A stretch of 64,000 nt of DNA from Eledone cirrhosa. Taxonomy: Eukaryota. Positions 1-64,000 of the stretch are shown piece after piece. The notes under the pieces were generated by a model that was given only the letters and a program-made list of their open reading frames with translations, searched no databases and had not been told where the DNA came from. The translations under genes were made by a program, and so were the position numbers. Every line of letters starts with the position of its first letter. Within the stretch, counting starts at the first letter, position 1. The stretch is from the NCBI GenBank assembly GCA_964016885.1, contig OZ024741.1, positions 369,272,001-369,336,000 on the forward strand. Reading direction: 5' to 3'.

Positions 1-460
1 GAAATGTTTTCGGCACCACATGTTCACCGTCTCTCAGTGTGTCTTTTATGCATGTATAAATGTATATATTATCTATACGGTGAAATCTTTGAAATAAATA
101 TATGTTAAAACGAAAAAGGAGAAAAAGAGATTAGTGACGGAAATATAAACGTTATGATACATAAACGTTATGATATAACGATGGAAATATATCTTCAAAT
201 GGTCCTTGGCATGGTGTCAAGTCAGAACCGCCTCGAACTGGTTACTTCTGGCTTGTGCAAGGTGTCTCTATAGCAACCAGCGATTCCCTCGGCCTCAGTG
301 ACCAAAGTCAGTGGAGAGGGGAAGGTAATGTTTCTATAGCGACAGTGTTTCTCTTGGTAGTACCAAAGTGGAGAAAGGAAGGGGAAGGTAATATTTCTGT
401 ACCACCTACATTTGAGTTTTAGGGAAGGACAGACAGACAGACAAACAGAGAAATGCCCAT

Positions 461-463
461 ATA

Positions 464-504
<41 letters not shown>

Positions 505-701
505 CACACAGAGAAATGTATATATATTTCTGTGTGTATATATATATATATTACACACACAGAAATGTATATATATTTCTGTGTGTATATATATATATTA
601 CACACACAGAAATGTATATATATTTCTGTGTGTATATATATATATATTTCTATGTGTGTATATATATATATATATTACACACACAGAAATGTATATATAT
701 T

Positions 702-736
<35 letters not shown>

Positions 737-895
737 TACACACAGAGAAATGTATATATATTTCTGTGCGTATATATATATATATATTACACACACAGAA
801 ATGTATATATATTTCTGTGTGTATATATATATATATTTCTGTGTGTGTATATATATATATATTACATACACACAGAAATGTATATATGTTTCTGT
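461..895. repeat. Compound minisatellite: palindromic unit ACACACAGAAATGTATATATATTTCTGTGTGT separated by variable (TA)n
   Basis: About 7 copies of TTACACACACAGAAATGTATATATATTTCTGTGTG(TA)n; ACACAGAAAT and ATTTCTGTGT are reverse complements. Explains the Y/I/C-rich spurious ORFs. Confidence 0.95.
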
Positions 896-1076
896 AGCAC
901 TCCTCAATTCCCCCCTCTCCCCTCCCGCTATCCCCCTCTTGTAGTCTGTCTCTTTCTTTCACTCTCTCTACGCGTCGCGTGCGCAAAAAACATTCGCACG
1001 CGCGCACGTGTTTCCACTGTCGGACAGACAGAAATTGCTGGTTATATATTATAAGGAGATATATACTATAGGAAAA

Positions 1077-1273
1077 TGTTGTGTGCATGTATGTATGTGT
1101 GTATGTTTGTTTGAATGTAAGTGCGTATGTATGTATGTTTGTATGTATATGTGTATATATGTATATGTACATAAGTGTATGTATGTATCTGCGTATGTAC
1201 TTACGTATGTATGCATGTGTGTCTGTGTGTATATATATATGTATGTATATGTGTGTGTGTACGTATGTATATC
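1077..1273. repeat. Degenerate (TATG)n/(TG)n/(TA)n microsatellite, left part
   Basis: Runs of gtatgtatgt/gtgtgt seen directly; the same pattern resumes at 2099 after an insertion. Confidence 0.9.
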
Positions 1274-2098
1274 TGTAGCGAAATCTGTCCGCACCTTGAA
1301 CTTTGGGCGATACCTAAAGGTTAAATTCTCGGTCAACACCTTTTTTGGTGTAGACAGGTTGATGCGTTGGCTATCCTCTCAAGGTGGGGAGACAGGAAGC
1401 GATAGCTATATAAAGCCTATATTTTCCCACTTTACAGACAGAGGACATCGGAGCGCTAGGATACACAACAAACTATGTAAAGATTAACCGCTAACTTCAG
1501 ACCCCAGAGGTCTACAGAAAAGACAGATATCGGAGCGCTAGGATACACAACTAACTATGTAAAGATTCACCGCTACCTTCAGGCTTTTGAGGTCTACAGA
1601 AACACAGAGACATCGGAGCACCACGACATACAACAAACTATGTAAGGATTCACCACTATTAACAGACCCCATGAGGCCTACAGATACACAGAGAGATTTG
1701 AGCCCTACTCTACAGACCATGTACAAGCCACAGTGGTCTACAACTAATTACATACCATTCAGAGATATACAAACTATATATCTCTCTCTCTCTCTCTTAT
1801 TAACTACGCTCTCACAACTACTACCACGGACTCCAAATTCCAACAACAACAATTACCTGTCGCTTGCTGTTTTCACACCAACAACAGCTTCACATCAGAA
1901 ACAATAACAACGTTAACAACTCTTGGTAACTGTTTTATATGTACTTTTTAATTGATTCACGTGAAGTAAACTATATATAACAAAATCATTTATTCTTTAT
2001 AATCTCGTTATTACACCTATTCCTATTTTTCTTATTGTTATTTCAACTAATAATCACATATAACCATCTAACTTCTTTCATTCATACCCTTCGTTAAA
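1274..2098 (+). mobile_element. Probable solo LTR (~825 bp) inserted in the microsatellite
   Basis: Starts TGTAGCGAA and ends TTCGTTAAA (7/9 match to the expected inverted TTCGCTACA). TATC lies on both sides (1270-1273, 2099-2102) as a 4-bp TSD. TATA-like CTATATAAAG at ~1407. Non-coding and splits one microsatellite in two. Confidence 0.65.
1434..1720. repeat. ~82-83 bp tandem repeat, ~3.5 diverged copies, inside the putative solo LTR
   Basis: ATCGGAGC...GATACACAAC.AACTATGTAA.GATT.ACC recurs at 1447, 1529 and 1612. Confidence 0.85.
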
Positions 2099-2220
2099 TA
2101 TCTATATATGTATGTGTGTAAATGTAAATGTATGTATATGTACATATGTTTATGCGTGTGCATGTATGTATGCACTCATGTATGTGTGTATATATATATG
2201 TATTTATATGTATATAATGT
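2099..2220. repeat. Degenerate (TATG)n/(TA)n microsatellite, right part
   Basis: Seen directly; same composition as 1077-1273. Confidence 0.85.
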
Positions 2221-2223
2221 ACC

Positions 2224-2514
2224 TGTAGTGTTTTGGAACAGTTTAAAATCCACTCAGCGAGACAACAACCGTTTAGCAACTTCACAAGGAAGAAGACCTT
2301 TATTACAACAAAATACACCAATTTATACAGGTGTTAAAATGCACGTGATGATTGGTTGAGTTCAAAAACAGACAAAAGGGGAGTCAGGTAATGCTTAACG
2401 TTAAGACAAGGGAATGTATGAAAAATGATTAGTCATGCACACGTGATACAAACAGGTGTAGAGGGAAAGTAGAATAATGTATAAAATGTTGAATCAGAAC
2501 GAAGAACAATCACA
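2224..2514 (-). repeat. 3' LTR of the Gypsy element (291 bp)
   Basis: TGTAGTGTTTTGG...GAACAATCACA; about 96% identical to 6413-6713. On the minus strand TATAAA at 2322-2327 and AATAAA at 2299-2304. Confidence 0.95.
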
Positions 2515-2531
2515 TCTTCCGCTCACTTTTT
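2515..2531 (-). promoter_or_regulatory. Polypurine tract of the Gypsy element
   Basis: Minus strand AAAAAGTGAGCGGAAGA immediately precedes TGTGA of the 3' LTR. Confidence 0.8.
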
Positions 2532-2544
2532 AGGCTTGTCAGCA

Positions 2545-3570
2545 GTGAATAAATTTCGAGCGTTGCATTTGCGTCCATCTTCAAGTTCAAATGTTGCTTG
2601 ACCAACTTTTTTTACGATCTGAGTGGCTTTGAAAAACGCTGCTCCCCTTTCTTTGATGAGAGAAATTTTGTTCGAACATAGTCGGCAACCTTCCTTGTTG
2701 CTATTGCGACGCGGTAATTATCTTGATATTGACGAATTTTCATTTCATAATCACGCGATACTGCAGCTGTCGGAACTGTTGAATTGAGCTTTGTTCTCAC
2801 CGGCCTGCCAAGAAACAGCTCTGCTGGTGTCCTCCCGTTGCTCCGTGCACGGTCTGACGCAAAGTCGTAGAAGCACTGAGAACGGCATCAGCCCACGGCT
2901 TACCATCTATCTGTGCAGTTTTGATTTTGTCTTTGATGGAGCGATTGAATCTTTCTACCAGCCCATTCGCCTGTGGATTGTAAGGCACGGTTCATGAATG
3001 CCTGATAGAATGCTCTTGCAGAAACTGTTTAAACAGATGGCTCCGAAATTGTGGTCCGTTGTCAGTGACCAAATCCTCTGGGCAACCGTAACGAGAAAAC
3101 AACCCTCGTAGGCAGGAAATAATAGTCGAAGTTAGAGGCTCTTTGCAAAGGAGAGTTTCATGGAAACGGCTGTAATAACAGATGACGATCACAATATACC
3201 GCTGATTTAAAGGTGCTGTAGAAAATGACCCCATAACGTCCATTGACAGCTTTGCCCACGGCCGAAGTGGATATTCAACAGGTTTAACGGGAGCTGGGTA
3301 GGCTTGGCTGATTTATCGGCAGAGCAACATGTCGAGAAAGAGCGTACGTGTCTTTTAGCTTTCGATGCCATGCTGGGCCTCCAGTATTGCGATCTCAGTT
3401 GCTGCTTAGTTCGACCTATTACCGGATGACCCTCGTGAGCTAGCGATAAGACTCGTGATCGAAGAAAAGTGGGAATAACGAGCAGGGAAGCACACCACAA
3501 GCAACCTTGGATGCAGGAAAGTTCTTCTCGTAAGTTGTAGAACGACCGTGCATTCTGGCCATCCCACAAC
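2545..3570 (-). pseudogene. pol: Retrotransposon integrase, frameshifted
   Basis: Fragments LAHEGHP...LRSQYWRPSM (zinc-binding region), DVMGSF...YYSRF, PEDLVTDNGPQFRS and PYNPQANGLVERFNRSIK, spread over four ORFs. Confidence 0.92.
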
Positions 3571-4377
3571 TTACGAGAAGAATGCACGGTCGAGGTGTTT
3601 TCGAGCAGACCAACCATCTTTCAAATATGATAAGACCGTCTTAAGGACCGGATCATTTGTGGTTGCAGTTGAAATCTCTTGAAGAGTCATTGTCCATTCT
3701 TGAGAGTTTTCGATGGCAGCTATGATTTCATCTTCGTCATTTGAACCATCTGTCGAACCAAGCTCTGGGAGCCGAGAAAGTGCGTCAGCTACTTCATTGC
3801 TTGACCCTCGGATGTACTCTATAATGAAATTGTAGTTGAGCAGCCGGGCATACCAACGTGCAATTCTCATTGGATGATGACCCTTGCCAACCTTGAGCAG
3901 CAGAGCTGTTAGCGCAGAATGGTCAGTACGCAAAGTGAATTTTCGACCGAACAAGTAAAGATGCCACTTTTCACAGGCCCAAACGCATGTTAGAGCTTCT
4001 TTTTCGCCTACGGAGTAGCCGTTTTCAGCCGTTGAAAGAACCCTCGAAGCATATGCAATTACTCTTTCGACCTTGTTCTGGACTTGCGCAAGAACTGCCC
4101 CTAAGCCAACGCCGGAAGCATCTGTGTAGACAATGGTGTCACAATTTATATCAAATATAGAAAGAACTGGTGCTGAGACTAACATATTCTTAACTGCTTG
4201 AAAACTTTCGTCTTTCTCACTTGTCCATTCAAAGGTCGTATCTTTCTTTGTGAGGCGACGCATTGGTTCTGCGATGGAAGCAAAATTGGGCAAAAATCGA
4301 AGGTAGTAAGAATAAAGACCCAAAAATTGACGAACTTGTTGTGCCTTTTGTGAAATCGGTGCATTCCGAATAGACAT
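3571..4377 (-). pseudogene. pol: RT connection and RNase H domain of Pol
   Basis: VRQFLGL.SYY.RFLPNFA, YTDASGVGLGAVLAQ, IAYASRVLS, EKEAL, FTLRTDHSAL, NEVADALSR. Confidence 0.95.
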
Positions 4378-5142
4378 TGTGTTCTCTTTGCTTGGTTTAA
4401 CTCCATTGGCTGAGATGATGCGGCCTAGGAACGGTATTTCGGATGAGTTTAGTACACATTTATCTAAATTTATTCGAAGATTTAATGATTCAAGTCAAGT
4501 AAGAACCTTAAGTGTTGAGTTGTGAGTTAATTTATTGCTTCCAAAAACACAAATGTCATCCATGTAAACTATGGTGCCGTTGATATTTTGAAGCGCATGA
4601 GAAATGAATTTCTGCCACGCTGCCGGTGCTGAGCTCAAACCCATGGGAAGAACTTTGTATTGGAAGAGGCCCACTGGTGTAAGAAATGCCGTAAGACGCT
4701 TTGATTCATCGGTCAGCTCGAGGTGGAAATATGCTTTAGTTATATCGAGGACTGAGAAACACTTTGCCTCTGCCAGCTTAACTAAGTTTATCAAATGACG
4801 GTATCACAAATTTATTGACGATTATTTGCTTGTTTAGTTGCCGCAGATCACAACATATGCGCATTCGATCATCTTTCGACCGTCTTTTTCCATCACTGCT
4901 ACCATTGGATGCACCCATTCGCTGTGATCTATTTCTTCAATTAGATCAGCCTCTACCATTTCGGACAATGCCTGTTTAACAGCATCCACCTTAGCCAATG
5001 CAATTGGACGTGGTTGAGATATTGCAACTGGCTTCGCATCAGGTTTAAACTGAATAAGGTGTTGAGCGTTTGGTATACGGCCAATACCTGGACTGAACAG
5101 CTGTGGAAATTGTTTTGAAATTGTCGACAGTCTATTGAGCAA
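4378..5142 (-). pseudogene. pol: Reverse transcriptase core, interrupted
   Basis: SEWVHPMVAV, FSVLDITKAYFHLEL, TAFLTPVGLFQYKVLPMGLSSAP, VYMDDICVFG; stops and frameshifts between the pieces. Confidence 0.95.
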
Positions 5143-5603
5143 ATTGTGTTATCGAGCCATGAAGTTAAATGAAGATGAATTATTGCATTTCTACCCAGCA
5201 GTGGTTTGACATTTTCTGGACCGATGTAGACATGAATATTTGAGGGAGAAGCACCTTCAACATCTAGTCCGCAAACGATGAACCCCTTGATCTGTACGCG
5301 TTGACCGGAATAATTTGAAAACTTGTGCTTAGTTGAAACAATTGATAAAGAATTGAAGTGGGTGCGATAAAAACCAAACGGAATAATCGTTACCGCAGAT
5401 GCTGTACCAACCTCCATTTTGATATTCGCTTGAGCGTCTTTACATGTAATTTTAACTTGTCGGAAATCAGGAGGAGGAAATTTTGGCTCCCTGATGACAT
5501 GTTTTCCATTTTTGTTTGCATCATGGTGATTCTCAATGGAAAATATTTGAACTTCTGCTAAGCCTTCTTCGATGTCGTGCTCTTCGTCACCAGTTGTATC
5601 CAT
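5143..5603 (-). pseudogene. Retropepsin-type aspartic protease, catalytic motif decayed
   Basis: KMEVGTASAVTII at the D[TS]G position (Asp absent) and a downstream PLLGRN motif; in frame with the gag knuckles. Confidence 0.8.
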
Positions 5604-6385
5604 GGCTTTAATTGATTGTGATAGACAAAAGCGACTGAAGTGGCCTATTTTGCCACACTTATGACATTCTAAGCCGAGTGCTGGACATTTGTTGTTATTT
5701 GCTTTAAGATTTGGGCTACCACACCGAAGACATTTGTCTTTATTGGTTTTTAAAACCTGCGAACGATTGGCTGGTTCGCGTGATACTCTATTGACTGCAA
5801 GGGAACTAACTGCGCCCGGCTTCTTCAGTGATTTGACTTGCTGTTTGACTATTTCTTTACAGCGAACGATGTTGCATGCTTTTTCCTCCAGGTCAGTTTT
5901 TTAGAGTCTTCTGAAAGAAGGGTCTCCTGAACGCGATCATCACCCAAGCCTGGTATCAATTGCTGAATAAGCATAGCGTCTTTGACTGTCGACCTAGTAA
6001 GCAGCTCATATTCGTAACTTTTTACATTATTATTCAACCGCGCAATAAAGACATCAACAGACTCACCGTCTTTTTGATACGTGAGAGTGGACCTCTGCCG
6101 GGCGTAGAAAACATTCTTTCTCGGTCTCCAGAGTTGGTCCAACAGTTTGATGGCTGCATTATAAATCTTGAAGTCGTGTGAGTCGTACTGTTGTTTCCCA
6201 GGCTCACCGAGATAGGTGCGAAGTAAATTTAGTTTAGCTTCATAATCCCATTGAATTTGGGGTTTGTAAGTGCGTGATAATGAGAAATGTGTTTCGAGGT
6301 CCTTCTTCCAGCATTGTCAATCCTCCGCTGATGGACGTGTAGAGTCATCGTTCCAGAAGAAAGTTAATGGAAACGGCAGGTTCAT
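5604..6385 (-). pseudogene. gag: gag, interrupted, with two zinc knuckles
   Basis: ATG at 6385 just after the PBS (MNLPFPLTFFW...), early TGA, then QKDGESVDVFIARL and CLRCGSPNLKANNNKCPALGLECHKCGKIGHFSRFC at ~5625-5735. Confidence 0.88.
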
Positions 6386-6396
6386 TTCGTTTGAAA

Positions 6397-6409
6397 AATC
6401 ACGACGCCA
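6397..6409 (-). promoter_or_regulatory. Primer-binding site of the Gypsy element
   Basis: Minus strand TGGCGTCGTGATT, 3 nt after the 5' LTR end; cognate tRNA not assigned. Confidence 0.75.
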
Positions 6410-6412
6410 AAA

Positions 6413-6713
6413 TGTATTGTTTTGGAACCGTTTAAAATCCACTCAGCGAGATAACGGTTTAGCAACTTCACAAGAAAGAAGACCTGTATTACAACAAAAC
6501 ACACCAATTTATACAGGTGTTAAAATGGGTATGACTCATGCACGTGATGATTGGTTGAGTACAAAAACAGACAAAAGGGGAGTCAGGTAATGCTTAACGT
6601 TAAGACAAGGGAATGTATGAAAAATGATTAGTCATGCACACGTGATACAAACAGGTGTAGAGGAAAAGTAGAATAATGTATAAAATGTTGAATCAGAACA
6701 AAGAACAGTCACA
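6413..6713 (-). repeat. 5' LTR of the Gypsy element (301 bp)
   Basis: TGTATTGTTTTGG...GAACAGTCACA; direct repeat of 2224-2514 with about 11 substitutions and 13-bp and 3-bp indels. Confidence 0.95.
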
Positions 6714-6857
6714 ACAGTGAGTAAGGAGAAAAAGAATTAAGAAAATGAGATAGTTTTGAATATTACTGAATCTATTGGGTGTGAAAAGTTTAAATGCCAC
6801 TGGAAATGTACTAAATAGGATGTAGTAAAACCTAGGTATTAGGGATCGAATCTTGTT

Positions 6858-7350
6858 CTAGTCCAGTTTGTACTCAGCGAAGGTTTTTAGAACCTTGTGT
6901 TTACAATTAAATATCCTATCGTGCCAGGAATTTAGGTACTTTCAAGTCGCTATTTCGATTACCTCTAGCAAACATAGTTTACAGGGACGTCTTTCATTAC
7001 AGTATGGATGGGCAAATTTTAGCATGGACCATTATAGTGTATATTCAATATTAGTGCGTTTCAGATCCCAGACTTTCTTTGCCAGGGCTAAACTGGGGTT
7101 TTTAAGTGTGTGAGTGTGCACATACCATCTTTTCTTAAAAATATTCGAAGTGAAACCCACATATTTATATGTCCCCAGTTTAGATTTTACCACACATTGA
7201 TAAATGATATTTTTGTACTAACATTTACCCGATAATGGACAATTGCGGGAATTTTTGCAGTTGCAGTTTGTCCGTGTATAGTGTGTGGTTTCCTCCCTGG
7301 TTCCAGTGTTGGAGGTGTTATTCCGGGTATTTTTGTTGATGCTCCAGATA
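6858..7350 (-). pseudogene. Penelope-like retroelement remnant: Cys linker plus GIY-YIG endonuclease
   Basis: One minus-strand frame with 3 internal stops: CNCKNSRNCPLSGKC*YKNIIYQC...YKYVGFTSNIFKKRWYVH...LAKKVWDLK...W...PY...CKLCLLE...LN...CKH, the typical C-terminus of Penelope-like elements. Confidence 0.85.
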
Positions 7351-10300
7351 TGTAACATAATAGGACTGGGGTCTCTATCACCCCAGTAAACTCCTATGAG
7401 ACACAACCTTGTAGGAGACCAGCTAAACCTACATAGGTGTGAGATGTAACAACATGATAGGACTCGGAACCTTGTTTGATTACAAATACTGTGTGGAAAA
7501 ATTGCTCTTTGCCCACTTATTCCTGAGAGGGTCGTGGGGGTGAGTCCTCAAACAATCCTTCCAACAGGTCTTGTCAGAAGCAGGTCTCCCACTGATTCAG
7601 CATATCTCCAAGCGAGACCATCCATGTTCATGGATGTTATCCAACCATCTTGCTCGGAGTCTAACTCTGGGCCTCCTGCCAGTTGGTTTTGCATGTAAAA
7701 TCTGTCCAGTGATTCTTTCCTGAGACATTCTAACCACATGTCTGTAGTATCAGAGCTGTGATCTCTCAATTCAGAGATTCTTTCGTGAGCCATTCTAACC
7801 ACATGGCTATAGTATCAGAGCTGTGATCTCCCAATTCAGAGATTCTTTCGTGAGCCATTGTAACCACATGTCTATAGTATCAGAGCTGTGATCTCTCAAT
7901 TCAGAGATTCTTTCAGGATCCATTCTAACCACATGGCTATAGTATCAGAGCTGTGATCTCTTAATTCAGAGATTCTTTACTTAGACATTCTAACCCCATG
8001 TCCATTGTATCAGAGCTGTGATTTCTCAATCCAGTGATTCTTTCCAGAGGCATTCTAACCACATGTCATAACATCAGAGCTGTGATCTCTCAATTCTTCA
8101 GAGATTCTTTCCTGAGACATTCTACTTACATGTCCATAGTATTGGAGCTGTGATCACTCAATTCAGTGATTCTTTCCTGAGACATTCTAACCACATGTCT
8201 GTAGTTTCAGAGCTGTGCTCTCACAATTCAGAGATTCTTTCCTGAGACATTCTAATTACATGTCCATAGTATCAGAGCTGTGATTTCTCAATTCAGAGAT
8301 TCTTTCCTGAGACATTTGAACTACATGTCCATGGAGCTGTGATCTCTCAATTCAGAGATTCTTTCCTGAGCCATTCTAACCACATATCCATAGTATCAGA
8401 GCTGAGATCTCTCAATTCAGTGATTCTTTCCTGAGATATTGTAACCACGTAATAATATCAGAGCTGTGATCTCTCAATTCAGAGATTCTTTCATGAGACA
8501 TTCTAACCACATGTCTGTAGTTTCAGAGCTGTGATCTCACAATTCAGAGATTCTTTCCTGAGACATTCTAACTCCATGTCCATAGTATCAGAGCTGTGAT
8601 TTCTCAATTCAGAGATTATTGCCTGAGACATTCTAACCACATATCCATAGTATCAGAGCTGTGATCTCTCAATTCAGAGATTCTTTCCTGAGACGTTCTA
8701 ACGACATGTCTGTAGTTTCAGAGCTGTGATCTCTCAATTCAGAGATTCTTTCCTGCGACATTGGAACCACATGTCATAATATCAGAGCTGTGATCTCTCA
8801 ATTCAGAGATTCTTTGCTGAGACATTCTAACCACATGTCTGTAGTATCAGAGCTGTGATCTCTCAATTCAAAGATTCTTTCCTGAGCCATTCTAACCACA
8901 TATCCATAGTATCAGAGCTGTGATCTCTCAATTCAGAGATTCTTTCCTGAGACATTCTAACCCAATATCCATAGTATCAGAGCTGTGTTCTCTCAATCCA
9001 GTGATTCTTTACCGAGCCATTCTAACCATATATCCATAGTATCAGAGCTGTGATCTCTCAATTCAGAGATTCTTTCCTGAGAAATTCTAATTACATATCC
9101 ATAGTATCAGAACTGTGATTTCTCAATTCAGAGATTCTTTCCTGAGACATTCTAACCACATGTCTGTAGTTTCAGAGCTGTGATCTCACAATTCAGAGAT
9201 TCTTTCCTGAGACATTCTAATTACATATCCATAGTATCAGAACTGTGATTTCTCAATTCAGAGATTCTTTCCTGAGACATTTGAACTACATGACCATGGA
9301 GCTGTGATCTCTCAATTCAGAGATTCTTTCCTGAGACATTCTAACCACATATCCATAGTATCAGAGCTGTGATCTCTCAATTCAATGATTCTTTCCTGAG
9401 ACATTGTAACCACACGTCATAATATCAGAGCTGTGATCTCTCAATTCAGAGATTCTTTCCTGAGACATTCTAACCACATGTCTGTAGTTTCAGAGCTGTG
9501 ATCTCACAATTCAGAGATTCTTTCCTGAGACATTTGAACTACATGTCCATAGTATCAGAGCTGTGATCTCTCAATTCAGAGATTCTTTCCTGAGACATTC
9601 TAACTCCATGTCCATAGTATCAGAGCTGTGATTTCTCAATTCAGAGATTATTGCCTTAGACATTCTAACCACATATCCATAGTATCAGAGCTGAGATCTC
9701 TCAATTCAGTGATTCTTTCCTGAGATATTGTAACCACATGTCATAATATCAGAGCTGTGATCTCTCAATTCAGAGATTCTTTCATGAGACATTCTAACCA
9801 CATGTCTGTAGTTTCAGAGCTGTGATCTCACAATTCAGAGATTCTTTCCTGAGACATTCTAACTCCATGTCCATAGTATCAGAGCTGTGATTTCTCAATT
9901 CAGAGATTATTGTCTGAGACATTCTAACCACATATCCATAGTATCAGAGCTGTGATCTCTCAATTCAGAGATTCTTTCCTGAGCCATTCTAACCACATAT
10001 CCATAGTATCAGAGCTGTGATCTCTCAATTCAATGATTCTTTCCTGAGACATTGTAACCACACGTCATAATATCCGAGCTGTGATCTCTCAATTCAGAGA
10101 TTCTTTCCTGAGACATTCTAACCACATGTCTGTAGTTTCAGAGCTGTGATCTCAAAATTCAGAGATTCTTTCCTGAGACATTTGAACTACATGTCCATAG
10201 TATCAGAGCTGTGATCTCTCAATTCAGAGATTCTTTCCTGAGACATTCTAACTCCATGTCCATAGTATCAGAGCTGTGATTTCTCAATTCAGAGATTATT

Positions 10301-13300
10301 GCCTTAGACATTCTAACCACATATCCATAGTATCAGAGCTGTGATCTCTCAATTCAGAGATTCTTTCCTGAGACGTTCTAACCACATGTCTGTGGTATCA
10401 GAGCTGTGATCTCTCAATTCAGAGATTTTTTCCTGCAACATTGTAACCACATATCATAAATTATCAGAGCTGTGATCTCTCAATTCAGAGATTCTTTCCT
10501 GAGACATTCTAATCCCATATCCATAGTATCAGAGCTGTGTTCTCTCAATCCAGTGATTCTTTCCCGAGCCATTCTAACCACATATCCATAGTATCAGAGC
10601 TGTGATCTCTCAATTCAGAGATTCTTTCCTGAGACATTGTAACCACATGTCATAATACCAGAGCTAGGAACCCTCAATTCAGAGATTCTTTCCTTAGACA
10701 TTCTAACGCCATGTCCATTGTATCAGAGCTGTGATCTCTCAATCCAGTGATTCTTTCCTGAGGCATTCTAACCAGATGTCATAACATCAGAGCTGTGATC
10801 TCTCAATTCTTCAGAGATTCTTTCCTGAGACATTCTACTTACATGCCCATAGTATCGGAGCTGTGATCACTCAATTCAGTGATTCTTTCCTGAGACATTC
10901 TAACCACATGTCTGTAGTTTCAGAGCTGTGATCTCACAATTCAGAGATTCTTTCCTGAGACTTTCTAATTACATATCCATAGTATCAGAACTGTGATTTC
11001 TCAATTCAGAGATTCTTTCCTGAGACATTTGAACTACATGACCATGGAGCTGTGATCTCTCAATTCAGAGATTCTTTCCTGAGCCATTCTAACCACATAT
11101 CCATAGTATCAGAGCTGTGATCTGTCAATTCAGAGATTATTGCCTGAGACATTCTAACCCCATGTCCATAGAATCACAGCTGTGATCTCTCAATCTAGTG
11201 ATTCTTTCCTGAGACATTCTAACTCCATGTCCAAAGTATTGGAGCTGTTATCTCTCAGTTCAGAGATTCTTTCCTGAGACATTCTAACTACATGTCATAG
11301 TATCAGAGCTGTGATCTCTATATTTAGAGATTCTTTCCTGAGATATTCTAACTACATGTCATAGTATCAGAGCAGTGATCTCTATATTTAGAGATTCTTT
11401 CCTGAGATATTCTAACCACATGTCATAGTATCAAAGCTGTGATCTCTCAATTCAGAGATTCTTTTCTGAGACATTCTAACCACATGTCATAATATCAGAG
11501 CTGTGATCTCTCAATTCAGAGATTCTTTCCTGAGACATTCTAACCACATGTCTGTAGTTTCAGAGCTGTGATCTCACAATTCAGAGATTCTTTCCTGAGA
11601 CATTCTAACTCCATGTCCATAGTATCAGAGCTGTGGTTTCTCAATTCAGAGATTATTGCCTGAGACATTCTAACCACATATCCATAGTATCAGAGCTGTG
11701 ATCTCTCAATTCAGAGATTCTTTCCTGAGACGTTCTAACGACATGTCTGTAGTTTCAGAGCTGTGATCTTTCATCAATTCAGAGATTCTTTCCTGCGACA
11801 TTGTAACCACATGTCATAATATCAGAGCTGTGATCTCTCAATTCAGAGATTCTTTGCTGAGGCATTCTAGCCACATGTCTGTAGTATCAGAGCTGTGATC
11901 TCTCAATTCAAAGATTCTTTCCTGAGCCATTCTAACCCCATATCCATAGTATCGGAGCTGTGTTCTCTCAATCCAGTGATTCTTTACCGAGCCATTCTAA
12001 CCACATATCCATAGAATCAGAGCTGTGATCTCTCAATTCAGAGATTCTTTCCTGAGACATTGTAACCACATGTCATAATACCAGAGCTGGGAACCCTCAA
12101 TTCAGAGATTGTTTCCTGAAATATTCTAACCACATGTTTGTAGTATCAGAGCTGTGATCTCACAATTCAGAGATTCTTTCCTGAGACATTGTAATTACAT
12201 GTCCACAGTATCCAAGCTGTGATATCTCAATTCAGAGATTCTTTCCTGAGACATTTGAAATAGATGTCCATAGTATCAGAGCTGTGATCTCTCAAGTCAG
12301 AGATTCGTTCCTTAGACATTCTAACCCCATGTCCATTGTATCAGAGCTGTGATCTCTCAATCCAGTGATTCTTTTCTGAGGCATTCTAACCACATGTCAT
12401 AACATCAGAGCTGTGATCTCTCAATTCTTCAGAGATTCTTTCCTGAGACATTCTACTTACATGCCCATAGTATCGGAGCTGTGATCACTCAATTCAGTGA
12501 TTCTTTCCTGAGACATTCTAACCACATGTCTGTAGTTTCAGAGCTGTGATCTCACAATTCAGAGATTCTTTCCTGAGACATTCTAATTACATGTCCATAG
12601 TATCAGAGCTATGATTTCTCAATTCAGAGATTCTTTCCTGAAACATTTGAACTACATGTCCATGGAGCTGTGATCTCTCAATTCATAGATTCTTCCCTGA
12701 GACATTCTAACCACATGTCATAATATCAGAGCTGTGATCTGTCAATTCAGAGATTATTGCCTGAGACATTCTAACCCCATGTCCATAGAATCGCAGCTGT
12801 GATCTCTCAATCTAGTGATTCTTTCCTGAGACATTCTAACTCCATGTCCAAAGTATTGGAGCTGTTATCTCTCAGTTCAGAGATTCTTTCCTGAGACATT
12901 CTAACTACATGTCATAGTATCAGAGCTGTGATCTCTATATTTAGAGATTCTTTCCTGAGATATTCTAACTACATGTCATAGTATCAGAGCAGTGATCTCT
13001 ATATTTAGAGATTCTTTCCTGAGATATTCTAACCACATGTCATAGTATCAAAGCTGTGATCTCTCAATTCAGAGATTCTTTTCTGAGACATTCTAACCAC
13101 ATGTCATAATATCAGAGCTGTGATCTCTCAATTCAGAGATTCTTTCCTGAGACATTCTAACCACATGTCTGTAGTTTCAGAGCTGTGATCTCACAATTCA
13201 GAGATTCTTTCCTGAGACATTCTAACTCCATGTCCATAGTATCAGAGCTGTGATTTCTCAATTCAGAGATTATTGCCTGAGACATTCTAACCACATATCC

Positions 13301-16300
13301 ATAGTATCAGAGCTGTGATCTCTCAATTCAGAGATTCTTTCCTGAGACGTTCTAACGACATGTCTGTAGTTTCAGAGCTGTGATCTTTCATCAATTCAGA
13401 GATTCTTTCCTGCGACATTGTAACCACATGTCATAATATCAGAGCTGTGATCTCTCAATTCAGAGATTCTTTGCTGAGGCATTCTAGCCACATGTCTGTA
13501 GTATCAGAGCTGTGATCTCTCAATTCAAAGATTCTTTCCTGAGCCATTCTAACCCCATATCCATAGTATCGGAGCTGTGTTCTCTCAATCCAGTGATTCT
13601 TTACCGAGACATTGTAACCACATGTCATAATACCAGAGCTGGGAACCCTCAATTCAGAGATTGTTTCCTGAAATATTCTAACCACATGTTGGTAGTATCA
13701 GAGCTGTGATCTCACAATTCAGAGATTCTTTCCTGAGACATTGTAATTACATGTCCACAGTATCCAAGCTGTGATATCTCAATTCAGAGATTCTTTCCTG
13801 AGACATTTGAAATAGATGTCCCTAGTATCAGAGCTGTGATCTCTCAAGTCAGAGATTCGTTCCTTAGACATTCTAACCCCATGTCCATTGTATCAGAGCT
13901 GTGATCTCTCAATCCAGTGATTCTTTTCTGAGGCATTCTAACCACATGTCATAACATCAGAGCTGTGATCTCTCAATTCTTCAGAGATTCTTTCCTGAGA
14001 CATTCTACTTACATGTCCATAGTATTGGAGCTGTGATCACTCAATTCAGTGATTCTTTCCTGAGACATTCTAACCACATGTCTGTAGTTTCAGAGCTGTG
14101 ATCTCACAATTCAGAGATTCTTTCCTGAGACATTCTAATTACATATACATAGTATCAGAACTGTGATTTCCCAATTCAGAGATTCTTTCCTGAGACATTC
14201 TAACCACATGTCTGTAGTTTCAGAGCTGTGATCTCACAATTCAGAGATTCTTTCCTGAGACATTTGAACTACATGGCCATGGAGCTGTGATCTCTCAATT
14301 CAGAGATTCTTTCCTGAGCCATTCTAACCACATATCCATAGTATCAGAGCTGTGATCTCTCAATTCAGTGATTCTTTCCTGAGACATTGTAACCACACGT
14401 CATAATATCAGAGCTGTGATCTCTCAATTCAGAGATTCTTTCCTGAGACATTCTAACCACAAGTCTGTAGTTTCAGAACTGTGATCTCACAATTCAGAGA
14501 TTCTTTCCTGAGACATTTGAACTACATGCCCATAGTATCAGAGCTGTGATCTCTCAATTCAGAGATTCTTTCCTGAGACATTCTAACTCCATGTCCATAG
14601 TATCCGAGCTGTGATTTCTCAATTCAGAGATTATTGCCTTAGACATTCTAAACACATATCCATAGTATCAGAGCTGAGATCTCTCAATTCAGTGATTCTT
14701 TCCTGAGATATTGTAACCACATGTCATAATATCAGAGCTGTGATCTCTCAATTCAGAGATTCTTTCATGAGACATTCTAACCACATGTCTGTAGTTTCAG
14801 AGCTGTGATCTCACAATTTAGAGATTATTGCCTGAGACATTCTAACTACATGTCATAGTATCAGAGCTGTGATCTCTATATTTAGAGATTCTTTCCTGAG
14901 ATATTCTAACTACATGTCATAGTATCAGAGCAGTGATCTCTATATTTAGAGATTCTTTCCTGAGATATTCTAACCACATGTCATAGTATCAAAGCTGTGA
15001 TCTCTCAATTCAGAGATTCTTTTCTGAGACGTTCTAACCACATGTCATAATATCAGAGCTGTGATCTCTCAATTCAGAGATTCTTTCCTGAGACATTCTA
15101 ACCACATGTCTGTAGTTTCAGAGCTGTGATCTCTCAATTCAGAGATTCTTTCCTGAGACATTGTAACCACATGTCATAATACCAGACCTGGGAACCCTCA
15201 ATTCAGAGATTGTTTCCTGAAATATTCTAACCACATGTCTGTAGTATCAGAGCTGAGATCTCTCAATTCAAAGATTCTTTCCTGAGCCATTCTAACCACA
15301 TATCCATAGTATCAGAGCTGTGTTCTGTCAATCCAGTGATTCTTTACCGAGCCATTCTAACCACATATCCATAGTATCAGAGCTGTGATCTCTCAATTCA
15401 GAGATTCTTTCCTGAGACATTGTAACCACATGTCATAATACCAGAGCTGGGAACCCTCAATTCAGAGATTGTTTCCTGAAATATTCTAACCACATGTTTG
15501 TAGTATCAGAGCTGTGATCTCACAATTCAGAGATTCTTTCCTGAGACATTGTAATTACATGTCCATAGTATCCAAGCTGTGATATCTCAATTCAGAGATT
15601 CTTTCCTGAGACATTTGAAATACATGTCCATAGTATCAGAGCTGTGATCTCTCAATTCAGAGATTCGTTCCTTAGACATTCTAAACCCATGTCCATTGTA
15701 TCAGAGCTGTGATCTCTCAATCCAGTGATTCTTTTCTGAGGCATTCTAACCACATGTCATAACATCAGAGCTGTGATCTCTCAATTCTTCAGAGCTTCTT
15801 TCCTGAGACATTCTACTTACATGTCCATAGTATTGGAGCTGTGATCACTCAATTCAGTGATTCTTTCCTGAAACATTCTAACCACATGTCTGTAGTTTCA
15901 GAGCTGTGATCTCACAATTCAGAGATTCTTTCCTGAGACATTCTAATTACATATACATAGTATCAGAACTGTGATTTCTCAATTCAGAGATTCTTTCCTG
16001 AGACATTCTAACCACATGTCTGTAGTTTCAGAGCTGTGATCTCACAATTCAGAGATTCTTTCCTGAGACATTTGAACTACATGGCATGGAGCTGTGATCT
16101 CTCAATTCAGAGATTCTTTCCTGAGCCATTCTAACCACATATCCATAGTATCAGAGCTGTGATCTCTCAATTCAGTGATTCTTTCCTGAGACGTAGTAAC
16201 CACACGTCATAATATCAGAGCTGTGATCTCTCAATTCAGAGATTCTTTCCTGAGACATTCTAACCACAAGTCTGTAGTTTCAGAACTGTGATCTCACAAT

Positions 16301-19300
16301 TCAGAGATTCTTTCCTGAGACATTCTAACCACATGTCTGTAGTTTCAGAGCTGTGATCTCACAATTCAGAGATTCTTTCCTGAGACATTTGAACTACATG
16401 TCCATAGTATCAGAGCTGTGATCTCTCAATTCAGAGATTCTTTCCTGAGACATTCTAACTCCATGTCCATAGTATCAGAGCTGTAGATTTCTCAATTCAG
16501 AGATTATTGCCTTAGACATTCTAACCACATATCCATAGAATCAGAGCTGTGATCTCTCAATTCAGAGATTCTTTCCTGAGATGTTCTAACCACATGTCTG
16601 TAGTTTCAGAGCTGTGATCTCTCAATTCAGAGATTCTTTCCTGCGACATTGTAACCACATGTCATAATATCAGAGCTGTGATCTCTCAATTCAGAGATTC
16701 TTTGCTGAGACATTCTAACCACATGTCTGTAGTATCAGAGCTGTGATCTCTCAATTCAAAGATTCTTTCCTGAGCCATTCTAACCACATATCATAAATTA
16801 TCAGAGCTATGATCTCTCAATTCAGAGATTCTTTCCTGAGACATTCTAATCCCATATCCATAGTATCAGAGCTGTGTTCTCTCAATCCAGTGATTCTTTC
16901 CCGAGCCATTCTAACCACATATCCATAGTATCAGAGCTGTGATCTCTCAATTCAGAGATTCTTTCCTGAGCCATTCTAACCACATATCCATAGTATCAGA
17001 GCTGTGATCTCTCAATTCAGAGATTCTTTCCTGAGACATTGTAACCACATGTCATAATACCAGAGCTAGGAACCCTCAATTCAGAGATTCTTTCCTTAGA
17101 CATTCTAACCCCATGTCCATTGTATCAGAGCTGTGATCTCTCAATCCAGTGATTCTTTCCTGAGGCATTCTAACCACATGTCATAACATCAGAGCTGTGA
17201 TCTCTCAATTCTTCAGAGATTCTTTCCAGAGACATTCTACTTACATGCCCATAGTATCGGAGCAGTGATTCTTTCCTGAGACATTCTAACCACATGTCTG
17301 TAGTTTCAGAGCTGTGATCTCACAATTAAGAGATTCTTTCCTGAGACATTCTAATTACATGTCCATAGTATCAGAGCTATGATTTCTCAATTCAGAGATT
17401 CTTTCCTGAGACATTTGAACTACATGTCCATGGAGCTGTGATCTCTCAATTCAGAGATTCTTCCCTGAGACATTCTAACCACATGTCATAATATCAGAGC
17501 TGTGATCTGTCAATTCAGAGATTATTGCCTGAGACATTCTAACCCCATGTCCATAGAATCACAGCTGTGATCTCTCAATCTAGTGATTCTTTCCTGAGAC
17601 ATTCTAACTCCATGTCCAAAGTATTGGAGCTGTGATCTCTCAGTTCAGAGATTCTTTCCTGAGACATTCTAACTACATGTCATAGCATCAGAGCTGTGAT
17701 CTCTATATTTAGAGATTCTTTCCTGAGATATTCTAACTACATGTCATAGTATCAGAGCAGTGATCTCTATATTTAGAGATTCTTTCCTGAGATATTCTAA
17801 CCACATGTCATAGTATCAAAGCTGTGATCTCTCAATTCAGAGATTCTTTTCTGAGACATTCTAACCACATGTCATACTATTAGAGCTGTGATCTCTCAAT
17901 TCAGAGATTCTTTCCTGAGACATTCTAGCCCCATATCAATAGTATCAGATCTGTATTCTCTCAATCCAATTATTCTTTCCTGAGCCATTCTAACCACATA
18001 TCCATAGTATCAGAGCTGTGATCTCTCAATTCAGACATTCTTTCCTGAGATATTCTAACAACATGTCTGTAGTATCAGAGCTGTGATCTCTCAATTCAGA
18101 GATTCTTTCCTGAGATATTCTAACAACATGTCTGTAGTGTCAGAGCTGTGATCTCTCAATTCAGAGATTCTTTCCTGAGATATTCTAACAACATGTCTGT
18201 AGTATCAGAGCTGTGATCTCTCAATTCAGAGATTCTTTCCTGAGACATTCTAACCACGTCATAATACCAGTGCTTTGATCTCTCAATTCAGAGATTCTTC
18301 CCTGAGATTTTCTAACCACATGTCTGTAGTATAAGAGCTGTGATCTCTAAATTCAGAGATTCTTTCCTGAGCCATTCTAACCACATATCCATAATATCAG
18401 AGCTGTGATCTCTCAATTCAAAGATTCTTTCCTGAGCCATTCTAACCACATATCCATATTATTAGAGCTCTGATCTCTCAATTCAGACATTCTTTCCTGA
18501 GACATTCTAACACCATATCCATATTATCAGAGCTGTGTTCTCTCAATCCAGTGATTCTTTCCCAAGCCATTCTAACCACATATCCATAGTATCAGAGCTG
18601 TGATCTCTCAATTCAGAGATTCTTTCCTGAGACATTGTAACCACATGTCATAATACCAGAGCTGGGAATCCTCAATTCAGAGATTCTTTCCTGAAATATT
18701 CTAACCACATGTCTGTAGTATCAGAGCTGTGATCTCACAATTCAGAGATTCTTTCCTGGGACATTGTAATTACATGTCCATAGTATCGGAGCTGTGATAT
18801 CTCAATTCAGAGATTCTTTCCTGAGACATTTGAACTACATGTCCATAGTATCAGAGCTGTGATCTCTCAATTCAGAGATTCGTTCCTTAGACATTCTAAC
18901 CCCATGTCCATTGTATCAGAGCTGTGATCTCTCAATCCAGTGACTCTTTCCGGAGGCATTCTAACCACATGTCATAACATCAGAGCTGTGATCTCTCAAT
19001 TCTTCAGAGATTCTTTCCTGAGACATTCTACTTACATGTCCATAGTATCGGAGCTGTGATCACTCAATTCAATGAATCTTTCCTGAGACATTCTAACCAC
19101 ATGTCTATAGTTCAGAGCTGTGATCTCACAATTCAGAGATTCTTTCCTGAGACATTCTAATTACATGTCCATAGTATCAGAGCTATGATTTCTCAATTCA
19201 GAGATTCTTTCCTGAGACATTTGAACTACATGTCCATGGAGATGTGATCTCTCAATTCAGAGATTCTTCCCTGAGACAATCTAACCACATGTCATAATAT

Positions 19301-19490
19301 CAGAGCTGTGATCTGTCAATTCAGAGATTATTGCCTGAGACATTCTAACTCCATGTCCATAGAATCACGGCTGTGATCTCTCAATCTAGTGATTCTTTCC
19401 TGAGACATTCTAACTCCATGTCCAAAATATTGGAGCTATGATCTCTCAGTTCAGAGATTCTTTCCCGAGACATTCTAACTACATGTTATA

Positions 19491-20221
19491 GTATCAGAGC
19501 TGTGATCTCTATATTTAGAGATTCTTTCCTGAGATATTCTACTTACATGTCCATACTATTAGAGCTGTGATCTCGGGGTCACCACTTTAGCAGTATTAGT
19601 TGTAGAGTAGTCGCCACTTTAGTAGGGTGGTAGAATCAGTGGTCGTTAGTTGCCAGTGTGGTAAGTGATAGTATCCTCGTTGGATTATCTTGTTGCCATA
19701 GACGTGAGGGAAGGTCCCTCGATCTATTTACCATCTATTTACAATATTCCTTTCGTCAGGTCGGCAATTCCAGCAGCATGGATTAAAGATGTCATTGAGA
19801 CACGAGTAACATAACAACGACTTCAACCGCAGTAATTAGAGATGAAATGTTTGTTTATTTATATGGTTGAAGTTACAGATAAAAAGTGGTTACAAAATGG
19901 AATGTGCCATTGCGCCGTTAAGCTGGCGAGGCTAGTGGTGCAGTATCTCACTGTTACATTATGCGTGTTGCTGGCTCGAAGTTTCTGGTACAAGCTAGAG
20001 ATTCTTCAAATCTTCGCGGGGAATTTCTTCCTCAGGGTGCGTAGGGATACATCCTCTTCTACTGGCGCTGATTGGCTGAACTGAGCCAAATCACGCACAG
20101 AGAATGTATGTGAGCCCGCGGAATGTAGGTCACTACAGTATCAGAGCTGTGATCTCTATATTTAGAGATTCTTTCCTGAGATATTCTACTTACATGTCCA
20201 TACTATTAGAGCTGTGATCTC
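19491..20221. repeat. 84-bp direct duplication flanking the solo LTR (19491-19574 and 20138-20221)
   Basis: The variant-specific string GTATCAGAGCTGTGATCTCTATATTTAG...CTACTTACATGTCCATACTATTAGAGCTGTGATCTC occurs on both sides; single copy at the empty site 54461-54544. Confidence 0.85.
19575..20137 (-). mobile_element. Truncated solo LTR inside the satellite, derived from the element at 42479-45166
   Basis: Near-identical to 42479-43040 and 44605-45166, with the same left and right satellite junctions; begins TGTAGTGACC on the minus strand. Confidence 0.93.
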
Positions 20222-23200
20222 TCAATTCAGAGATTCTTTCCTGAGACATTCTAACCCCATATCCATAGTATCAAATCTGTGTTCTCTCAATCCAGTGATT
20301 CTTTCCCGAGCCATTCTAACCACATATCCATAGTATCAGAGCTGTGATCTCTCAATTCAGACATTCTTTCCTGAGAGATTCTAACCACATGTCATAATAC
20401 CAGAGCTGTGAACCCTCAATTCAGAGATTCTTTCCTGAAATATTCTAACCACAGTTTCAGAGCTGTGATCTCACTATTCAGAGATTCTTTCCTGAGATAT
20501 TCTAACATCATGTCTGTAGTATCAGAGCTGTGATCTCTCAATTCAGAGATTCTTTCCTGAGATATTCTAACAACATGTCTGTATTATCAGAGCTGTGATC
20601 TCTCAATTCAGAGATTCTTTGCTGAGATATTCTAACAACATGTCTGTAGTATCAGAGCTGTGATCTCTCAATTCAGAGATTCTTTCCTGGGACATTTTAA
20701 CCACGTCATAATACCAGTGCTTTGATCTCTCAATTCAGAGATTCTTTGTTGAGATTTTCTAACCACATGTCTGTAGTATCAGAGCTGTGATCTCTCAATT
20801 CAAAGATTCTTTCCTGAGCCATTCTAACCACATATCATAAATTATCAGAGCTGTGATCTCTCAATTCAGAGATTCTTTCCTGAGACATTCTAACCCCATA
20901 TCCATAGTATCAGAGCTGTGTTCTCTCAATCCAGTGATTATTTCCCAAGTCATTCTAACCACATGTCATAATACCAGAGCTAGGAACCCTCAATTCAGAG
21001 ATTCTTTCCTTAGACATTCTAACACCATGTCCATTGTATCAGAGCTGTGATCTCTCAATCCAGTGATTCTTTCCTGAGGCATTCTAACCACATGTCATAA
21101 CATCAGAGCTGTGATCTCTCAATTCTTCAGAGATTCTTTCCTGAGACATTCTACTTACATGTCCATAGTATTGGAGCTGTGATCACTCAATTCAGTGATT
21201 CTTTCCTGAGACAATCTAACCACATGTCTGTAGTTTCAGAGCTGTGATCTCACGATTCATAGATTCGTTCCTGAGACATTCTAATTACATATCCATAGTA
21301 TCAGAACTGTGATTTCTCAATTCAGAGATTCTTTCCTGAGACATTTGAACTACATGTCCATGGAGCTGTGATCTCTCAATTCAGAGATTCTTTCCTGAGC
21401 CATTCTAACCACATATCCATAGTATCAGAGCTGTGATCTCTCAATTCAGTGATTCTTTCCTGAGACATTCTAACCACATGTCTGTAGTTTCAGAACTGTG
21501 ATCTCACAATTCAGAGATTCTTTCCTGAGACATTCTAACCACATGTCTGTAGTTTCAGAGCTGTGACCTCACAATTCAGAGATTCTTTCCTGAGACATTT
21601 GAACTACATGTCCATAGTATCAGAGCTGTGATCTCTCAATTCAGAGATTCTTTCCTGAGACATTCTAACCACATATCCATAGTATCAGAGCTGTGATCTC
21701 TCAATTCAGAGATTCTTTCCTGAGACGTTCTAACCACATGTCTGTAGTTTCAGAGCTGTGATCTCTCAATTCAGAGAATCTTTCCTGCGACATTGTAACC
21801 ACATGTCATAATATCAGAGCTGTGATCTCTCAATTCAGAGATTCATTGCTGAGACATTCTAAACCCATGTCCATAGTATCGGAGCTGTGATCTCTCAATT
21901 CAGAGATTCTTTCCTGAGCCATTCTAACCACATGTCATAATATCAGAGCTGTGATCTCTCAATTCAGAGATTCTTTCCTGAGACATTCTAACCACATATC
22001 CATAGTATCAGAGCTGTGATCTCTCAATTCAGAGATTCTTTCCTGAGCCATTCTAACCACATATCCATAGTATCAGAGCTGTGATCTCTCAATTCAGAGA
22101 TTCTTTCCTGAGACATTGTAACCACATGTCATAATACCAGAGCTAGGAACTCTCAATTCAGAGATTCTTTCCTTAGACATTCTAACCCCATGTCCATTGT
22201 ATCAGAGCTGTGATCTCTTAATCCAGTGATTCTTTCCTGAGGCATTCTAACCACATGTCATAACATCAGAGCTGTGATCTCTCAATTCTTCAGAGATTCT
22301 TTCCTGAGACATTCTACTTACATGCCCATATTATCGGAGCTGTGATCACTCAAATCAGTGATTCTTTCCTGAGACATTCTAACCACATGTCTGTAGTTTC
22401 AGAGCTGTGATCTCACAATTCAGAGATTCTTTCCTGAGACATTCTAATTACATGTCCATAGTATCAGAGCTATGATTTCTCAATTCAGAGATTCTTTCCT
22501 GAGACATTTGAACTACATGTCCATGGAGCTGTGATCTCTCAATTCAGAGATTCTTCCCTGAGACATTCTAATCACATGTCATAATATCAGAGCTGTGATC
22601 TGTCAATTCAGAGATTATTGCCTGAGACATTCTAATCCCATGTCCATAGAATCACAGCTGTGATCTCTCAATCTAGTGATTCTTTCCTGAGACATTCTAA
22701 ATCCATGTCCAAAGTATTGGAGCTGTGATCTCTCAGTTCAGAGATTCTTTCCTGAGACATTCTAACTACATGTCATAGTATCAGAGCTGTGATCTCTATA
22801 TTTAGAGATTCTTTCCTGAGATATTCTAACTACATGTCACAGTATCAGAGCCGTGATCTCTATATTTAGAGATTCTTTCCTGAGATATTCTAACCACATG
22901 TCATAGTATCAAAGCTGTGATCTCTCAATTCAGAGATTCTTTCCTGAGACATTGTAACCCCATATCCATAGTATCAGAGCTGCGTTCTCTCAATCCAGTG
23001 ATTCTTTCCCGAGCCATTCTAACCACATATCCATAGTATCAGGGCTGTGATCTCTCAATTCAGACATTCTTTCCTGAGACATTCTAACCACATGTCTGTA
23101 GTATCAGAGCTGTGAACCGTCAATTCAGAGATTCTTTCCTGAAATATTCTAACCACATGTCTGTAGTATCAGAGCTGTGATCTCACAATTCAGGGATTCT

Positions 23201-26200
23201 TTCCTGAGATATTCTAACAACATGTCTGTAGTATCAGAGCTGTGATCTCTAAATTCAGAGATTCTTTCCTGAGCCATTCTAACCACATATCCATAGTATC
23301 AGAGCTGTGATCTCTCAATTCAGAGATTCTTTCCTGAGACATTCTAACCACATGTCATAATATCAGTGCTGTGATCTCTCAATTCATAGATTCTTTCCTG
23401 AGACATTCTAACCAGATGTCATAATATCAGAGCTGTGATCTCTCAATTCATAGATTCTTTACTGATACATTCTAACCACATGTCTGTAGTTTCAGAACTG
23501 TGATCTCACAATTCAGAGATTCTTTCCTGAGACATTCTAACCACATGTCTGTAGTTTCAGAGCCGTGATCTCACAATTCAGAGATTCTTTCCTGAGACAT
23601 TTGAACTTATTGTCCATAGTATCAGAGCTGTGATCTCACAATTCAGAGATTCTTTCCTGAGACATTCTAACTCCATGTCCATAGTATCAGAGCTGTGATT
23701 TCTCAATTCAGAGATTAATGCCTGAGACATTCTAACCACATATCCATAGTATCAGAGCTGTGATCTCTCAATTCAGAGATTCTTTCCTGAGACGTTCTAA
23801 CGAAATGTCTGTAGTTTCAGAGCTGTGATCTCTCAATTCAGAGATTCTTTCCTGCGACATTGTAACCACATGTCATAATATCAGAGCTGTGATCTCTCAA
23901 TTCAGAGATTCTTTGCTGAGACATTCTAACCACATGGCTGTAGTATCAGAGCTGTGATCTCTCAATTCAAAGATTCTTTCCTGAGCCATTCTAACCACAT
24001 ATCCATAGTATCAGAGCTGTGATCTCTCAATTCAGAGATTCTTTCCTGAGACATTCTAACCCAATATCCATAGTATCAGAGCTGTGTTCTCTCAATCCAG
24101 TGATTCTTCACCGAGCCATTCTAACCACATATCCATAGTATCAGAGCTGTGATCTCTCAATTCAGAGATTCTTTCCTGAGACATTCTAACCACATGTCTG
24201 TAGTTTCAGAGCTGTCATCTCACAATTCAGAGATTCTTTCCTGAGACATTCTAATTACATATCCATAGTATCACAACTGTGATTTCTCAATTCAGAGATT
24301 CTTTCCTGAGACATTCTAACCACATGTCTGTAGTTTCAGAGCTGTGATCTCACAATTCAGAGATTCTTTCCTGAGACATTCTAATTACATATCCATAGTA
24401 TCAGAACTGTGATTTCTCAATTCAGAGATTCTTTCCTGAGACATTTGAACTACATGACCATGGAGCTGTGATCTCTCAATTCAGAGATTCTTTCCTGAGC
24501 CATTCTAACCACATATCCATAGTATCAGAGCTGTGATCTCTCAATTCAATGATTCTTTCCTGAGACATTGTAACCACACGTCATAATATCAGAGCTGTGA
24601 TCTCTCAATTCAGAGATTCTTTCCTGAGACATTCTAACCACATGTCTGTAGTTTCAGAGCTGTGATCTCTCAATTCAGAGATTCTTTCCTGAGACATTCT
24701 AACTCCATGTCCATAGTATCAGAGCTGTGATTTCTCAATTCAGAGATTATTGCCTTGGACATTCTAACCACATATCCATAGTATCAGAGCTGTGATCTCT
24801 CAATTCAGAGATTCTTTGCTGAGACATTCTAACCACATGGCTGTAGTATCAGAGCTGTGATCTCTCAATTCAAAGATTCTTTCCTGAGCCATTCTAACCA
24901 CATATCCATAGTATCAGAGCTGTGATTTCTCAATTCAGAAATTATTGCCTTGGACATTCTAACCACATATCCATAGTATCAGAGCTGTGATCTCTCAATT
25001 CAGAGATTATTTCCTGAGACGTTCTAACCACATGTCTGTAGTTTCAGAGCTGTGATCTCTCAATTCAGAGATTTTTTCCTGCGACATTGTAACCACATGT
25101 CATAATATCAGAGCTGTGATCTCTCAATTCAGAGATTCTTTGCTGAGACATTCTAACCACATATCATAAATTATCAGAGCTGTGATCTCTCAATTCAGAG
25201 ATTCTTTCCTGAGACATTCTAATCCCATATCCATAGTATCAGAGCTGTGTTCTCTCAATCCAGTGATTCTTTCCCGAGCCATTCTAACCACATATCCATA
25301 GTATCAGAGCTGTGATCTCTCAATTCAGAGATTCTTTCCTGAGACATTGTAACCACATGTCATAATACCAGAGCTAGGAACCCTCAATTCAGAGATTCTT
25401 TCCTTAGACATTCTAACGCCATGTCCATTGTATCAGAGCTGTGATCTCTCAATCCAGTGATTCTTTCCTGAGGCATTCTAACCAGATGTCATAACATCAG
25501 AGCTGTGATATCTCAATTCTTCAGAGATTCTTTCCTGAGACATTCTACTTACATGCCCATAGTATCGGAGCTGTGATCACTCAATTCAGTGATTCTTTCC
25601 TGAGACATTCTAACCACATGTCTGTAGTTTCAGAGCTGTGATCTCACAATTCAGAGATTCTTTCCTGAGACATTCTAATTACATGTCCATAGTATCAGAG
25701 CTATGATTTCTCAATTCAGAGATTCTTTCCTGAGACATTTGAACTACATGTCCATGGAGCTGTGATCTCTCAATTCAGAGATTCTTCCCTGAGACATTCT
25801 AACCACATGTCATAATATCAGAGCTGTGATCTCTATATTTAGAGATTCTTTCCTGAGATATTCTAACTACATGTCACAGTATCAGAGCTGTGATCTCTAT
25901 ATTTAGAGATTCTTTCCTGAGACATTCTAACCTCATATCCATTGTATCAGAGCTGCGTTCTCTCAATCCAGTGATTCTTTCCCGAGCCATTCTAACCACA
26001 TATCCATAGTATCAGGGCTGTGATCTCTCAATTCAGACATTCTTTCCTAAGACATTCTAACCACATGTCTGTAGTATCAGAGCTGTGAACCCTCAATTCA
26101 GAGATTCTTTCCTGAAATATTCTAACCACATGTCTGTAGTATCAGAGCTGTGATCTCACAATTCAGAGATTCTTTCCTGAGATATTCTAACAACATGTCT

Positions 26201-29200
26201 GTAGTATCAGAGCTGTGATCTCTAAATTCAGAGATTCTTTCCTGAGCCATTCTAACCACATATCCATAGTATCAGAGCTGTGATCTCTCAATTCATAGAT
26301 TCTTTCCTGAGACATTCTAACCACATGTCATAATATCAGAGCTGTGATCTCTCAATTCATAGATTCTTTACTGATACATTCTAACCACATGTCTGTAGTT
26401 TCAGAACTGTGATCTCACAATTCAGAGAATCTTTTCTGAGACATTCTAACCACATGTCTGTAGTTTCAGAGCCGTGATCTCACAATTCAGAGATTCTTTC
26501 CTGAGACATTCTAACTCCATGTCCATAGTATCAGAGCTGTGATTTCTCAATTCAGAGATTAATGCCTGAGACATTCTAACCACATATCCATAGTATCAGA
26601 GCTGTGATCTCTCAATTCAGAGATTCTTTCCTGAGACGTTCTAACGACATGTCTGTAGTTTCAGAGCTGTGATCTCTCAATTCAGAGATTCTTTCCTGCG
26701 ACATTGTAACCACATGTCATAATATCAGAGCTGTGATCTCTCAATTCAGAGATTCTTTGCTGAGACATTCTAACCACATGGCTGTAGTATCAGAGCTGTG
26801 ATCTCTCAATTCAAAGATTCTTTCCTGAGCCATTCTAACCACATATCCATAGTATCAGAGCTGTGATCTCTCAATTCAGAGATTCTTTCCTGAGACATTC
26901 TAACCACATGTCTGTAGTTTCAGAGCTGTCATCTCACAATTCAGAGATTCTTTCCTGAGACATTCTAATTACATATCCATAGTATCAGAACTGTGATTTC
27001 TCAATTCAGAGATTCTTTCCTGAGACATTCTAACCACATGTCTGTAGTTTCAGAGCTGTGATCTCACAATTCAGAGATTCTTTCCTGAGACATTCTAATT
27101 ACATATCCATAGTATCAGAACTGTGATTTCTCAATTCAGAGATTCTTTCCTGAGACATTTGAACTACATGACCATGGAGCTGTGATCTCTCAATTCAGAG
27201 ATTCTTTCCTGAGCCATTCTAACCACATATCCATAGTATCAGAGCTGTGATCTCTCAATTCAATGATTCTTTCCTGAGACATTGTAACCACACGTCATAA
27301 TATCAGAGCTGTGATCTCTCAATTCAGAGATTCTTTCCTGAGACATTCTAACCACATGTCTGTAGTTTCAGAGCTGTGATCTCTCAATTCAGAGATTCTT
27401 TCCTGAGACATTCTAACTCCATGTCCATAGTATCAGAGCTGTGATTTCTCAATTCAGAGATTATTGCCTTGGACATTCTAACCACATATCCATAGTATCA
27501 GAGCTGTGATCTCTAAATTCAGAGATTCTTTCCTGAGACGTTCTAACCACATGTCTGTAGTTTCAGAGCTGTGATCTCTCAATTCAGAGATTTTTTCCTG
27601 CGACATTGTAACCACATGTCATAATATCAGAGCTGTGATCTCTCAATTCAGAGATTCTTTGCTGAGACATTCTAACCACATATCATAAATTATCTGAGCT
27701 GTGATCTCTCAATTCAGAGATTCTTTCCTGAGACATTGTAACCACATGTCATAATACCAGAGCTAGGAACTCTCAATTCAGAGATTCTTTCCTTAGACAT
27801 TCTAACCCCATGTCCATTGTATCAGAGCTGTGATCTCTTAATCCAGTGATTCTTTCCTGAGGCATTCTAACCACATGTCATAACATCAGAGCTGTGATCT
27901 CTCAATTCTTCAGAGATTCTTTCCTGAGACATTCTACTTACATGCCCATTTTATCGGAGCTGTGATCACTCAAATCAGTGATTCTTTCCTGAGACATTCT
28001 AACCACATGTCTGTAGTTTCAGAGCTGTGATCTCACAATTCAGAGATTCTTTCCTGAGACATTCTAATTACATGTCCATAGTATCAGAGCTATGATTTCT
28101 CAATTCAGAGATTCTTTCCTGAGACATTTGAACTACATGTCCATGGAGCTGTGATCTCTCAATTCAGAGATTCTTCCCTGAGACATTCTAATCACATGTC
28201 ATAATATCAGAGCTGTGATCTGTCAATTCAGAGATTATTGCCTGAGACATTCTAATCCCATGTCCATAGAATCACAGCTGTGATCTCTCAATCTAGTGAT
28301 TCTTTCCTGAGACATTCTAAATCCATGTCCAAAGTATTGGAGCTGTGATCTCTCAGTTCAGAGATTCTTTCCTGAGACATTCTAACTACATGTCATAGTA
28401 TCAGAGCTGTGATCTCTATATTTAGAGATTCTTTCCTGAGATATTCTAACTACATGTCACAGTATCAGAGCCGTGATCTCTATATTTAGAGATTCTTTCC
28501 TGAGATATTCTAACCACATGTCATAGTATCAAAGCTGTGATCTCTCAATTCAGAGATTCTTTCCTGAGACATTCTAACCCCATATCCATAGTATCAGAGC
28601 TGCGTTCTCTCAATCCAGTGATTCTTTCCCGAGCCATTCTAACCACATATCCATAGTATCAGGGCTATGATCTCTCAATTCAGACATTCTTTCCTGAGAC
28701 ATTCTAACCACATGTCTGTAGTATCAGAGCTGTGAACCGTCAATTCAGAGATTCTTTCCTGAAATATTCTAACCACATGTCTGTAGTATCAGAGCTGTGA
28801 TCTCACAATTCAGAGATTCTTTCCTGAGATATTCTAACAACATGTCTGTAGTATCAGAGCTGTGATCTCTAAATTCAGAGATTCTTTCCTGAGCCATTCT
28901 AACCACATATCCATAGTATCAGAGCTGTGATCTCTCAATTCAGAGATTCTTTCCTGAGACATTCTAACCACATGTCATAATATCAGTGCTGTGATCTCTC
29001 AATTCATAGATTCTTTCCTGAGACATTCTAACCAGATGTCATAATATCAGAGCTGTGATCTCTCAATTCATAGATTCTTTACTGATACATTCTAACCACA
29101 TGTCTGTAGTTTCAGAACTGTGATCTCACAATTCAGAGATTCTTTCCTGAGACATTCTAACCACATGTCTGTAGTTTCAGAGCCGTGATCTCACAATTCA

Positions 29201-32200
29201 GAGATTCTTTCCTGAGACATTTGAACTTATTGTCCATAGTATCAGAGCTGTGATCTCACAATTCAGAGATTCTTTCCTGAGACATTCTAACTCCATGTCC
29301 ATAGTATCAGAGCTGTGATTTCTCAATTCAGAGATTAATGCCTGAGACATTCTAACCACATATCCATAGTATCAGAGCTGTGATCTCTCAATTCAGAGAT
29401 TCTTTCCTGAGACGTTCTAACGACATGTCTGTAGTTTCAGAGCTGTGATCTCTCAATTCAGAGATTCTTTCCTGCGACATTGTAACCACATGTCATAATA
29501 TCAGAGCTGTGATCTCTCAATTCAGAGATTCTTTGCTGAGACATTCTAACCACATGGCTGTAGTATCAGAGCTGTGATCTCTCAATTCAAAGATTCTTTC
29601 CTGAGCCATTCTAACCACATATCCATAGTATCAGAGCTGTGATCTCTCAATTCAGAGATTCTTTCCTGAGACATTCTAACCCAATATCCATAGTATCAGA
29701 GCTGTGTTCTCTCAATCCAGTGATTCTTCACCGAGCTATTCTAACCATATATCCATAGTATCAGAGCTGTGATCTCTCAATTCAGAGATTCTTTCCTGAG
29801 AAATTCTAATTACATATCCATAGTATCAGAACTGTGATTTCTCAATTCAGAGATTCTTTCCTGAGACATTCTAACCACATGTCTGTAGTTTCAGAGCTGT
29901 GATCTCACAATTCAGAGATTCTTTCCTGAGACATTCTAACCACATATCCATAGTATCAGAGCTGTGATCTCTCAATTCAGAGATTCTTTCCTGAGCCATT
30001 CTAACCACATATCCATAGTATCAGAGCTGTGATCTCTCAATTCAGAGATTCTTTCCTGAGACATTGTAACCACATGTCATAATACCAGAGCTAGGAACCC
30101 TCAATTCAGAGATTCTTTCCTTAGACATTCTAACGCCATGTCCATTGTATCAGAGCTGTGATCTCTCAATCCAGTGATTCTTTCCTGAGGCATTCTAACC
30201 AGATGTCATAACATCAGAGCTGTGATATCTCAATTCTTCAGAGATTCTTTCCTGAGACATTCTACTTACATGCCCATAGTATCGGAGCTGTGATCACTCA
30301 ATTCAGTGATTCTTTCCTGAGACATTCTAACCACATGTCTGTAGTTTCAGAGCTGTGATCTCACAATTCAGAGATTCTTTCCTGAGACATTCTAATTACA
30401 TGTCCATAGTATCAGAGCTATGATTTCTCAATTCAGAGATTCTTTCCTGAGACATTTGAACTACATGTTCATGGAGCTGTGATCTCTCAATTCAGAGATT
30501 CTTCCCTGAGACATTCTAACCACATGTCATAATATCAGAGCTGTGATCTCTATATTTAGAGATTCTTTCCTGAGATATTCTAACTACATGTCACAGTATC
30601 AGAGCTGTGATCTCTATATTTAGAGATTCTTTCCTGAGACATTCTAACCTCATATCCATAGTATCAGAGCTGCGTTCTCTCAATCCAGTGATTCTCTCCC
30701 GAGCCATTCTAACCACATATCCATAGTATCAGGGCTGTGATCTCTCAATTCAGACATTCTTTCCTGAGACATTCTAACCACATGTGTGTAGTATCAGAGC
30801 TGTGAACCCTCAATTCAGAGATTCTTTCCTAAAATATTCTAACCACATGTCTGTAGTATCAGAGCTGTGATCTCACAATTCAGAGATTCTTTCCTGAGAT
30901 ATTCTAACAACATGTCTGTAGTATCAGAGCTGTGATCTCTAAATTCAGAGATTCTTTCCTGAGCCATTCTAACCACATATCCATAGTATCAGAGCTGTGA
31001 TCTCTCAATTCAGAGATTCTTTCCTGAGACATTCTAACCACATGTCATAATATCAGAGCTGTGATCTCTCAATTCATAGATTCTTTCCTGAGACATTCTA
31101 ACCACATGTCATAATATCAGAGCTGTGATCTCTCAATTCATAGATTCTTTACTGATACATTCTAACCACATGTCTGTAGTTTCAGAACTGTGATCTCACA
31201 ATTCAGAGAATCTTTTCTGAGACATTCTAACCACATGTCTGTAGTTTCAGAGCCGTGATCTCACAATTCAGAGATTCTTTCCTGAGACATTTGAACTTAT
31301 TGTCCATAGTATCAGAGCTGTGATCTCACAATTCAGAGATTCTTTCCTGAGACATTCTAACTCCATGTCCATAGTATCAGAGCTGTGATTTCTCAATTCA
31401 GAGATTAATGCCTGAGACATTCTAACCACATATCCATAGTATCAGAGCTGTGATCTCTCAATTCAGAGATTCTTTCCTGAGACGTTCTAACGACATGTCT
31501 GTAGTTTCAGAGCTGTGATCTCTCAATTCAGAGATTCTTTCCTGCGACATTGTAACCACATGTCATAATATCAGAGCTGTGATCTCTCAATTCAGAGATT
31601 CTTTGCTGAGACATTCTAACCACATGGCTGTAGTATCAGAGCTGTGATCTCTCAATTCAAAGATTCTTTCCTGAGCCATTCTAACCACATATCCATAGTA
31701 TCAGAGCTGTGATCTCTCAATTCAGAGATTCTTTCCTGAGACATTCTAACCCAATATCCATAGTATCAGAGCTGTGTTCTCTCAATCCAGTGATTCTTCA
31801 CCGAGCCATTCTAACCACATATCCATAGTATCAGAGCTGTGATCTCTCAATTCAGAGATTCTTTCCTGAGACATTCTAACCACATGTCTGTAGTTTCAGA
31901 GCTGTCATCTCACAATTCAGAGATTCTTTCCTGAGACATTCTAATTACATATCCATAGTATCAGAACTGTGATTTCTCAATTCAGAGATTCTTTCCTGAG
32001 ACATTCTAACCACATGTCTGTAGTTTCAGAGCTGTGATCTCACAATTCAGAGATTCTTTCCTGAGACATTCTAATTACATATCCATAGTATCAGAACTGT
32101 GATTTCTCAATTCAGAGATTCTTTCCTGAGACATTTGAACTACATGACCATGGAGCTGTGATCTCTCAATTCAGAGATTCTTTCCAGAGCCATTCTAACC

Positions 32201-35200
32201 ACATATCCATAGTATCAGAGCTGTGATCTCTCAATTCAATGATTCTTTCCTGAGACATTGTAACCACACGTCATAATATCAGAGCTGTGATCTCTCAATT
32301 CAGAGATTCTTTCCTGAGACATTCTAACCACATGTCTGTAGTTTCAGAGCTGTTATCTCTCAATTCAAAGATTCTTTCCTGAGCCATTCTAACAACATAT
32401 CCATAGTATCAGAGCTGTGATTTCTCAATTCAGAGATTATTGCCTTGGACATTCTAACCACATATCCATAGTATCAGAGCTGTGATCTCTCAATTCAGAG
32501 ATTCTTTCCTGAGACGTTCTAACCACATGTCTGTAGTTTCAGAGCTGTGATCTCTCAATTCAGAGATTTTTTCCTGCGACATTGTAACCACATGTCATAA
32601 TATCAGAGCTGTGATCTCTCAATTCAGAGATTCTTTGCTGAGACATTCTAACCACATATCATAAATTATCAGAGCTGTGATCTCTCAATTCAGAGATTCT
32701 TTCCTGAGCCATTCTAACCACATATCCATAGTATCAGAGCTGTGATCTCTCAATTCAGAGATTCTTTCCTGAGACATTGTAACCACATGTCATAATACCA
32801 GAGCTAGGAACCCTCAATTCAGAGATTCTTTCCTTAGACATTCTAACGCCATGTCCATTGTATCAGAGCTGTGATCTCTCAATCCAGTGATTCTTTCCTG
32901 AGGCATTCTAACCAGATGTCATAACATCAGAGCTGTGATATCTCAATTCTTCAGAGATTCTTTCCTGAGACATTCTACTTACATGCCCAGAGTATCGGAG
33001 CTGTGATCACTCAATTCAGTGATTCTTTCCTGAGACATTCTAACCACATGTCTGTAGTTTCAGAGCTGTGATCTCACAATTCAGAGATTCTTTCCTGAGA
33101 CATTCTAATTACATGTCCATAGTATCAGAGCTATGATTTCTCAATTCAGAGATTCTTTCCTGAGACATTTGAACTACATGTCCATGGAGCTGTGATCTCT
33201 CAATTCAGAGATTCTTCCCTGAGACATTCTAACCACATGTCATAATATCAGAGCTGTGATCTCTATATTTAGAGATTCTTTCCTGAGATATTCTAACTAC
33301 ATGTCACAGTATCAGAGCTGTGATCTCTATATTTAGAGATTCTTTCCTGAGACATTCTAACCTCATATCCATAGTATCAGAGCTGCGTTCTCTCAATCCA
33401 GTGATTCTTTCCCGAGCCATTCTAACCACATATCCATAGTATCAGGGCTGTGATCTCTCAATTCAGACATTCTTTCCTGAGACATTCTAACCACATGTCT
33501 GTAGTATCAGAGCTGTGAACCCTCAATTCAGAGATTCTTTCCTGAAATATTCTAACCACATGTCTGTAGTATCAGAGCTGTGATCTCACAATTCAGAGAT
33601 TCTTTCCTGAGATATTCTAACAACATGTCTGTAGTATCAGAGCTGTGATCTCTAAATTCAGAGATTCTTTCCTGAGCCATTCTAACCACATATCCATAGT
33701 ATCAGAGCTGTGATCTCTCAATTCAGAGATTCTTTCCTGAGACATTCTAACCACATGTCATAATATCAGAGCTGTGATCTCTCAATTCATAGATTCTTTA
33801 CTGATACATTCTAACCACATGTCTGTAGTTTCAGAACTGTGATCTCACAATTCAGAGAATCTTTTCTGCGACATTCTAACCACATCTCTGTAGTTTCAGA
33901 GCCGTGATCTCACAATTCAGAGATTCTTTCCTGAGACATTTGAACTTATTGTCCATAGTATCAGAGCTGTGATCTCACAATTCAGAGATTCTTTCCTGAG
34001 ACATTCTAACTCCATGTCCATAGTATCAGAGCTGTGATTTCTCAATTCAGAGATTAATGCCTGAGACGTTCTAACCACATATCCATAGTATCAGAGCTGT
34101 GATCTCTCAATTCAGAGATTCTTTCCTGAGACGTTCTAACGACATGTCTGTAGTTTCAGAGCTGTGATCTCTCAATTCAGAGATTCTTTCCTGCGACATT
34201 GTAACCACATGTCATAATATCAGAGCTGTGATCTCTCAATTCAGAGATTCTTTCCTGAGACATTCTAACCACATGGCTGTAGTATCAGAGCTGTGATCTC
34301 TCAATTCAAAGATTCTTTCCTGAGCCATTCTAACCACATATCCATAGTATCAGAGCTGTGATCTCTCAATTCAGAGATTCTTTCCTGAGACATTCTAACC
34401 ACATGTCTGTAGTTTCAGAGCTGTCATCTCACAATTCAGAGATTCTTTCCTGAGACATTCTAATTACATATCCATAGTATCAGAACTGTGATTTCTCAAT
34501 CCAGAGATTCTTTCCTGAGACATTCTAACCACATGTCTGTAGTTTCAGAGCTGTGATCTCACAATTCAGAGATTCTTTCCTGAGACATTCTAATTACATA
34601 TCCATAGTATCAGAACTGTGATTTCTCAATTCAGAGATTCTTTCCTGAGACATTTGAACTACATGACCATGGAGCTGTGATCTCTCAATTCAGAGATTCT
34701 TTCCTGAGCCATTCTAACCACATATCCATAGTATCAGAGCTGTGATCTCTCAATTCAATGATTCTTTCCTGAGACATTGTAACCACACGTCATAATATCA
34801 GAGCTGTGATCTCTCAATTCAGAGATTCTTTCCTGAGACATTCTAACCATATGTCTGTAGTTTCAGAGCTGTGATCTCTCAATTCAGAGATTCTTTCCTG
34901 AGACATTCTAACTCCATGTCCATAGTATCAGAGCTGTGATTTCTCAATTCAGAGATTATTGCCTTGGACATTCTAACCACATATCCATAGTATCAGAGCT
35001 GTGATCTCTAAATTCAGAGATTCTTTCCTGAGACGTTCTAACCACATGTCTGTAGTTTCAGAGCTGTGATCTCTCAATTCAGAGATTTTTTCCTGCGACA
35101 TTGTAACCACATGTCATAATATCAGAGCTGTGATCTCTCAATTCAGAGATTCTTTGCTGAGACATTCTAACCACATATCATAAATTATCTGAGCTGTGAT

Positions 35201-38200
35201 CTCTCAATTCAGAGATTCTTTCCTGAGACATTCTAATCCCATATCCATAGTATCAGAGCTGTGTTCTCTCAATCCAGTGATTCTTTCCCGAGCCATTCTA
35301 ACCACATATCCATAGTATCAGAGCTGTGATCTCTCAATTCAGAGATTCTTTCCTGAGCCATTCTAACCACATATCCATAGTATCAGAGCTGTGATCTCTC
35401 AATTCAGAGATTCTTTCCTGAGACATTGTAACCACATGTCATAATACCAGAGCTAGGAACCCTCAATTCAGAGATTCTTTCCTTAGACATTCTAACGCCA
35501 TGTCCATTGTATCAGAGCTGTGATCTCTCAATCCAGTGATTCTTTCCTGAGGCATTCTAACCAGATGTCATAACATCAGAGCTGTGATCTCTCAATTCTT
35601 CAGAGATTCTTTCCTGAGACATTCTACTTACATGCCCATAGTATCGGAGCTGTGATCACTCAATTCAGTGATTCTTTCCTGAGACATTCTAACCACATGT
35701 CTGTAGTTTCAGAGCTGTGATCTCACAATTCAGAGATTCTTTCCTGAGACATTCTAATTACATGTCCATAGTATCAGAGCTATGATTTCTCAATTCAGAG
35801 ATTCTTTCCTGAGACATTTGAACTACATGTCCATGGAGCCGTGATCTCTCAATTCAGAGATTCTTCCCTGAGACATTCTAACCACATGTCATAATATCAG
35901 AGCTGTGATCTGTCAATTCAGAGATTATTGCCTGAGACATTCTAACCCCATGTCCATAGAATCACAGCTGTGATCTCTCAATCTAGTGATTCTTTCCTGA
36001 GACATTCTAACTCCATGTCCAAAGTATTGGAGCTGTGATCTCTCAATTCAGAGATTCTTTCCTGAGACATTCTAACCACATGTCTGTAGTTTCAGAGCTG
36101 TCATCTCACAATTCAGAGATTCTTTCCTGAGACATTCTAATTACATATCCATAGTATCAGAACTGTGATTTCTCAATCCAGAGATTCTTTCCTGAGACAT
36201 TCTAACCACATGTCTGTAGTTTCAGAGCTGTGATCTCACAATTCAGAGATTCTTTCCTGAGACATTCTAATTACATATCCATAGTATCAGAACTGTGATT
36301 TCTCAATTCAGAGATTCTTTCCTGAGACATTTGAACTACATGACCATGGAGCTGTGATCTCTCAATTCAGAGATTCTTTCCTGAGCCATTCTAACCACAT
36401 ATCCATAGTATCAGAGCTGTGATCTCTCAATTCAATGATTCTTTCCTGAGACATTGTAACCACACGTCATAATATCAGAGCTGTGATCTCTCAATTCAGA
36501 GATTCTTTCCTGAGACATTCTAACCATATGTCTGTAGTTTCAGAGCTGTGATCTCTCAATTCAGAGATTCTTTCCTGAGACATTCTAACTCCATGTCCAT
36601 AGTATCAGAGCTGTGATTTCTCAATTCAGAGATTATTGCCTTGGACATTCTAACCACATATCCATAGTATCAGAGCTGTGATCTCTAAATTCAGAGATTC
36701 TTTCCTGAGACGTTCTAACCACATGTCTGTAGTTTCAGAGCTGTGATCTCTCAATTCAGAGATTTTTTCCTGCGACATTGTAACCACATGTCATAATATC
36801 AGAGCTGTGATCTCTCAATTCAGAGATTCTTTGCTGAGACATTCTAACCACATATCATAAATTATCTGAGCTGTGATCTCTCAATTCAGAGATTCTTTCC
36901 TGAGACATTCTAATCCCATATCCATAGTATCAGAGCTGTGTTCTCTCAATCCAGTGATTCTTTCCCGAGCCATTCTAACCACATATCCATAGTATCAGAG
37001 CTGTGATCTCTCAATTCAGAGATTCTTTCCTGAGCCATTCTAACCACATATCCATAGTATCAGAGCTGTGATCTCTCAATTCAGAGATTCTTTCCTGAGA
37101 CATTGTAACCACATGTCATAATACCAGAGCTAGGAACCCTCAATTCAGAGATTCTTTCCTTAGACATTCTAACGCCATGTCCATTGTATCAGAGCTGTGA
37201 TCTCTCAATCCAGTGATTCTTTCCTGAGGCATTCTAACCAGATGTCATAACATCAGAGCTGTGATCTCTCAATTCTTCAGAGATTCTTTCCTGAGACATT
37301 CTACTTACATGCCCATAGTATCGGAGCTGTGATCACTCAATTCAGTGATTCTTTCCTGAGACATTCTAACCACATGTCTGTAGTTTCAGAGCTGTGATCT
37401 CACAATTCAGAGATTCTTTCCTGAGACATTCTAATTACATGTCCATAGTATCAGAGCTATGATTTCTCAATTCAGAGATTCTTTCCTGAGACATTTGAAC
37501 TACATGTCCATGGAGCCGTGATCTCTCAATTCAGAGATTCTTCCCTGAGACATTCTAACCACATGTCATAATATCAGAGCTGTGATCTGTCAATTCAGAG
37601 ATTATTGCCTGAGACATTCTAACCCCATGTCCATAGAATCACAGCTGTGATCTCTCAATCTAGTGATTCTTTCCTGAGACATTCTAACTCCATGTCCAAA
37701 GTATTGGAGCTGTGATCTCTCAGTTCAGAGATTCTTTCCTGAGACATTCTAACTACATGCCATAGTATCAGAGCTGTGATCTCTATATTTAGAGATTCTT
37801 TCCTGAGATATTCTAACGACATGTCATAGTATCAGAGCAGTGATCTCTATATTTAGAGATTCTTTCCTGAGATATTCTAACCACATGTCATAGTATCAAA
37901 GCTGTGATCTCTCAATTCAGAGATTCTTTTCTGAGACATTCTAACCACATGTCATAATATCAGAGCTGTGATCTCTCAATTCAGAGATTCTTTCCTGAGA
38001 CATTCTAACTACATGTCTGTAGTTTCAGAGCTGTGATCTCACAATTCAGAGATTCTTTCCTGAGACATTCTAACTCCATGTCCATAGTATCAGAGCTGTG
38101 ATTTCTCAATTCAGAGATTATTGCCTGAGACATTCTAACCACATATCCATAGTATCAGAGCTGTGATCTCTCAATTCAGAGATTCTTTCCTGAGACGTTC

Positions 38201-41200
38201 TAACGACATGTCTGTAGTTTCAGAGCTGTGATCTCTCAATTCAGAGATTCTTTCCTGCGACATTGTAACCACATGTCATAATATCAGAGCTGTGATCTCT
38301 CAATTCAGAGATTCTTTACTGAGACATTCTAACCACATGTCTGTAGTATCAGAGCTGTGATCTCTCAATTCAAAGATTCTTTCCTGAGCCATTCTAACCA
38401 CATATCCATAGTATCAGAGCTGTGTTCTGTCAATCCAGTGATTCTTTACCGAGCCATTCTAACCACATATCCATAGTATCAGAGCTGTGATCTCTCAATT
38501 CAGAGATTCTTTCCTGAGACATTGTAACCACATGTCATAATACCAGAGCTGTGATCTCACAATTCAGAGATTCTTTCATGAGACATTGTAATTACATGTC
38601 CATAGTATCCAAGCTGTGATATCTCAATTCAGAGATTCTTTCCTGAGACATTTGAAATACATGTCCATAGTATCAGAGCTGTGATCTCTCAATTCAGAGA
38701 TTCGTTCCTTAGACATTCTAACCCCATGTCCATTGTATCAGAGCTGTGATCTCTCAATCCAGTGATTCTTTTCTGAGGCATTCTAACCACATGTCATAAC
38801 ATCAGAGCTGTGATCTCTCAATTCTTCAGAGCTTCTTTCCTGAGACATTCTACTTACATGTCCATAGTATTGGAGCTGTGATCACTCAATTCAGTGATTC
38901 TTTCCTGAGACATTCTAACCACATGTCTGTAGTTTCAGAGCTGTGATCTCACAATTCAGAGATTCTTTCCTGAGACATTCTAATTACATATACATAGTAT
39001 CAGAACTGTGATTTCTTAATTCAGAGATTCTTTCCTGAGACATTCTAACCACATGTCTGTAGTTTCAGAGCTGTGATCTCACAATTCAGAGATTCTTTCC
39101 TGAGACATTTGAACTACATGGCCATGGAGCTGTGATCTCTCAATTCAGAGATTCTTTCCTGAGCCATTCTAACCACATATCCATAGTATCAGAGCTGTGA
39201 TCTCTCAATTCAGTGATTCTATCCTGAGACATAGTAACCACACGTCATAATATCAGAGCTGTGATCTCTCAATTCAGAGATTCTTTCCTGAGACATTCTA
39301 ACCACAAGTCTGTAGTTTCAGAACTGTGATCTCACAATTCAGAGATTCTTTCCTGAGACATTCTAACCACATGTCTGTAGTTTCAGAGCTGTGATCTCAC
39401 AATTCAGAGATTCTTTCCTGAGACATTTGAACTACATGTCCATAGTATCAGAGCTGTGATCTCTCAATTCAGAGATTCTTTCCTGAGATATTCTAACTCC
39501 ATGTCCATAATATCAGAGCTGTGATTTCTCAATTCAGAGATTATTGCCTTAGACATTCTAACCACATATCCATAGTATCAGAACTGTGATCTCTCAATTC
39601 AGAGATTCTTTCCTGCGACATTGTAACCACATGTCATAGTATCAGAGCTGTGTTCTCTCAATCCAGTGATTCTTTCCCGAGCCATTCTAACCACATATCC
39701 ATAGTATCAGAGCTGTGATCTCTCAATTCAGAGATTCTTTCCTGAGCCATTCTAACCACATATCCATAGTATCAGAGCTGTGATCTCTCAATTCAGAGAT
39801 TCTTTCCTGAGACATTGTAACCACATGTCATAATACCAGAGCTAGGAACCCTCAATTCAGAGATTCTTTCCTTAGACATTTTAACCCCATGTCCATTGTA
39901 TCAGAGCTGTGATCTCTCAATCCAGTGATTCTTTCCTGAGGCATTCTAACCCCATGTCCATTGTATCAGAGCTGTGATCTCTCAATCCAGTGATTCTTTC
40001 CTGAGGCATTCTAAACACATGTCATAACATCAGAGCTGTGATCTCTCAATTCTTCAGAGATTCTTTCCTGAGACATTCTACTTACATGCCCATAGTATCG
40101 GAGCAGTGATTCTTTCCTGAGACATTCTAACCACATGTCTGTAGTTTCAGAGCTGTGATCTCACAATTAAGAGATTCTTTCCTGAGACATTCTAATTACA
40201 TGTCCATAGTATCAGAGCTATGATTTCTCAATTCAGAGATTCTTTCCTGAGACATTTGAACTACATGTCCATGGAGCTGTGATCTCTCAATTCAGAGATT
40301 CTTCCCTGAGACATTCTAACCACATGTCATAATATCAGAGCTGTGATCTGTCAATTCAGAGATTATTGCCTGAGACATTCTAACCCCATGTCCATAGAAT
40401 GACAGCTGTGATCTCTCAATCTAGTGATTCTTTCCTGAGACATTCTAACTCCATGTCCAAAGTATTGGAGCTGTGATCTCTCAGTTCAGAGATTCTTTCC
40501 TGAGACATTCTAACTACATGTCATAGCATCAGAGCTGTGATCTCTATATTTAGAGATTCTTTCCTGAGATATTCTAACTACATGTCATAGTATCAGAGCA
40601 GTGATCTCTATATTTAGAGATTCTTTCCTGAGATATTCTAACCACATGTCATAGTATCAAAGCTGTGATCTCTCAATTCAGAGATTCTTTTCTGAGACAT
40701 TCTAACCACATGTCATACTATTAGAGCTGTGATCTCTCAATTCAGAGATTCTTTCCTGAGACATTCTAACCCCATATCAATAGTATCAGATCTGTATTCT
40801 CTCAATCCAATTATTCTTTCCTGAGCCATTCTAACCACATATCCATAGTATCAGAGCTGTGATCTCTCAATTCAGACATTCTTTCCTGAGATATTCTAAC
40901 AACATGTCTGTAGTATCAGAGCTGTGATCTCTCAATTCAGAGATTCTTTCCTGAGCTATTCTAACAACATGTCTGTAGTGTCAGAGCTGTGATCTCTCAA
41001 TTCAGAGATTCTTTCCTGAGATATTCTAACAACATGTCTGTAGTGTCAGAGCTGTGATCTCTCAATTCAGAGATTCTTTCCTGAGATATTCTAACAACAT
41101 GTCTGTAGTATCAGAGTTGTGATCTCTCAATTCAGAGATTCTTTCCTGAGACATTCTAACCACGTCATAATACCAGTGCTTTGATCTCTCAATTCAGAGA

Positions 41201-42478
41201 TTCTTCCCTGAGATTTTCTAACCACATGTCTAGTATCAGAGCTCTGATCTCTAAATTCAGAGATTCTTTCCTGAGCCATTCTAACCACATATCCATAGTA
41301 TCAGAGCTGTGATCTCTCAATTCAAAGATTCTTTCCTGAGCCATTCTAACCACATATCCATATTATCAGAGCTCTGATCTCTCAATTCAGACATTCTTTC
41401 CTGAGACTTTCTAACACCATATCCATATTATCAGAGCTGTGTTCTCTCAATCCAGTGATTCTTTCCCAAGCCATTCTAACCACATATCCATAGTATCAGA
41501 GCTGTGATCTCTCAATTCAAAGATTCTTTCCTGAGCCATTCTAACCACATATCCATAGTATCAGAGCTGTGATCTCTCAATTCAGAGATTCTTTCCTGAG
41601 ACATTGTAACCACATGTCATAATACCAGAGCTGGGAATCCTCAATTCAGAGATTCTTTCCTGAAATATTCTAACCACATGTCTGTAGTATCAGAGCTGTG
41701 ATCTCACAATTCAGAGATTCTTTCCTGGGACATTGTAATTACATGTCCATAGTATCGGAGCTGTGATATCTCAATTCAGAGATTCTTTCCTGAGACATTT
41801 GAACTACATGTCCATAGTATCAGAGCTGTGATCTCTCAATTCAGAGATTCGTTCCTTAGACATTCTAACCCCATGTCCATTGTATCAGAGCTGTGATCTC
41901 TCAATCCAGTGACTCTTTCCGGAGGCATTCTAACCACATGTCATAACATCAGAGCTGTGATCTCTCAATTCTTCAGAGATTCTTTCCTGAGACATTCTAA
42001 CCACATGTCTATAGTTCAGAGCTGTGATCTCACAATTCAGAGATTCTTTCCTGAGACATTCTAATTACATGTCCATAGTATCAGAGCTATGATTTCTCAA
42101 TTCAGAGATTCTTTCCTGAGACATTTGAACTACATGTCCATGGAGATGTGATCTCTCAATTCAGAGATTCTTCCCTGAGACATTCTAACCACATGTCATA
42201 ATATCAGAGCTGTGATCTGTCAATTCAGAGATTATTGCCTGAGACATTCTAACTCCATGTCCATAGAATCACGGCTGTGATCTCTCAATCTAGTGATTCT
42301 TTCCTGAGACATTCTAACTCCATGTCCAAAATATTGGAGCTGTGATCTCTCAGTTCAGAGATTCTTTCCCGAGACATTCTAACTACATGTCATAGTATCA
42401 GAGCTGTGATCTCTATATTTAGAGATTCTTTCCTGAGATATTCTACTTACATGTCCATACTATTAGAGCTGTGATCTC

Positions 42479-43040
42479 GGGGTCACCACTTTAGCAGTAT
42501 TAGTTGTAGAGTAGTCGCCACTTTAGTAGGGTGGTAGAATCAGTGGTCGTTAGTTGCCAGTGTGGTAAGTGATAGTATCCTCGTTGGATTATCTTGTTGA
42601 CATAGACGTGAGGGAAGGTCCCTCGATCTATTTACCATCTATTCACAATATTCCTTTCCTCAGGTCGCCAATTCCAGCAGCATGGATTAAAGATGTTATT
42701 GAGACACGAGTAACATAACAACGACTTCAACCGCAGTAATTAGAGATGAAATGTTTGTTTATTTATATGGTTGAAGTTACAGATACAAAGAGGTTACAAA
42801 AATGGAATGTGCCATTGGCGTTAAGCCGGCGAGGCTAGTGGTGCAATATCTCACTGTTACATTATGCGTGTTGCTGGCTCGAAGTTTCTGGTACAAGCTA
42901 GTGATTCTTCAAATCTTCGCGGGGAATTTCTTCCTCAGGGTGCGTAGGGATACATCCTCTTCTACTGGCGCTGATTGGCTGAACTGAGCCAAATCACGCA
43001 CAGAGAATGTATGTGAGCCCGCGGAATGTAGGTCACTACA
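42479..43040 (-). repeat. 3' LTR, missing ~410 bp of its U5 end
   Basis: Starts TGTAGTGACC (minus strand) after the PPT; homology to the 5' LTR stops at GGTCACCA (42481-42488). Confidence 0.88.
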
Positions 43041-43052
43041 TCACCTCCAACC
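43041..43052 (-). promoter_or_regulatory. Polypurine tract
   Basis: Minus strand GGTTGGAGGTGA directly before TGTAGT of the 3' LTR. Confidence 0.7.
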
Positions 43053-44177
43053 AGATTTTCAGCCGAAAATCGATAACGAAGAAACCAAGGACCCACATAT
43101 TATTAAATCAGCAAGAACAAATGCTGAAAGAGCACATCAGTGAAAAAATAATTGAGCAGAAGGTTGCATGCAAGAACAAAAAATGAGGCGCTACGGGCCG
43201 TGTTGAGCCGCTGTGTCAAATGACCAGTTGTTTTGTTGTTTATACGTGACCGCCAAAGGTCTAACAAAAAACGGATAAAGTCTGACATGGGCGAGGTTGC
43301 TGTTCTTGCATTAAATGTTAATGGTAAGCGTTGTACCAGTAGCTGTGAACGAAGCTATTATGGTAGTTTATCAGTGCTGGCCACCAGATGTATTGTCGAA
43401 TGTGCTGTGGAGCCAGGAAAAAATGGCTGGTTGCTTTGTAAAGAACAAAAGGCAAGTTTAATCTGTAGATGGGTTGCAGTGTAAATTCCATAATTCGGGC
43501 GAATCCACAGAAGTGGCCGAAATGCTAACAAGTCTAGTTCAATTTGTTGCTTTCCCAGCGAGTCGGGCAAAAACAACAAGACGGATGGCCGTCATGGACG
43601 ATCAGTGTGCAACGAGATGCGAAGCTGTTTGAGTTCAGCTGCAATGTATTCTCGTGTTGCGGTGCCTGTTTGAATCCAGTGGATTAAGCTCTGTGAGCTG
43701 CTAGCATGTGACAGCATCTCAACCAGGTGAAAAGGGACTCGCAGAATATTACGTTTGAAGAACATATACCAAGAACAACATGTTGGTGTGTGATAAAAAA
43801 AATGTGTGCATATGCAGGCATGTAAAACAGCAAAGAATGTGAATGAACAAAAACCATGAGCAAGCAAATAGCAAAAGAGCACAAAACAAGTAAATGCATT
43901 CTACAAAGAAATATGTGAATGTAACAAACTGATAATTCAAAGTCAATCTAGGGGAGCAGAGAAATTGCTCAATAAGTTCAAAGTTTTTCAAAGTCAAATA
44001 GTTCACACATCACCAGTGTACAGACACTAGTTCTGTCCGAAAACTGAAAAAGAATTTTGTTAATGCCATTAGGGGTTAGATGTATGGTGTTTTTGTGAGA
44101 TTTCGTGGCCATTTTCCCGTCCCGCCACACGGTTGTGTTGCTTATTGTTAAAGCAAAGTCAAAGAATCTTCTGTAGA

Positions 44178-44190
44178 GTAGGAGTCACCA
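44178..44190 (-). promoter_or_regulatory. Primer-binding site, tRNA-Trp-like
   Basis: Minus strand TGGTGACTCCTAC versus TGGTGACCCCGAC, the complement of the metazoan tRNA-Trp 3' end (11/13 match). Confidence 0.75.
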
Positions 44191-44192
44191 AA

Positions 44193-45166
44193 TATGGCAG
44201 TCGCGTCAGACGCCATAATGGTGAGAAAACTACTGTCCCAATTTCTCGCGTCCCTGTGGTAACGAGACAGAAGGTATGGTAGTTGCGTTGGTAAAGTTAC
44301 AAGCCGTTTCGAAATTTCCGATGTGTGGTGGTTGGCGTTGGTAAGGTTATGAAGCTGCCACTCACTGTTCCCTGTATTGGTCAGTGGTTAAACAATGCTG
44401 TCGCTGCTGCTGTCATTGTTGTTGTCAAGCGTAGCCATGACATGTCGGTAGCAATCTTGAAATTTTTTCGTGGCGAAACAGTTTTTGAAATACTGCTAAT
44501 TTTTCAAAAATCTTAAGAGGAATATTCTGGATTTTTGCAAGTTGCGACGTGGCAATAAAAGTTAAACTGAATGAATAAGAAGGGCTGCGTGATATTCTTA
44601 CGTTGGTCACCACTTTAGCAGTATTGGTTATAGATGTTATCGTCACTTTAGCAGGGTGGTAGAATCAGTGGTCGTTAGTTGCCAGTGTGGTAAGTGATAG
44701 TATCCTCGTTGGATTATCTTGTTGCCATAGACGTGAGAGAAGGTCCCTCGATCTATTTACCATCTATTTACAATATTCCTTTCGTCAGGTCGGCAATTCC
44801 AGCAGCATGGATTAAAGATGTCATTGAGACACGAGTAACATAACAACGACTTCAACCGCAGTAATTAGAGATGAAATGTTTGTTTATTTATATGGTTGAA
44901 GTTACAGATAAAAAGTGGTTACAAAATGGAATGTGCCATTGCGCCGTTAAGCTGGCGAGGCTAGTGGTGCAATATCTCACTGTTACATTATGCGTGTTGC
45001 TGGCTCGAAGTTTCTGGTACAAGCTAGTGATTCTTCAAATCTTCGCGGGGAATTTCTTCCTCAGGGTGCGTAGGGATACATCCTCTTCTACTGGCGCTGA
45101 TTGGCTGAACTGAGCCAAATCACGCACAGAGAATGTATGTGAGCCCGCGGAATGTAGGTCACTACA
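44193..45166 (-). repeat. Complete 5' LTR (~970 bp)
   Basis: From TGTAGTGACC at 45166 to just before the PBS (inner end uncertain by about 2 nt); AATAAA on the minus strand at ~44883-44888. Confidence 0.8.
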
Positions 45167-48100
45167 GTATCAGAGCTGTGATCTCTATATTTAGAGATTC
45201 TTTCCTGAGATATTCTACTTACATGTCCATACTATTAGAGCTGTGATCTCTCAATTCAGAGATTCTTTCCTGAGACATTCTAACCCCATATCCATAGTAT
45301 CAAATCTGTGTTCTCTCAATCCAGTGATTCTTTCCCGAGCCATTCTAACCACATATCCATAGTATCAGAGCTGTGATCTCTCAATTCAGACATTCTTTCC
45401 TGAGAGATTCTAACCACATGTCATAATACCAGAGCTGTGAACCCTCAATTCAGAGATTCTTTCCTGAAATATTCTAACCACAGTTTCAGAGCTGTGATCT
45501 CACAATTCAGAGATTCTTTCCTGAGATATTCTAACATCATGTCTGTAGTATCAGAGCTGTGATCTCTCAATTCAGAGATTCTTTCCTGAGATATTCTAAC
45601 AACATGTCTGTATTATCAGAGCTGTGATCTCTCAATTCAGAGATTCTTTGTTGAGATATTCTAACAACATGTCTGTAGTATCAGAGCTGTGATCTCTCAA
45701 TTCAGAGATTCTTTCCTGAGACATTTTAACCACGTCATAATACCAGTGCTTTGATCTCTCAATTCAGAGATTCTTTGTTGAGATTTTCTAACCACATGTC
45801 TGTAGTATCAGAGCTGTGATCTCTCAATTCAAAGATTCTTTCCTGAGCCATTCTAACCACATATCATAAATTATCAGAGCTGTGATCTCTCAATTCAGAG
45901 ATTCTTTCCTGAGACATTCTAACCCCATATCCATAGTATCAGAGCTGTGTTCTCTCAATCCAGTGATTATTTCCCGAGTCATTCTAACCACATGTCATAA
46001 TACCAGAGCTAGGAACCCTCAATTCAGAGATTCTTTCCTTAGACATTCTAACCCCATGTCCATTGTATCAGAGCTGTGATCTCTCAATCCAGTGATTCTT
46101 TCCTGAGGCATTCTAACCACATGTCATAACATCAGAGCTGTGATCTCTCAATTCTTCAGAGATTCTTTCCTGAGACATTCTACTTACATGTCCATAGTAT
46201 TGGAGCTGTGATCACTCAATTCAGTGATTCTTTCCTGAGACAATCTAACCACATGTCTGTAGTTTCAGAGCTGTGATCTCACAATTGAGAGATTCGTTCC
46301 TGAGACATTCTAATTACATATCCATAGTATCAGAACTGTGATTTCTCAATTCAGAGATTCTTTCCTGAGACATTTGAACTACATGTCCATGGAGCTGTGA
46401 TCTCTCAATTCAGAGTTTCTTTCCTGAGCCATTCTAACCACATATCCATAGTATCAGAGCTGTGATCTCTCAATTCAGTGATTCTTTCCTGAGACATTGT
46501 AACCACACGTCATAATATCAGAGCTGTGATCTCTCAATTCAGAGATTCTTTCCTGAGCCATTCTAACCACATATCCATAGTATCAGAGCTGTGATCTCTC
46601 AATTCAGTGATTCTTTCCTGAGACATTGTAACCACACGTCATAATATCAGAGCTGTGATCTCTCAATTCAGAGATTCTTTCCTGAGACATTCTAACTCCA
46701 TGTCCATAGTATCAGAGCTGTGATTTCTCAATTCAGAGATTATTGCCTTAGACATTCTAACCACATATCCATAGTATCAGAGCTGTGATCTCTCAATTCA
46801 GAGATTCTTTCCTGAGATGTTCTAACCACATGTCTGTAGTTTCAGAGCTGTGATCTCTCAATTCAGAGAATCTTTCCTGCGACATTGTAACCACATGTCA
46901 TAATATCAGAGCTGTGATCTCTCAATTCAGAGATTCATTGCTGAGACATTCTAAACCCATGTCCATAGTATCGGAGCTGTGATCTCTCAATTCAGAGATT
47001 CTTTCCTGAGCCATTCTAACCACATGTCATAATATCAGAGCTGTGATCTCTCAATTCAGAGATTCTTTCCTGAGACATTCTAACCACATATCCATAGTAT
47101 CAGAGCTGTGATCTCTCAATTCAGAGATTCTTTCCTGAGCCATTCTAACCACATATCCATAGTATCAGAGCTGTGATCTCCCAATTCAGAGATTCTTTCC
47201 TGAGACATTGTAACCACATGTCATAATACCAGAGCTAGGAACCCTCAATTCAGAGATTCTTTCCTTAGACATTCTAACCCCATGTCCATTGTATCAGAGC
47301 TGTGATCTCTTAATCCAGTGATTCTTTCCTGAGGCATTCTAACCACATGTCATAACATCAGAGCTGTGATCTCTCAATTCTTCAGAGATTCTTTCCTGAG
47401 ACATTCTACTTACATGCCCATAGTATCGGAGCTGTGATCACTCAAATCAGTGATTCTTTCCTGAGACATTCTAACCAAATGTCTGTAGTTTCAGAGCTGT
47501 GATCTCACAATTCAGAGATTCTTTCCTGAGACATTCTAATTACATGTCCATAGTATCAGAGCTATGATTTCTCAATTCAGAGATTCTTTCCTGAGACATT
47601 TGAACTACATGTCCATGGAGCTGTGATCTCTCAATTCAGAGATTCTTCCCTGAGACATTCTAATCACATGTCATAATATCAGAGCTGTGATCTGTCAATT
47701 CAGAGATTATTGCCTGAGACATTCTAATCCCATGTCCATAGAATCACAGCTGTGATCTCTCAATCTAGTGATTCTTTCCTGAGACATTCTAAATCCATGT
47801 CCAAAGTATTGGAGCTGTGATCTCTCAGTTCAGAGATTCTTTCCTGAGACATTCTCACTACATGTCATAATATCAGAGCTGTGATCTCTATATTTAGAGA
47901 TTCTTTCCTGAGATATTCTAACTACATGTCACAGTATCAGAGCTGTGATCTCTATATTTAGAGATTCTTTCCTGAGATATTCTAACCACATGTCATAGTA
48001 TCAAAGCTGTGATCTCTCAATTCAGAGATTCTTTCCTGAGACATTCTAACCCCATATCCATAGTATCAGAGCTGCGTTCTCTCAATCCAGTGATTCTTTC

Positions 48101-51100
48101 CCGAGCCATTCTAACCACATATCAATAGTAACAGGGCTGTGATCTCTCAATTCAGAAATTCTTTCCTGAGACATTCTAACCACATGTCTGTAGTATCAGA
48201 GCTGTGAACCCTCAATTCAGAGATTCTTTCCTGAAATATTCTAACCACATGTCTGTAGTATCAGAGCTGTGATCTCACAATTCAGAGATTCTTTCCTGAG
48301 CCATTCTAACCACATATCCATAGTATCAGAGCTGTGATCTCTCAATTCAGAGATTCTTTCCTGAGACATTCTAACCACATGTCATAATATCAGAGCTGTG
48401 ATCTCTCAATTCATAGATTCTTTCCTGAGACATTCTAACCACATGTCATAATATCAGAGCTGTGATCTCTCAATTCATAGATTCTTTACTGATACATTCT
48501 AACCACATGTCTGTAGTTTCAGAACTGTGATCTCACAATTCAGAGATTCTTTCCTGAGACATTCTAACCACATGTCTGTAGTTTCAGAGCCTTGATCTCA
48601 CAATTCAGAGATTCTTTCCTGAGACATTTGAATTTATTGTCCATAGTATCAGAGCTGTGATCTCACAATTCAGAGATTCTTTCCTGAGACATTCTAACCC
48701 CATGTCCATAGTATCAGAGCTGTGATTTCTCAATTCAGAGATTATTGCCTGAGACATTCTAACCACATATCCATAGTATCAGAGCTGTGATCTCTCAATT
48801 TAGAGATTCTTTCCTGAGACGTTCAAGCGACATGTCAGTAGTTTCAGAGCTGTGATCTCTCAATTCAGAGATTCTTTCCTGCGACATTGTAACCACATGT
48901 CATAATATCAGAGCTGTGATCTCTCAATTCAGAGATTCTTTGCTGAGAAATTCTAACCGCATGTCTGTAGTTTCAGAACTGTGATCTCACAATTCAGAGA
49001 TTCTTTCCTGAGACATTCTAACCACATATCCATATTATCAGAGCTGTGATCTCTCAATTCAGACATTCTTTCCTGAGACATTCTAACACCATATCCATAG
49101 TATCAGAGCTGTGTTCTCTCAATCCAGTGATTCTTTCCCGAGCCATTCTAACCACATATCCATAGTATCAGAGCTGTGATCTCTCAATTCAGAGATTCTT
49201 TCCTGAGCCGTTCTAACCACATATCCATAGTATCAGAGCTGTGATCTCTCAATTCAGAGATTCTTTCCTGAGACATCGTAACCACATGTCATAATACCAG
49301 AGCTGGGAATCCTCAATTCAGAGATTCTTTCTGAAATATTCTAACCACATGTCTGTAGTATCAGAGCTGTGATCTGACAATTCAGAGATTCTTTCCTGAG
49401 ACATTGTAATTACATGTCCATAGTATCGGAGCTGTGATATCTCAATTCAGAGATTCTTTCCTGAGACATTTGAACTACATGTCCATAGTATCAGAGCTGT
49501 GATCTCTCAATTCAGAGATTCGTTCCTGAGACATTGTAACCACATGTCATAATACCAGAGCTGTGATCTCTCAATTCAGAGATTCGTTCCTTAGACATTC
49601 TAATCCCATGTCCTTTGTATCAGAGCTGTGATCTCTCAATCCAGTGATTCTTTCCAGAGGCATTCTAACCAAATGTCATAACATCAGAGCTGTGATCTCT
49701 CAATTCTTCAGAGATTCTTTCCTGAGACATTCTACTTACATGTCCATAGTATCGGAGCTGTGATCACTCAATTCAGTGAATCTTTCCTGAGACATTCTAA
49801 CCACATATCCATATTATCAGAGCTGTGATCTCTCGATTCAGACATTCTTTCCTGAGACATTCTAACACCATATCCATAGTATCAGAGCTGTGTTCTCTCA
49901 ATCCAGTGATTCTTTCCCGAGCCATTCTAACCACATATCCATAGTATCAGAGCTGTGATCTCTCAATTCAGAGATTCTTTCCTGAGCCGTTCTAACCACA
50001 TATCCATAGTATCAGAGCTGTGATCTCTCAATTCAGAGATTCTTTCCTGAGACATCGTAACCACATGTCATAATACCAGAGCTGGGAATCCTCAATTCAG
50101 AGATTCTTTCTGAAATATTCTATCCACATGTCTGTAGTATCAGTGCTGTGATCTGACAATTCAGAGATTCTTTCCCGAGACATTGTAATTACATGTCCAT
50201 AGTATCGGAGCTGTGATATCTCAATTCAGAGATTCTTTCCTGAGACATTTGAACTACATGTCCATGGAGCTGTGATCTCTCAATTCAGAGATTCTTCGGT
50301 GAGACATTCTAACAACATGTCATAATATCAGAGCTGTGATCTGTCAATTGGGAGATTATTGCCAGAAACATTCTAACCCCATGTCAATAGAATCACGGCT
50401 GTGATCTCTCAATCTAGTGATTCTTTCGTGAGACGTTCTAACTCCATGTCCAAAGTATTGGAGCCGTGATCTCTCAGTTCAGAGATTCTTTCCTGAGACA
50501 TTCTAACTCCATGTCCAAAGTATTGGAGCTGTGATCTCTCAATTTAGAGATTCTTTCCTGAGACGTTCAAGCGACATGTCTGTAGTTTCAGAGCTGTGAT
50601 CTCTCAATTCAGAGATTCTTTCGTGAGACATTCTAACCACATGTCATAATATCAGAGCTGTGTTCTCTCAATTCATAGATTCTTTCCTGAGACTTTCTAA
50701 CCACATGTCATAATATCAGAGCTGTGATCTCACAATTCATAGATTCTTTCCTGAGACATTCTAACCACATGTCTGTAGTTTCAGAGCCGTGATCTCACAA
50801 TTCAGAGATTCTTTCCTGAGACATTTGAACTTATTGTCCATAGTATCAGAGCTGTGATCTCACAATTCAGAGATTCTTTCCTGAGACATTCTAACCCCAT
50901 GTCCATAGTATCAGAGCTGTGATTTCTCAATTCAGAGATTATTGCCTTAGACATTCTAACCACATATCCATAGTATCAGAGCTGTGATCTCTCAATTTAG
51001 AGATTCTTTCCTGAGACGTTCAAGCGACATGTCTGTAGTTTCAGAGCTGTGATCTCTCAATTCAGAGATTCTTTCCTGCGACATTGTAACCACATGTCAT

Positions 51101-54100
51101 AATATCAGAGCTGCGATCTCTCAATTCAGAGATTCTTTGCTGAGAAATTCTAACCACATGTCTCTAGTTTCAGAACTGTGATCTCACAATTCAGAGATTC
51201 TTTCCTGAGACATTCTAACCACATATCCATATTATCAGAGCTGTGATCTCTCAATTCAGACATTCTTTCCTGAGACATTCTAACACCATATCCATAGTAT
51301 CAGAGCTGTGTTCTCTCAATCCAGTGATTCTTTCCCGAGCCATTCTAACCACATATCCATAGTATCAGAGCTGTGATCTCTCAATTCAGAGATTCTTTCC
51401 TGAGCCGTTCTAACCACATATCCATAGTATCAGAGCTGTGATCTCTCAATTCAGAGATTCTTTCCTGAGACATCGTAACCACATGTCATAATACCAGAGC
51501 TGGGAATCCTCAATTCAGAGATTCTTTCTGAAATATTCTAACCACATGTCTGTAGTATCAGAGCTGTGATCTGACAATTCAGAGATTCTTTCCTGAGACA
51601 TTGTAATTACATGTCCATAGTATCGGAGCTGTGATATCTCAATTCAGAGATTCTTTCCTGAGACATTTGAACTACATGTCCATAGTATCAGAGCTGTGAT
51701 CTCTCAATTCAGAGATTCGTTCCTTAGACATTCTAATCCCATGTCCTTTGTATCAGAGCTGTTATCTCTCAATCCAGTGATTCTTTCCGGAGGCATTCTA
51801 ACCAAATGTCATAACATCAGAGCTGTGATCTCTCAATTCTTCAGAGATTCTTTCCTGAGACATTCTACTTACATGTCCATAGTATCGGAGCTGTGATCAC
51901 TCAATTGAATGAATCTTTCCTGAGACATTCTAACCACATATCCATATTATCAGAGCTGTGATCTCTCGATTCAGACATTCTTTCCTGAGACATTCTAACA
52001 CAATATCCATAGTATCAGAGCTGTGTTCTCTCAATCCAGTGATTCTTTCACGAGCCATTCTAACCACATATCCATAGTATCAGAGCTGTGATCTCTCAAT
52101 TCAGAGATTCTTTCCTGAGCCGTTCTAACCACATATCCATAGTATCAGAGCTGTGATCTCTCAATTCAGAGATTCTTTCCTGAGACATCGTAACCACATG
52201 TCATAATACCAGAGCTGCGAATCCTCAATTCAGAGATTCTTTCTGAAATATTCTAACCACATGTCTGTAGTATCAGTGCTGTGATCTGACAATTCAGAGA
52301 TTCTTTCCCGAGACATTGTAATTACATGTCCATAGTATCGGAGCTGTGATATCTCAATTCAGAGATTCTTTCCTGAGACATTTGAACTGCATGTCCATGG
52401 AGCTGTGATCTCTCAATTCAGAGATTCTTCGGTGAGACATTCTAACCACATGTCATAATATCAGAGCTGTGATCTGTCAATTGAGAGATTATTGCCAGAA
52501 ACATTCTAACCCCATGTCAATAGAATCACGGCTGTGATCTCTCAATCTAGTGATTCTTTCCTGAGACGTTCTAACTCCATGTCCAAAGTATTGGAGCTGT
52601 GATCTCTCAGTTCAGAGATTCTTTCCTGAGACATTCTAACTCCATGTCCAAAGTATTGGAGCTGTGATCTCTCAAGTTAGAGATTCTTTCCTGAGACGTT
52701 CAAGCGACATGTCTGTAGTTTCAGAGCTGTGATCTCTCAATTCAGAGATTCTTTCGTGAGACATTCTAACCACATGTCATAATATCAGAGCTGTGATCTC
52801 TCAATTCATAGATTCTTTCCTGAGACTTTCTAACCACATGTCATAATATCAGAGCTGTGATCTCACAATTCATAGATTCTTTCCTGAGACATTCTAACCA
52901 CATGTCTGTAGTTTCAGAGCCGTGATCTCACAATTCAGAGATTCTTTCCTGAGACATTTGAACTTATTGTCCATAGTATCAGAGCTGTGATCTCACAATT
53001 CAGAGATTCTTTCCTGAGACATTCTAACCCCATGTCCATAGTATCAGAGCTGTGATTTCTCAATTCAGAGATTATTGCCTGAGACATTCTAACCACATAT
53101 CCATAGTATCAGAGCTGTGATCTCTCAATTTAGAGATTCTTTCCTGAGACGTTCAAGCGACATGTCTGTAGTTTCAGAGCTGTGATCTCTCAATTCAGAG
53201 ATTCTTTCCTGCGACATTGTAACCACATGTCATAATATCAGAGCTGTGATCTCTCAATTCAGAGATTCTTTGCTGAGAAATTCTAACCACATGTCTGTAG
53301 TTTCAGAACTGTGATCTCACAATTCAGAGATTCTTTCCTGAGACATTCTAACCACATATCCATATTATCAGAGCTGTGATCTCTCAATTCAGACATTCTT
53401 TCCTGAGACATTCTAACACCATATCCATAGTATCAGAGCTGTGTTCTCTCAATCCAGTGATTCTTTCCCGAGCCATTCTAACCACATATCCATAGTATCA
53501 GAGCTGTGATCTCTCAATACAGAGATTCTTTCCTGAGCCGTTCTAACCACATATCCATAGTATCAGAGCTGTGATCTCTCAATTCAGAGATTCTTTCCTG
53601 AGACATCGTAACCACATGTCATAATACCAGAGCTGGGAATCCTCAATTCAGAGATTCTTTCTGAAATATTCTAACCACATGTCTGTAGTATCAGAGCTGT
53701 GATCTGACAATTCAGAGATTCTTTCCTGAGACATTGTAATTACATGTCCATAGAATCGGAGCTGTGATATCTCAATTCAGAGATTCTTTCCTGAGACATT
53801 TGAACTACATGTCCATAGTATCAGAGCTGTGAGCTCTCAATTCAGAGATTCGTTCCTTAGACATTCTAACCCCATGTCCATTGTATTAGAGCTGTGATCT
53901 CTCAATCCAGTGATTCTCTCCGGAGGCATTCTAACCAAATGTCATAACATCAGAGCTGTGATCTCTCAATTCTTCAGAGATTCTTTCCTGAGACATTCTA
54001 CTTACATGTCCATAGTATCGGAGCTGTGATCACTCAATTCAGTGAATCTTTCCTGAGACATTCTAACCACATGTCTGTAGTTCAGAGCTGTGATCTCACA

Positions 54101-57100
54101 ATTCAGAGATTCTTTCCTGAGACATTCTAATTACATGTCCATAGTATCAGAGCTATGATTTCTCAATTCAGAGATTCTTTCCTGAGACATTTGAACTACA
54201 TGTCCATGGAGCTGTGATCTCTCAATTCAGAGATTCTTCGGTGAGACATTCTAACCACATGTCATAATATCAGAGCTGTGATCTGTCAATTCAAAGATTA
54301 TTGCCAGAGACATTCTAACCCCATGTCCATAGAATCACGGCTGTGATCTCTCAATCTAGTGATTCTTTCCTGAGACGTTCTAACTCCATGTCGAAAGTAT
54401 TGGAGCTGTGATCTCTCAGTTCAGAGATTCTTTCCTGAGACATTCTAACTACATGTCATAGTATCAGAGCTGTGATCTCTATATTTAGAGATTCTTTCCT
54501 GAGATATTCTACTTACATGTCCATACTATTGGAGCTGTGATCTCTCAATTCAGAGATTCTTTCCTGAGACATTCTAACCCCATATCCATAGTATCAGAGC
54601 TGTGTTCTCTCAATCCAGTGATTCTTTCCCGAGCCATTCTAATCACATATCCATAGAATCAGAGCTGTGATCTCTCAATTCAGACATTCTTTCCTGAGAG
54701 ATTCTAACCACATGTCATAATACCAGAGCTGTGAACCCTCAATTCAGAGATTCTTTCCTGAAATATTCTAACCACATGTCTGTAGTTTCAGAGCTGTGAT
54801 CTCACAATTCAGAGATTCTTTCCTGAGATATTCTAACAACATGTCTGTAGTATCACAGCTGTGATCTCTCAATTCAGAGATTATTTGCTGAGATATTCTA
54901 ACAACATGACTGTAGTATCAGAGCTGTGATGTCTCAATTCAGAGATTCTTCCCTGAGACATTCTAACCACGTCATAATACCAGTGCTTTGATCTCTCAAT
55001 TCAGAGTTTCTTTCCTGAGCATTCTAACCACATATCCATAGTATCAGAGCTGTGATCTCTCAATTCAGAGATTCTTTCCTGAGACATTGTAACCACATGT
55101 CATAATACCAGAGCCGTGATCTCTCAATTCATAGATTCTTTCCTCAGACATTCTAACCACATGTGGTAGTATCAGAGCTGTGATCTCTCAATTCAGAGAT
55201 TCGTTCCTGAGACATTGTAACCACATGTCATAATATCAGAGCTGTGATCTCTCAATTCATTGATTCTTTCCTGAGAAATTCTAACCACATGTCATAATAT
55301 CAGAGCTGTGATCTCTCAATTCATAGATTCTTTCCTGAGACATTCTAACCACATGTCATAATATCAGAGCTGTGATCTCTCAATTCATAGATTCTTTCCT
55401 GAGACATTCTAACCACATGTCATAATACCAGTGCTTTGATCTCTCAACTCAGAGATTCTTTCCTGAGAAATTTTAACCCCATGTCCATAGTATCAGAGCT
55501 GTGTTCTCTCAATCCAGTTATTCTTTCCTGAGACATTCTAACCATATATCCATAGTATCAGAGCTGTGAACCCTCAATCCAGTGATTCTTTCCTGAGACA
55601 TTCTACTTACATGTCCATAGTATCGGAGCTGTGAACCCTCAATTCAGAGATTCTTTCCTGAGACATTTGAACTACATGTCCATAGTATCAGAGCTGTACC
55701 TCTCAATTCAGAGATTCTTTCCTTAGACATTCTAACCCCATGTCCATTGTATCAGAGCTGTGATCTCTCAATCCAGTGATTCTTTCCTGAGGCATTCTAA
55801 CCACATGTCATAACATCAGAGCTGTGATCTCTCAATTCTTCAGAGATTCGTTCCTGAGACATTCTACTTACATGTCCATAGTGTCGGAGCTGTGATCACT
55901 CAATTCAGTGATTCTTCCCTGAGACATTCTAACCACGTGTCTGTAGTTTCAAAGCTATCATCTCACAATTCAGAGCTTCTTTCCTGAGACATTCTAATTA
56001 CATGTCCATAGTATCAGAGCTGTGATTTCTCAATTCAGAGATTCTTTCCTGAGACATTGTAACCACATGTCATAATATCAGATCTGTGATCTCTCAATTC
56101 AGAGATTCTTTCTTGAGACATTGTAACCACATGTCATAATATCAGATCTGTGATCTCTCAATTCAGAGATTCTTTCCTGAGACATTCTAACCACATGTCC
56201 ATAGTATCAGAGCTGTGATCTCTAAATTCAGAGATTCTTTCCTGAGCCATTCTAACCACATATCCATAGTATCAGAGCTGTGATCTCTCAATCCAGTGAT
56301 TCTTTCCTGAAACATTGTAAACACATGTCATAATACCAGAGCTGTGATCTCTCAATTCAGAGATTCTTTCCTGAGATATTCTAACCACATGTCTGTAGTA
56401 TCACAGCTGTGATCTCTCAATTCAGAGATTATTGCCTGAGACATGCTAACCCCATGTCCATAGTATCGGAGCTGTGATCTCGCAATTCAGAGATTCTTTC
56501 CTGAGCCATTCTAACCACATATCCATAGTATCAGAGCTGTGATTTCTCAATTCAGAGATTCTTTCGTGAGACATTTGAACTACATGTCCATAGAGGTGTG
56601 ATCTGTCAATTCAGAGATTCTTTCCTGAGACATTTGAACTACATGTGCATAGAGCCGTGATCTCTCAATTCAGAGATTCCTCCCTGAGATTTTCTAACCA
56701 CATGTCTGTAGTATCAGAGCTGTGATCTCTAAATTCAGAGATTCTTTCCTGAGCCATTCTAACCACATGTCTGTAGTATCAGAGCTGTGATCTCTCAATT
56801 CAGAGATTCTTTCCTGACACAATCTAACCACGTCATAATACCAGTGCTTTGATCTATCAATTCAGAGATTCTTTCCTGAGACATTCTAACCACATATCTG
56901 TAGTATCAGAGCTGTGATCTCTCAATTCAGAGATTCTTTCCTGAGACATTCTAACCACATGTCTGTAGTATCAGAGCTGTGATCTCTCAATTCAGAGATT
57001 CTTTCCTGAGACATTCTAACCACATGTCTGTAGTATCAGAGCTGTGATCTCTCAATTCAGAGATTCTTTCCTGAGACAGTCTAACCACATGTCTGTAGTA

Positions 57101-60100
57101 TCAGAGCTGTGATCTCTCAATTCAGAGATTCTTTTCTGAGACATTCTAACTATATGTCCATAGTATCAGAGCTGTGATCTCTCAAGTAAGAGATTCTTTC
57201 CTGAGCCATTGTAACCACATATCCAGAGTATCAGAGCTGTGATCTCTCAATCCAGTGATTCTTTCCTGAAACATTGTAAACACATGTCCATAGTATCAGA
57301 GCTGTGATCTCTAAATTCAGAGATTCTTTCCTGAGCCATTCTAACCACATATCCATAGTATCAGAGCTGTGATCTCTCAATCCACTGATTCTTTCCCGAA
57401 ACATTGTAAACTCATGTCATAATACCAGAGCTGTGATCTCTCAATTCAGAGATTCTTTCCTGAGACATTCTAACCACATGTCTGTAGTATCAGAGCTGTG
57501 ATCTCTCAATTCAGAGATTCTTTCCTGAGACATTCTAACCACATGTCTGTAGTATCAGAGCTGTGATCTCTCAATTCAGAGATTCTTTCCTGAGACATTC
57601 TAACCCTATGTCCATAGTATCGGAGCTGTGATCTCTCAAGTAAGAGATTCTTTCCTGAGACATTCTAACTACATGTCCATAGTATCAGAGCTGTGAACTC
57701 TCAAGGTGGAGATTCTTTCCTGAGACATTCTAACCACATGTCATAGTATGAGAGCTGTGATCTCTCAATTCAGAGATTCTTTCCTGAGACATTCTAACCC
57801 CATATCCATAGTATCAGTGCTGTGATCTCGCAATTCAGAGATTCTTTCCTGAGCCATTCTAACCACATATCCATAGTATCAGAGCTGTGATTTCTCAATT
57901 CAGAGATTCTTTCGTGAGAAATTTGAACTACATGTCCATAGAGGTGTGATCTGTCAATTCAGAGATTCTTTCCTGAGACATTTGAACTACATGTCCTTGG
58001 AGCTGTGATCTCTCAATTCAGAGATTCTTTCTTGAGACATTGTAACCACATGTCATAATATCAGATCTGTGATCTCTCAATTCAGAGATTCTTTCCTGAC
58101 ACATTCTAACCACGTCATAATACCAGTGCTTTGATCTATCAATTCAGAGATTCTTTCCTGAGACATTCTAACCACATGTCTGTAGTATCAGAGCTGTGAT
58201 CTCTCAATTCAGAGATTCTTTCCTGAGACAGTCTAACCACATGTCTGTAGTATCATAGCTGTGATCTCTCAATTCAGAGATTCTTTCCTGAGACATTCTA
58301 ACTATATGTCCATAGTATCAGAGCTGTGATCTCTAAATTCAGAGATTCTCTCCTGAGCCATTCTAACCACATGTCCATAGTATCAGAGCTGTGATCTCTA
58401 AATTCAGAGATTCTTTCCTGAGCCATTCTAACCACATATCCAGAGTATCAGAGCTGTGATCTCTCAATCCAGTGATTCTTTCCTGAAACATTGTAAACAC
58501 ATGTCATAATACCAGAGCTGTGATCTCTCAATTCAGAGATTCTTTCCTGAGATATTCTAACCACATGTCTGTAGTATCAGAGCTGTGATCTCTCAATTCA
58601 GAGATTATTGCCTGAGACATTCTAACCCCATGTCCATAGTATCGGAGTTGTGATCTCTCAAGTAAGAGATGCTTTCCTGAGACATTCTAACTACATGTCC
58701 ATAGTATCAGAGCTGTGAACTCTCAATGTGGAGATTCTTTCCTGAGACATTCTAACCACATGTCATAGTATGAGAGCTGTGGTCTCTCAATTCAGAGATT
58801 CTTTCCTGAGACATTCTAACCACATGTCTGTAGTTTCAGAGCTGTGATCTCTCAATTCAGGGATTCTTTCCAGAGACATTGTAAACACATGTCATAATAT
58901 CAGAGCTGTGATCTCTCAATTCAGAGATTCTTTGCTGAGATATTCTAACCACATGTCTGTAGTATCAGAGCTGTGATCTCTCAATTCAGAGATTCTTTCC
59001 TGAGCCATTCTAACCACATATCCATAGTATCAGAGCTGTGATCTCTCAATTCAAAGATTCTTTCCTGAGACATTGTAACCACATGTCATAATACCAGAGC
59101 TGTGAACTCTCAATTCAGAGATTCTTTCATGAGATATTCTAACCACATGTCATAATATCAGAGCTGTGAACTCTCAATTCAGAGATTCTTTCATGAGATA
59201 TTCTAACCACATGTCATAATATCAGAGCTGTGATCTCTCAATTCAGAGATTCTTTCCTGAGACATTCTAACCACAAGTCTGTAGTTTCAGAGCTGTGATC
59301 TCTCAATTCAGAGATTCTTTCCTGAGACATTCTCACCACATGTTCATAGTATCAGAGCTGTGATCTCTCAATTCAGAGATTCTTTCCTGAGACATCGTAA
59401 ACACATGTCATAATACCAAAGCTGTGATCTCTCAATTCAGAGATTCTTTCCTGAGATATTCTAACCACATGTCTGTAATATCAGAGCTGTGATCTCACAA
59501 TTCAGAGATTCTTTCCTGAGACATTGTAATTACATGTCCATAGTATCGGAGCTGTGATATCTCAATAAAGAGATTCTTTCCTGAGACATTTGAACTACAT
59601 GTCCATATTATCAGAGCTGTGATCTCTCAATTCAGAGATTCTTTCCTTAGACGTTCTAACCCCATGTCCATTGTATCAGAGCTGTGATCTCTCAATCCAG
59701 TGATTCTTTCCTGAGGCATTCTATCCTCATGTCATAACATCAGATCTGTGATCTCTCAATTCTTCAGAGATTCTTTCCTGAGACATCCTACTTACATGTC
59801 CATAGTATCAGAGCTGTGATCTCTCACTCCAGTGATTCTTTCCTGAGACATTTGAACTACATGACCATAGAGCTGTGATCTCTCAAATCAGTGATTCTTT
59901 CCTGAGACATTCTAACCACATATCCATAGTATCAGAGCTGTGATCTCTCAATTCAGTGATTCTTTCCTGAGACATTGTAACCACATGTCATAATATCAGA
60001 GCTGTGATCTCTCAATTCAGAGATTCTTTCCTGAGACATTCTAACCCCATGTCATAACATCAGAGCTGTGATCTCTCAATTCTTTCCTGAAACATTCTAA

Positions 60101-63100
60101 CTACATGTCCAAAGTATCGGAGCTGTAATCTCTCAATTCAGAGATTGTTTCCTGAGACATTCTAACTACATGTCCAAAGTATCAGAGCTGTGATCTCACA
60201 ATTCAGAGAATCTATCCTGAGACATTCTAACCACATGTCTGTAGTTTCAGAGCTGTGATCTCACAATTCAGAGATTCTTTCCTGAGACATTCTAATTACA
60301 TGTCCATAGTATCAGAGCTGTGATCTCTCTATCCAGTGATTCTTTCCGGAGACATTTTAACCACATGTCATAACATCAGAGCTGTGATCTCTCAATTCTT
60401 TCCTGAGACATTCTAACTACATGTCCAAAGTATCAGAGCTGTGAGCTCTCAATTCAGAGATTCTTTCCTGAGACATTGTAACTACATGTCATAATACCAG
60501 AGCTGTGAACTCACAATTCAGAGATTCTTTCCTGAGATATTCTAACCACATGTCATAATATCAGAGCTGTGATCTGTCAATTCAGAGATTATTGCCTGAG
60601 ACATTCTAACCCCATGTCCATAGTATCAGAGCTGTGTTCTCTCAATCCAGTGATTCATTCCTGAGACATTCTAACCACATGTTATAATACCAGTGCTTTG
60701 ATCTCTCAATTCAGAGATTCTTTCCTGAGATATTCTAACCACATGTCTGTAGTTTCAGAGCTGTGATCTCTCAATTCAGAGATTCTTTCCTGAGCCATTC
60801 TAATTAAATGTCCATTGTATCAGAGCTGTGATCTCTCAATTCAGAGATTCTTTCCTGAGACATTCTAACCACAAGTCTGTAGTTTCAGAGCTGTGATATC
60901 TCAATTCAGAGATTCTTTCCTGAGACATTCTCACCACATGTTCATAGTATCAGAGCTGTGATCTCTCAATTCAGAGATTCTTTCCTGAGACATTGTAAAC
61001 ACATGTCATAATACCAGAGCTGTGATCTCTCAATTCAGAGATTCTTTCCTGAGATATTCTAACCACATGTCTGTAATATCAGAGCTGTGATCTCACAATT
61101 CAGAGATTCTTTCCTGAGACATTGTAATTACATGTCCATAGTATCGGAGCTGTGATATCTCAATAAAGAGATTCTTTCCTGAGACATTTGAACTACATGT
61201 CCATAGTATCAGAGCTGTGATCTCTCAATTCAGAGATTCTTTCCTTAGACATTCTAACCCCATGTCCATTGTATCAGAGCTGTGATCTCTCAATCCAGTG
61301 ATTCTTTCCTGAGGCATTCTAACCTCATGTCATAACATCAGAGCTGTGATCTCTCAATTCTTCAGAGATTCTTTCCTGAGACATTCTACTTACATGTCCA
61401 TAGTATCGGAGCTGTGATCACTCAATTCAGTGATTCTCTTCTGAGACATTCTAACCACATGTCCGTAGTTTCAGAGCTGTGATCTCACAATTCAAAGATT
61501 CTTTCCTGAGACATTCTAATTACATGTCCATAGTATCAGATCTGTGATCTCTCAATTCAGAGATTCTTTCCTGACACATTCTAACCACATATCCATTGTA
61601 TCAGAGCTGTGATCTCTCAATCCAGTGATTCTTTCCTGAGACATTGTAACCACATGTCATAATATCAGAGCTGTGATCTCTCAATCCAGTGATTCTTTCC
61701 TGAGACATTGTAACCACATGTCATAATATCAGAGCTGTGATCTCTCAATTCAGAGATTCTTTCCTGAGACATTCTAACCACGTCATAATACCAGTGCTTT
61801 GATCTCTCAATTCAGAGATTCTTTCCTGAGATATTCTAACCACATGTCTGTAGTATCAGAGCTGTGATCTCTAAATTCAGAGATTCTTTCCTGAGCCATT
61901 CTAACCACATATCCATAGTATCAGATCTCTGATCTCTCAATCCAGTGATTCTTACCTGGGACATTGTAACCCCATGTCCATAGTATCAGTGCTGCTATCT
62001 CTCAATTCAGAGATCCTTTCCTGAGACATTCTAACCACATGTCTGTAGTATCAGAGCTGTGATCTGACAATTCAGAGATTCTTTCTCTGAGCCATTCTAA
62101 CCACATATCCATAGTATGAGAGCTGTGATCTCTCAATTCAGAGATTCTTTCCTGAGACATTGTAACCACATGTCATAATATCAGAGCTGTGAACTCTCAA
62201 TTCAGAGATTCTTTCCTGAGACATTGTAACCACATGTCATAATACCAGCGCTGTGAACTCTCAATTCAGAGATTCTTTCATGAGATATTCTAACCACATG
62301 TCATAATATCAGAGCTGTGATCTGTCAATTCAGAGATTCTTTCCTGAGACATTCTAACCACATGTCTGTAGTTTCAGAGCTGTGATCTCACAATTCAGAG
62401 ATTCTTTCCTGAGACATTCTAACCACATGTCTGTAGTTTCAGAGCTGTGATCTCATAATTCATAGATTCTTTCCTGAGACATTTTAACCACATGTCATAA
62501 TATCAGAGCTGTGAACTCTCAATTCAGAGATTCTTTCCTGAGACATTCTAACCACATGTCTGTAGTTTCAGAGCTCTGATCTCTCAATCCAGTGATTCTT
62601 TCCTGGGACATTGTAAACACCTGTCCATAGAATCACAGCTGTGATCTCTCAATTCAGTGATTCTTTCCTGAGACATTCTAACCACATATCCATAGTATCA
62701 GAGCTGTGATCTCTCAATTCAGAGATTCTTTCCTGAGACATTGTAAACACATGTCATAATACCAGAGCTGTGATCTCTCAATTCAGAGATTCTTTCCTGA
62801 GACATTCTAACCACATGTCTGTAGTTTCAGAGCTGTGATCTCTCAATTCAGGGATTCTTTCCAGAGACATTGTAAACACATGTCATAATACCAGAGCTGT
62901 GATCTCTCAATTCAGAGATTCTTTCCTGAGATATTCTAACCACATGTCATAATACCAGAGCTGTGAACTCTCAATTCAGAGATTCTTTCATGAGATATTC
63001 TAACCACATGTCATAATATCAGAGCTGTGAACTCTCATTTCAGAGATTCTTTCATGAGATATTCTAACCACATGTCATAATACCAGAGCTGTGAACTCTC

Positions 63101-64000
63101 AATTCAGAGATTCTTTCATGAGATATTCTAACCACATGTCATAATATCAGAGCTGTGAACTCTCAATTCAGAGATTCTTTCATGAGATATTCTAACCACA
63201 TGTCATAATATCAGAGCTGTGATCTCACAATTCAGAGATTCTTTCCTGAGACATTTTAACCACATGTCTGTTGTTTCAGAGCTGTGATCTCACAATTCAT
63301 ATATTCCTTCCTGAGACATTTTAACCACATGTCATAATATTAGAGCTGTGATCTGTCAATTCAGAGATTATTGCCTGAGACATTCTAACCACATGTCCAT
63401 AGTATCAGAGCTGTAATCTCTCAATTCAGAGATTCTTTCCTGAGACATTGTAAACACATGTCATAATATCAGAGCTGTGATCTCTCAATTCAGAGATTCT
63501 TTCCTGAGACATTCTAACCACATGTCTGTAGTATCAGACCTGTTATCTCTCAATTCAGAGATTCTTTCCTGAGACATTGTGACCACATGTCATAATATCA
63601 GAGCTGTGATCTCTCATTTCAGAGATTCTTTCCTGAGACATTCTAACCACATGTCTGTAGTATCAGACCTGTTATCTCTCAATTCAGAGATTCTTTCCTG
63701 AGACATTGTGACCACATGTCATAATATCAGAGCTGTGATCTCTCATTTCAGAGATTCTTTCCTGAGACATTCTAACTACATGTCCATAGTATCAGTGCTG
63801 TGATCTCTCAATTCAGAGATTCTTTCATGAGACATTCCAGCCACCTGTCATAGTATCAGATTTATGATCTCTCAATTAAGAGAAGTATCAGTTCTACCTG
63901 GAGTGACTCTCTGATCTCTAAGCTACACTCTATCGAGTAACGTTACTTCACAGACCCTTCGGAGGAATCCCATTGCGGCCACTTATTTTCTTTCGGTCTA

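Follow-up and report, generated by a model that had tools for sequence, protein, structure and literature searches.

An 84-bp target duplication and a tRNA-Trp-matching tail at a CsRn1-like LTR insertion in satellite DNA

Introduction

How does an LTR retrotransposon insertion come to be flanked by an 84-bp duplication of its target when 4–6 bp is usual? The insertion at 42395–45250 poses this question. It lies in the 64,000-nucleotide stretch of DNA analysed here (the window), within a host array of 65-bp satellite monomers arranged in repeated multi-monomer units (7707–63883). Natural LTR insertions with long target duplications have been described, such as the HERV-K (HML-2) loci with 13–450 bp, and the cause of these duplications is unsettled (PMC5488345). 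In the Hughes model, one end is normal, the other is joined at short homology and large host duplications result (PMC5041404). In Ty1/Ty3, the first plus-strand product stops after 12 nt of the tRNA, from which the element does not inherit its primer site (PMC5371799), and in the yeast clone MK44 such a 12-nt tRNA end was joined into an insertion (PMC2939329).

Results

Structure of the inserted element

The inserted sequence (42479–45166) holds a minus-strand gypsy LTR element that is CsRn1-like and codes for nothing recognisable. Its layout is that of an LTR retrotransposon: two direct LTRs, a primer site after the 5′ LTR and a purine tract before the 3′ LTR. Specifically, the complete 3′ LTR (551 bp, TGT...AAA) occupies 42490–43040, with ends that match the loose ends of other copies, and the 5′ LTR (553 bp) lies at 44614–45166. 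Between them lies the internal region (43041–44612), which is multi-copy in the sequencing runs compared and has a longest reading frame of 102 aa; none of the ten internal stop-to-stop frames tested gave a Pfam match. Judged by its sequence, the purine-rich tract directly upstream of the 3′ LTR (43041–43052) is the likely PPT. The internal primer-binding site (44600–44612) matches tRNA-Trp over 8 nt and then, after a gap of 2 nt relative to the tRNA, at 4 of 5 nt. The termini are of the TGT...AAA/ATA form of the CsRn1 clade, matching 6 of 7 positions of each end motif (PMC3601003). The likeness to the clade is one of LTR ends, purine tract and a shortened tRNA-Trp primer site; the element keeps no coding remnant.

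The LTR family is dispersed and multi-copy, with sharp LTR ends and varied flanks: 798 reads of run X10 leave the LTR at 43040 into mixed flanks, and one contig of run X5 exits it exactly at 42490 into unrelated DNA. Among the matches listed in the sequencing-run search, 8 of 12 runs hold part of the element, none holds half of it, and no RNA run contains it. The region 42300–45400 gave no Rfam match at E up to 1, so nothing pointed to a Penelope-type repeat with a ribozyme. Because LTR, primer site and purine tract stand in the standard order, a tyrosine-recombinase or Penelope-type origin was set aside.

The target duplication and the empty site

The two flanks share a longest exact match of 85 nt (42394–42478 and 45166–45250). 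We count the duplication as 84 nt because the first base of this match doubles as the terminal A of the LTR, and its exact copies thus occupy 42395–42478 and 45167–45250, as an earlier note on this DNA had read them. That note had also described the string as a rare satellite variant, which is borne out by a whole-window search: the 85-mer occurs exactly at 19490, 20137, 42394 and 45166 and with one mismatch at 54460, these being its only five matches at up to 6 mismatches of 85, and the next-best match in the window has 9. None of these five occurrences is an uninserted tandem of the variant monomer. A 4–6 bp duplication, sought at either possible left boundary, was not found.

The empty paralogous site (54461–54544) carries the variant once, with 1 mismatch of 84. 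Its monomer order agrees with that around the insertion on both sides, as previously claimed, and its identity to the insertion flanks is 97.3% over the 300 bp upstream and 98.3% over the 300 bp downstream. Given the 84-bp repeat, this site could itself be a deletion product, a caveat raised before (PMC5488345); seen from one window, the duplication may date from the insertion or from later recombination.

The two junctions

The right junction is clean, as the note had it: the satellite is flush with the U3 start, TGT on the minus strand, which is a normal integrase-type end. The LTR termini, given there as TG/CA, are in fact TG...AA. The left junction had been thought to lack an att end; here the LTR end is complete at 42490, as indicated by the X5 contig exit and the CsRn1-type TGT...AAA, and 11 extra bases (42479–42489) lie outside it. 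They consist of a 1-nt spacer between the LTR end and primer-site sequence (42489, identical to 44613) and a tail. The tail matches the complement of the tRNA-Trp 3′ end over 12 nt (42477–42488, minus strand), of which 10 nt are non-satellite and 2 nt (42477–42478, the last of the left duplication copy) are shared with the satellite, confirming the microhomology reported at this junction. The second end is thus abnormal in its 11 extra nt and in its 2-nt overlap with the host satellite. The end motif of the full element matches the CsRN1 3′ motif at 6 of 7 positions, and the normal LTR end lies 11 nt inside the tail end. Repair would be primed from the 3′ end of the sense strand, which is where the tail lies.

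The tail corresponds to the first 12 nt of the complement of tRNA-Trp, compared as the human sequence, which may not equal the host's own; it also fits the CsRn1 primer-site consensus. No tRNA gene was found in the window. The tail fits the tRNA better than it fits the element, whose own internal primer site is 2 nt shorter and has a match of no more than 8 nt; the full 12-nt match occurs only at the aberrant junction type and not at the window's internal site. The same 2 nt of tRNA complement, present in the tail, are missing from the internal primer sites of the window copy and of one X1 contig, both read by letters, and one X4 contig has the window copy's spacing (spacing only). These are three internal primer sites, two by letters, in a multi-copy family; of the 444 loose-end rows for other copies the survey covered 24, and of the 61 joint-letter rows 12. 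A subfamily or autonomous partner may therefore carry a primer site of the full 12 nt, as CsRn1 elements usually do. The chance of a match at the 2 extra nt is 1/16, or 1/256 with the 2 shared nt, both calculated post hoc. The tRNA case rests on these 2–4 bases, and slippage is possible because the 2 extra bases lengthen a C run.

A solo LTR copy and the LTR mosaic

A second copy of the insertion lies at 19491–20221 on the minus strand, with junctions identical to those of the full copy. It comprises a solo insertion (19575–20137, with the LTR at 19586–20137), the same tail as in the full element (19573–19584) and 84-bp flanks that match exactly (19491–19574 and 20138–20221), so that all four duplication copies of the full and solo insertions are identical. 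The copy sits in a block duplicated at ~99–100% identity. The solo LTR arrangement at 19575–20137 is absent from the earlier note.

While the duplication copies are identical, 19 events separate the two LTRs of the full element; every one falls in the 341 columns of the U5 side and none in the 213 of the U3 side (P = 0.0015 under uniform placement; 0.014 without the U5 tip). In the solo LTR, the U5 tip is of the left-LTR type and most of the rest is of the right-LTR type. Both U5-tip types are present in other family copies (positions 42510 and 42513). At 42899 and 42941, two U3 positions far from the crossover zone, both LTRs share bases rare among family copies. The sole TATA-like word in the LTR is at position 275, downstream of five LTR–LTR differences.

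Discussion

One-ended integration with host repair is the best-supported class of explanation, given the clean end, the abnormal end with its 2-nt microhomology, the empty paralog and the laboratory precedent (PMC5041404). This much of the earlier proposal is supported; the defect it assumed is of another kind, the U5 end being intact and over-long with a tRNA-Trp-complementary tail, not missing its att end. We consider it probable that the U5 end kept a tRNA-templated extension, that integrase joined the U3 end only and that host repair joined the tail 84 bp away. Plus-strand synthesis would have run into the primer tRNA, and the extension would never have been removed. Integrase would have been unable to process the extended U5 end, leaving only the U3 end to be joined; the 3′ terminus of the tail would have primed on nearby satellite via the 2-nt microhomology, and recombination would have completed the joint, duplicating 84 bp. 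The array block would later have been duplicated, or two alleles may have been assembled in tandem, and one block copy would have collapsed to a solo LTR by LTR–LTR recombination. Reverse transcription may be of the Ty1/Ty3 type, with which the tail and an internal site stably shorter in 2–3 genomic copies are consistent.

A weaker element of this scheme is that two different RNAs, packaged together, may have served as templates for the cDNA; this would account for a pair of LTRs with an identical U3 side and a divergent U5 side. If the TATA-like word marks the start site, its place downstream of five LTR differences disfavours the two-RNA model, and the identical U3 could just as well stem from gene conversion at a later time. 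We entertain only tentatively the idea that an animal gypsy family has left, in this junction, a germ-line fossil of a Ty1/Ty3-type replication intermediate: a cDNA from two RNAs that kept a 12-nt tRNA-Trp copy, failed at two-ended integration and was repaired by the host. We know of no block in tRNA-Trp matching the yeast 12-nt stop. That stop is described for the yeast initiator tRNA (PMC5371799).

The tail could instead be DNA-templated: the abnormal U5 end, free or resected, would have invaded the 5′ LTR of another family copy and been repaired by copying from it. Integration would still be one-ended; up to ~340 bp of LTR and a full 12-nt primer site would have been copied before a switch to satellite at the 2-nt microhomology. 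Such copying would explain in one step both the tail and the LTR mosaic of 19 U5-side and 0 U3-side differences, the full 12-nt tRNA-Trp form is the normal CsRn1 primer site (PMC2582038), and the copying of several templates onto a free end is part of the Hughes model (PMC5041404). We still regard this source as unlikely: no full primer site with internal sequence appears among the rows surveyed, the three internal sites seen have the short form or spacing, and the switch must fall by chance inside the primer site. In a pseudo-duplication, homologous copies of the array would have received two independent insertions, 84 bp from each other, and recombination between their LTRs would have taken the left flank and U5 side from one insertion and the rest from the other. 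It would yield chimeric LTRs with a shared U3, satellites exchange unequally and this array carries many near-identical blocks, and a related model is discussed for the long HERV-K duplications (PMC5488345). This account calls for a 53-kb array to be hit twice within 84 bp (a chance of ~0.003 if random), the array contains no other insertion of this family, and one of the two must still carry the tail, which makes the account decidedly improbable.

The order of events might also be reversed, with plus-strand strong-stop DNA (LTR plus 12-nt tRNA copy) captured to give the structure at 19.6 kb and a second element later recombined into the captured LTR to give the full form. An LTR plus 12 nt is the exact Ty1/Ty3 dead-end product (PMC5371799, PMC2939329). 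The composition of the solo, with the left part of the left LTR and the right part of the right LTR, fits either direction. A solo LTR usually forms from a full element, making full to solo the common direction, and the family-rare U3 bases at 42899 and 42941 in both LTRs would need an extra conversion; we give the reversed order little credence. An assembly artefact in satellite DNA is very improbable. Near-identical blocks are hard to assemble, and the left junction is bridged by none of the 23 records listed, beside which there are 1834 further pieces, from 4 of the 12 sequencing runs; yet the same junctions recur in two distinguishable copies (solo and full, with flanks 99–100% alike and not identical), and the tail matches a biologically meaningful sequence. 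The case that the earlier note had named against itself, an ordinary insertion into a pre-existing variant tandem from which a deletion later took the LTR end together with a 4-bp duplication, has a nearly negligible probability. Local doubling does occur, a related monomer type being doubled in tandem in 12 other array units, but these monomers differ from the variant by at least 9 mismatches of 85, whereas the variant has its five matches at up to 6 and is never seen in an uninserted tandem. Moreover, no deletion can yield an LTR end that is both complete and extended, as this one is, and this explanation is largely refuted on that ground.

Taken singly, a long duplication, integration at one end and a 12-nt tRNA tail all have precedents. 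Aberrant one-ended integration of HIV-1 and ASLV likewise shows a normal end, a host-joined short-homology end and a duplication far above 4–6 bp, but the bad end there is truncated, mutated or drug-blocked, while here it is extended by a primer-site copy in a natural, inherited, non-coding gypsy element (PMC5041404). HERV-K (HML-2) loci share germ-line LTR insertions, often solo, with long near-exact duplications and an empty allele, and the doubt about pseudo-duplication applies to them too; in the parts of that paper drawn on, no tRNA-complementary tail is reported and the cause is not pinned down (PMC5488345), whereas the present junction preserves a candidate cause, namely an unprocessed, tRNA-matching end. 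As in the Ty1/Ty3 dead-end DNA, a 12-nt tRNA complement extends past the LTR end and is longer than the element's primer site; that DNA is from yeast, with the initiator tRNA and laboratory selection (PMC5371799, PMC2939329), and what MK44 shows is a composite attached to a transformed fragment instead of an entire element flanked by a long host duplication (PMC2939329). With the CsRn1 clade the element shares TGT...AAA ends, a purine tract before the 3′ LTR and, in part, a tRNA-Trp primer site; it differs in having no gag/pol, a shortened internal primer site and a duplication of 84 bp instead of 4 (PMC2582038, PMC3601003). In the literature searched, covering titles, abstract starts and few subscription papers, we found no natural animal insertion combining a tRNA-derived tail with a long duplication.

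If true, the preferred explanation would make this locus the natural, fossilised counterpart of an accident seen with yeast and with retroviruses in the laboratory. Inherited insertions would thereby be tied to one-ended integration under laboratory conditions and to the dead-end cDNAs of yeast. It would also provide a concrete signature for genome screens: a 3′ LTR, a primer-site tail and a long duplication. Were the fossil reading correct, the family's primer site would not be inherited from the tRNA, LTR-pair divergence would overstate the age of such insertions, and the signature could also explain some of the long HERV-K duplications. The locus represents a single event in repetitive DNA with no evident host effect. 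For the array itself, the case illustrates how a single LTR insertion can lengthen it out of monomer phase and how array duplication can then spread full and solo forms; the gain here is about 1.3 monomers (84/65), the figure first proposed.

Structure of the insertion and its flanks

The element occupies 42479-45166 and reads on the minus strand from a 5′ LTR (45166-44614), a spacer and the primer site, through a non-coding internal region, to a purine-rich tract (43052-43041) and a 3′ LTR (43040-42490). All 10 of the 10 internal frames tested were without a Pfam hit. The LTR begins with TGT and finishes with AAA, and each end agrees with its motif in PMC3601003 at 6 of 7 positions. According to PMC2582038, LTRs of the CsRn1 clade have TGT...AAA/ATA ends, the primer site corresponds to 12 nt of tRNA-Trp, and insertion duplicates 4 bp; the present element shares the TGT...AAA ends, whereas its duplication measures 84 bp. 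Compared with four public runs, the family is diverse and multi-copy; 798 reads of X10 run out of the LTR at 43040 into flanks of mixed sequence, and one contig of X5 departs from it at 42490. This exit, together with the TGT...AAA ends, indicates that the left end has kept its att site, contrary to the earlier note. The left LTR end is complete at 42490 and continues for 11 more bases.

That note's 84-nt flanking duplication, by contrast, was recovered. The longest exact flank match is 85 nt (42394-42478 = 45166-45250), of which 84 are counted because the first base doubles as the LTR terminal A. In a whole-window scan the 85-nt string occurs exactly at 19490, 20137, 42394 and 45166 and with one mismatch at 54460, while the next-best matches already have 9 mismatches. 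The proposed empty site (54461-54544) indeed keeps the monomer order of the insertion flanks on both sides, with 97.3% identity over 300 bp upstream and 98.3% over 300 bp downstream, although it could be a deletion product between 84-bp repeats, a doubt also raised for HERV-K in PMC5488345. Within 11300-48000, a related monomer type occurs as a tandem pair in 12 other array units, never as the variant itself, whereas the three units with the variant have it fused into one monomer; the repeat-unit sub-lineage that holds the insertion is therefore a contracted one.

A tRNA-matching tail

Beyond the 3′ LTR, read on the sense strand, come a 1-nt spacer identical to that of the 5′ LTR and then TGGTGACCCCGA, whose last two bases also belong to the satellite. 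TGGTGACCCCGA is identical to the 12 nt with which the complement of human tRNA-Trp begins (bioRxiv 10.1101/400127), a reference that may differ from the host's. The element's internal primer site reads TGGTGACC followed by AACGT, and the same site in an X1 contig reads TGGTGACC followed by GATGT; both match the tRNA over 8 nt and then at 4 of 5 positions past a 2-nt gap. A contig of X4 crosses this site ungapped and with the window's spacing, as judged by spacing and not by letters. Since the internal sites are 2 nt short of the tRNA, the tail holds two tRNA bases absent from the family sites seen, namely three sites of a large family, among the 24 of 444 loose ends and 12 of 61 joint letters listed. 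A subfamily with the full 12-nt primer site may exist.

A solo LTR at 19586-20137 is a second copy of the insertion, with tail and 84-bp flanks unchanged. It agrees with the left LTR at the 7 U5-tip differences and one more site and with the right LTR at the remaining 12 columns that differ, and has 2 private changes. The blocks in which it lies recur at an offset of 23-25 kb with 99.0-100% identity; most simply it would be a solo LTR recombined from this insertion once the block had been duplicated, or else the second allele, placed in tandem by the assembly.

Mechanism of insertion

In the account of PMC5041404, integrase inserts one end, the free 3′ end primes on nearby host DNA via short homology, and recombination then completes the joint, giving large duplications. 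The first plus strand of Ty1 and Ty3 halts after 12 nt of tRNA, the primer site not being inherited from the tRNA (PMC5371799), and a yeast insertion has such a 12-nt tRNA end joined in (PMC2939329). Here, integrase would have inserted the U3 end, leaving the sense-strand tail as the free 3′ end; its terminal two bases, which overlap the satellite, could have supplied the short homology for priming on host DNA, and recombination would have completed the joint with a large host duplication. The tail was probably templated by the tRNA, blocking integrase, although the case for templating depends on 2-4 bases inside a C run.

Between the two LTRs there are 19 difference events, every one in the 341 columns on the U5 side, and the 213 columns on the U3 side are identical (simulated clustering P = 0.0015, or 0.014 when the first 60 columns are left out; each value is post hoc). 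Most of the clustered differences fall in the U5 tip (42490-42535 and 44614-44660), which also contains a short internal direct repeat, and other family copies have further length variants near 42545-42550. Among the 40 of 409 rows listed, both U5-tip types are present in other family copies, at 42510 and 42513, and the U3 bases common to both LTRs at 42899 and 42941 are rare in the family. That the tail and U5 side were copied from another family copy is unlikely but deserves weight; recombination between two insertions seems a poor candidate, and prior capture of a strong-stop product a poorer one. An unchanged 85-nt duplication has a probability of 0.008-0.05 if the insertion is as old as the LTR divergence, an estimate tempered by the homogenisation of satellites; the LTR differences therefore probably predate or accompany the insertion, or U3 was converted later. 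PMC6894440 describes an intermolecular first-strand transfer by which the R-U5 of one RNA is linked with the U3 of a second, although both LTRs finish identical in its scheme. Second-strand transfer in Ty3 runs through R-U5 on the minus strand (PMC5371799), and by analogy such a transfer could leave two LTRs differing in R-U5. The sole TATA-like word in the LTR, at position 275, would, if it marks the start site, argue against R-U5 and U3 having come from different RNAs.

A later deletion of the LTR end beside a pre-existing tandem is scarcely credible: the variant 65-mer has just five matches at ≤6 mismatches in the window, none in uninserted tandem, and the left LTR end is complete and extended. 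No 4-6 bp duplication fits at either possible left boundary of the insert. An assembly artefact is very improbable; both junctions are observed twice, in the full copy and in the solo LTR, under either origin of the latter, although none of the 23 records listed (1834 further pieces lie beyond those) spans either junction. The 84-bp duplication with a tailed LTR end is a real feature.

Long duplications at natural LTR insertions, laboratory one-ended integration and laboratory 12-nt tRNA tails are already known. HML-2 (HERV-K) has eight long duplications of 13-450 bp among 451 estimated, and resembles the present element in having them at natural LTR insertions (PMC5488345). No natural case of a tail with a long duplication appeared among the literature listings searched, whose coverage is incomplete; a tRNA-matching tail combined with a long duplication would be new for a natural insertion.

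Satellite array and neighbouring features

The 65-bp satellite of this eukaryotic window spans 7707-63883 and is broken by family sequence at just two places, 19575-20137 and 42479-45166. A 65-bp piece of a dispersed coding element seems to have expanded in place to form this 56-kb array. On translation, the array's flanks (7480-7750 and 63800-64000, minus strand) and its monomer give successive segments of a single degenerate protein end, a candidate RT C-terminus of RTE-type LINEs, for which Atlas returned unnamed clusters (0.95-0.96). In X4, X5 and X10, monomer pieces run on into sequences resembling the array's own two flanks. Within 34424-37722, a 1622-bp stretch is repeated at 100% identity with an offset of 1677; this is a duplication of very recent date or else an echo of the assembly. 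Another gypsy-type element, degenerate and distinct from the insertion, lies at 2224-6713 (minus strand); it has RNase H and zinc-knuckle matches and two LTR-like repeats, and the bases outside its examined ends show no matching short duplication. Upstream of it, the 1444-1694 and 472-1270 region contains a three-copy 82-bp minisatellite (1444-1694) and TA/ATGT microsatellite tracts.

Follow-up and report, generated by a model that had tools for sequence, protein, structure and literature searches.

The window analysed here, 64,000 nucleotides of the 3.0-Gb Eledone cirrhosa genome, carries on its minus strand an LTR retrotransposon that is probably a non-autonomous element of the CsRn1 type of Gypsy elements bearing a retained copy of its primer tRNA. 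The copy is a 12-nt tag behind a complete 3' LTR; it was likely left on plus-strand strong-stop DNA and joined to the chromosome by host repair after one-ended integration. Errors of this sort are known from the laboratory in HIV, ASLV, Tf1 and Ty3, and here they are seen fixed in the germ line of an animal. A single 12-nt tag is of modest interest on its own. As a class, such tails give a sequence-only readout of the second strand transfer of CsRn1-type elements, and they also bear on the persistence of a PBS that lacks two bases and on the modification sites of the primer tRNA.

The tag and the ends of the element

The sequence TCGGGGTCACCA is found at 42477-42488 and again at 19573-19584, as the earlier note had reported. 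Its likeness to tRNA-Trp, ascribed there to retained primer sequence, is borne out by the genes of the host. A tRNA-Trp motif has 66 genomic matches, and among the 15 loci that were read, 13 are genes, all with A58; eight of the 13 end in TCGGGGTCA and none has CC encoded behind it. The tag is therefore identical to the complementary strand of the mature 3' end of the host tRNA. ARAGORN called tRNA-Trp in five of the seven loci supplied to it, both misses being LTR-tail chimeras, and no tRNA gene was found in the window. When two mismatches are permitted, a search of the window gives 3 matches against 1.21 expected, a count reached by 10 of 100 shuffles. By itself this count is weak evidence; the case is carried by the position of the tag directly behind the LTR end and by its recurrence across the genome. 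Elsewhere in the genome, an array (G000:C4:353394883-353489292) packs about 48 matches to the tRNA-Trp motif into 95 kb.

The LTR of the family is 553 bp long, with TGT...AAA ends, and in whole copies the 3' repeat runs to position 553 and closes with CTGCTAAA. The 3' LTR of the window, which had been taken as truncated, reaches that same end (Table 1). Beyond it, and separated from it by a spacer G, sits the tag, and the 11 nt at 42479-42489 belong neither to the LTR nor to the host; the eight tag nucleotides once thought common to the LTR lie outside it. It is at just this place that plus-strand strong-stop DNA terminates with copied primer sequence. The stretch at 44600-44612, formerly placed inside the LTR as a cryptic U5 site, is a normal PBS, and every parsed 3' LTR ends there. 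Like the PBS of most copies it lacks two C relative to the tRNA, and it has one further change.

Table 1. Features of the insertion, its flanks and its sister copy in the window
Feature	Position	Strand	Remarks
Sister copy of the insertion in a duplicated satellite block	19491..20221	-	
84-bp duplication of the sister copy	19491-19574, 20138-20221		
Tag of the sister copy	19573-19585		
Solo LTR of the sister copy	19586-20137		5'/3' LTR recombinant, crossover between 19709 and 19740
Tagged-end (U5) copy of the 84-bp host satellite duplication	42395..42478	.	
Tag	42479..42489	-	spacer G and 10 bases not from the host, complementary to the tRNA-Trp 3' end (12 with microhomology)
3' LTR, complete	42490..43040	-	551 bp, TGT...AAA; ends CTGCTAAA at 42490
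Polypurine-tract region adjoining the 3' LTR	43041..43060	-	family-conserved
Internal region without a long ORF	43061..44599	-	longest stop-to-stop frame 102 aa
Second PBS-like motif (the 'PBS' of the earlier note)	44178..44190	-	about 420 bases into the internal region
True PBS (tRNA-Trp)	44600..44612	-	reads ACGTTGGTCACCA; spacer of one base (G) from the 5' LTR
5' LTR	44614..45166	-	553 bp; normal U3 end at 45166
Normal-end (U3) copy of the 84-bp host duplication	45167..45250	.	exact match to 42395-42478
Empty homologous satellite site	54461..54544	.	single copy of the 84 bases; differs from the occupied flanks at 5 of 212 bases

For the LTR ends, 60 loci were read, made up of the 20 best matches and 40 of the 100 short-PBS matches listed. 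In 22 of them the 3' end lay beyond the locus or the 5' start was missing, L232, which had been picked for its tag, among them. The 38 other copies with both ends parsed include 31 with an exact 4-bp TSD (counting L085 and L077, the latter a tandem, from closer reading) and 34 with at most one mismatch; a tag behind the 3' LTR was found in none of the 38.

These boundaries dispose of a tempting misreading, in which tRNA-Trp had primed at a cryptic U5 site of a 976-bp LTR and left the 3' LTR truncated. The 12-mer does match the tRNA end, but the scheme needs a 3' LTR cut internally, and the 3' LTR ends at the family end; it was rejected, with a probability that is next to nil. The LTR measures 553 bp with TSDs at that end, and in the 30 best loci the 976-bp unit is invariably followed by internal sequence, never by host DNA. 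A genome pattern search for 3' ends that fall at 976 bp came back empty, a weak blank since the pattern carried a window-specific base. The motif at 44178-44190 is conserved in the subfamily and holds a tRNA-Trp site with two mismatches at 44179-44190, much as had been described. In a genome pattern search no tRNA-corrected form of it was found, nor any sign of its use as a primer site.

Two LTRs, a PBS, a polypurine tract, the lack of a coding frame and ends in common with a coding family mark the window element as a non-autonomous LTR element. BLAST of 42479-45167 against the window returned only the element, its second LTR and the LTR at 19.6 kb. The CsRn1 clade is characterized by a tRNA-Trp PBS, a 4-bp TSD and LTR ends of TGT...AAA or ATA, as its description gives them (PMC2582038), and the family has a tRNA-Trp PBS directly behind the 5' LTR, a 4-bp TSD and TGT...AAA ends. 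As in the members described there (PwRn1, AgCR; PMC2582038), a CHCC Gag is also present in the coding partner. Unlike them, the window element encodes nothing, and the PBS of most copies is two bases short of the tRNA.

The coding family has a 227-bp LTR, the same LTR end and PBS as the window element, and RT and integrase domains; it is the likely helper. RVT_1 follows a protease-like stretch in one locus (L187), and Integrase_H2C2 follows an RNase H-like stretch, the latter read by eye, in another (L188). The CHCC motif was seen in the coding family only, at one of three loci in the frames scanned (L189), and the window element is without Gag. The initial 310 or so bases of the internal region are 73% like the leader of the coding family. 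Chimeras of the two families, joined at a tail or with a common LTR, occur at L188, L232, L117 and L114.

The insertion junction and its sister copy

Where the family has a 4-bp TSD, the window copy has an 84-bp duplication of host satellite. Its U3 end is precise. At the U5 end there are 11 bases that are neither LTR nor host, followed by two that are common to tag and host, such that 42477-42478, the last two bases of the duplication, double as tag bases 11-12. One precise end, a second end with microhomology and a long host duplication are the marks of aberrant, one-ended integration, and the exact 84-bp duplication together with the 2-nt microhomology at the tagged end is its signature. 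In such events the free 3' end is reported to prime on nearby host DNA (PMC5041404). The likeness to one-ended integration of HIV-1 and ASLV, as that work presents it, extends to one normal end, a join by short homology and a long host duplication; the difference is that those events were obtained with drugs or engineered ends in cultured cells, whereas here the insertion is a natural one of the germ line and the bad end is likely a primer copy (PMC5041404). Annotation software that requires a short TSD and TG...CA ends in an LTR element will overlook such copies or misplace their bounds.

The tag had been noted at 19.6 kb as well. That copy shares the 84-bp duplication and the flanks of the window insertion, so the two represent one event in a duplicated block, and the 19.6-kb copy is not independent. 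The flanks of the two copies differ at 13 of 1800 bases (0.7%), and their satellite blocks align at offsets 22904 and 25029. At 19.6 kb the product of the window event has been reduced to a solo LTR by LTR-LTR recombination; the sequence of this LTR agrees with the 5' LTR as far as about position 398 and with the 3' LTR from 429 onward.

A 65-bp satellite fills the window from 7707 to its end (7707-63883), with nested higher-order duplications at offsets of 2133, 5620, 22904, 25029 and others. Outside it, at 1444-1694, an 82-bp repeat occurs three times.

That satellite blocks do rearrange here lends something to an account in which the insertion was normal at first, but its U5 end later suffered damage, was patched by means of another copy or of free cDNA, and rejoined the satellite 84 bp back. 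Such a patch would also account for the untouched U3 end and the foreign distal part of the LTR. It is very unlikely all the same: the duplication ends exactly at the normal U3 junction, the window holds no sister block with a 4-bp TSD version, and matching geometry is seen outside this satellite, at L084 and L223. Long duplications at a trimmed U5 end are present in two of the 38 untagged copies, L223 with 122 bp and L084 with about 65 bp, the latter read by eye (one-unit indel).

Chance is less probable still. The tag differs by just two bases from the majority PBS allele, so a slip that added two C, or else an error of assembly at the junction, might seem to suffice, and no short-read contig listed bridges the junction, which is not evidence of absence. 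Against this, a source is needed for all 11 bases behind the LTR end, and the junction is found in two blocks that differ by 0.7%, and again at other loci. The short-read comparison (four runs from one study, at most two samples) covered 42440-42700; no listed piece joins satellite to LTR, a result uninformative either way. Loose contig ends at 42490, and a tRNA-like one at 42477, fit other copies of the family.

A probable two-template origin and a proposed route to the tag

The LTR pair of the window is mismatched in a particular way. Positions 1-213 are identical, and all 19 differences fall in 214-541, a confinement with a chance of about 1.6e-4 under uniform spread (computed for 18 sites). 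In 20 other copies the LTR pairs show 2-10 differences, scattered. The 3' LTR of a second full copy, L188, likewise has a 12-nt tag, and 16 of the 17 LTR differences in this copy fall at position 210 or later. Differences at family-shared variants number 10 in the window and 8 in L188 against at most 5 in untagged pairs (n=34; Fisher about 0.002), a test whose cut-off was set after the data were seen, with only two tagged pairs and with no pair from 28 of the 63 loci. Judged by position alone, the differences appear to be confined to R-U5. The mismatch would fit the Ty1/Ty3 scheme, in which the first strong-stop product bears a tRNA copy, transfer is by R-U5 and primer sequence is mostly not inherited (PMC5371799); transfer via R-U5 would also explain how a defective PBS persists. 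A third tagged 3' LTR, L232, has its 13 nt behind the LTR of the other, coding family.

The same mismatch is accounted for if another copy, one with a full PBS, supplied the 3' LTR and the tag out of its own 5' LTR and PBS, again by one-ended integration; the cDNA would have been a tandem or a recombinant that broke 12 nt inside its second unit, and the tag would derive from a tRNA at one remove. The earlier note had held that native occurrence of the tag sequence in intact family copies, together with truncation points scattered at random, would speak against a tRNA origin, and the first part has been found: GGGGTCACCA is native in family copies as the 5' PBS, in 26 of 47 matches. These 26 carry the full PBS before the leader, tandem units sharing LTRs exist (L077, L232), and L190 unites the 3' LTR end of the window with a full PBS. 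The tail in the window, moreover, is shorter than the 15 nt common to the tRNA and the full-PBS allele, so that no base of it is tRNA-only, and the 12 nt by themselves would be compatible with an origin from the PBS of another copy. This origin is nonetheless unlikely. It gives no reason for a break within the PBS in three copies (12, 12 and 13 nt) or for tRNA-only bases in 16 of 18 tails, and it needs an extra crossover to leave LTR positions 1-213 identical.

Direct retention of the primer copy has further points against it. No close donor of the 3' R-U5 of the window was found, the best match being 97%. The LTR end of the window's 3' LTR is found with a full PBS in L190 and L166 and with a short PBS in L158. 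The idea that this 3' LTR end type accompanies the full PBS failed, as end type and PBS allele showed no association (3/10 vs 6/30, p 0.66).

With direct retention of the primer copy as the preferred reading, a route can be proposed. It starts from the 553-bp LTR, the PBS one base behind it and two complete LTRs. Plus-strand synthesis from the polypurine tract would have run through U3-R-U5 into the tRNA while this was still attached. Such read-through into the tRNA is established for Ty3 and HIV, and the first product is normally displaced. Here that first strong-stop product would have stayed as the right end, a 3' overhang. The LTR mismatch suggests that two different RNAs took part, one as the source of the primed R-U5 of the 3' LTR and the other as that of the body and of the 5' R-U5, where the PBS is defective. 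Integrase would then have inserted the U3 end, and the primer copy likely kept it from using the U5 end, leaving the joining to host repair. Once trimmed to 12 nt, the overhang may have annealed through two bases to satellite 84 bp off and from there primed DNA synthesis across the site. Later, as the sequence shows, the block underwent duplication, and one of the copies collapsed to a solo LTR.

Each step has precedent in HIV, Tf1 or Ty3, as far as the accounts cited go (PMC11042837, PMC5041404, PMC12657518, PMC5371799). About half of Tf1 cDNA is reported to retain a single-stranded PBS able to pair with host DNA, and HIV junctions to hold 1-4 PBS bases derived from the virus (PMC11042837). 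The window element resembles Tf1 and HIV-1 cDNA with a single-stranded 3' PBS in the pairing of host DNA with a PBS copy that lies past the 3' LTR; it departs from the self-priming, integrase-free events described for Tf1 in that the U3 end looks integrase-made and 10 of the tag bases are non-host (PMC11042837). In Helenus and TRIMp3, too, tRNA-like sequence is reported in a non-autonomous LTR element, there as a sense, promoter-bearing stretch inside both LTRs and here as an antisense 3' end outside one LTR (PMC10886601).

tRNA-Trp tails across the genome

The window copy belongs to a larger class. The genome has 197 matches to the short PBS, which lacks the two C, and 47 to the LTR end plus full PBS, under patterns that permit no mismatches and also pick up the coding family; 40 of the 197 were examined and no genome-wide rate is claimed. 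This ratio agrees with rare inheritance of the primer as described for Ty1 and Ty3 (PMC5371799). The difference is that here the primer does seem at times to be inherited, and that dead-end products are fixed in the chromosome. Among the 47 (L188 assigned by hand, L096 and L107 set aside), 26 continue into the leader, 2 belong to another family and 19, from 18 events, join something else. Four of the 26 carry 17-18 tRNA bases.

The earlier note had predicted longer tRNA tails at the same nucleotide, and these were found, some of 18 and 38 nt. The 18 events have tails of 12, 12, 16, 17, 18 (seven times), 19, 27, 30, 32 and 38 (three times) nt; 16 of the 18 exceed the 15-nt PBS of the family and thus hold tRNA-only bases. 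The 38-nt tails end two bases before G37, a modified site. The mode of 18 nt is the length at which a stop is expected at m1A58 of the primer tRNA (PMC12657518). A pattern for long tails finds 29 loci, all behind an LTR-like end in AAG, with position 58 mismatched in 18 of them. Collapsed to 17 events, position 58 is mismatched in 6, against 3 of 172 positions left unfixed by the pattern (Fisher p 1.5e-5). Since all 13 genes have A58, these mismatches indicate that the long tails were most likely copied from mature, modified tRNA.

What follows the tails varies. Five single LTRs (L192, L193, L183, L185, L179) have a tail joined to host DNA, and no flanking duplication was found in these five, which counts against the reading preferred for the window. 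In L106, L178 and L184 the tail meets the start of another LTR, in L123 and L102 internal sequence, and in L188 the pol region of the coding family. Defective HIV-1 proviruses ascribed to delayed second-strand transfer and read-through of tRNA(Lys3) have a comparable order, LTR-PBS and then tRNA bases, with position-58 changes reported there in 5 of 44 (PMC12657518). L102, L117, L123 and L188 are like them in being joined to downstream element sequence. In HIV-1 the read-through lies behind the 5' LTR, at deletion junctions from patients, whereas here 3' LTRs and single LTRs carry it too, and it can be joined to host DNA (PMC12657518).

The genome may be a germ-line archive in which dead-end plus-strand strong-stop DNAs from tRNA-Trp-primed Gypsy families have been fixed. 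Their tails would record modified primer bases, through stops at 18 and 38 nt and misreading of position 58, and would be tied to two-RNA LTR pairs, and their fixation would have lengthened the PBSs and LTR ends of whole families. This wider reading is held tentatively, at somewhat under even confidence. If true, it would mean that animal Gypsy elements use the primer-independent second jump of Ty1 and Ty3, a proposition testable from assemblies alone. A literature search, thin in its coverage of subscription papers, brought up no survey at genome scale of tails like these in the Gypsy families of invertebrates, and novelty is unproven.

In a tree built from 45 LTR rows over the positions from 206 on, with 3 duplicates omitted, full-PBS copies are scattered among short-PBS ones, with 10 changes of PBS allele against 11.6 when shuffled. 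Only 3 changes are forced by supported branches, 21 of 41 branches being open. The scatter is suggestive of repeated restoration of the PBS, short of proof.

Several further loci carry primer sequence in other arrangements. A family of LTRs (L127, L128, L139, L142-L144, L146-L149, L154) has a 32-nt tRNA-Trp read-through fixed as its PBS, with position 58 misread in 11 of 11 loci and a second LTR-end plus PBS coming next; L146 and L147 repeat the unit again. In L050, L051, L175 and L182 an 18-nt tail is followed by an inverted tRNA 3' half, giving a hairpin; the inverted part is similar to the PBS of 32 nt in the L127 family, which suggests a switch of template from one family to another. An older LTR variant, L176, has a PBS copy matching at 17 of 18 positions within the LTR, before its end. 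The window has a decayed look-alike of this at 44614-44690, and its LTR holds a second LTR-end-plus-PBS-like repeat about 37 bases before the LTR end; LTR ends may grow through the capture of tails. L126 has a 49-nt tail misread at tRNA positions 58 and 37. Behind the 38-nt tail of L183, the host junction shows short repeats of the tail's last bases, like the templated insertions of end joining.

Follow-up and report, generated by a model that had tools for sequence, protein, structure and literature searches.

Dating of LTR retrotransposons assumes that both LTRs were identical at insertion. In the general model of standard reverse transcription on two RNAs, both ends receive the same mosaic LTR (PMC6894440). 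For Onsen, pairwise recombination between family members is described as frequent, and R junctions were common among 32 sequenced insertions (PMC5668417). About half of the Tf1 cDNA is reported to keep a primer-site tail (PMC11042837), and one-ended integration of ASLV and HIV-1, in which one end is a poor integrase substrate, is described as producing a normal junction on one side together with an extended duplication of host sequence (PMC5041404). Here, we describe an LTR retrotransposon with discordant LTRs, a primer-site tail and a long target duplication at a single locus. We assign a probability of roughly 70% to the view that its two LTRs were born different, from two family members, whether these were joined at the RNA or at the DNA level.

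The element has a length of 2.7 kb, reads on the minus strand and lies inside a satellite array of the 64,000-nt stretch of DNA that was analyzed (the window). It has the hallmarks of an LTR retrotransposon, i.e., direct terminal repeats starting with TG and a primer-binding site after the 5' LTR. The 5' LTR (44614-45166, minus strand) comprises 553 bp with TGT...AAA ends, and the 3' LTR (42490-43040, minus strand) comprises 551 bp. An earlier interpretation of the window, in the following called the sequence-only reading, had delimited the LTRs as 42481-43040 and 44605-45166; the repeat is real, but it extends past the LTR proper by a G plus 8 nt that belong to the primer-binding site. After the 5' LTR, a one-base spacer and the internal primer-binding site occupy positions 44605-44613 (site 44612-44605, minus strand). 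Agreement of this site with the tRNA-Trp site is limited to 8 nt, beyond which the two diverge. The internal region (43041-44604, minus strand) has a length of 1.56 kb and contains no long ORF and no detectable gag or pol remnant. A weak polypurine-tract-like 12-mer (43041-43052, minus strand, 9/12 purines) adjoins the 3' LTR.

Coding remnants were searched for in the internal region in several ways, each of which would overlook a remnant disrupted by frameshifts. Pfam yielded no credible match in the six full frames, the single sub-threshold hit being an unrelated domain (E 0.0097), and no match in 12 sub-segments. One 77-aa ORF was not recovered in any of nine candidate longer proteins, and one of the three sense frames had no match among 1.84 billion representative proteins. 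By eye, a segment near 43480-43530 may resemble a gag N-terminus. Because no coding remnant was found, the element is likely to be non-autonomous. Comparison of 42300-45400 with Rfam gave no matches.

The CsRn1 clade is described as having a tRNA-Trp primer site, TGGTGA(G/C)CCCG(T/A), LTR termini TGT...AAA or TGT...ATA, a 4-bp target duplication, and a Gag with a CHCC motif (PMC2582038). The termini and the primer site of the element fit this description, while its 85-bp target duplication does not. Because the 4-bp duplication is absent and no reverse transcriptase was detected for placement, the element is classified only as putatively CsRn1-like Ty3/gypsy and is not filed as a clade member. 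The idea that AAA in place of CA at the LTR end represents a damaged integrase site was dropped, as TGT...AAA is normal for the clade according to the same description (PMC2582038).

The host sequence is a 65-bp satellite array at 7708-63883 (plus strand) with about 810 units on one strand, and both of its ends are inside the window. It has only two interruptions of at least 25 nt, 19575-20138 and 42479-45167. The array contains many kb-scale near-identical blocks with varied spacings as well as indels of whole monomers, and its CpG observed/expected ratio is 0.12, compared with 0.8-0.9 in the elements. A second element, a frameshifted gypsy element with RT-RNase H, rve (integrase) and zf-CCHC (zinc-knuckle) domains, is located at 2224-6713 on the minus strand. 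The best named match of its RT-RNase H, among the best 120 of 797 matches, is a trematode protein with 53% identity. To judge from these relatives, the host is an animal and likely an invertebrate. Its LTRs have 291 and 301 bp, and inspection by eye revealed no obvious target duplication. Its AATAAA follows TATAAAT at a distance of 22 nt, suggesting that R is very short. An approximately 80-bp repeat with three copies of 80% identity lies upstream of the gypsy element (1444-1703), and compound TA-rich microsatellite and minisatellite tracts are present at 441-895 and 1080-1272. The window contains no tRNA genes.

In a pairwise alignment of 42481-43040 with 44605-45166, 19 of the 563 columns differed, i.e., 15 substitutions and four one-base indels. 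Numbered along the minus strand with the TG end as the start, the differences are at positions 214, 222, 225, 241, 252, 257, 346, 375, 384, 399, 430, 443, 516, 525, 529, 530, 533, 538, and 542. The 213 bp from the TG end (44954-45166 = 42828-43040, minus strand) contain no difference, the first one beyond this tract being at 42827/44953. Outside the tract, the divergence is 5.4% (19/350), or 4.3% for substitutions alone (15/345), and the substitution divergence of the whole LTR, which naive dating would use, is 2.7%. The sequence-only reading had counted, on the plus strand, about 18 differences in the first ~350 bp, seven of them in the first 50 bp, and none in the last ~210 bp. The alignment bears this out with 19 columns, exactly seven differences at 42502-42527, and 213 bp without any. 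The same reading spoke of an identical U3 and an R/U5 with about 5% divergence; the figures agree with ours, but the labels U3 and R/U5 are interpretation and must be regarded as putative.

A clustering test was applied to this alignment. Under uniform scatter, the probability of a difference-free run of at least 213 anywhere is 0.0015 for 19 columns, 0.011 for the 15 substitutions, and 0.018 for 14 events, the latter obtained by scoring two complex spots each as a single event. The uniform null is weakened because the differences are themselves clumped (seven in 30 columns, P 0.028), and merging of differences within 5, 12 or 30 nt gave P values of 0.04, 0.20, and 0.71, respectively. The clean-run pattern is real, its statistical strength on its own is moderate, and it is non-significant with broad merging of clumps. 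Chance would have some room: ageing to a divergence of about 2.7-3.4% with clumped mutation, noticed post hoc, could leave such a tract, and the LTR pair of the neighboring gypsy element, which served as a control, also has a clean run of 102 (13 events in 304 columns, P 0.06). We nevertheless regard this explanation as improbable, given the run probabilities of 0.0015-0.018 and, independently of them, a probability of 0.07-0.14 for an unmutated target duplication under uniform ageing. The mutation spectrum was uninformative (nine transitions and six transversions in the LTR pair versus 11 and 12 in the flanks).

The LTR contains TCAGTT at position 54 and CCAAT at position 63, both within the identical tract, as well as TATAAA at 274 and AATAAA at 278. 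The latter two overlap (44883-44892, also 42758-42767, minus strand) and represent a candidate TATA box or poly(A) signal. If TATAAA were a TATA box, the start of transcription would be expected near position 303, with six of the 19 differences falling into U3, and an origin of the discordance at the RNA level would fail. If AATAAA is the poly(A) signal and the start lies upstream, such an origin holds, and all that is needed is a start no later than position 213. The switch need not coincide with the start site because strand transfer can occur inside R (PMC3061985), and the borders of LTR regions are said to need RNA data (PMC3601003). The sequence-only reading had placed the switch about 70 bp upstream of AATAAA, in good agreement with the 65 nt found between the first difference and the signal (44888-44883, minus strand). 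It had also considered a transcription start near 44955 plausible. Such a start received no motif support, as the sole TATA match overlaps AATAAA, and it is not required either. At or before LTR position 213, no start-site motif was detected except TCAGTT and CCAAT. RNA folding of 44480-44960 (minus strand) gave a z of -1.05, i.e., no signal.

The element is flanked by two identical copies of an 85-mer, one at the primer-site end (42394-42478, plus strand) and one at the TG end (45166-45250, plus strand), the first base of the latter being shared with the LTR. Only five of 659 in-register satellite positions lie within eight mismatches of the 85-mer, namely two at the full element, two at a solo LTR described below, and one at 54460. 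The four copies at the full element and the solo LTR are all identical. The fifth site (54460-54544, plus strand) is an empty paralogous site with one 85-mer copy, one mismatch, and both flanks matching, which remains similar for about 1 kb on the left and 250 bp on the right. Because this site has a single copy and matching flanks, the 85-mer is regarded as a target duplication. The empty site could be pre-insertion or could have been restored via recombination between the 85-bp copies, and it differs from the filled site at 30 of 1249 positions (2.4%). Ordinary slippage of monomers was rejected as the source of the repeat: a length of 85 does not result from a multiple of 65 with a short duplication added, and the two copies lie on either side of the element.

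The two junctions are unequal, the TG end being clean and the other end carrying 11 extra bases. The 3' LTR is followed by a spacer base, TGGTGACCCC, and then GA, which is common to the target; together, this amounts to 12/12 of the tRNA-Trp motif, compared with 8/12 for the site after the 5' LTR. Spacer and retained primer-site copy occupy 42477-42489 (minus strand), with 10 nt inserted and 42478-42477 shared with the target. Apart from its copies behind the 3' LTR and the solo LTR, the 12-mer TGGTGACCCCGA was not found; it fits the tRNA-Trp site given for the CsRn1 clade (PMC2582038). The end of the tail falls inside the primer site, which is what a tRNA copy would give, and leader sequence is absent.

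The LTRs also contain relics of this arrangement. A copy of an LTR end plus primer site is present inside each LTR (42663-42699 and 44788-44824, minus strand, LTR positions 342-378), and a second, shorter relic is present at 42514-42529 (minus strand, LTR positions 512-527). Compared with the first relic, the terminal 36 nt of the 5' repeat matched with a score of 39, which was reached in none of 1000 shuffles, whereas those of the 3' repeat gave no match (score 19, P 0.26). Judged by eye from the relic alignment, all five differences at LTR positions 529-542 are derived in the 3' LTR and likely stem from one event. The relics suggest that U5 may have grown via repeated duplication of the LTR end; an LTR minus the relics would have about 370 bp, near the 381 bp of the PwRn1 LTR.

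Satellite blocks spanning 15507-23288 are a duplicate of 38544-48380 with 97.5-99.4% identity. Raw flank divergence is 56/5397 (1.0%), and 35/5219 (0.7%) after mismatches in 65-nt windows with at least four of them, which indicate replaced monomers, were dropped. The duplicate of the insertion site contains a solo LTR (19575-20137, minus strand) with the same retained primer site, and the solo locus with both 85-bp copies (19490-19574 and 20137-20221) covers 19490-20221 (plus strand). The solo LTR agrees with the 5' LTR at 11 of 12 informative columns at positions 214-443, the discordant site being 430, and with the 3' LTR at seven of seven at positions 516-542. By this allele pattern, it is a recombinant between both LTRs with an apparent crossover between positions 444 and 515. 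It has two private substitutions (19999, 19943). The duplicated block constitutes a dated before/after pair for the formation of a solo LTR. The pair also bears on the quality of the assembly, as a haplotype or paralogue switch inside one LTR might be feared in a 56-kb satellite with near-identical duplicated blocks. Such an artefact is highly improbable: the solo LTR carries the alleles of both LTRs in crossover order together with private changes in line with the flanks, and the junctions are base-exact across four copies.

The solo LTR was also used as a clock. In the first 213 bp, it differs from the 5' LTR at two positions, compared with 1.4 expected from the flank divergence and 9.2 expected if this tract had been overwritten after the block duplication (P 0.0055). 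Of the 11 differences at positions 214-443, about 0.8 are expected to postdate the block duplication. The comparison shows that most LTR differences predate the 0.7% block duplication and that the first 213 bp of the 5' LTR were probably not overwritten afterwards.

The target duplication served as a second clock. For its 84 informative bases, the probability of remaining unmutated is 0.017-0.049 if the element is as old as the divergent LTR part and 0.32 at the age of the block duplication alone. Because the duplication is unmutated, we favor a probably young insertion in which the LTR difference would not mainly result from ageing, and for the same reason an origin from two sources is likely. 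Together, the identical tract and the target duplication show no change in 297 bp, which gives an age bound near 1%, although the tract was picked from the data. The empty site provides a weak bound: the 15 substitutions in 345 bp exceed its 2.4% (P 0.023) if it is a true outgroup. Its distance is close to the 2.7% of the whole LTR, which fits plain ageing and is a point in favor of chance.

These clocks bear most directly on an explanation by gene conversion. In this case, an older single-template insertion with about 4-5% LTR divergence would have been homogenized in its first 213 bp by conversion within the element, and LTR dating would then underestimate its age. Possible converted regions, mostly of 100-1000 bp, are reported for 25% of plant LTR pairs (PMC7251063), the contiguous identical tract falls within this range, and the recombinant solo LTR shows that this LTR pair recombines. 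Homogenization of U3 by later gene conversion had already been considered in the sequence-only reading. For the 5' LTR, conversion after the block duplication is disfavored by the value of 0.0055 given above; other routes, i.e., conversion from the 5' to the 3' LTR at any time or in either direction before the block duplication, leave no trace in the solo LTR. Against conversion stand the 85-bp duplication, which is unmutated (evidence of moderate strength) and not collinear with the tract, the excess of substitutions over the empty-site bound, again if this site is a true outgroup, and the primer-site tail and long duplication, both of which conversion leaves unexplained. We regard it as unlikely. 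The claim that LTR-LTR dating would overestimate the age of this insertion is likely to be correct, supported by the unmutated 85-bp duplication and the solo-LTR paralogue.

The sequence-only reading had attributed the strong-stop DNA to one family member and the body to a second, co-packaged one. An origin from two members is likely indeed, but the standard two-template route would yield identical LTRs. The 19 LTR differences, most of them seemingly not due to ageing, suggest that the element departs from a canonical first-transfer recombinant. Because standard reverse transcription on two templates gives identical LTRs (PMC6894440), read-through and a failed second transfer are needed in addition. 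The DNA itself shows how the differences are distributed, that there are two primer sites and an 85-bp duplication, and that an empty site and a recombinant solo LTR exist. From these observations, we infer four steps of a single aberrant reverse transcription on two co-packaged family RNAs. First, tRNA-Trp would prime RNA 1, and the minus strong-stop DNA would be transferred, at or inside R, to the 3' end of RNA 2. Second, U3 and the body of RNA 2 would be copied, and synthesis would run on through U5 and R of RNA 2, because RNA 2 would be unprimed, its primer site matching for only 8 nt. Third, the mismatched primer site would not support extension of the plus strong-stop DNA (U3-R1-U5_1 plus tRNA copy), which would stay at the 3' end, while the minus strand would acquire U3 by way of homology in R. 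The weakness of the internal primer site would be the reason both for the read-through and for a second transfer that spares the R/U5 of the acceptor. The outcome would be a 5' LTR of the structure U3-R2-U5_2 and a 3' LTR of the structure U3-R1-U5_1 followed by the primer site. Fourth, integrase would join the clean TG end, and host repair would join the primer-site tail 85 bp away using a microhomology of 2 nt. As a fifth step, it is strongly indicated that the satellite block later duplicated and that one copy collapsed to the recombinant solo LTR.

We give even odds to this aberrant reverse transcription as the source of discordance, tail, and duplication. In its favor, one event would account for three oddities. 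Against it, the microhomology of only 2 nt is expected by chance in about one of 16 cases, the target duplication might have arisen after the insertion or been homogenized, and the recombining LTR pair raises the prior for conversion. The read-through step draws in part on work reported for Ty1; no published example of read-through with such an outcome was found. It would be distinctly doubtful to go further and assume that the lineage repeatedly yields discordant LTRs, tRNA-copy tails, and long duplications because second strand transfer regularly fails at a weak primer site on a defective RNA, the two U5 relics representing earlier rounds.

The two sources could also have been joined at the DNA level, which we consider a tentative alternative. 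The cDNA or 1-LTR circle of a second member might have recombined with a resident solo LTR plus tail, a cDNA of such a member might have repaired the 3' LTR, or a template-switch dimer might have been cut at the middle primer site. Each would fit the same sequence: the LTRs would still be born different, dating would still overestimate the age, and the switch point need not match a transcription start. Joining of DNAs explains the retained primer site and dispenses with a start before position 214, and integration of a circle into a solo LTR gives the same allele pattern as excision from a full element. What counts against this alternative is that solo LTRs arise by excision far more often than circles integrate. 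Moreover, either another rare event would have had to hit the same site or the first 213 bp must have been common to both members beforehand, and the tail stops within the primer site like a tRNA copy, without leader sequence. A further point in its favor comes from Tf1, for which about 70% of the integrase-independent insertions mapped from the 3' LTR are reported to land on existing copies, in tandem or converted (PMC11042837).

If the proposed origin is true, the locus represents a natural fossil of an LTR pair that was born different, the same array providing as controls the empty site, the dated duplicate, and the recombinant solo LTR. The usual reading of such tracts, namely conversion in an element that is older than it looks, would be turned around. 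The three-part signature of discordant LTRs, primer-site tail, and long duplication is searchable in any long-read genome and would mark elements misdated by their LTRs. About a quarter of nested elements are reported to look older than their hosts (PMC7251063), and LTRs that were discordant from birth are one candidate contributor to this. A survey of open-access titles and abstracts did not recover the combination in a natural insertion.

The element shares with the CsRn1 clade, including PwRn1 and AgCR, the tRNA-Trp primer site, the TGT...AAA termini, and an animal host. It differs from the clade as described (PMC2582038) by its 85-bp target duplication, the lack of a detectable Gag (CHCC) or Pol, a length of only 2.7 kb, LTRs that measure about 550 bp and contain relics of LTR end plus primer site, and a primer site also after the 3' LTR. 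The Onsen/Copia78 recombinants of Arabidopsis (PMC5668417) and the general model (PMC6894440) have in common with our locus two parental members, a junction at or in R, and defective members that ride along; they differ in that the mosaic LTR of the model is the same at both ends, whereas here the LTRs differ. The closest published route is the proposed intermolecular second strand transfer of HIV-1, in which the ends of the provirus also draw on different co-packaged RNAs. As outlined there (PMC5651808), however, the U3/R breakpoint apparently arises only in the next cycle, an identical U3 is not predicted, and neither a tail nor a long duplication is involved.

In the one-ended integration of ASLV and HIV-1, too, a normal end is paired with an aberrant one, and a long stretch of host DNA is duplicated. 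Those events were obtained in culture with mutant ends, drugs, or mutant integrase, their duplications often span hundreds to thousands of bp, and LTR discordance is not among the features that this account reports (PMC5041404). Integrase-independent single-strand annealing of Tf1 resembles our locus in the primer-site tail at the cDNA's 3' end and in recombination with existing copies. In Tf1, the target supplies the homology to the primer site, either about 5 nt or an existing element (PMC11042837), whereas at our locus the TG end is undamaged, 10 nt were inserted, and no more than 2 nt are shared. A solo LTR may have been present at the insertion site beforehand in a Tf1-like manner, 2 nt being shared with the empty site. 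The component mechanisms are already known from retroviruses and yeast elements, and here they would have come together at one locus.
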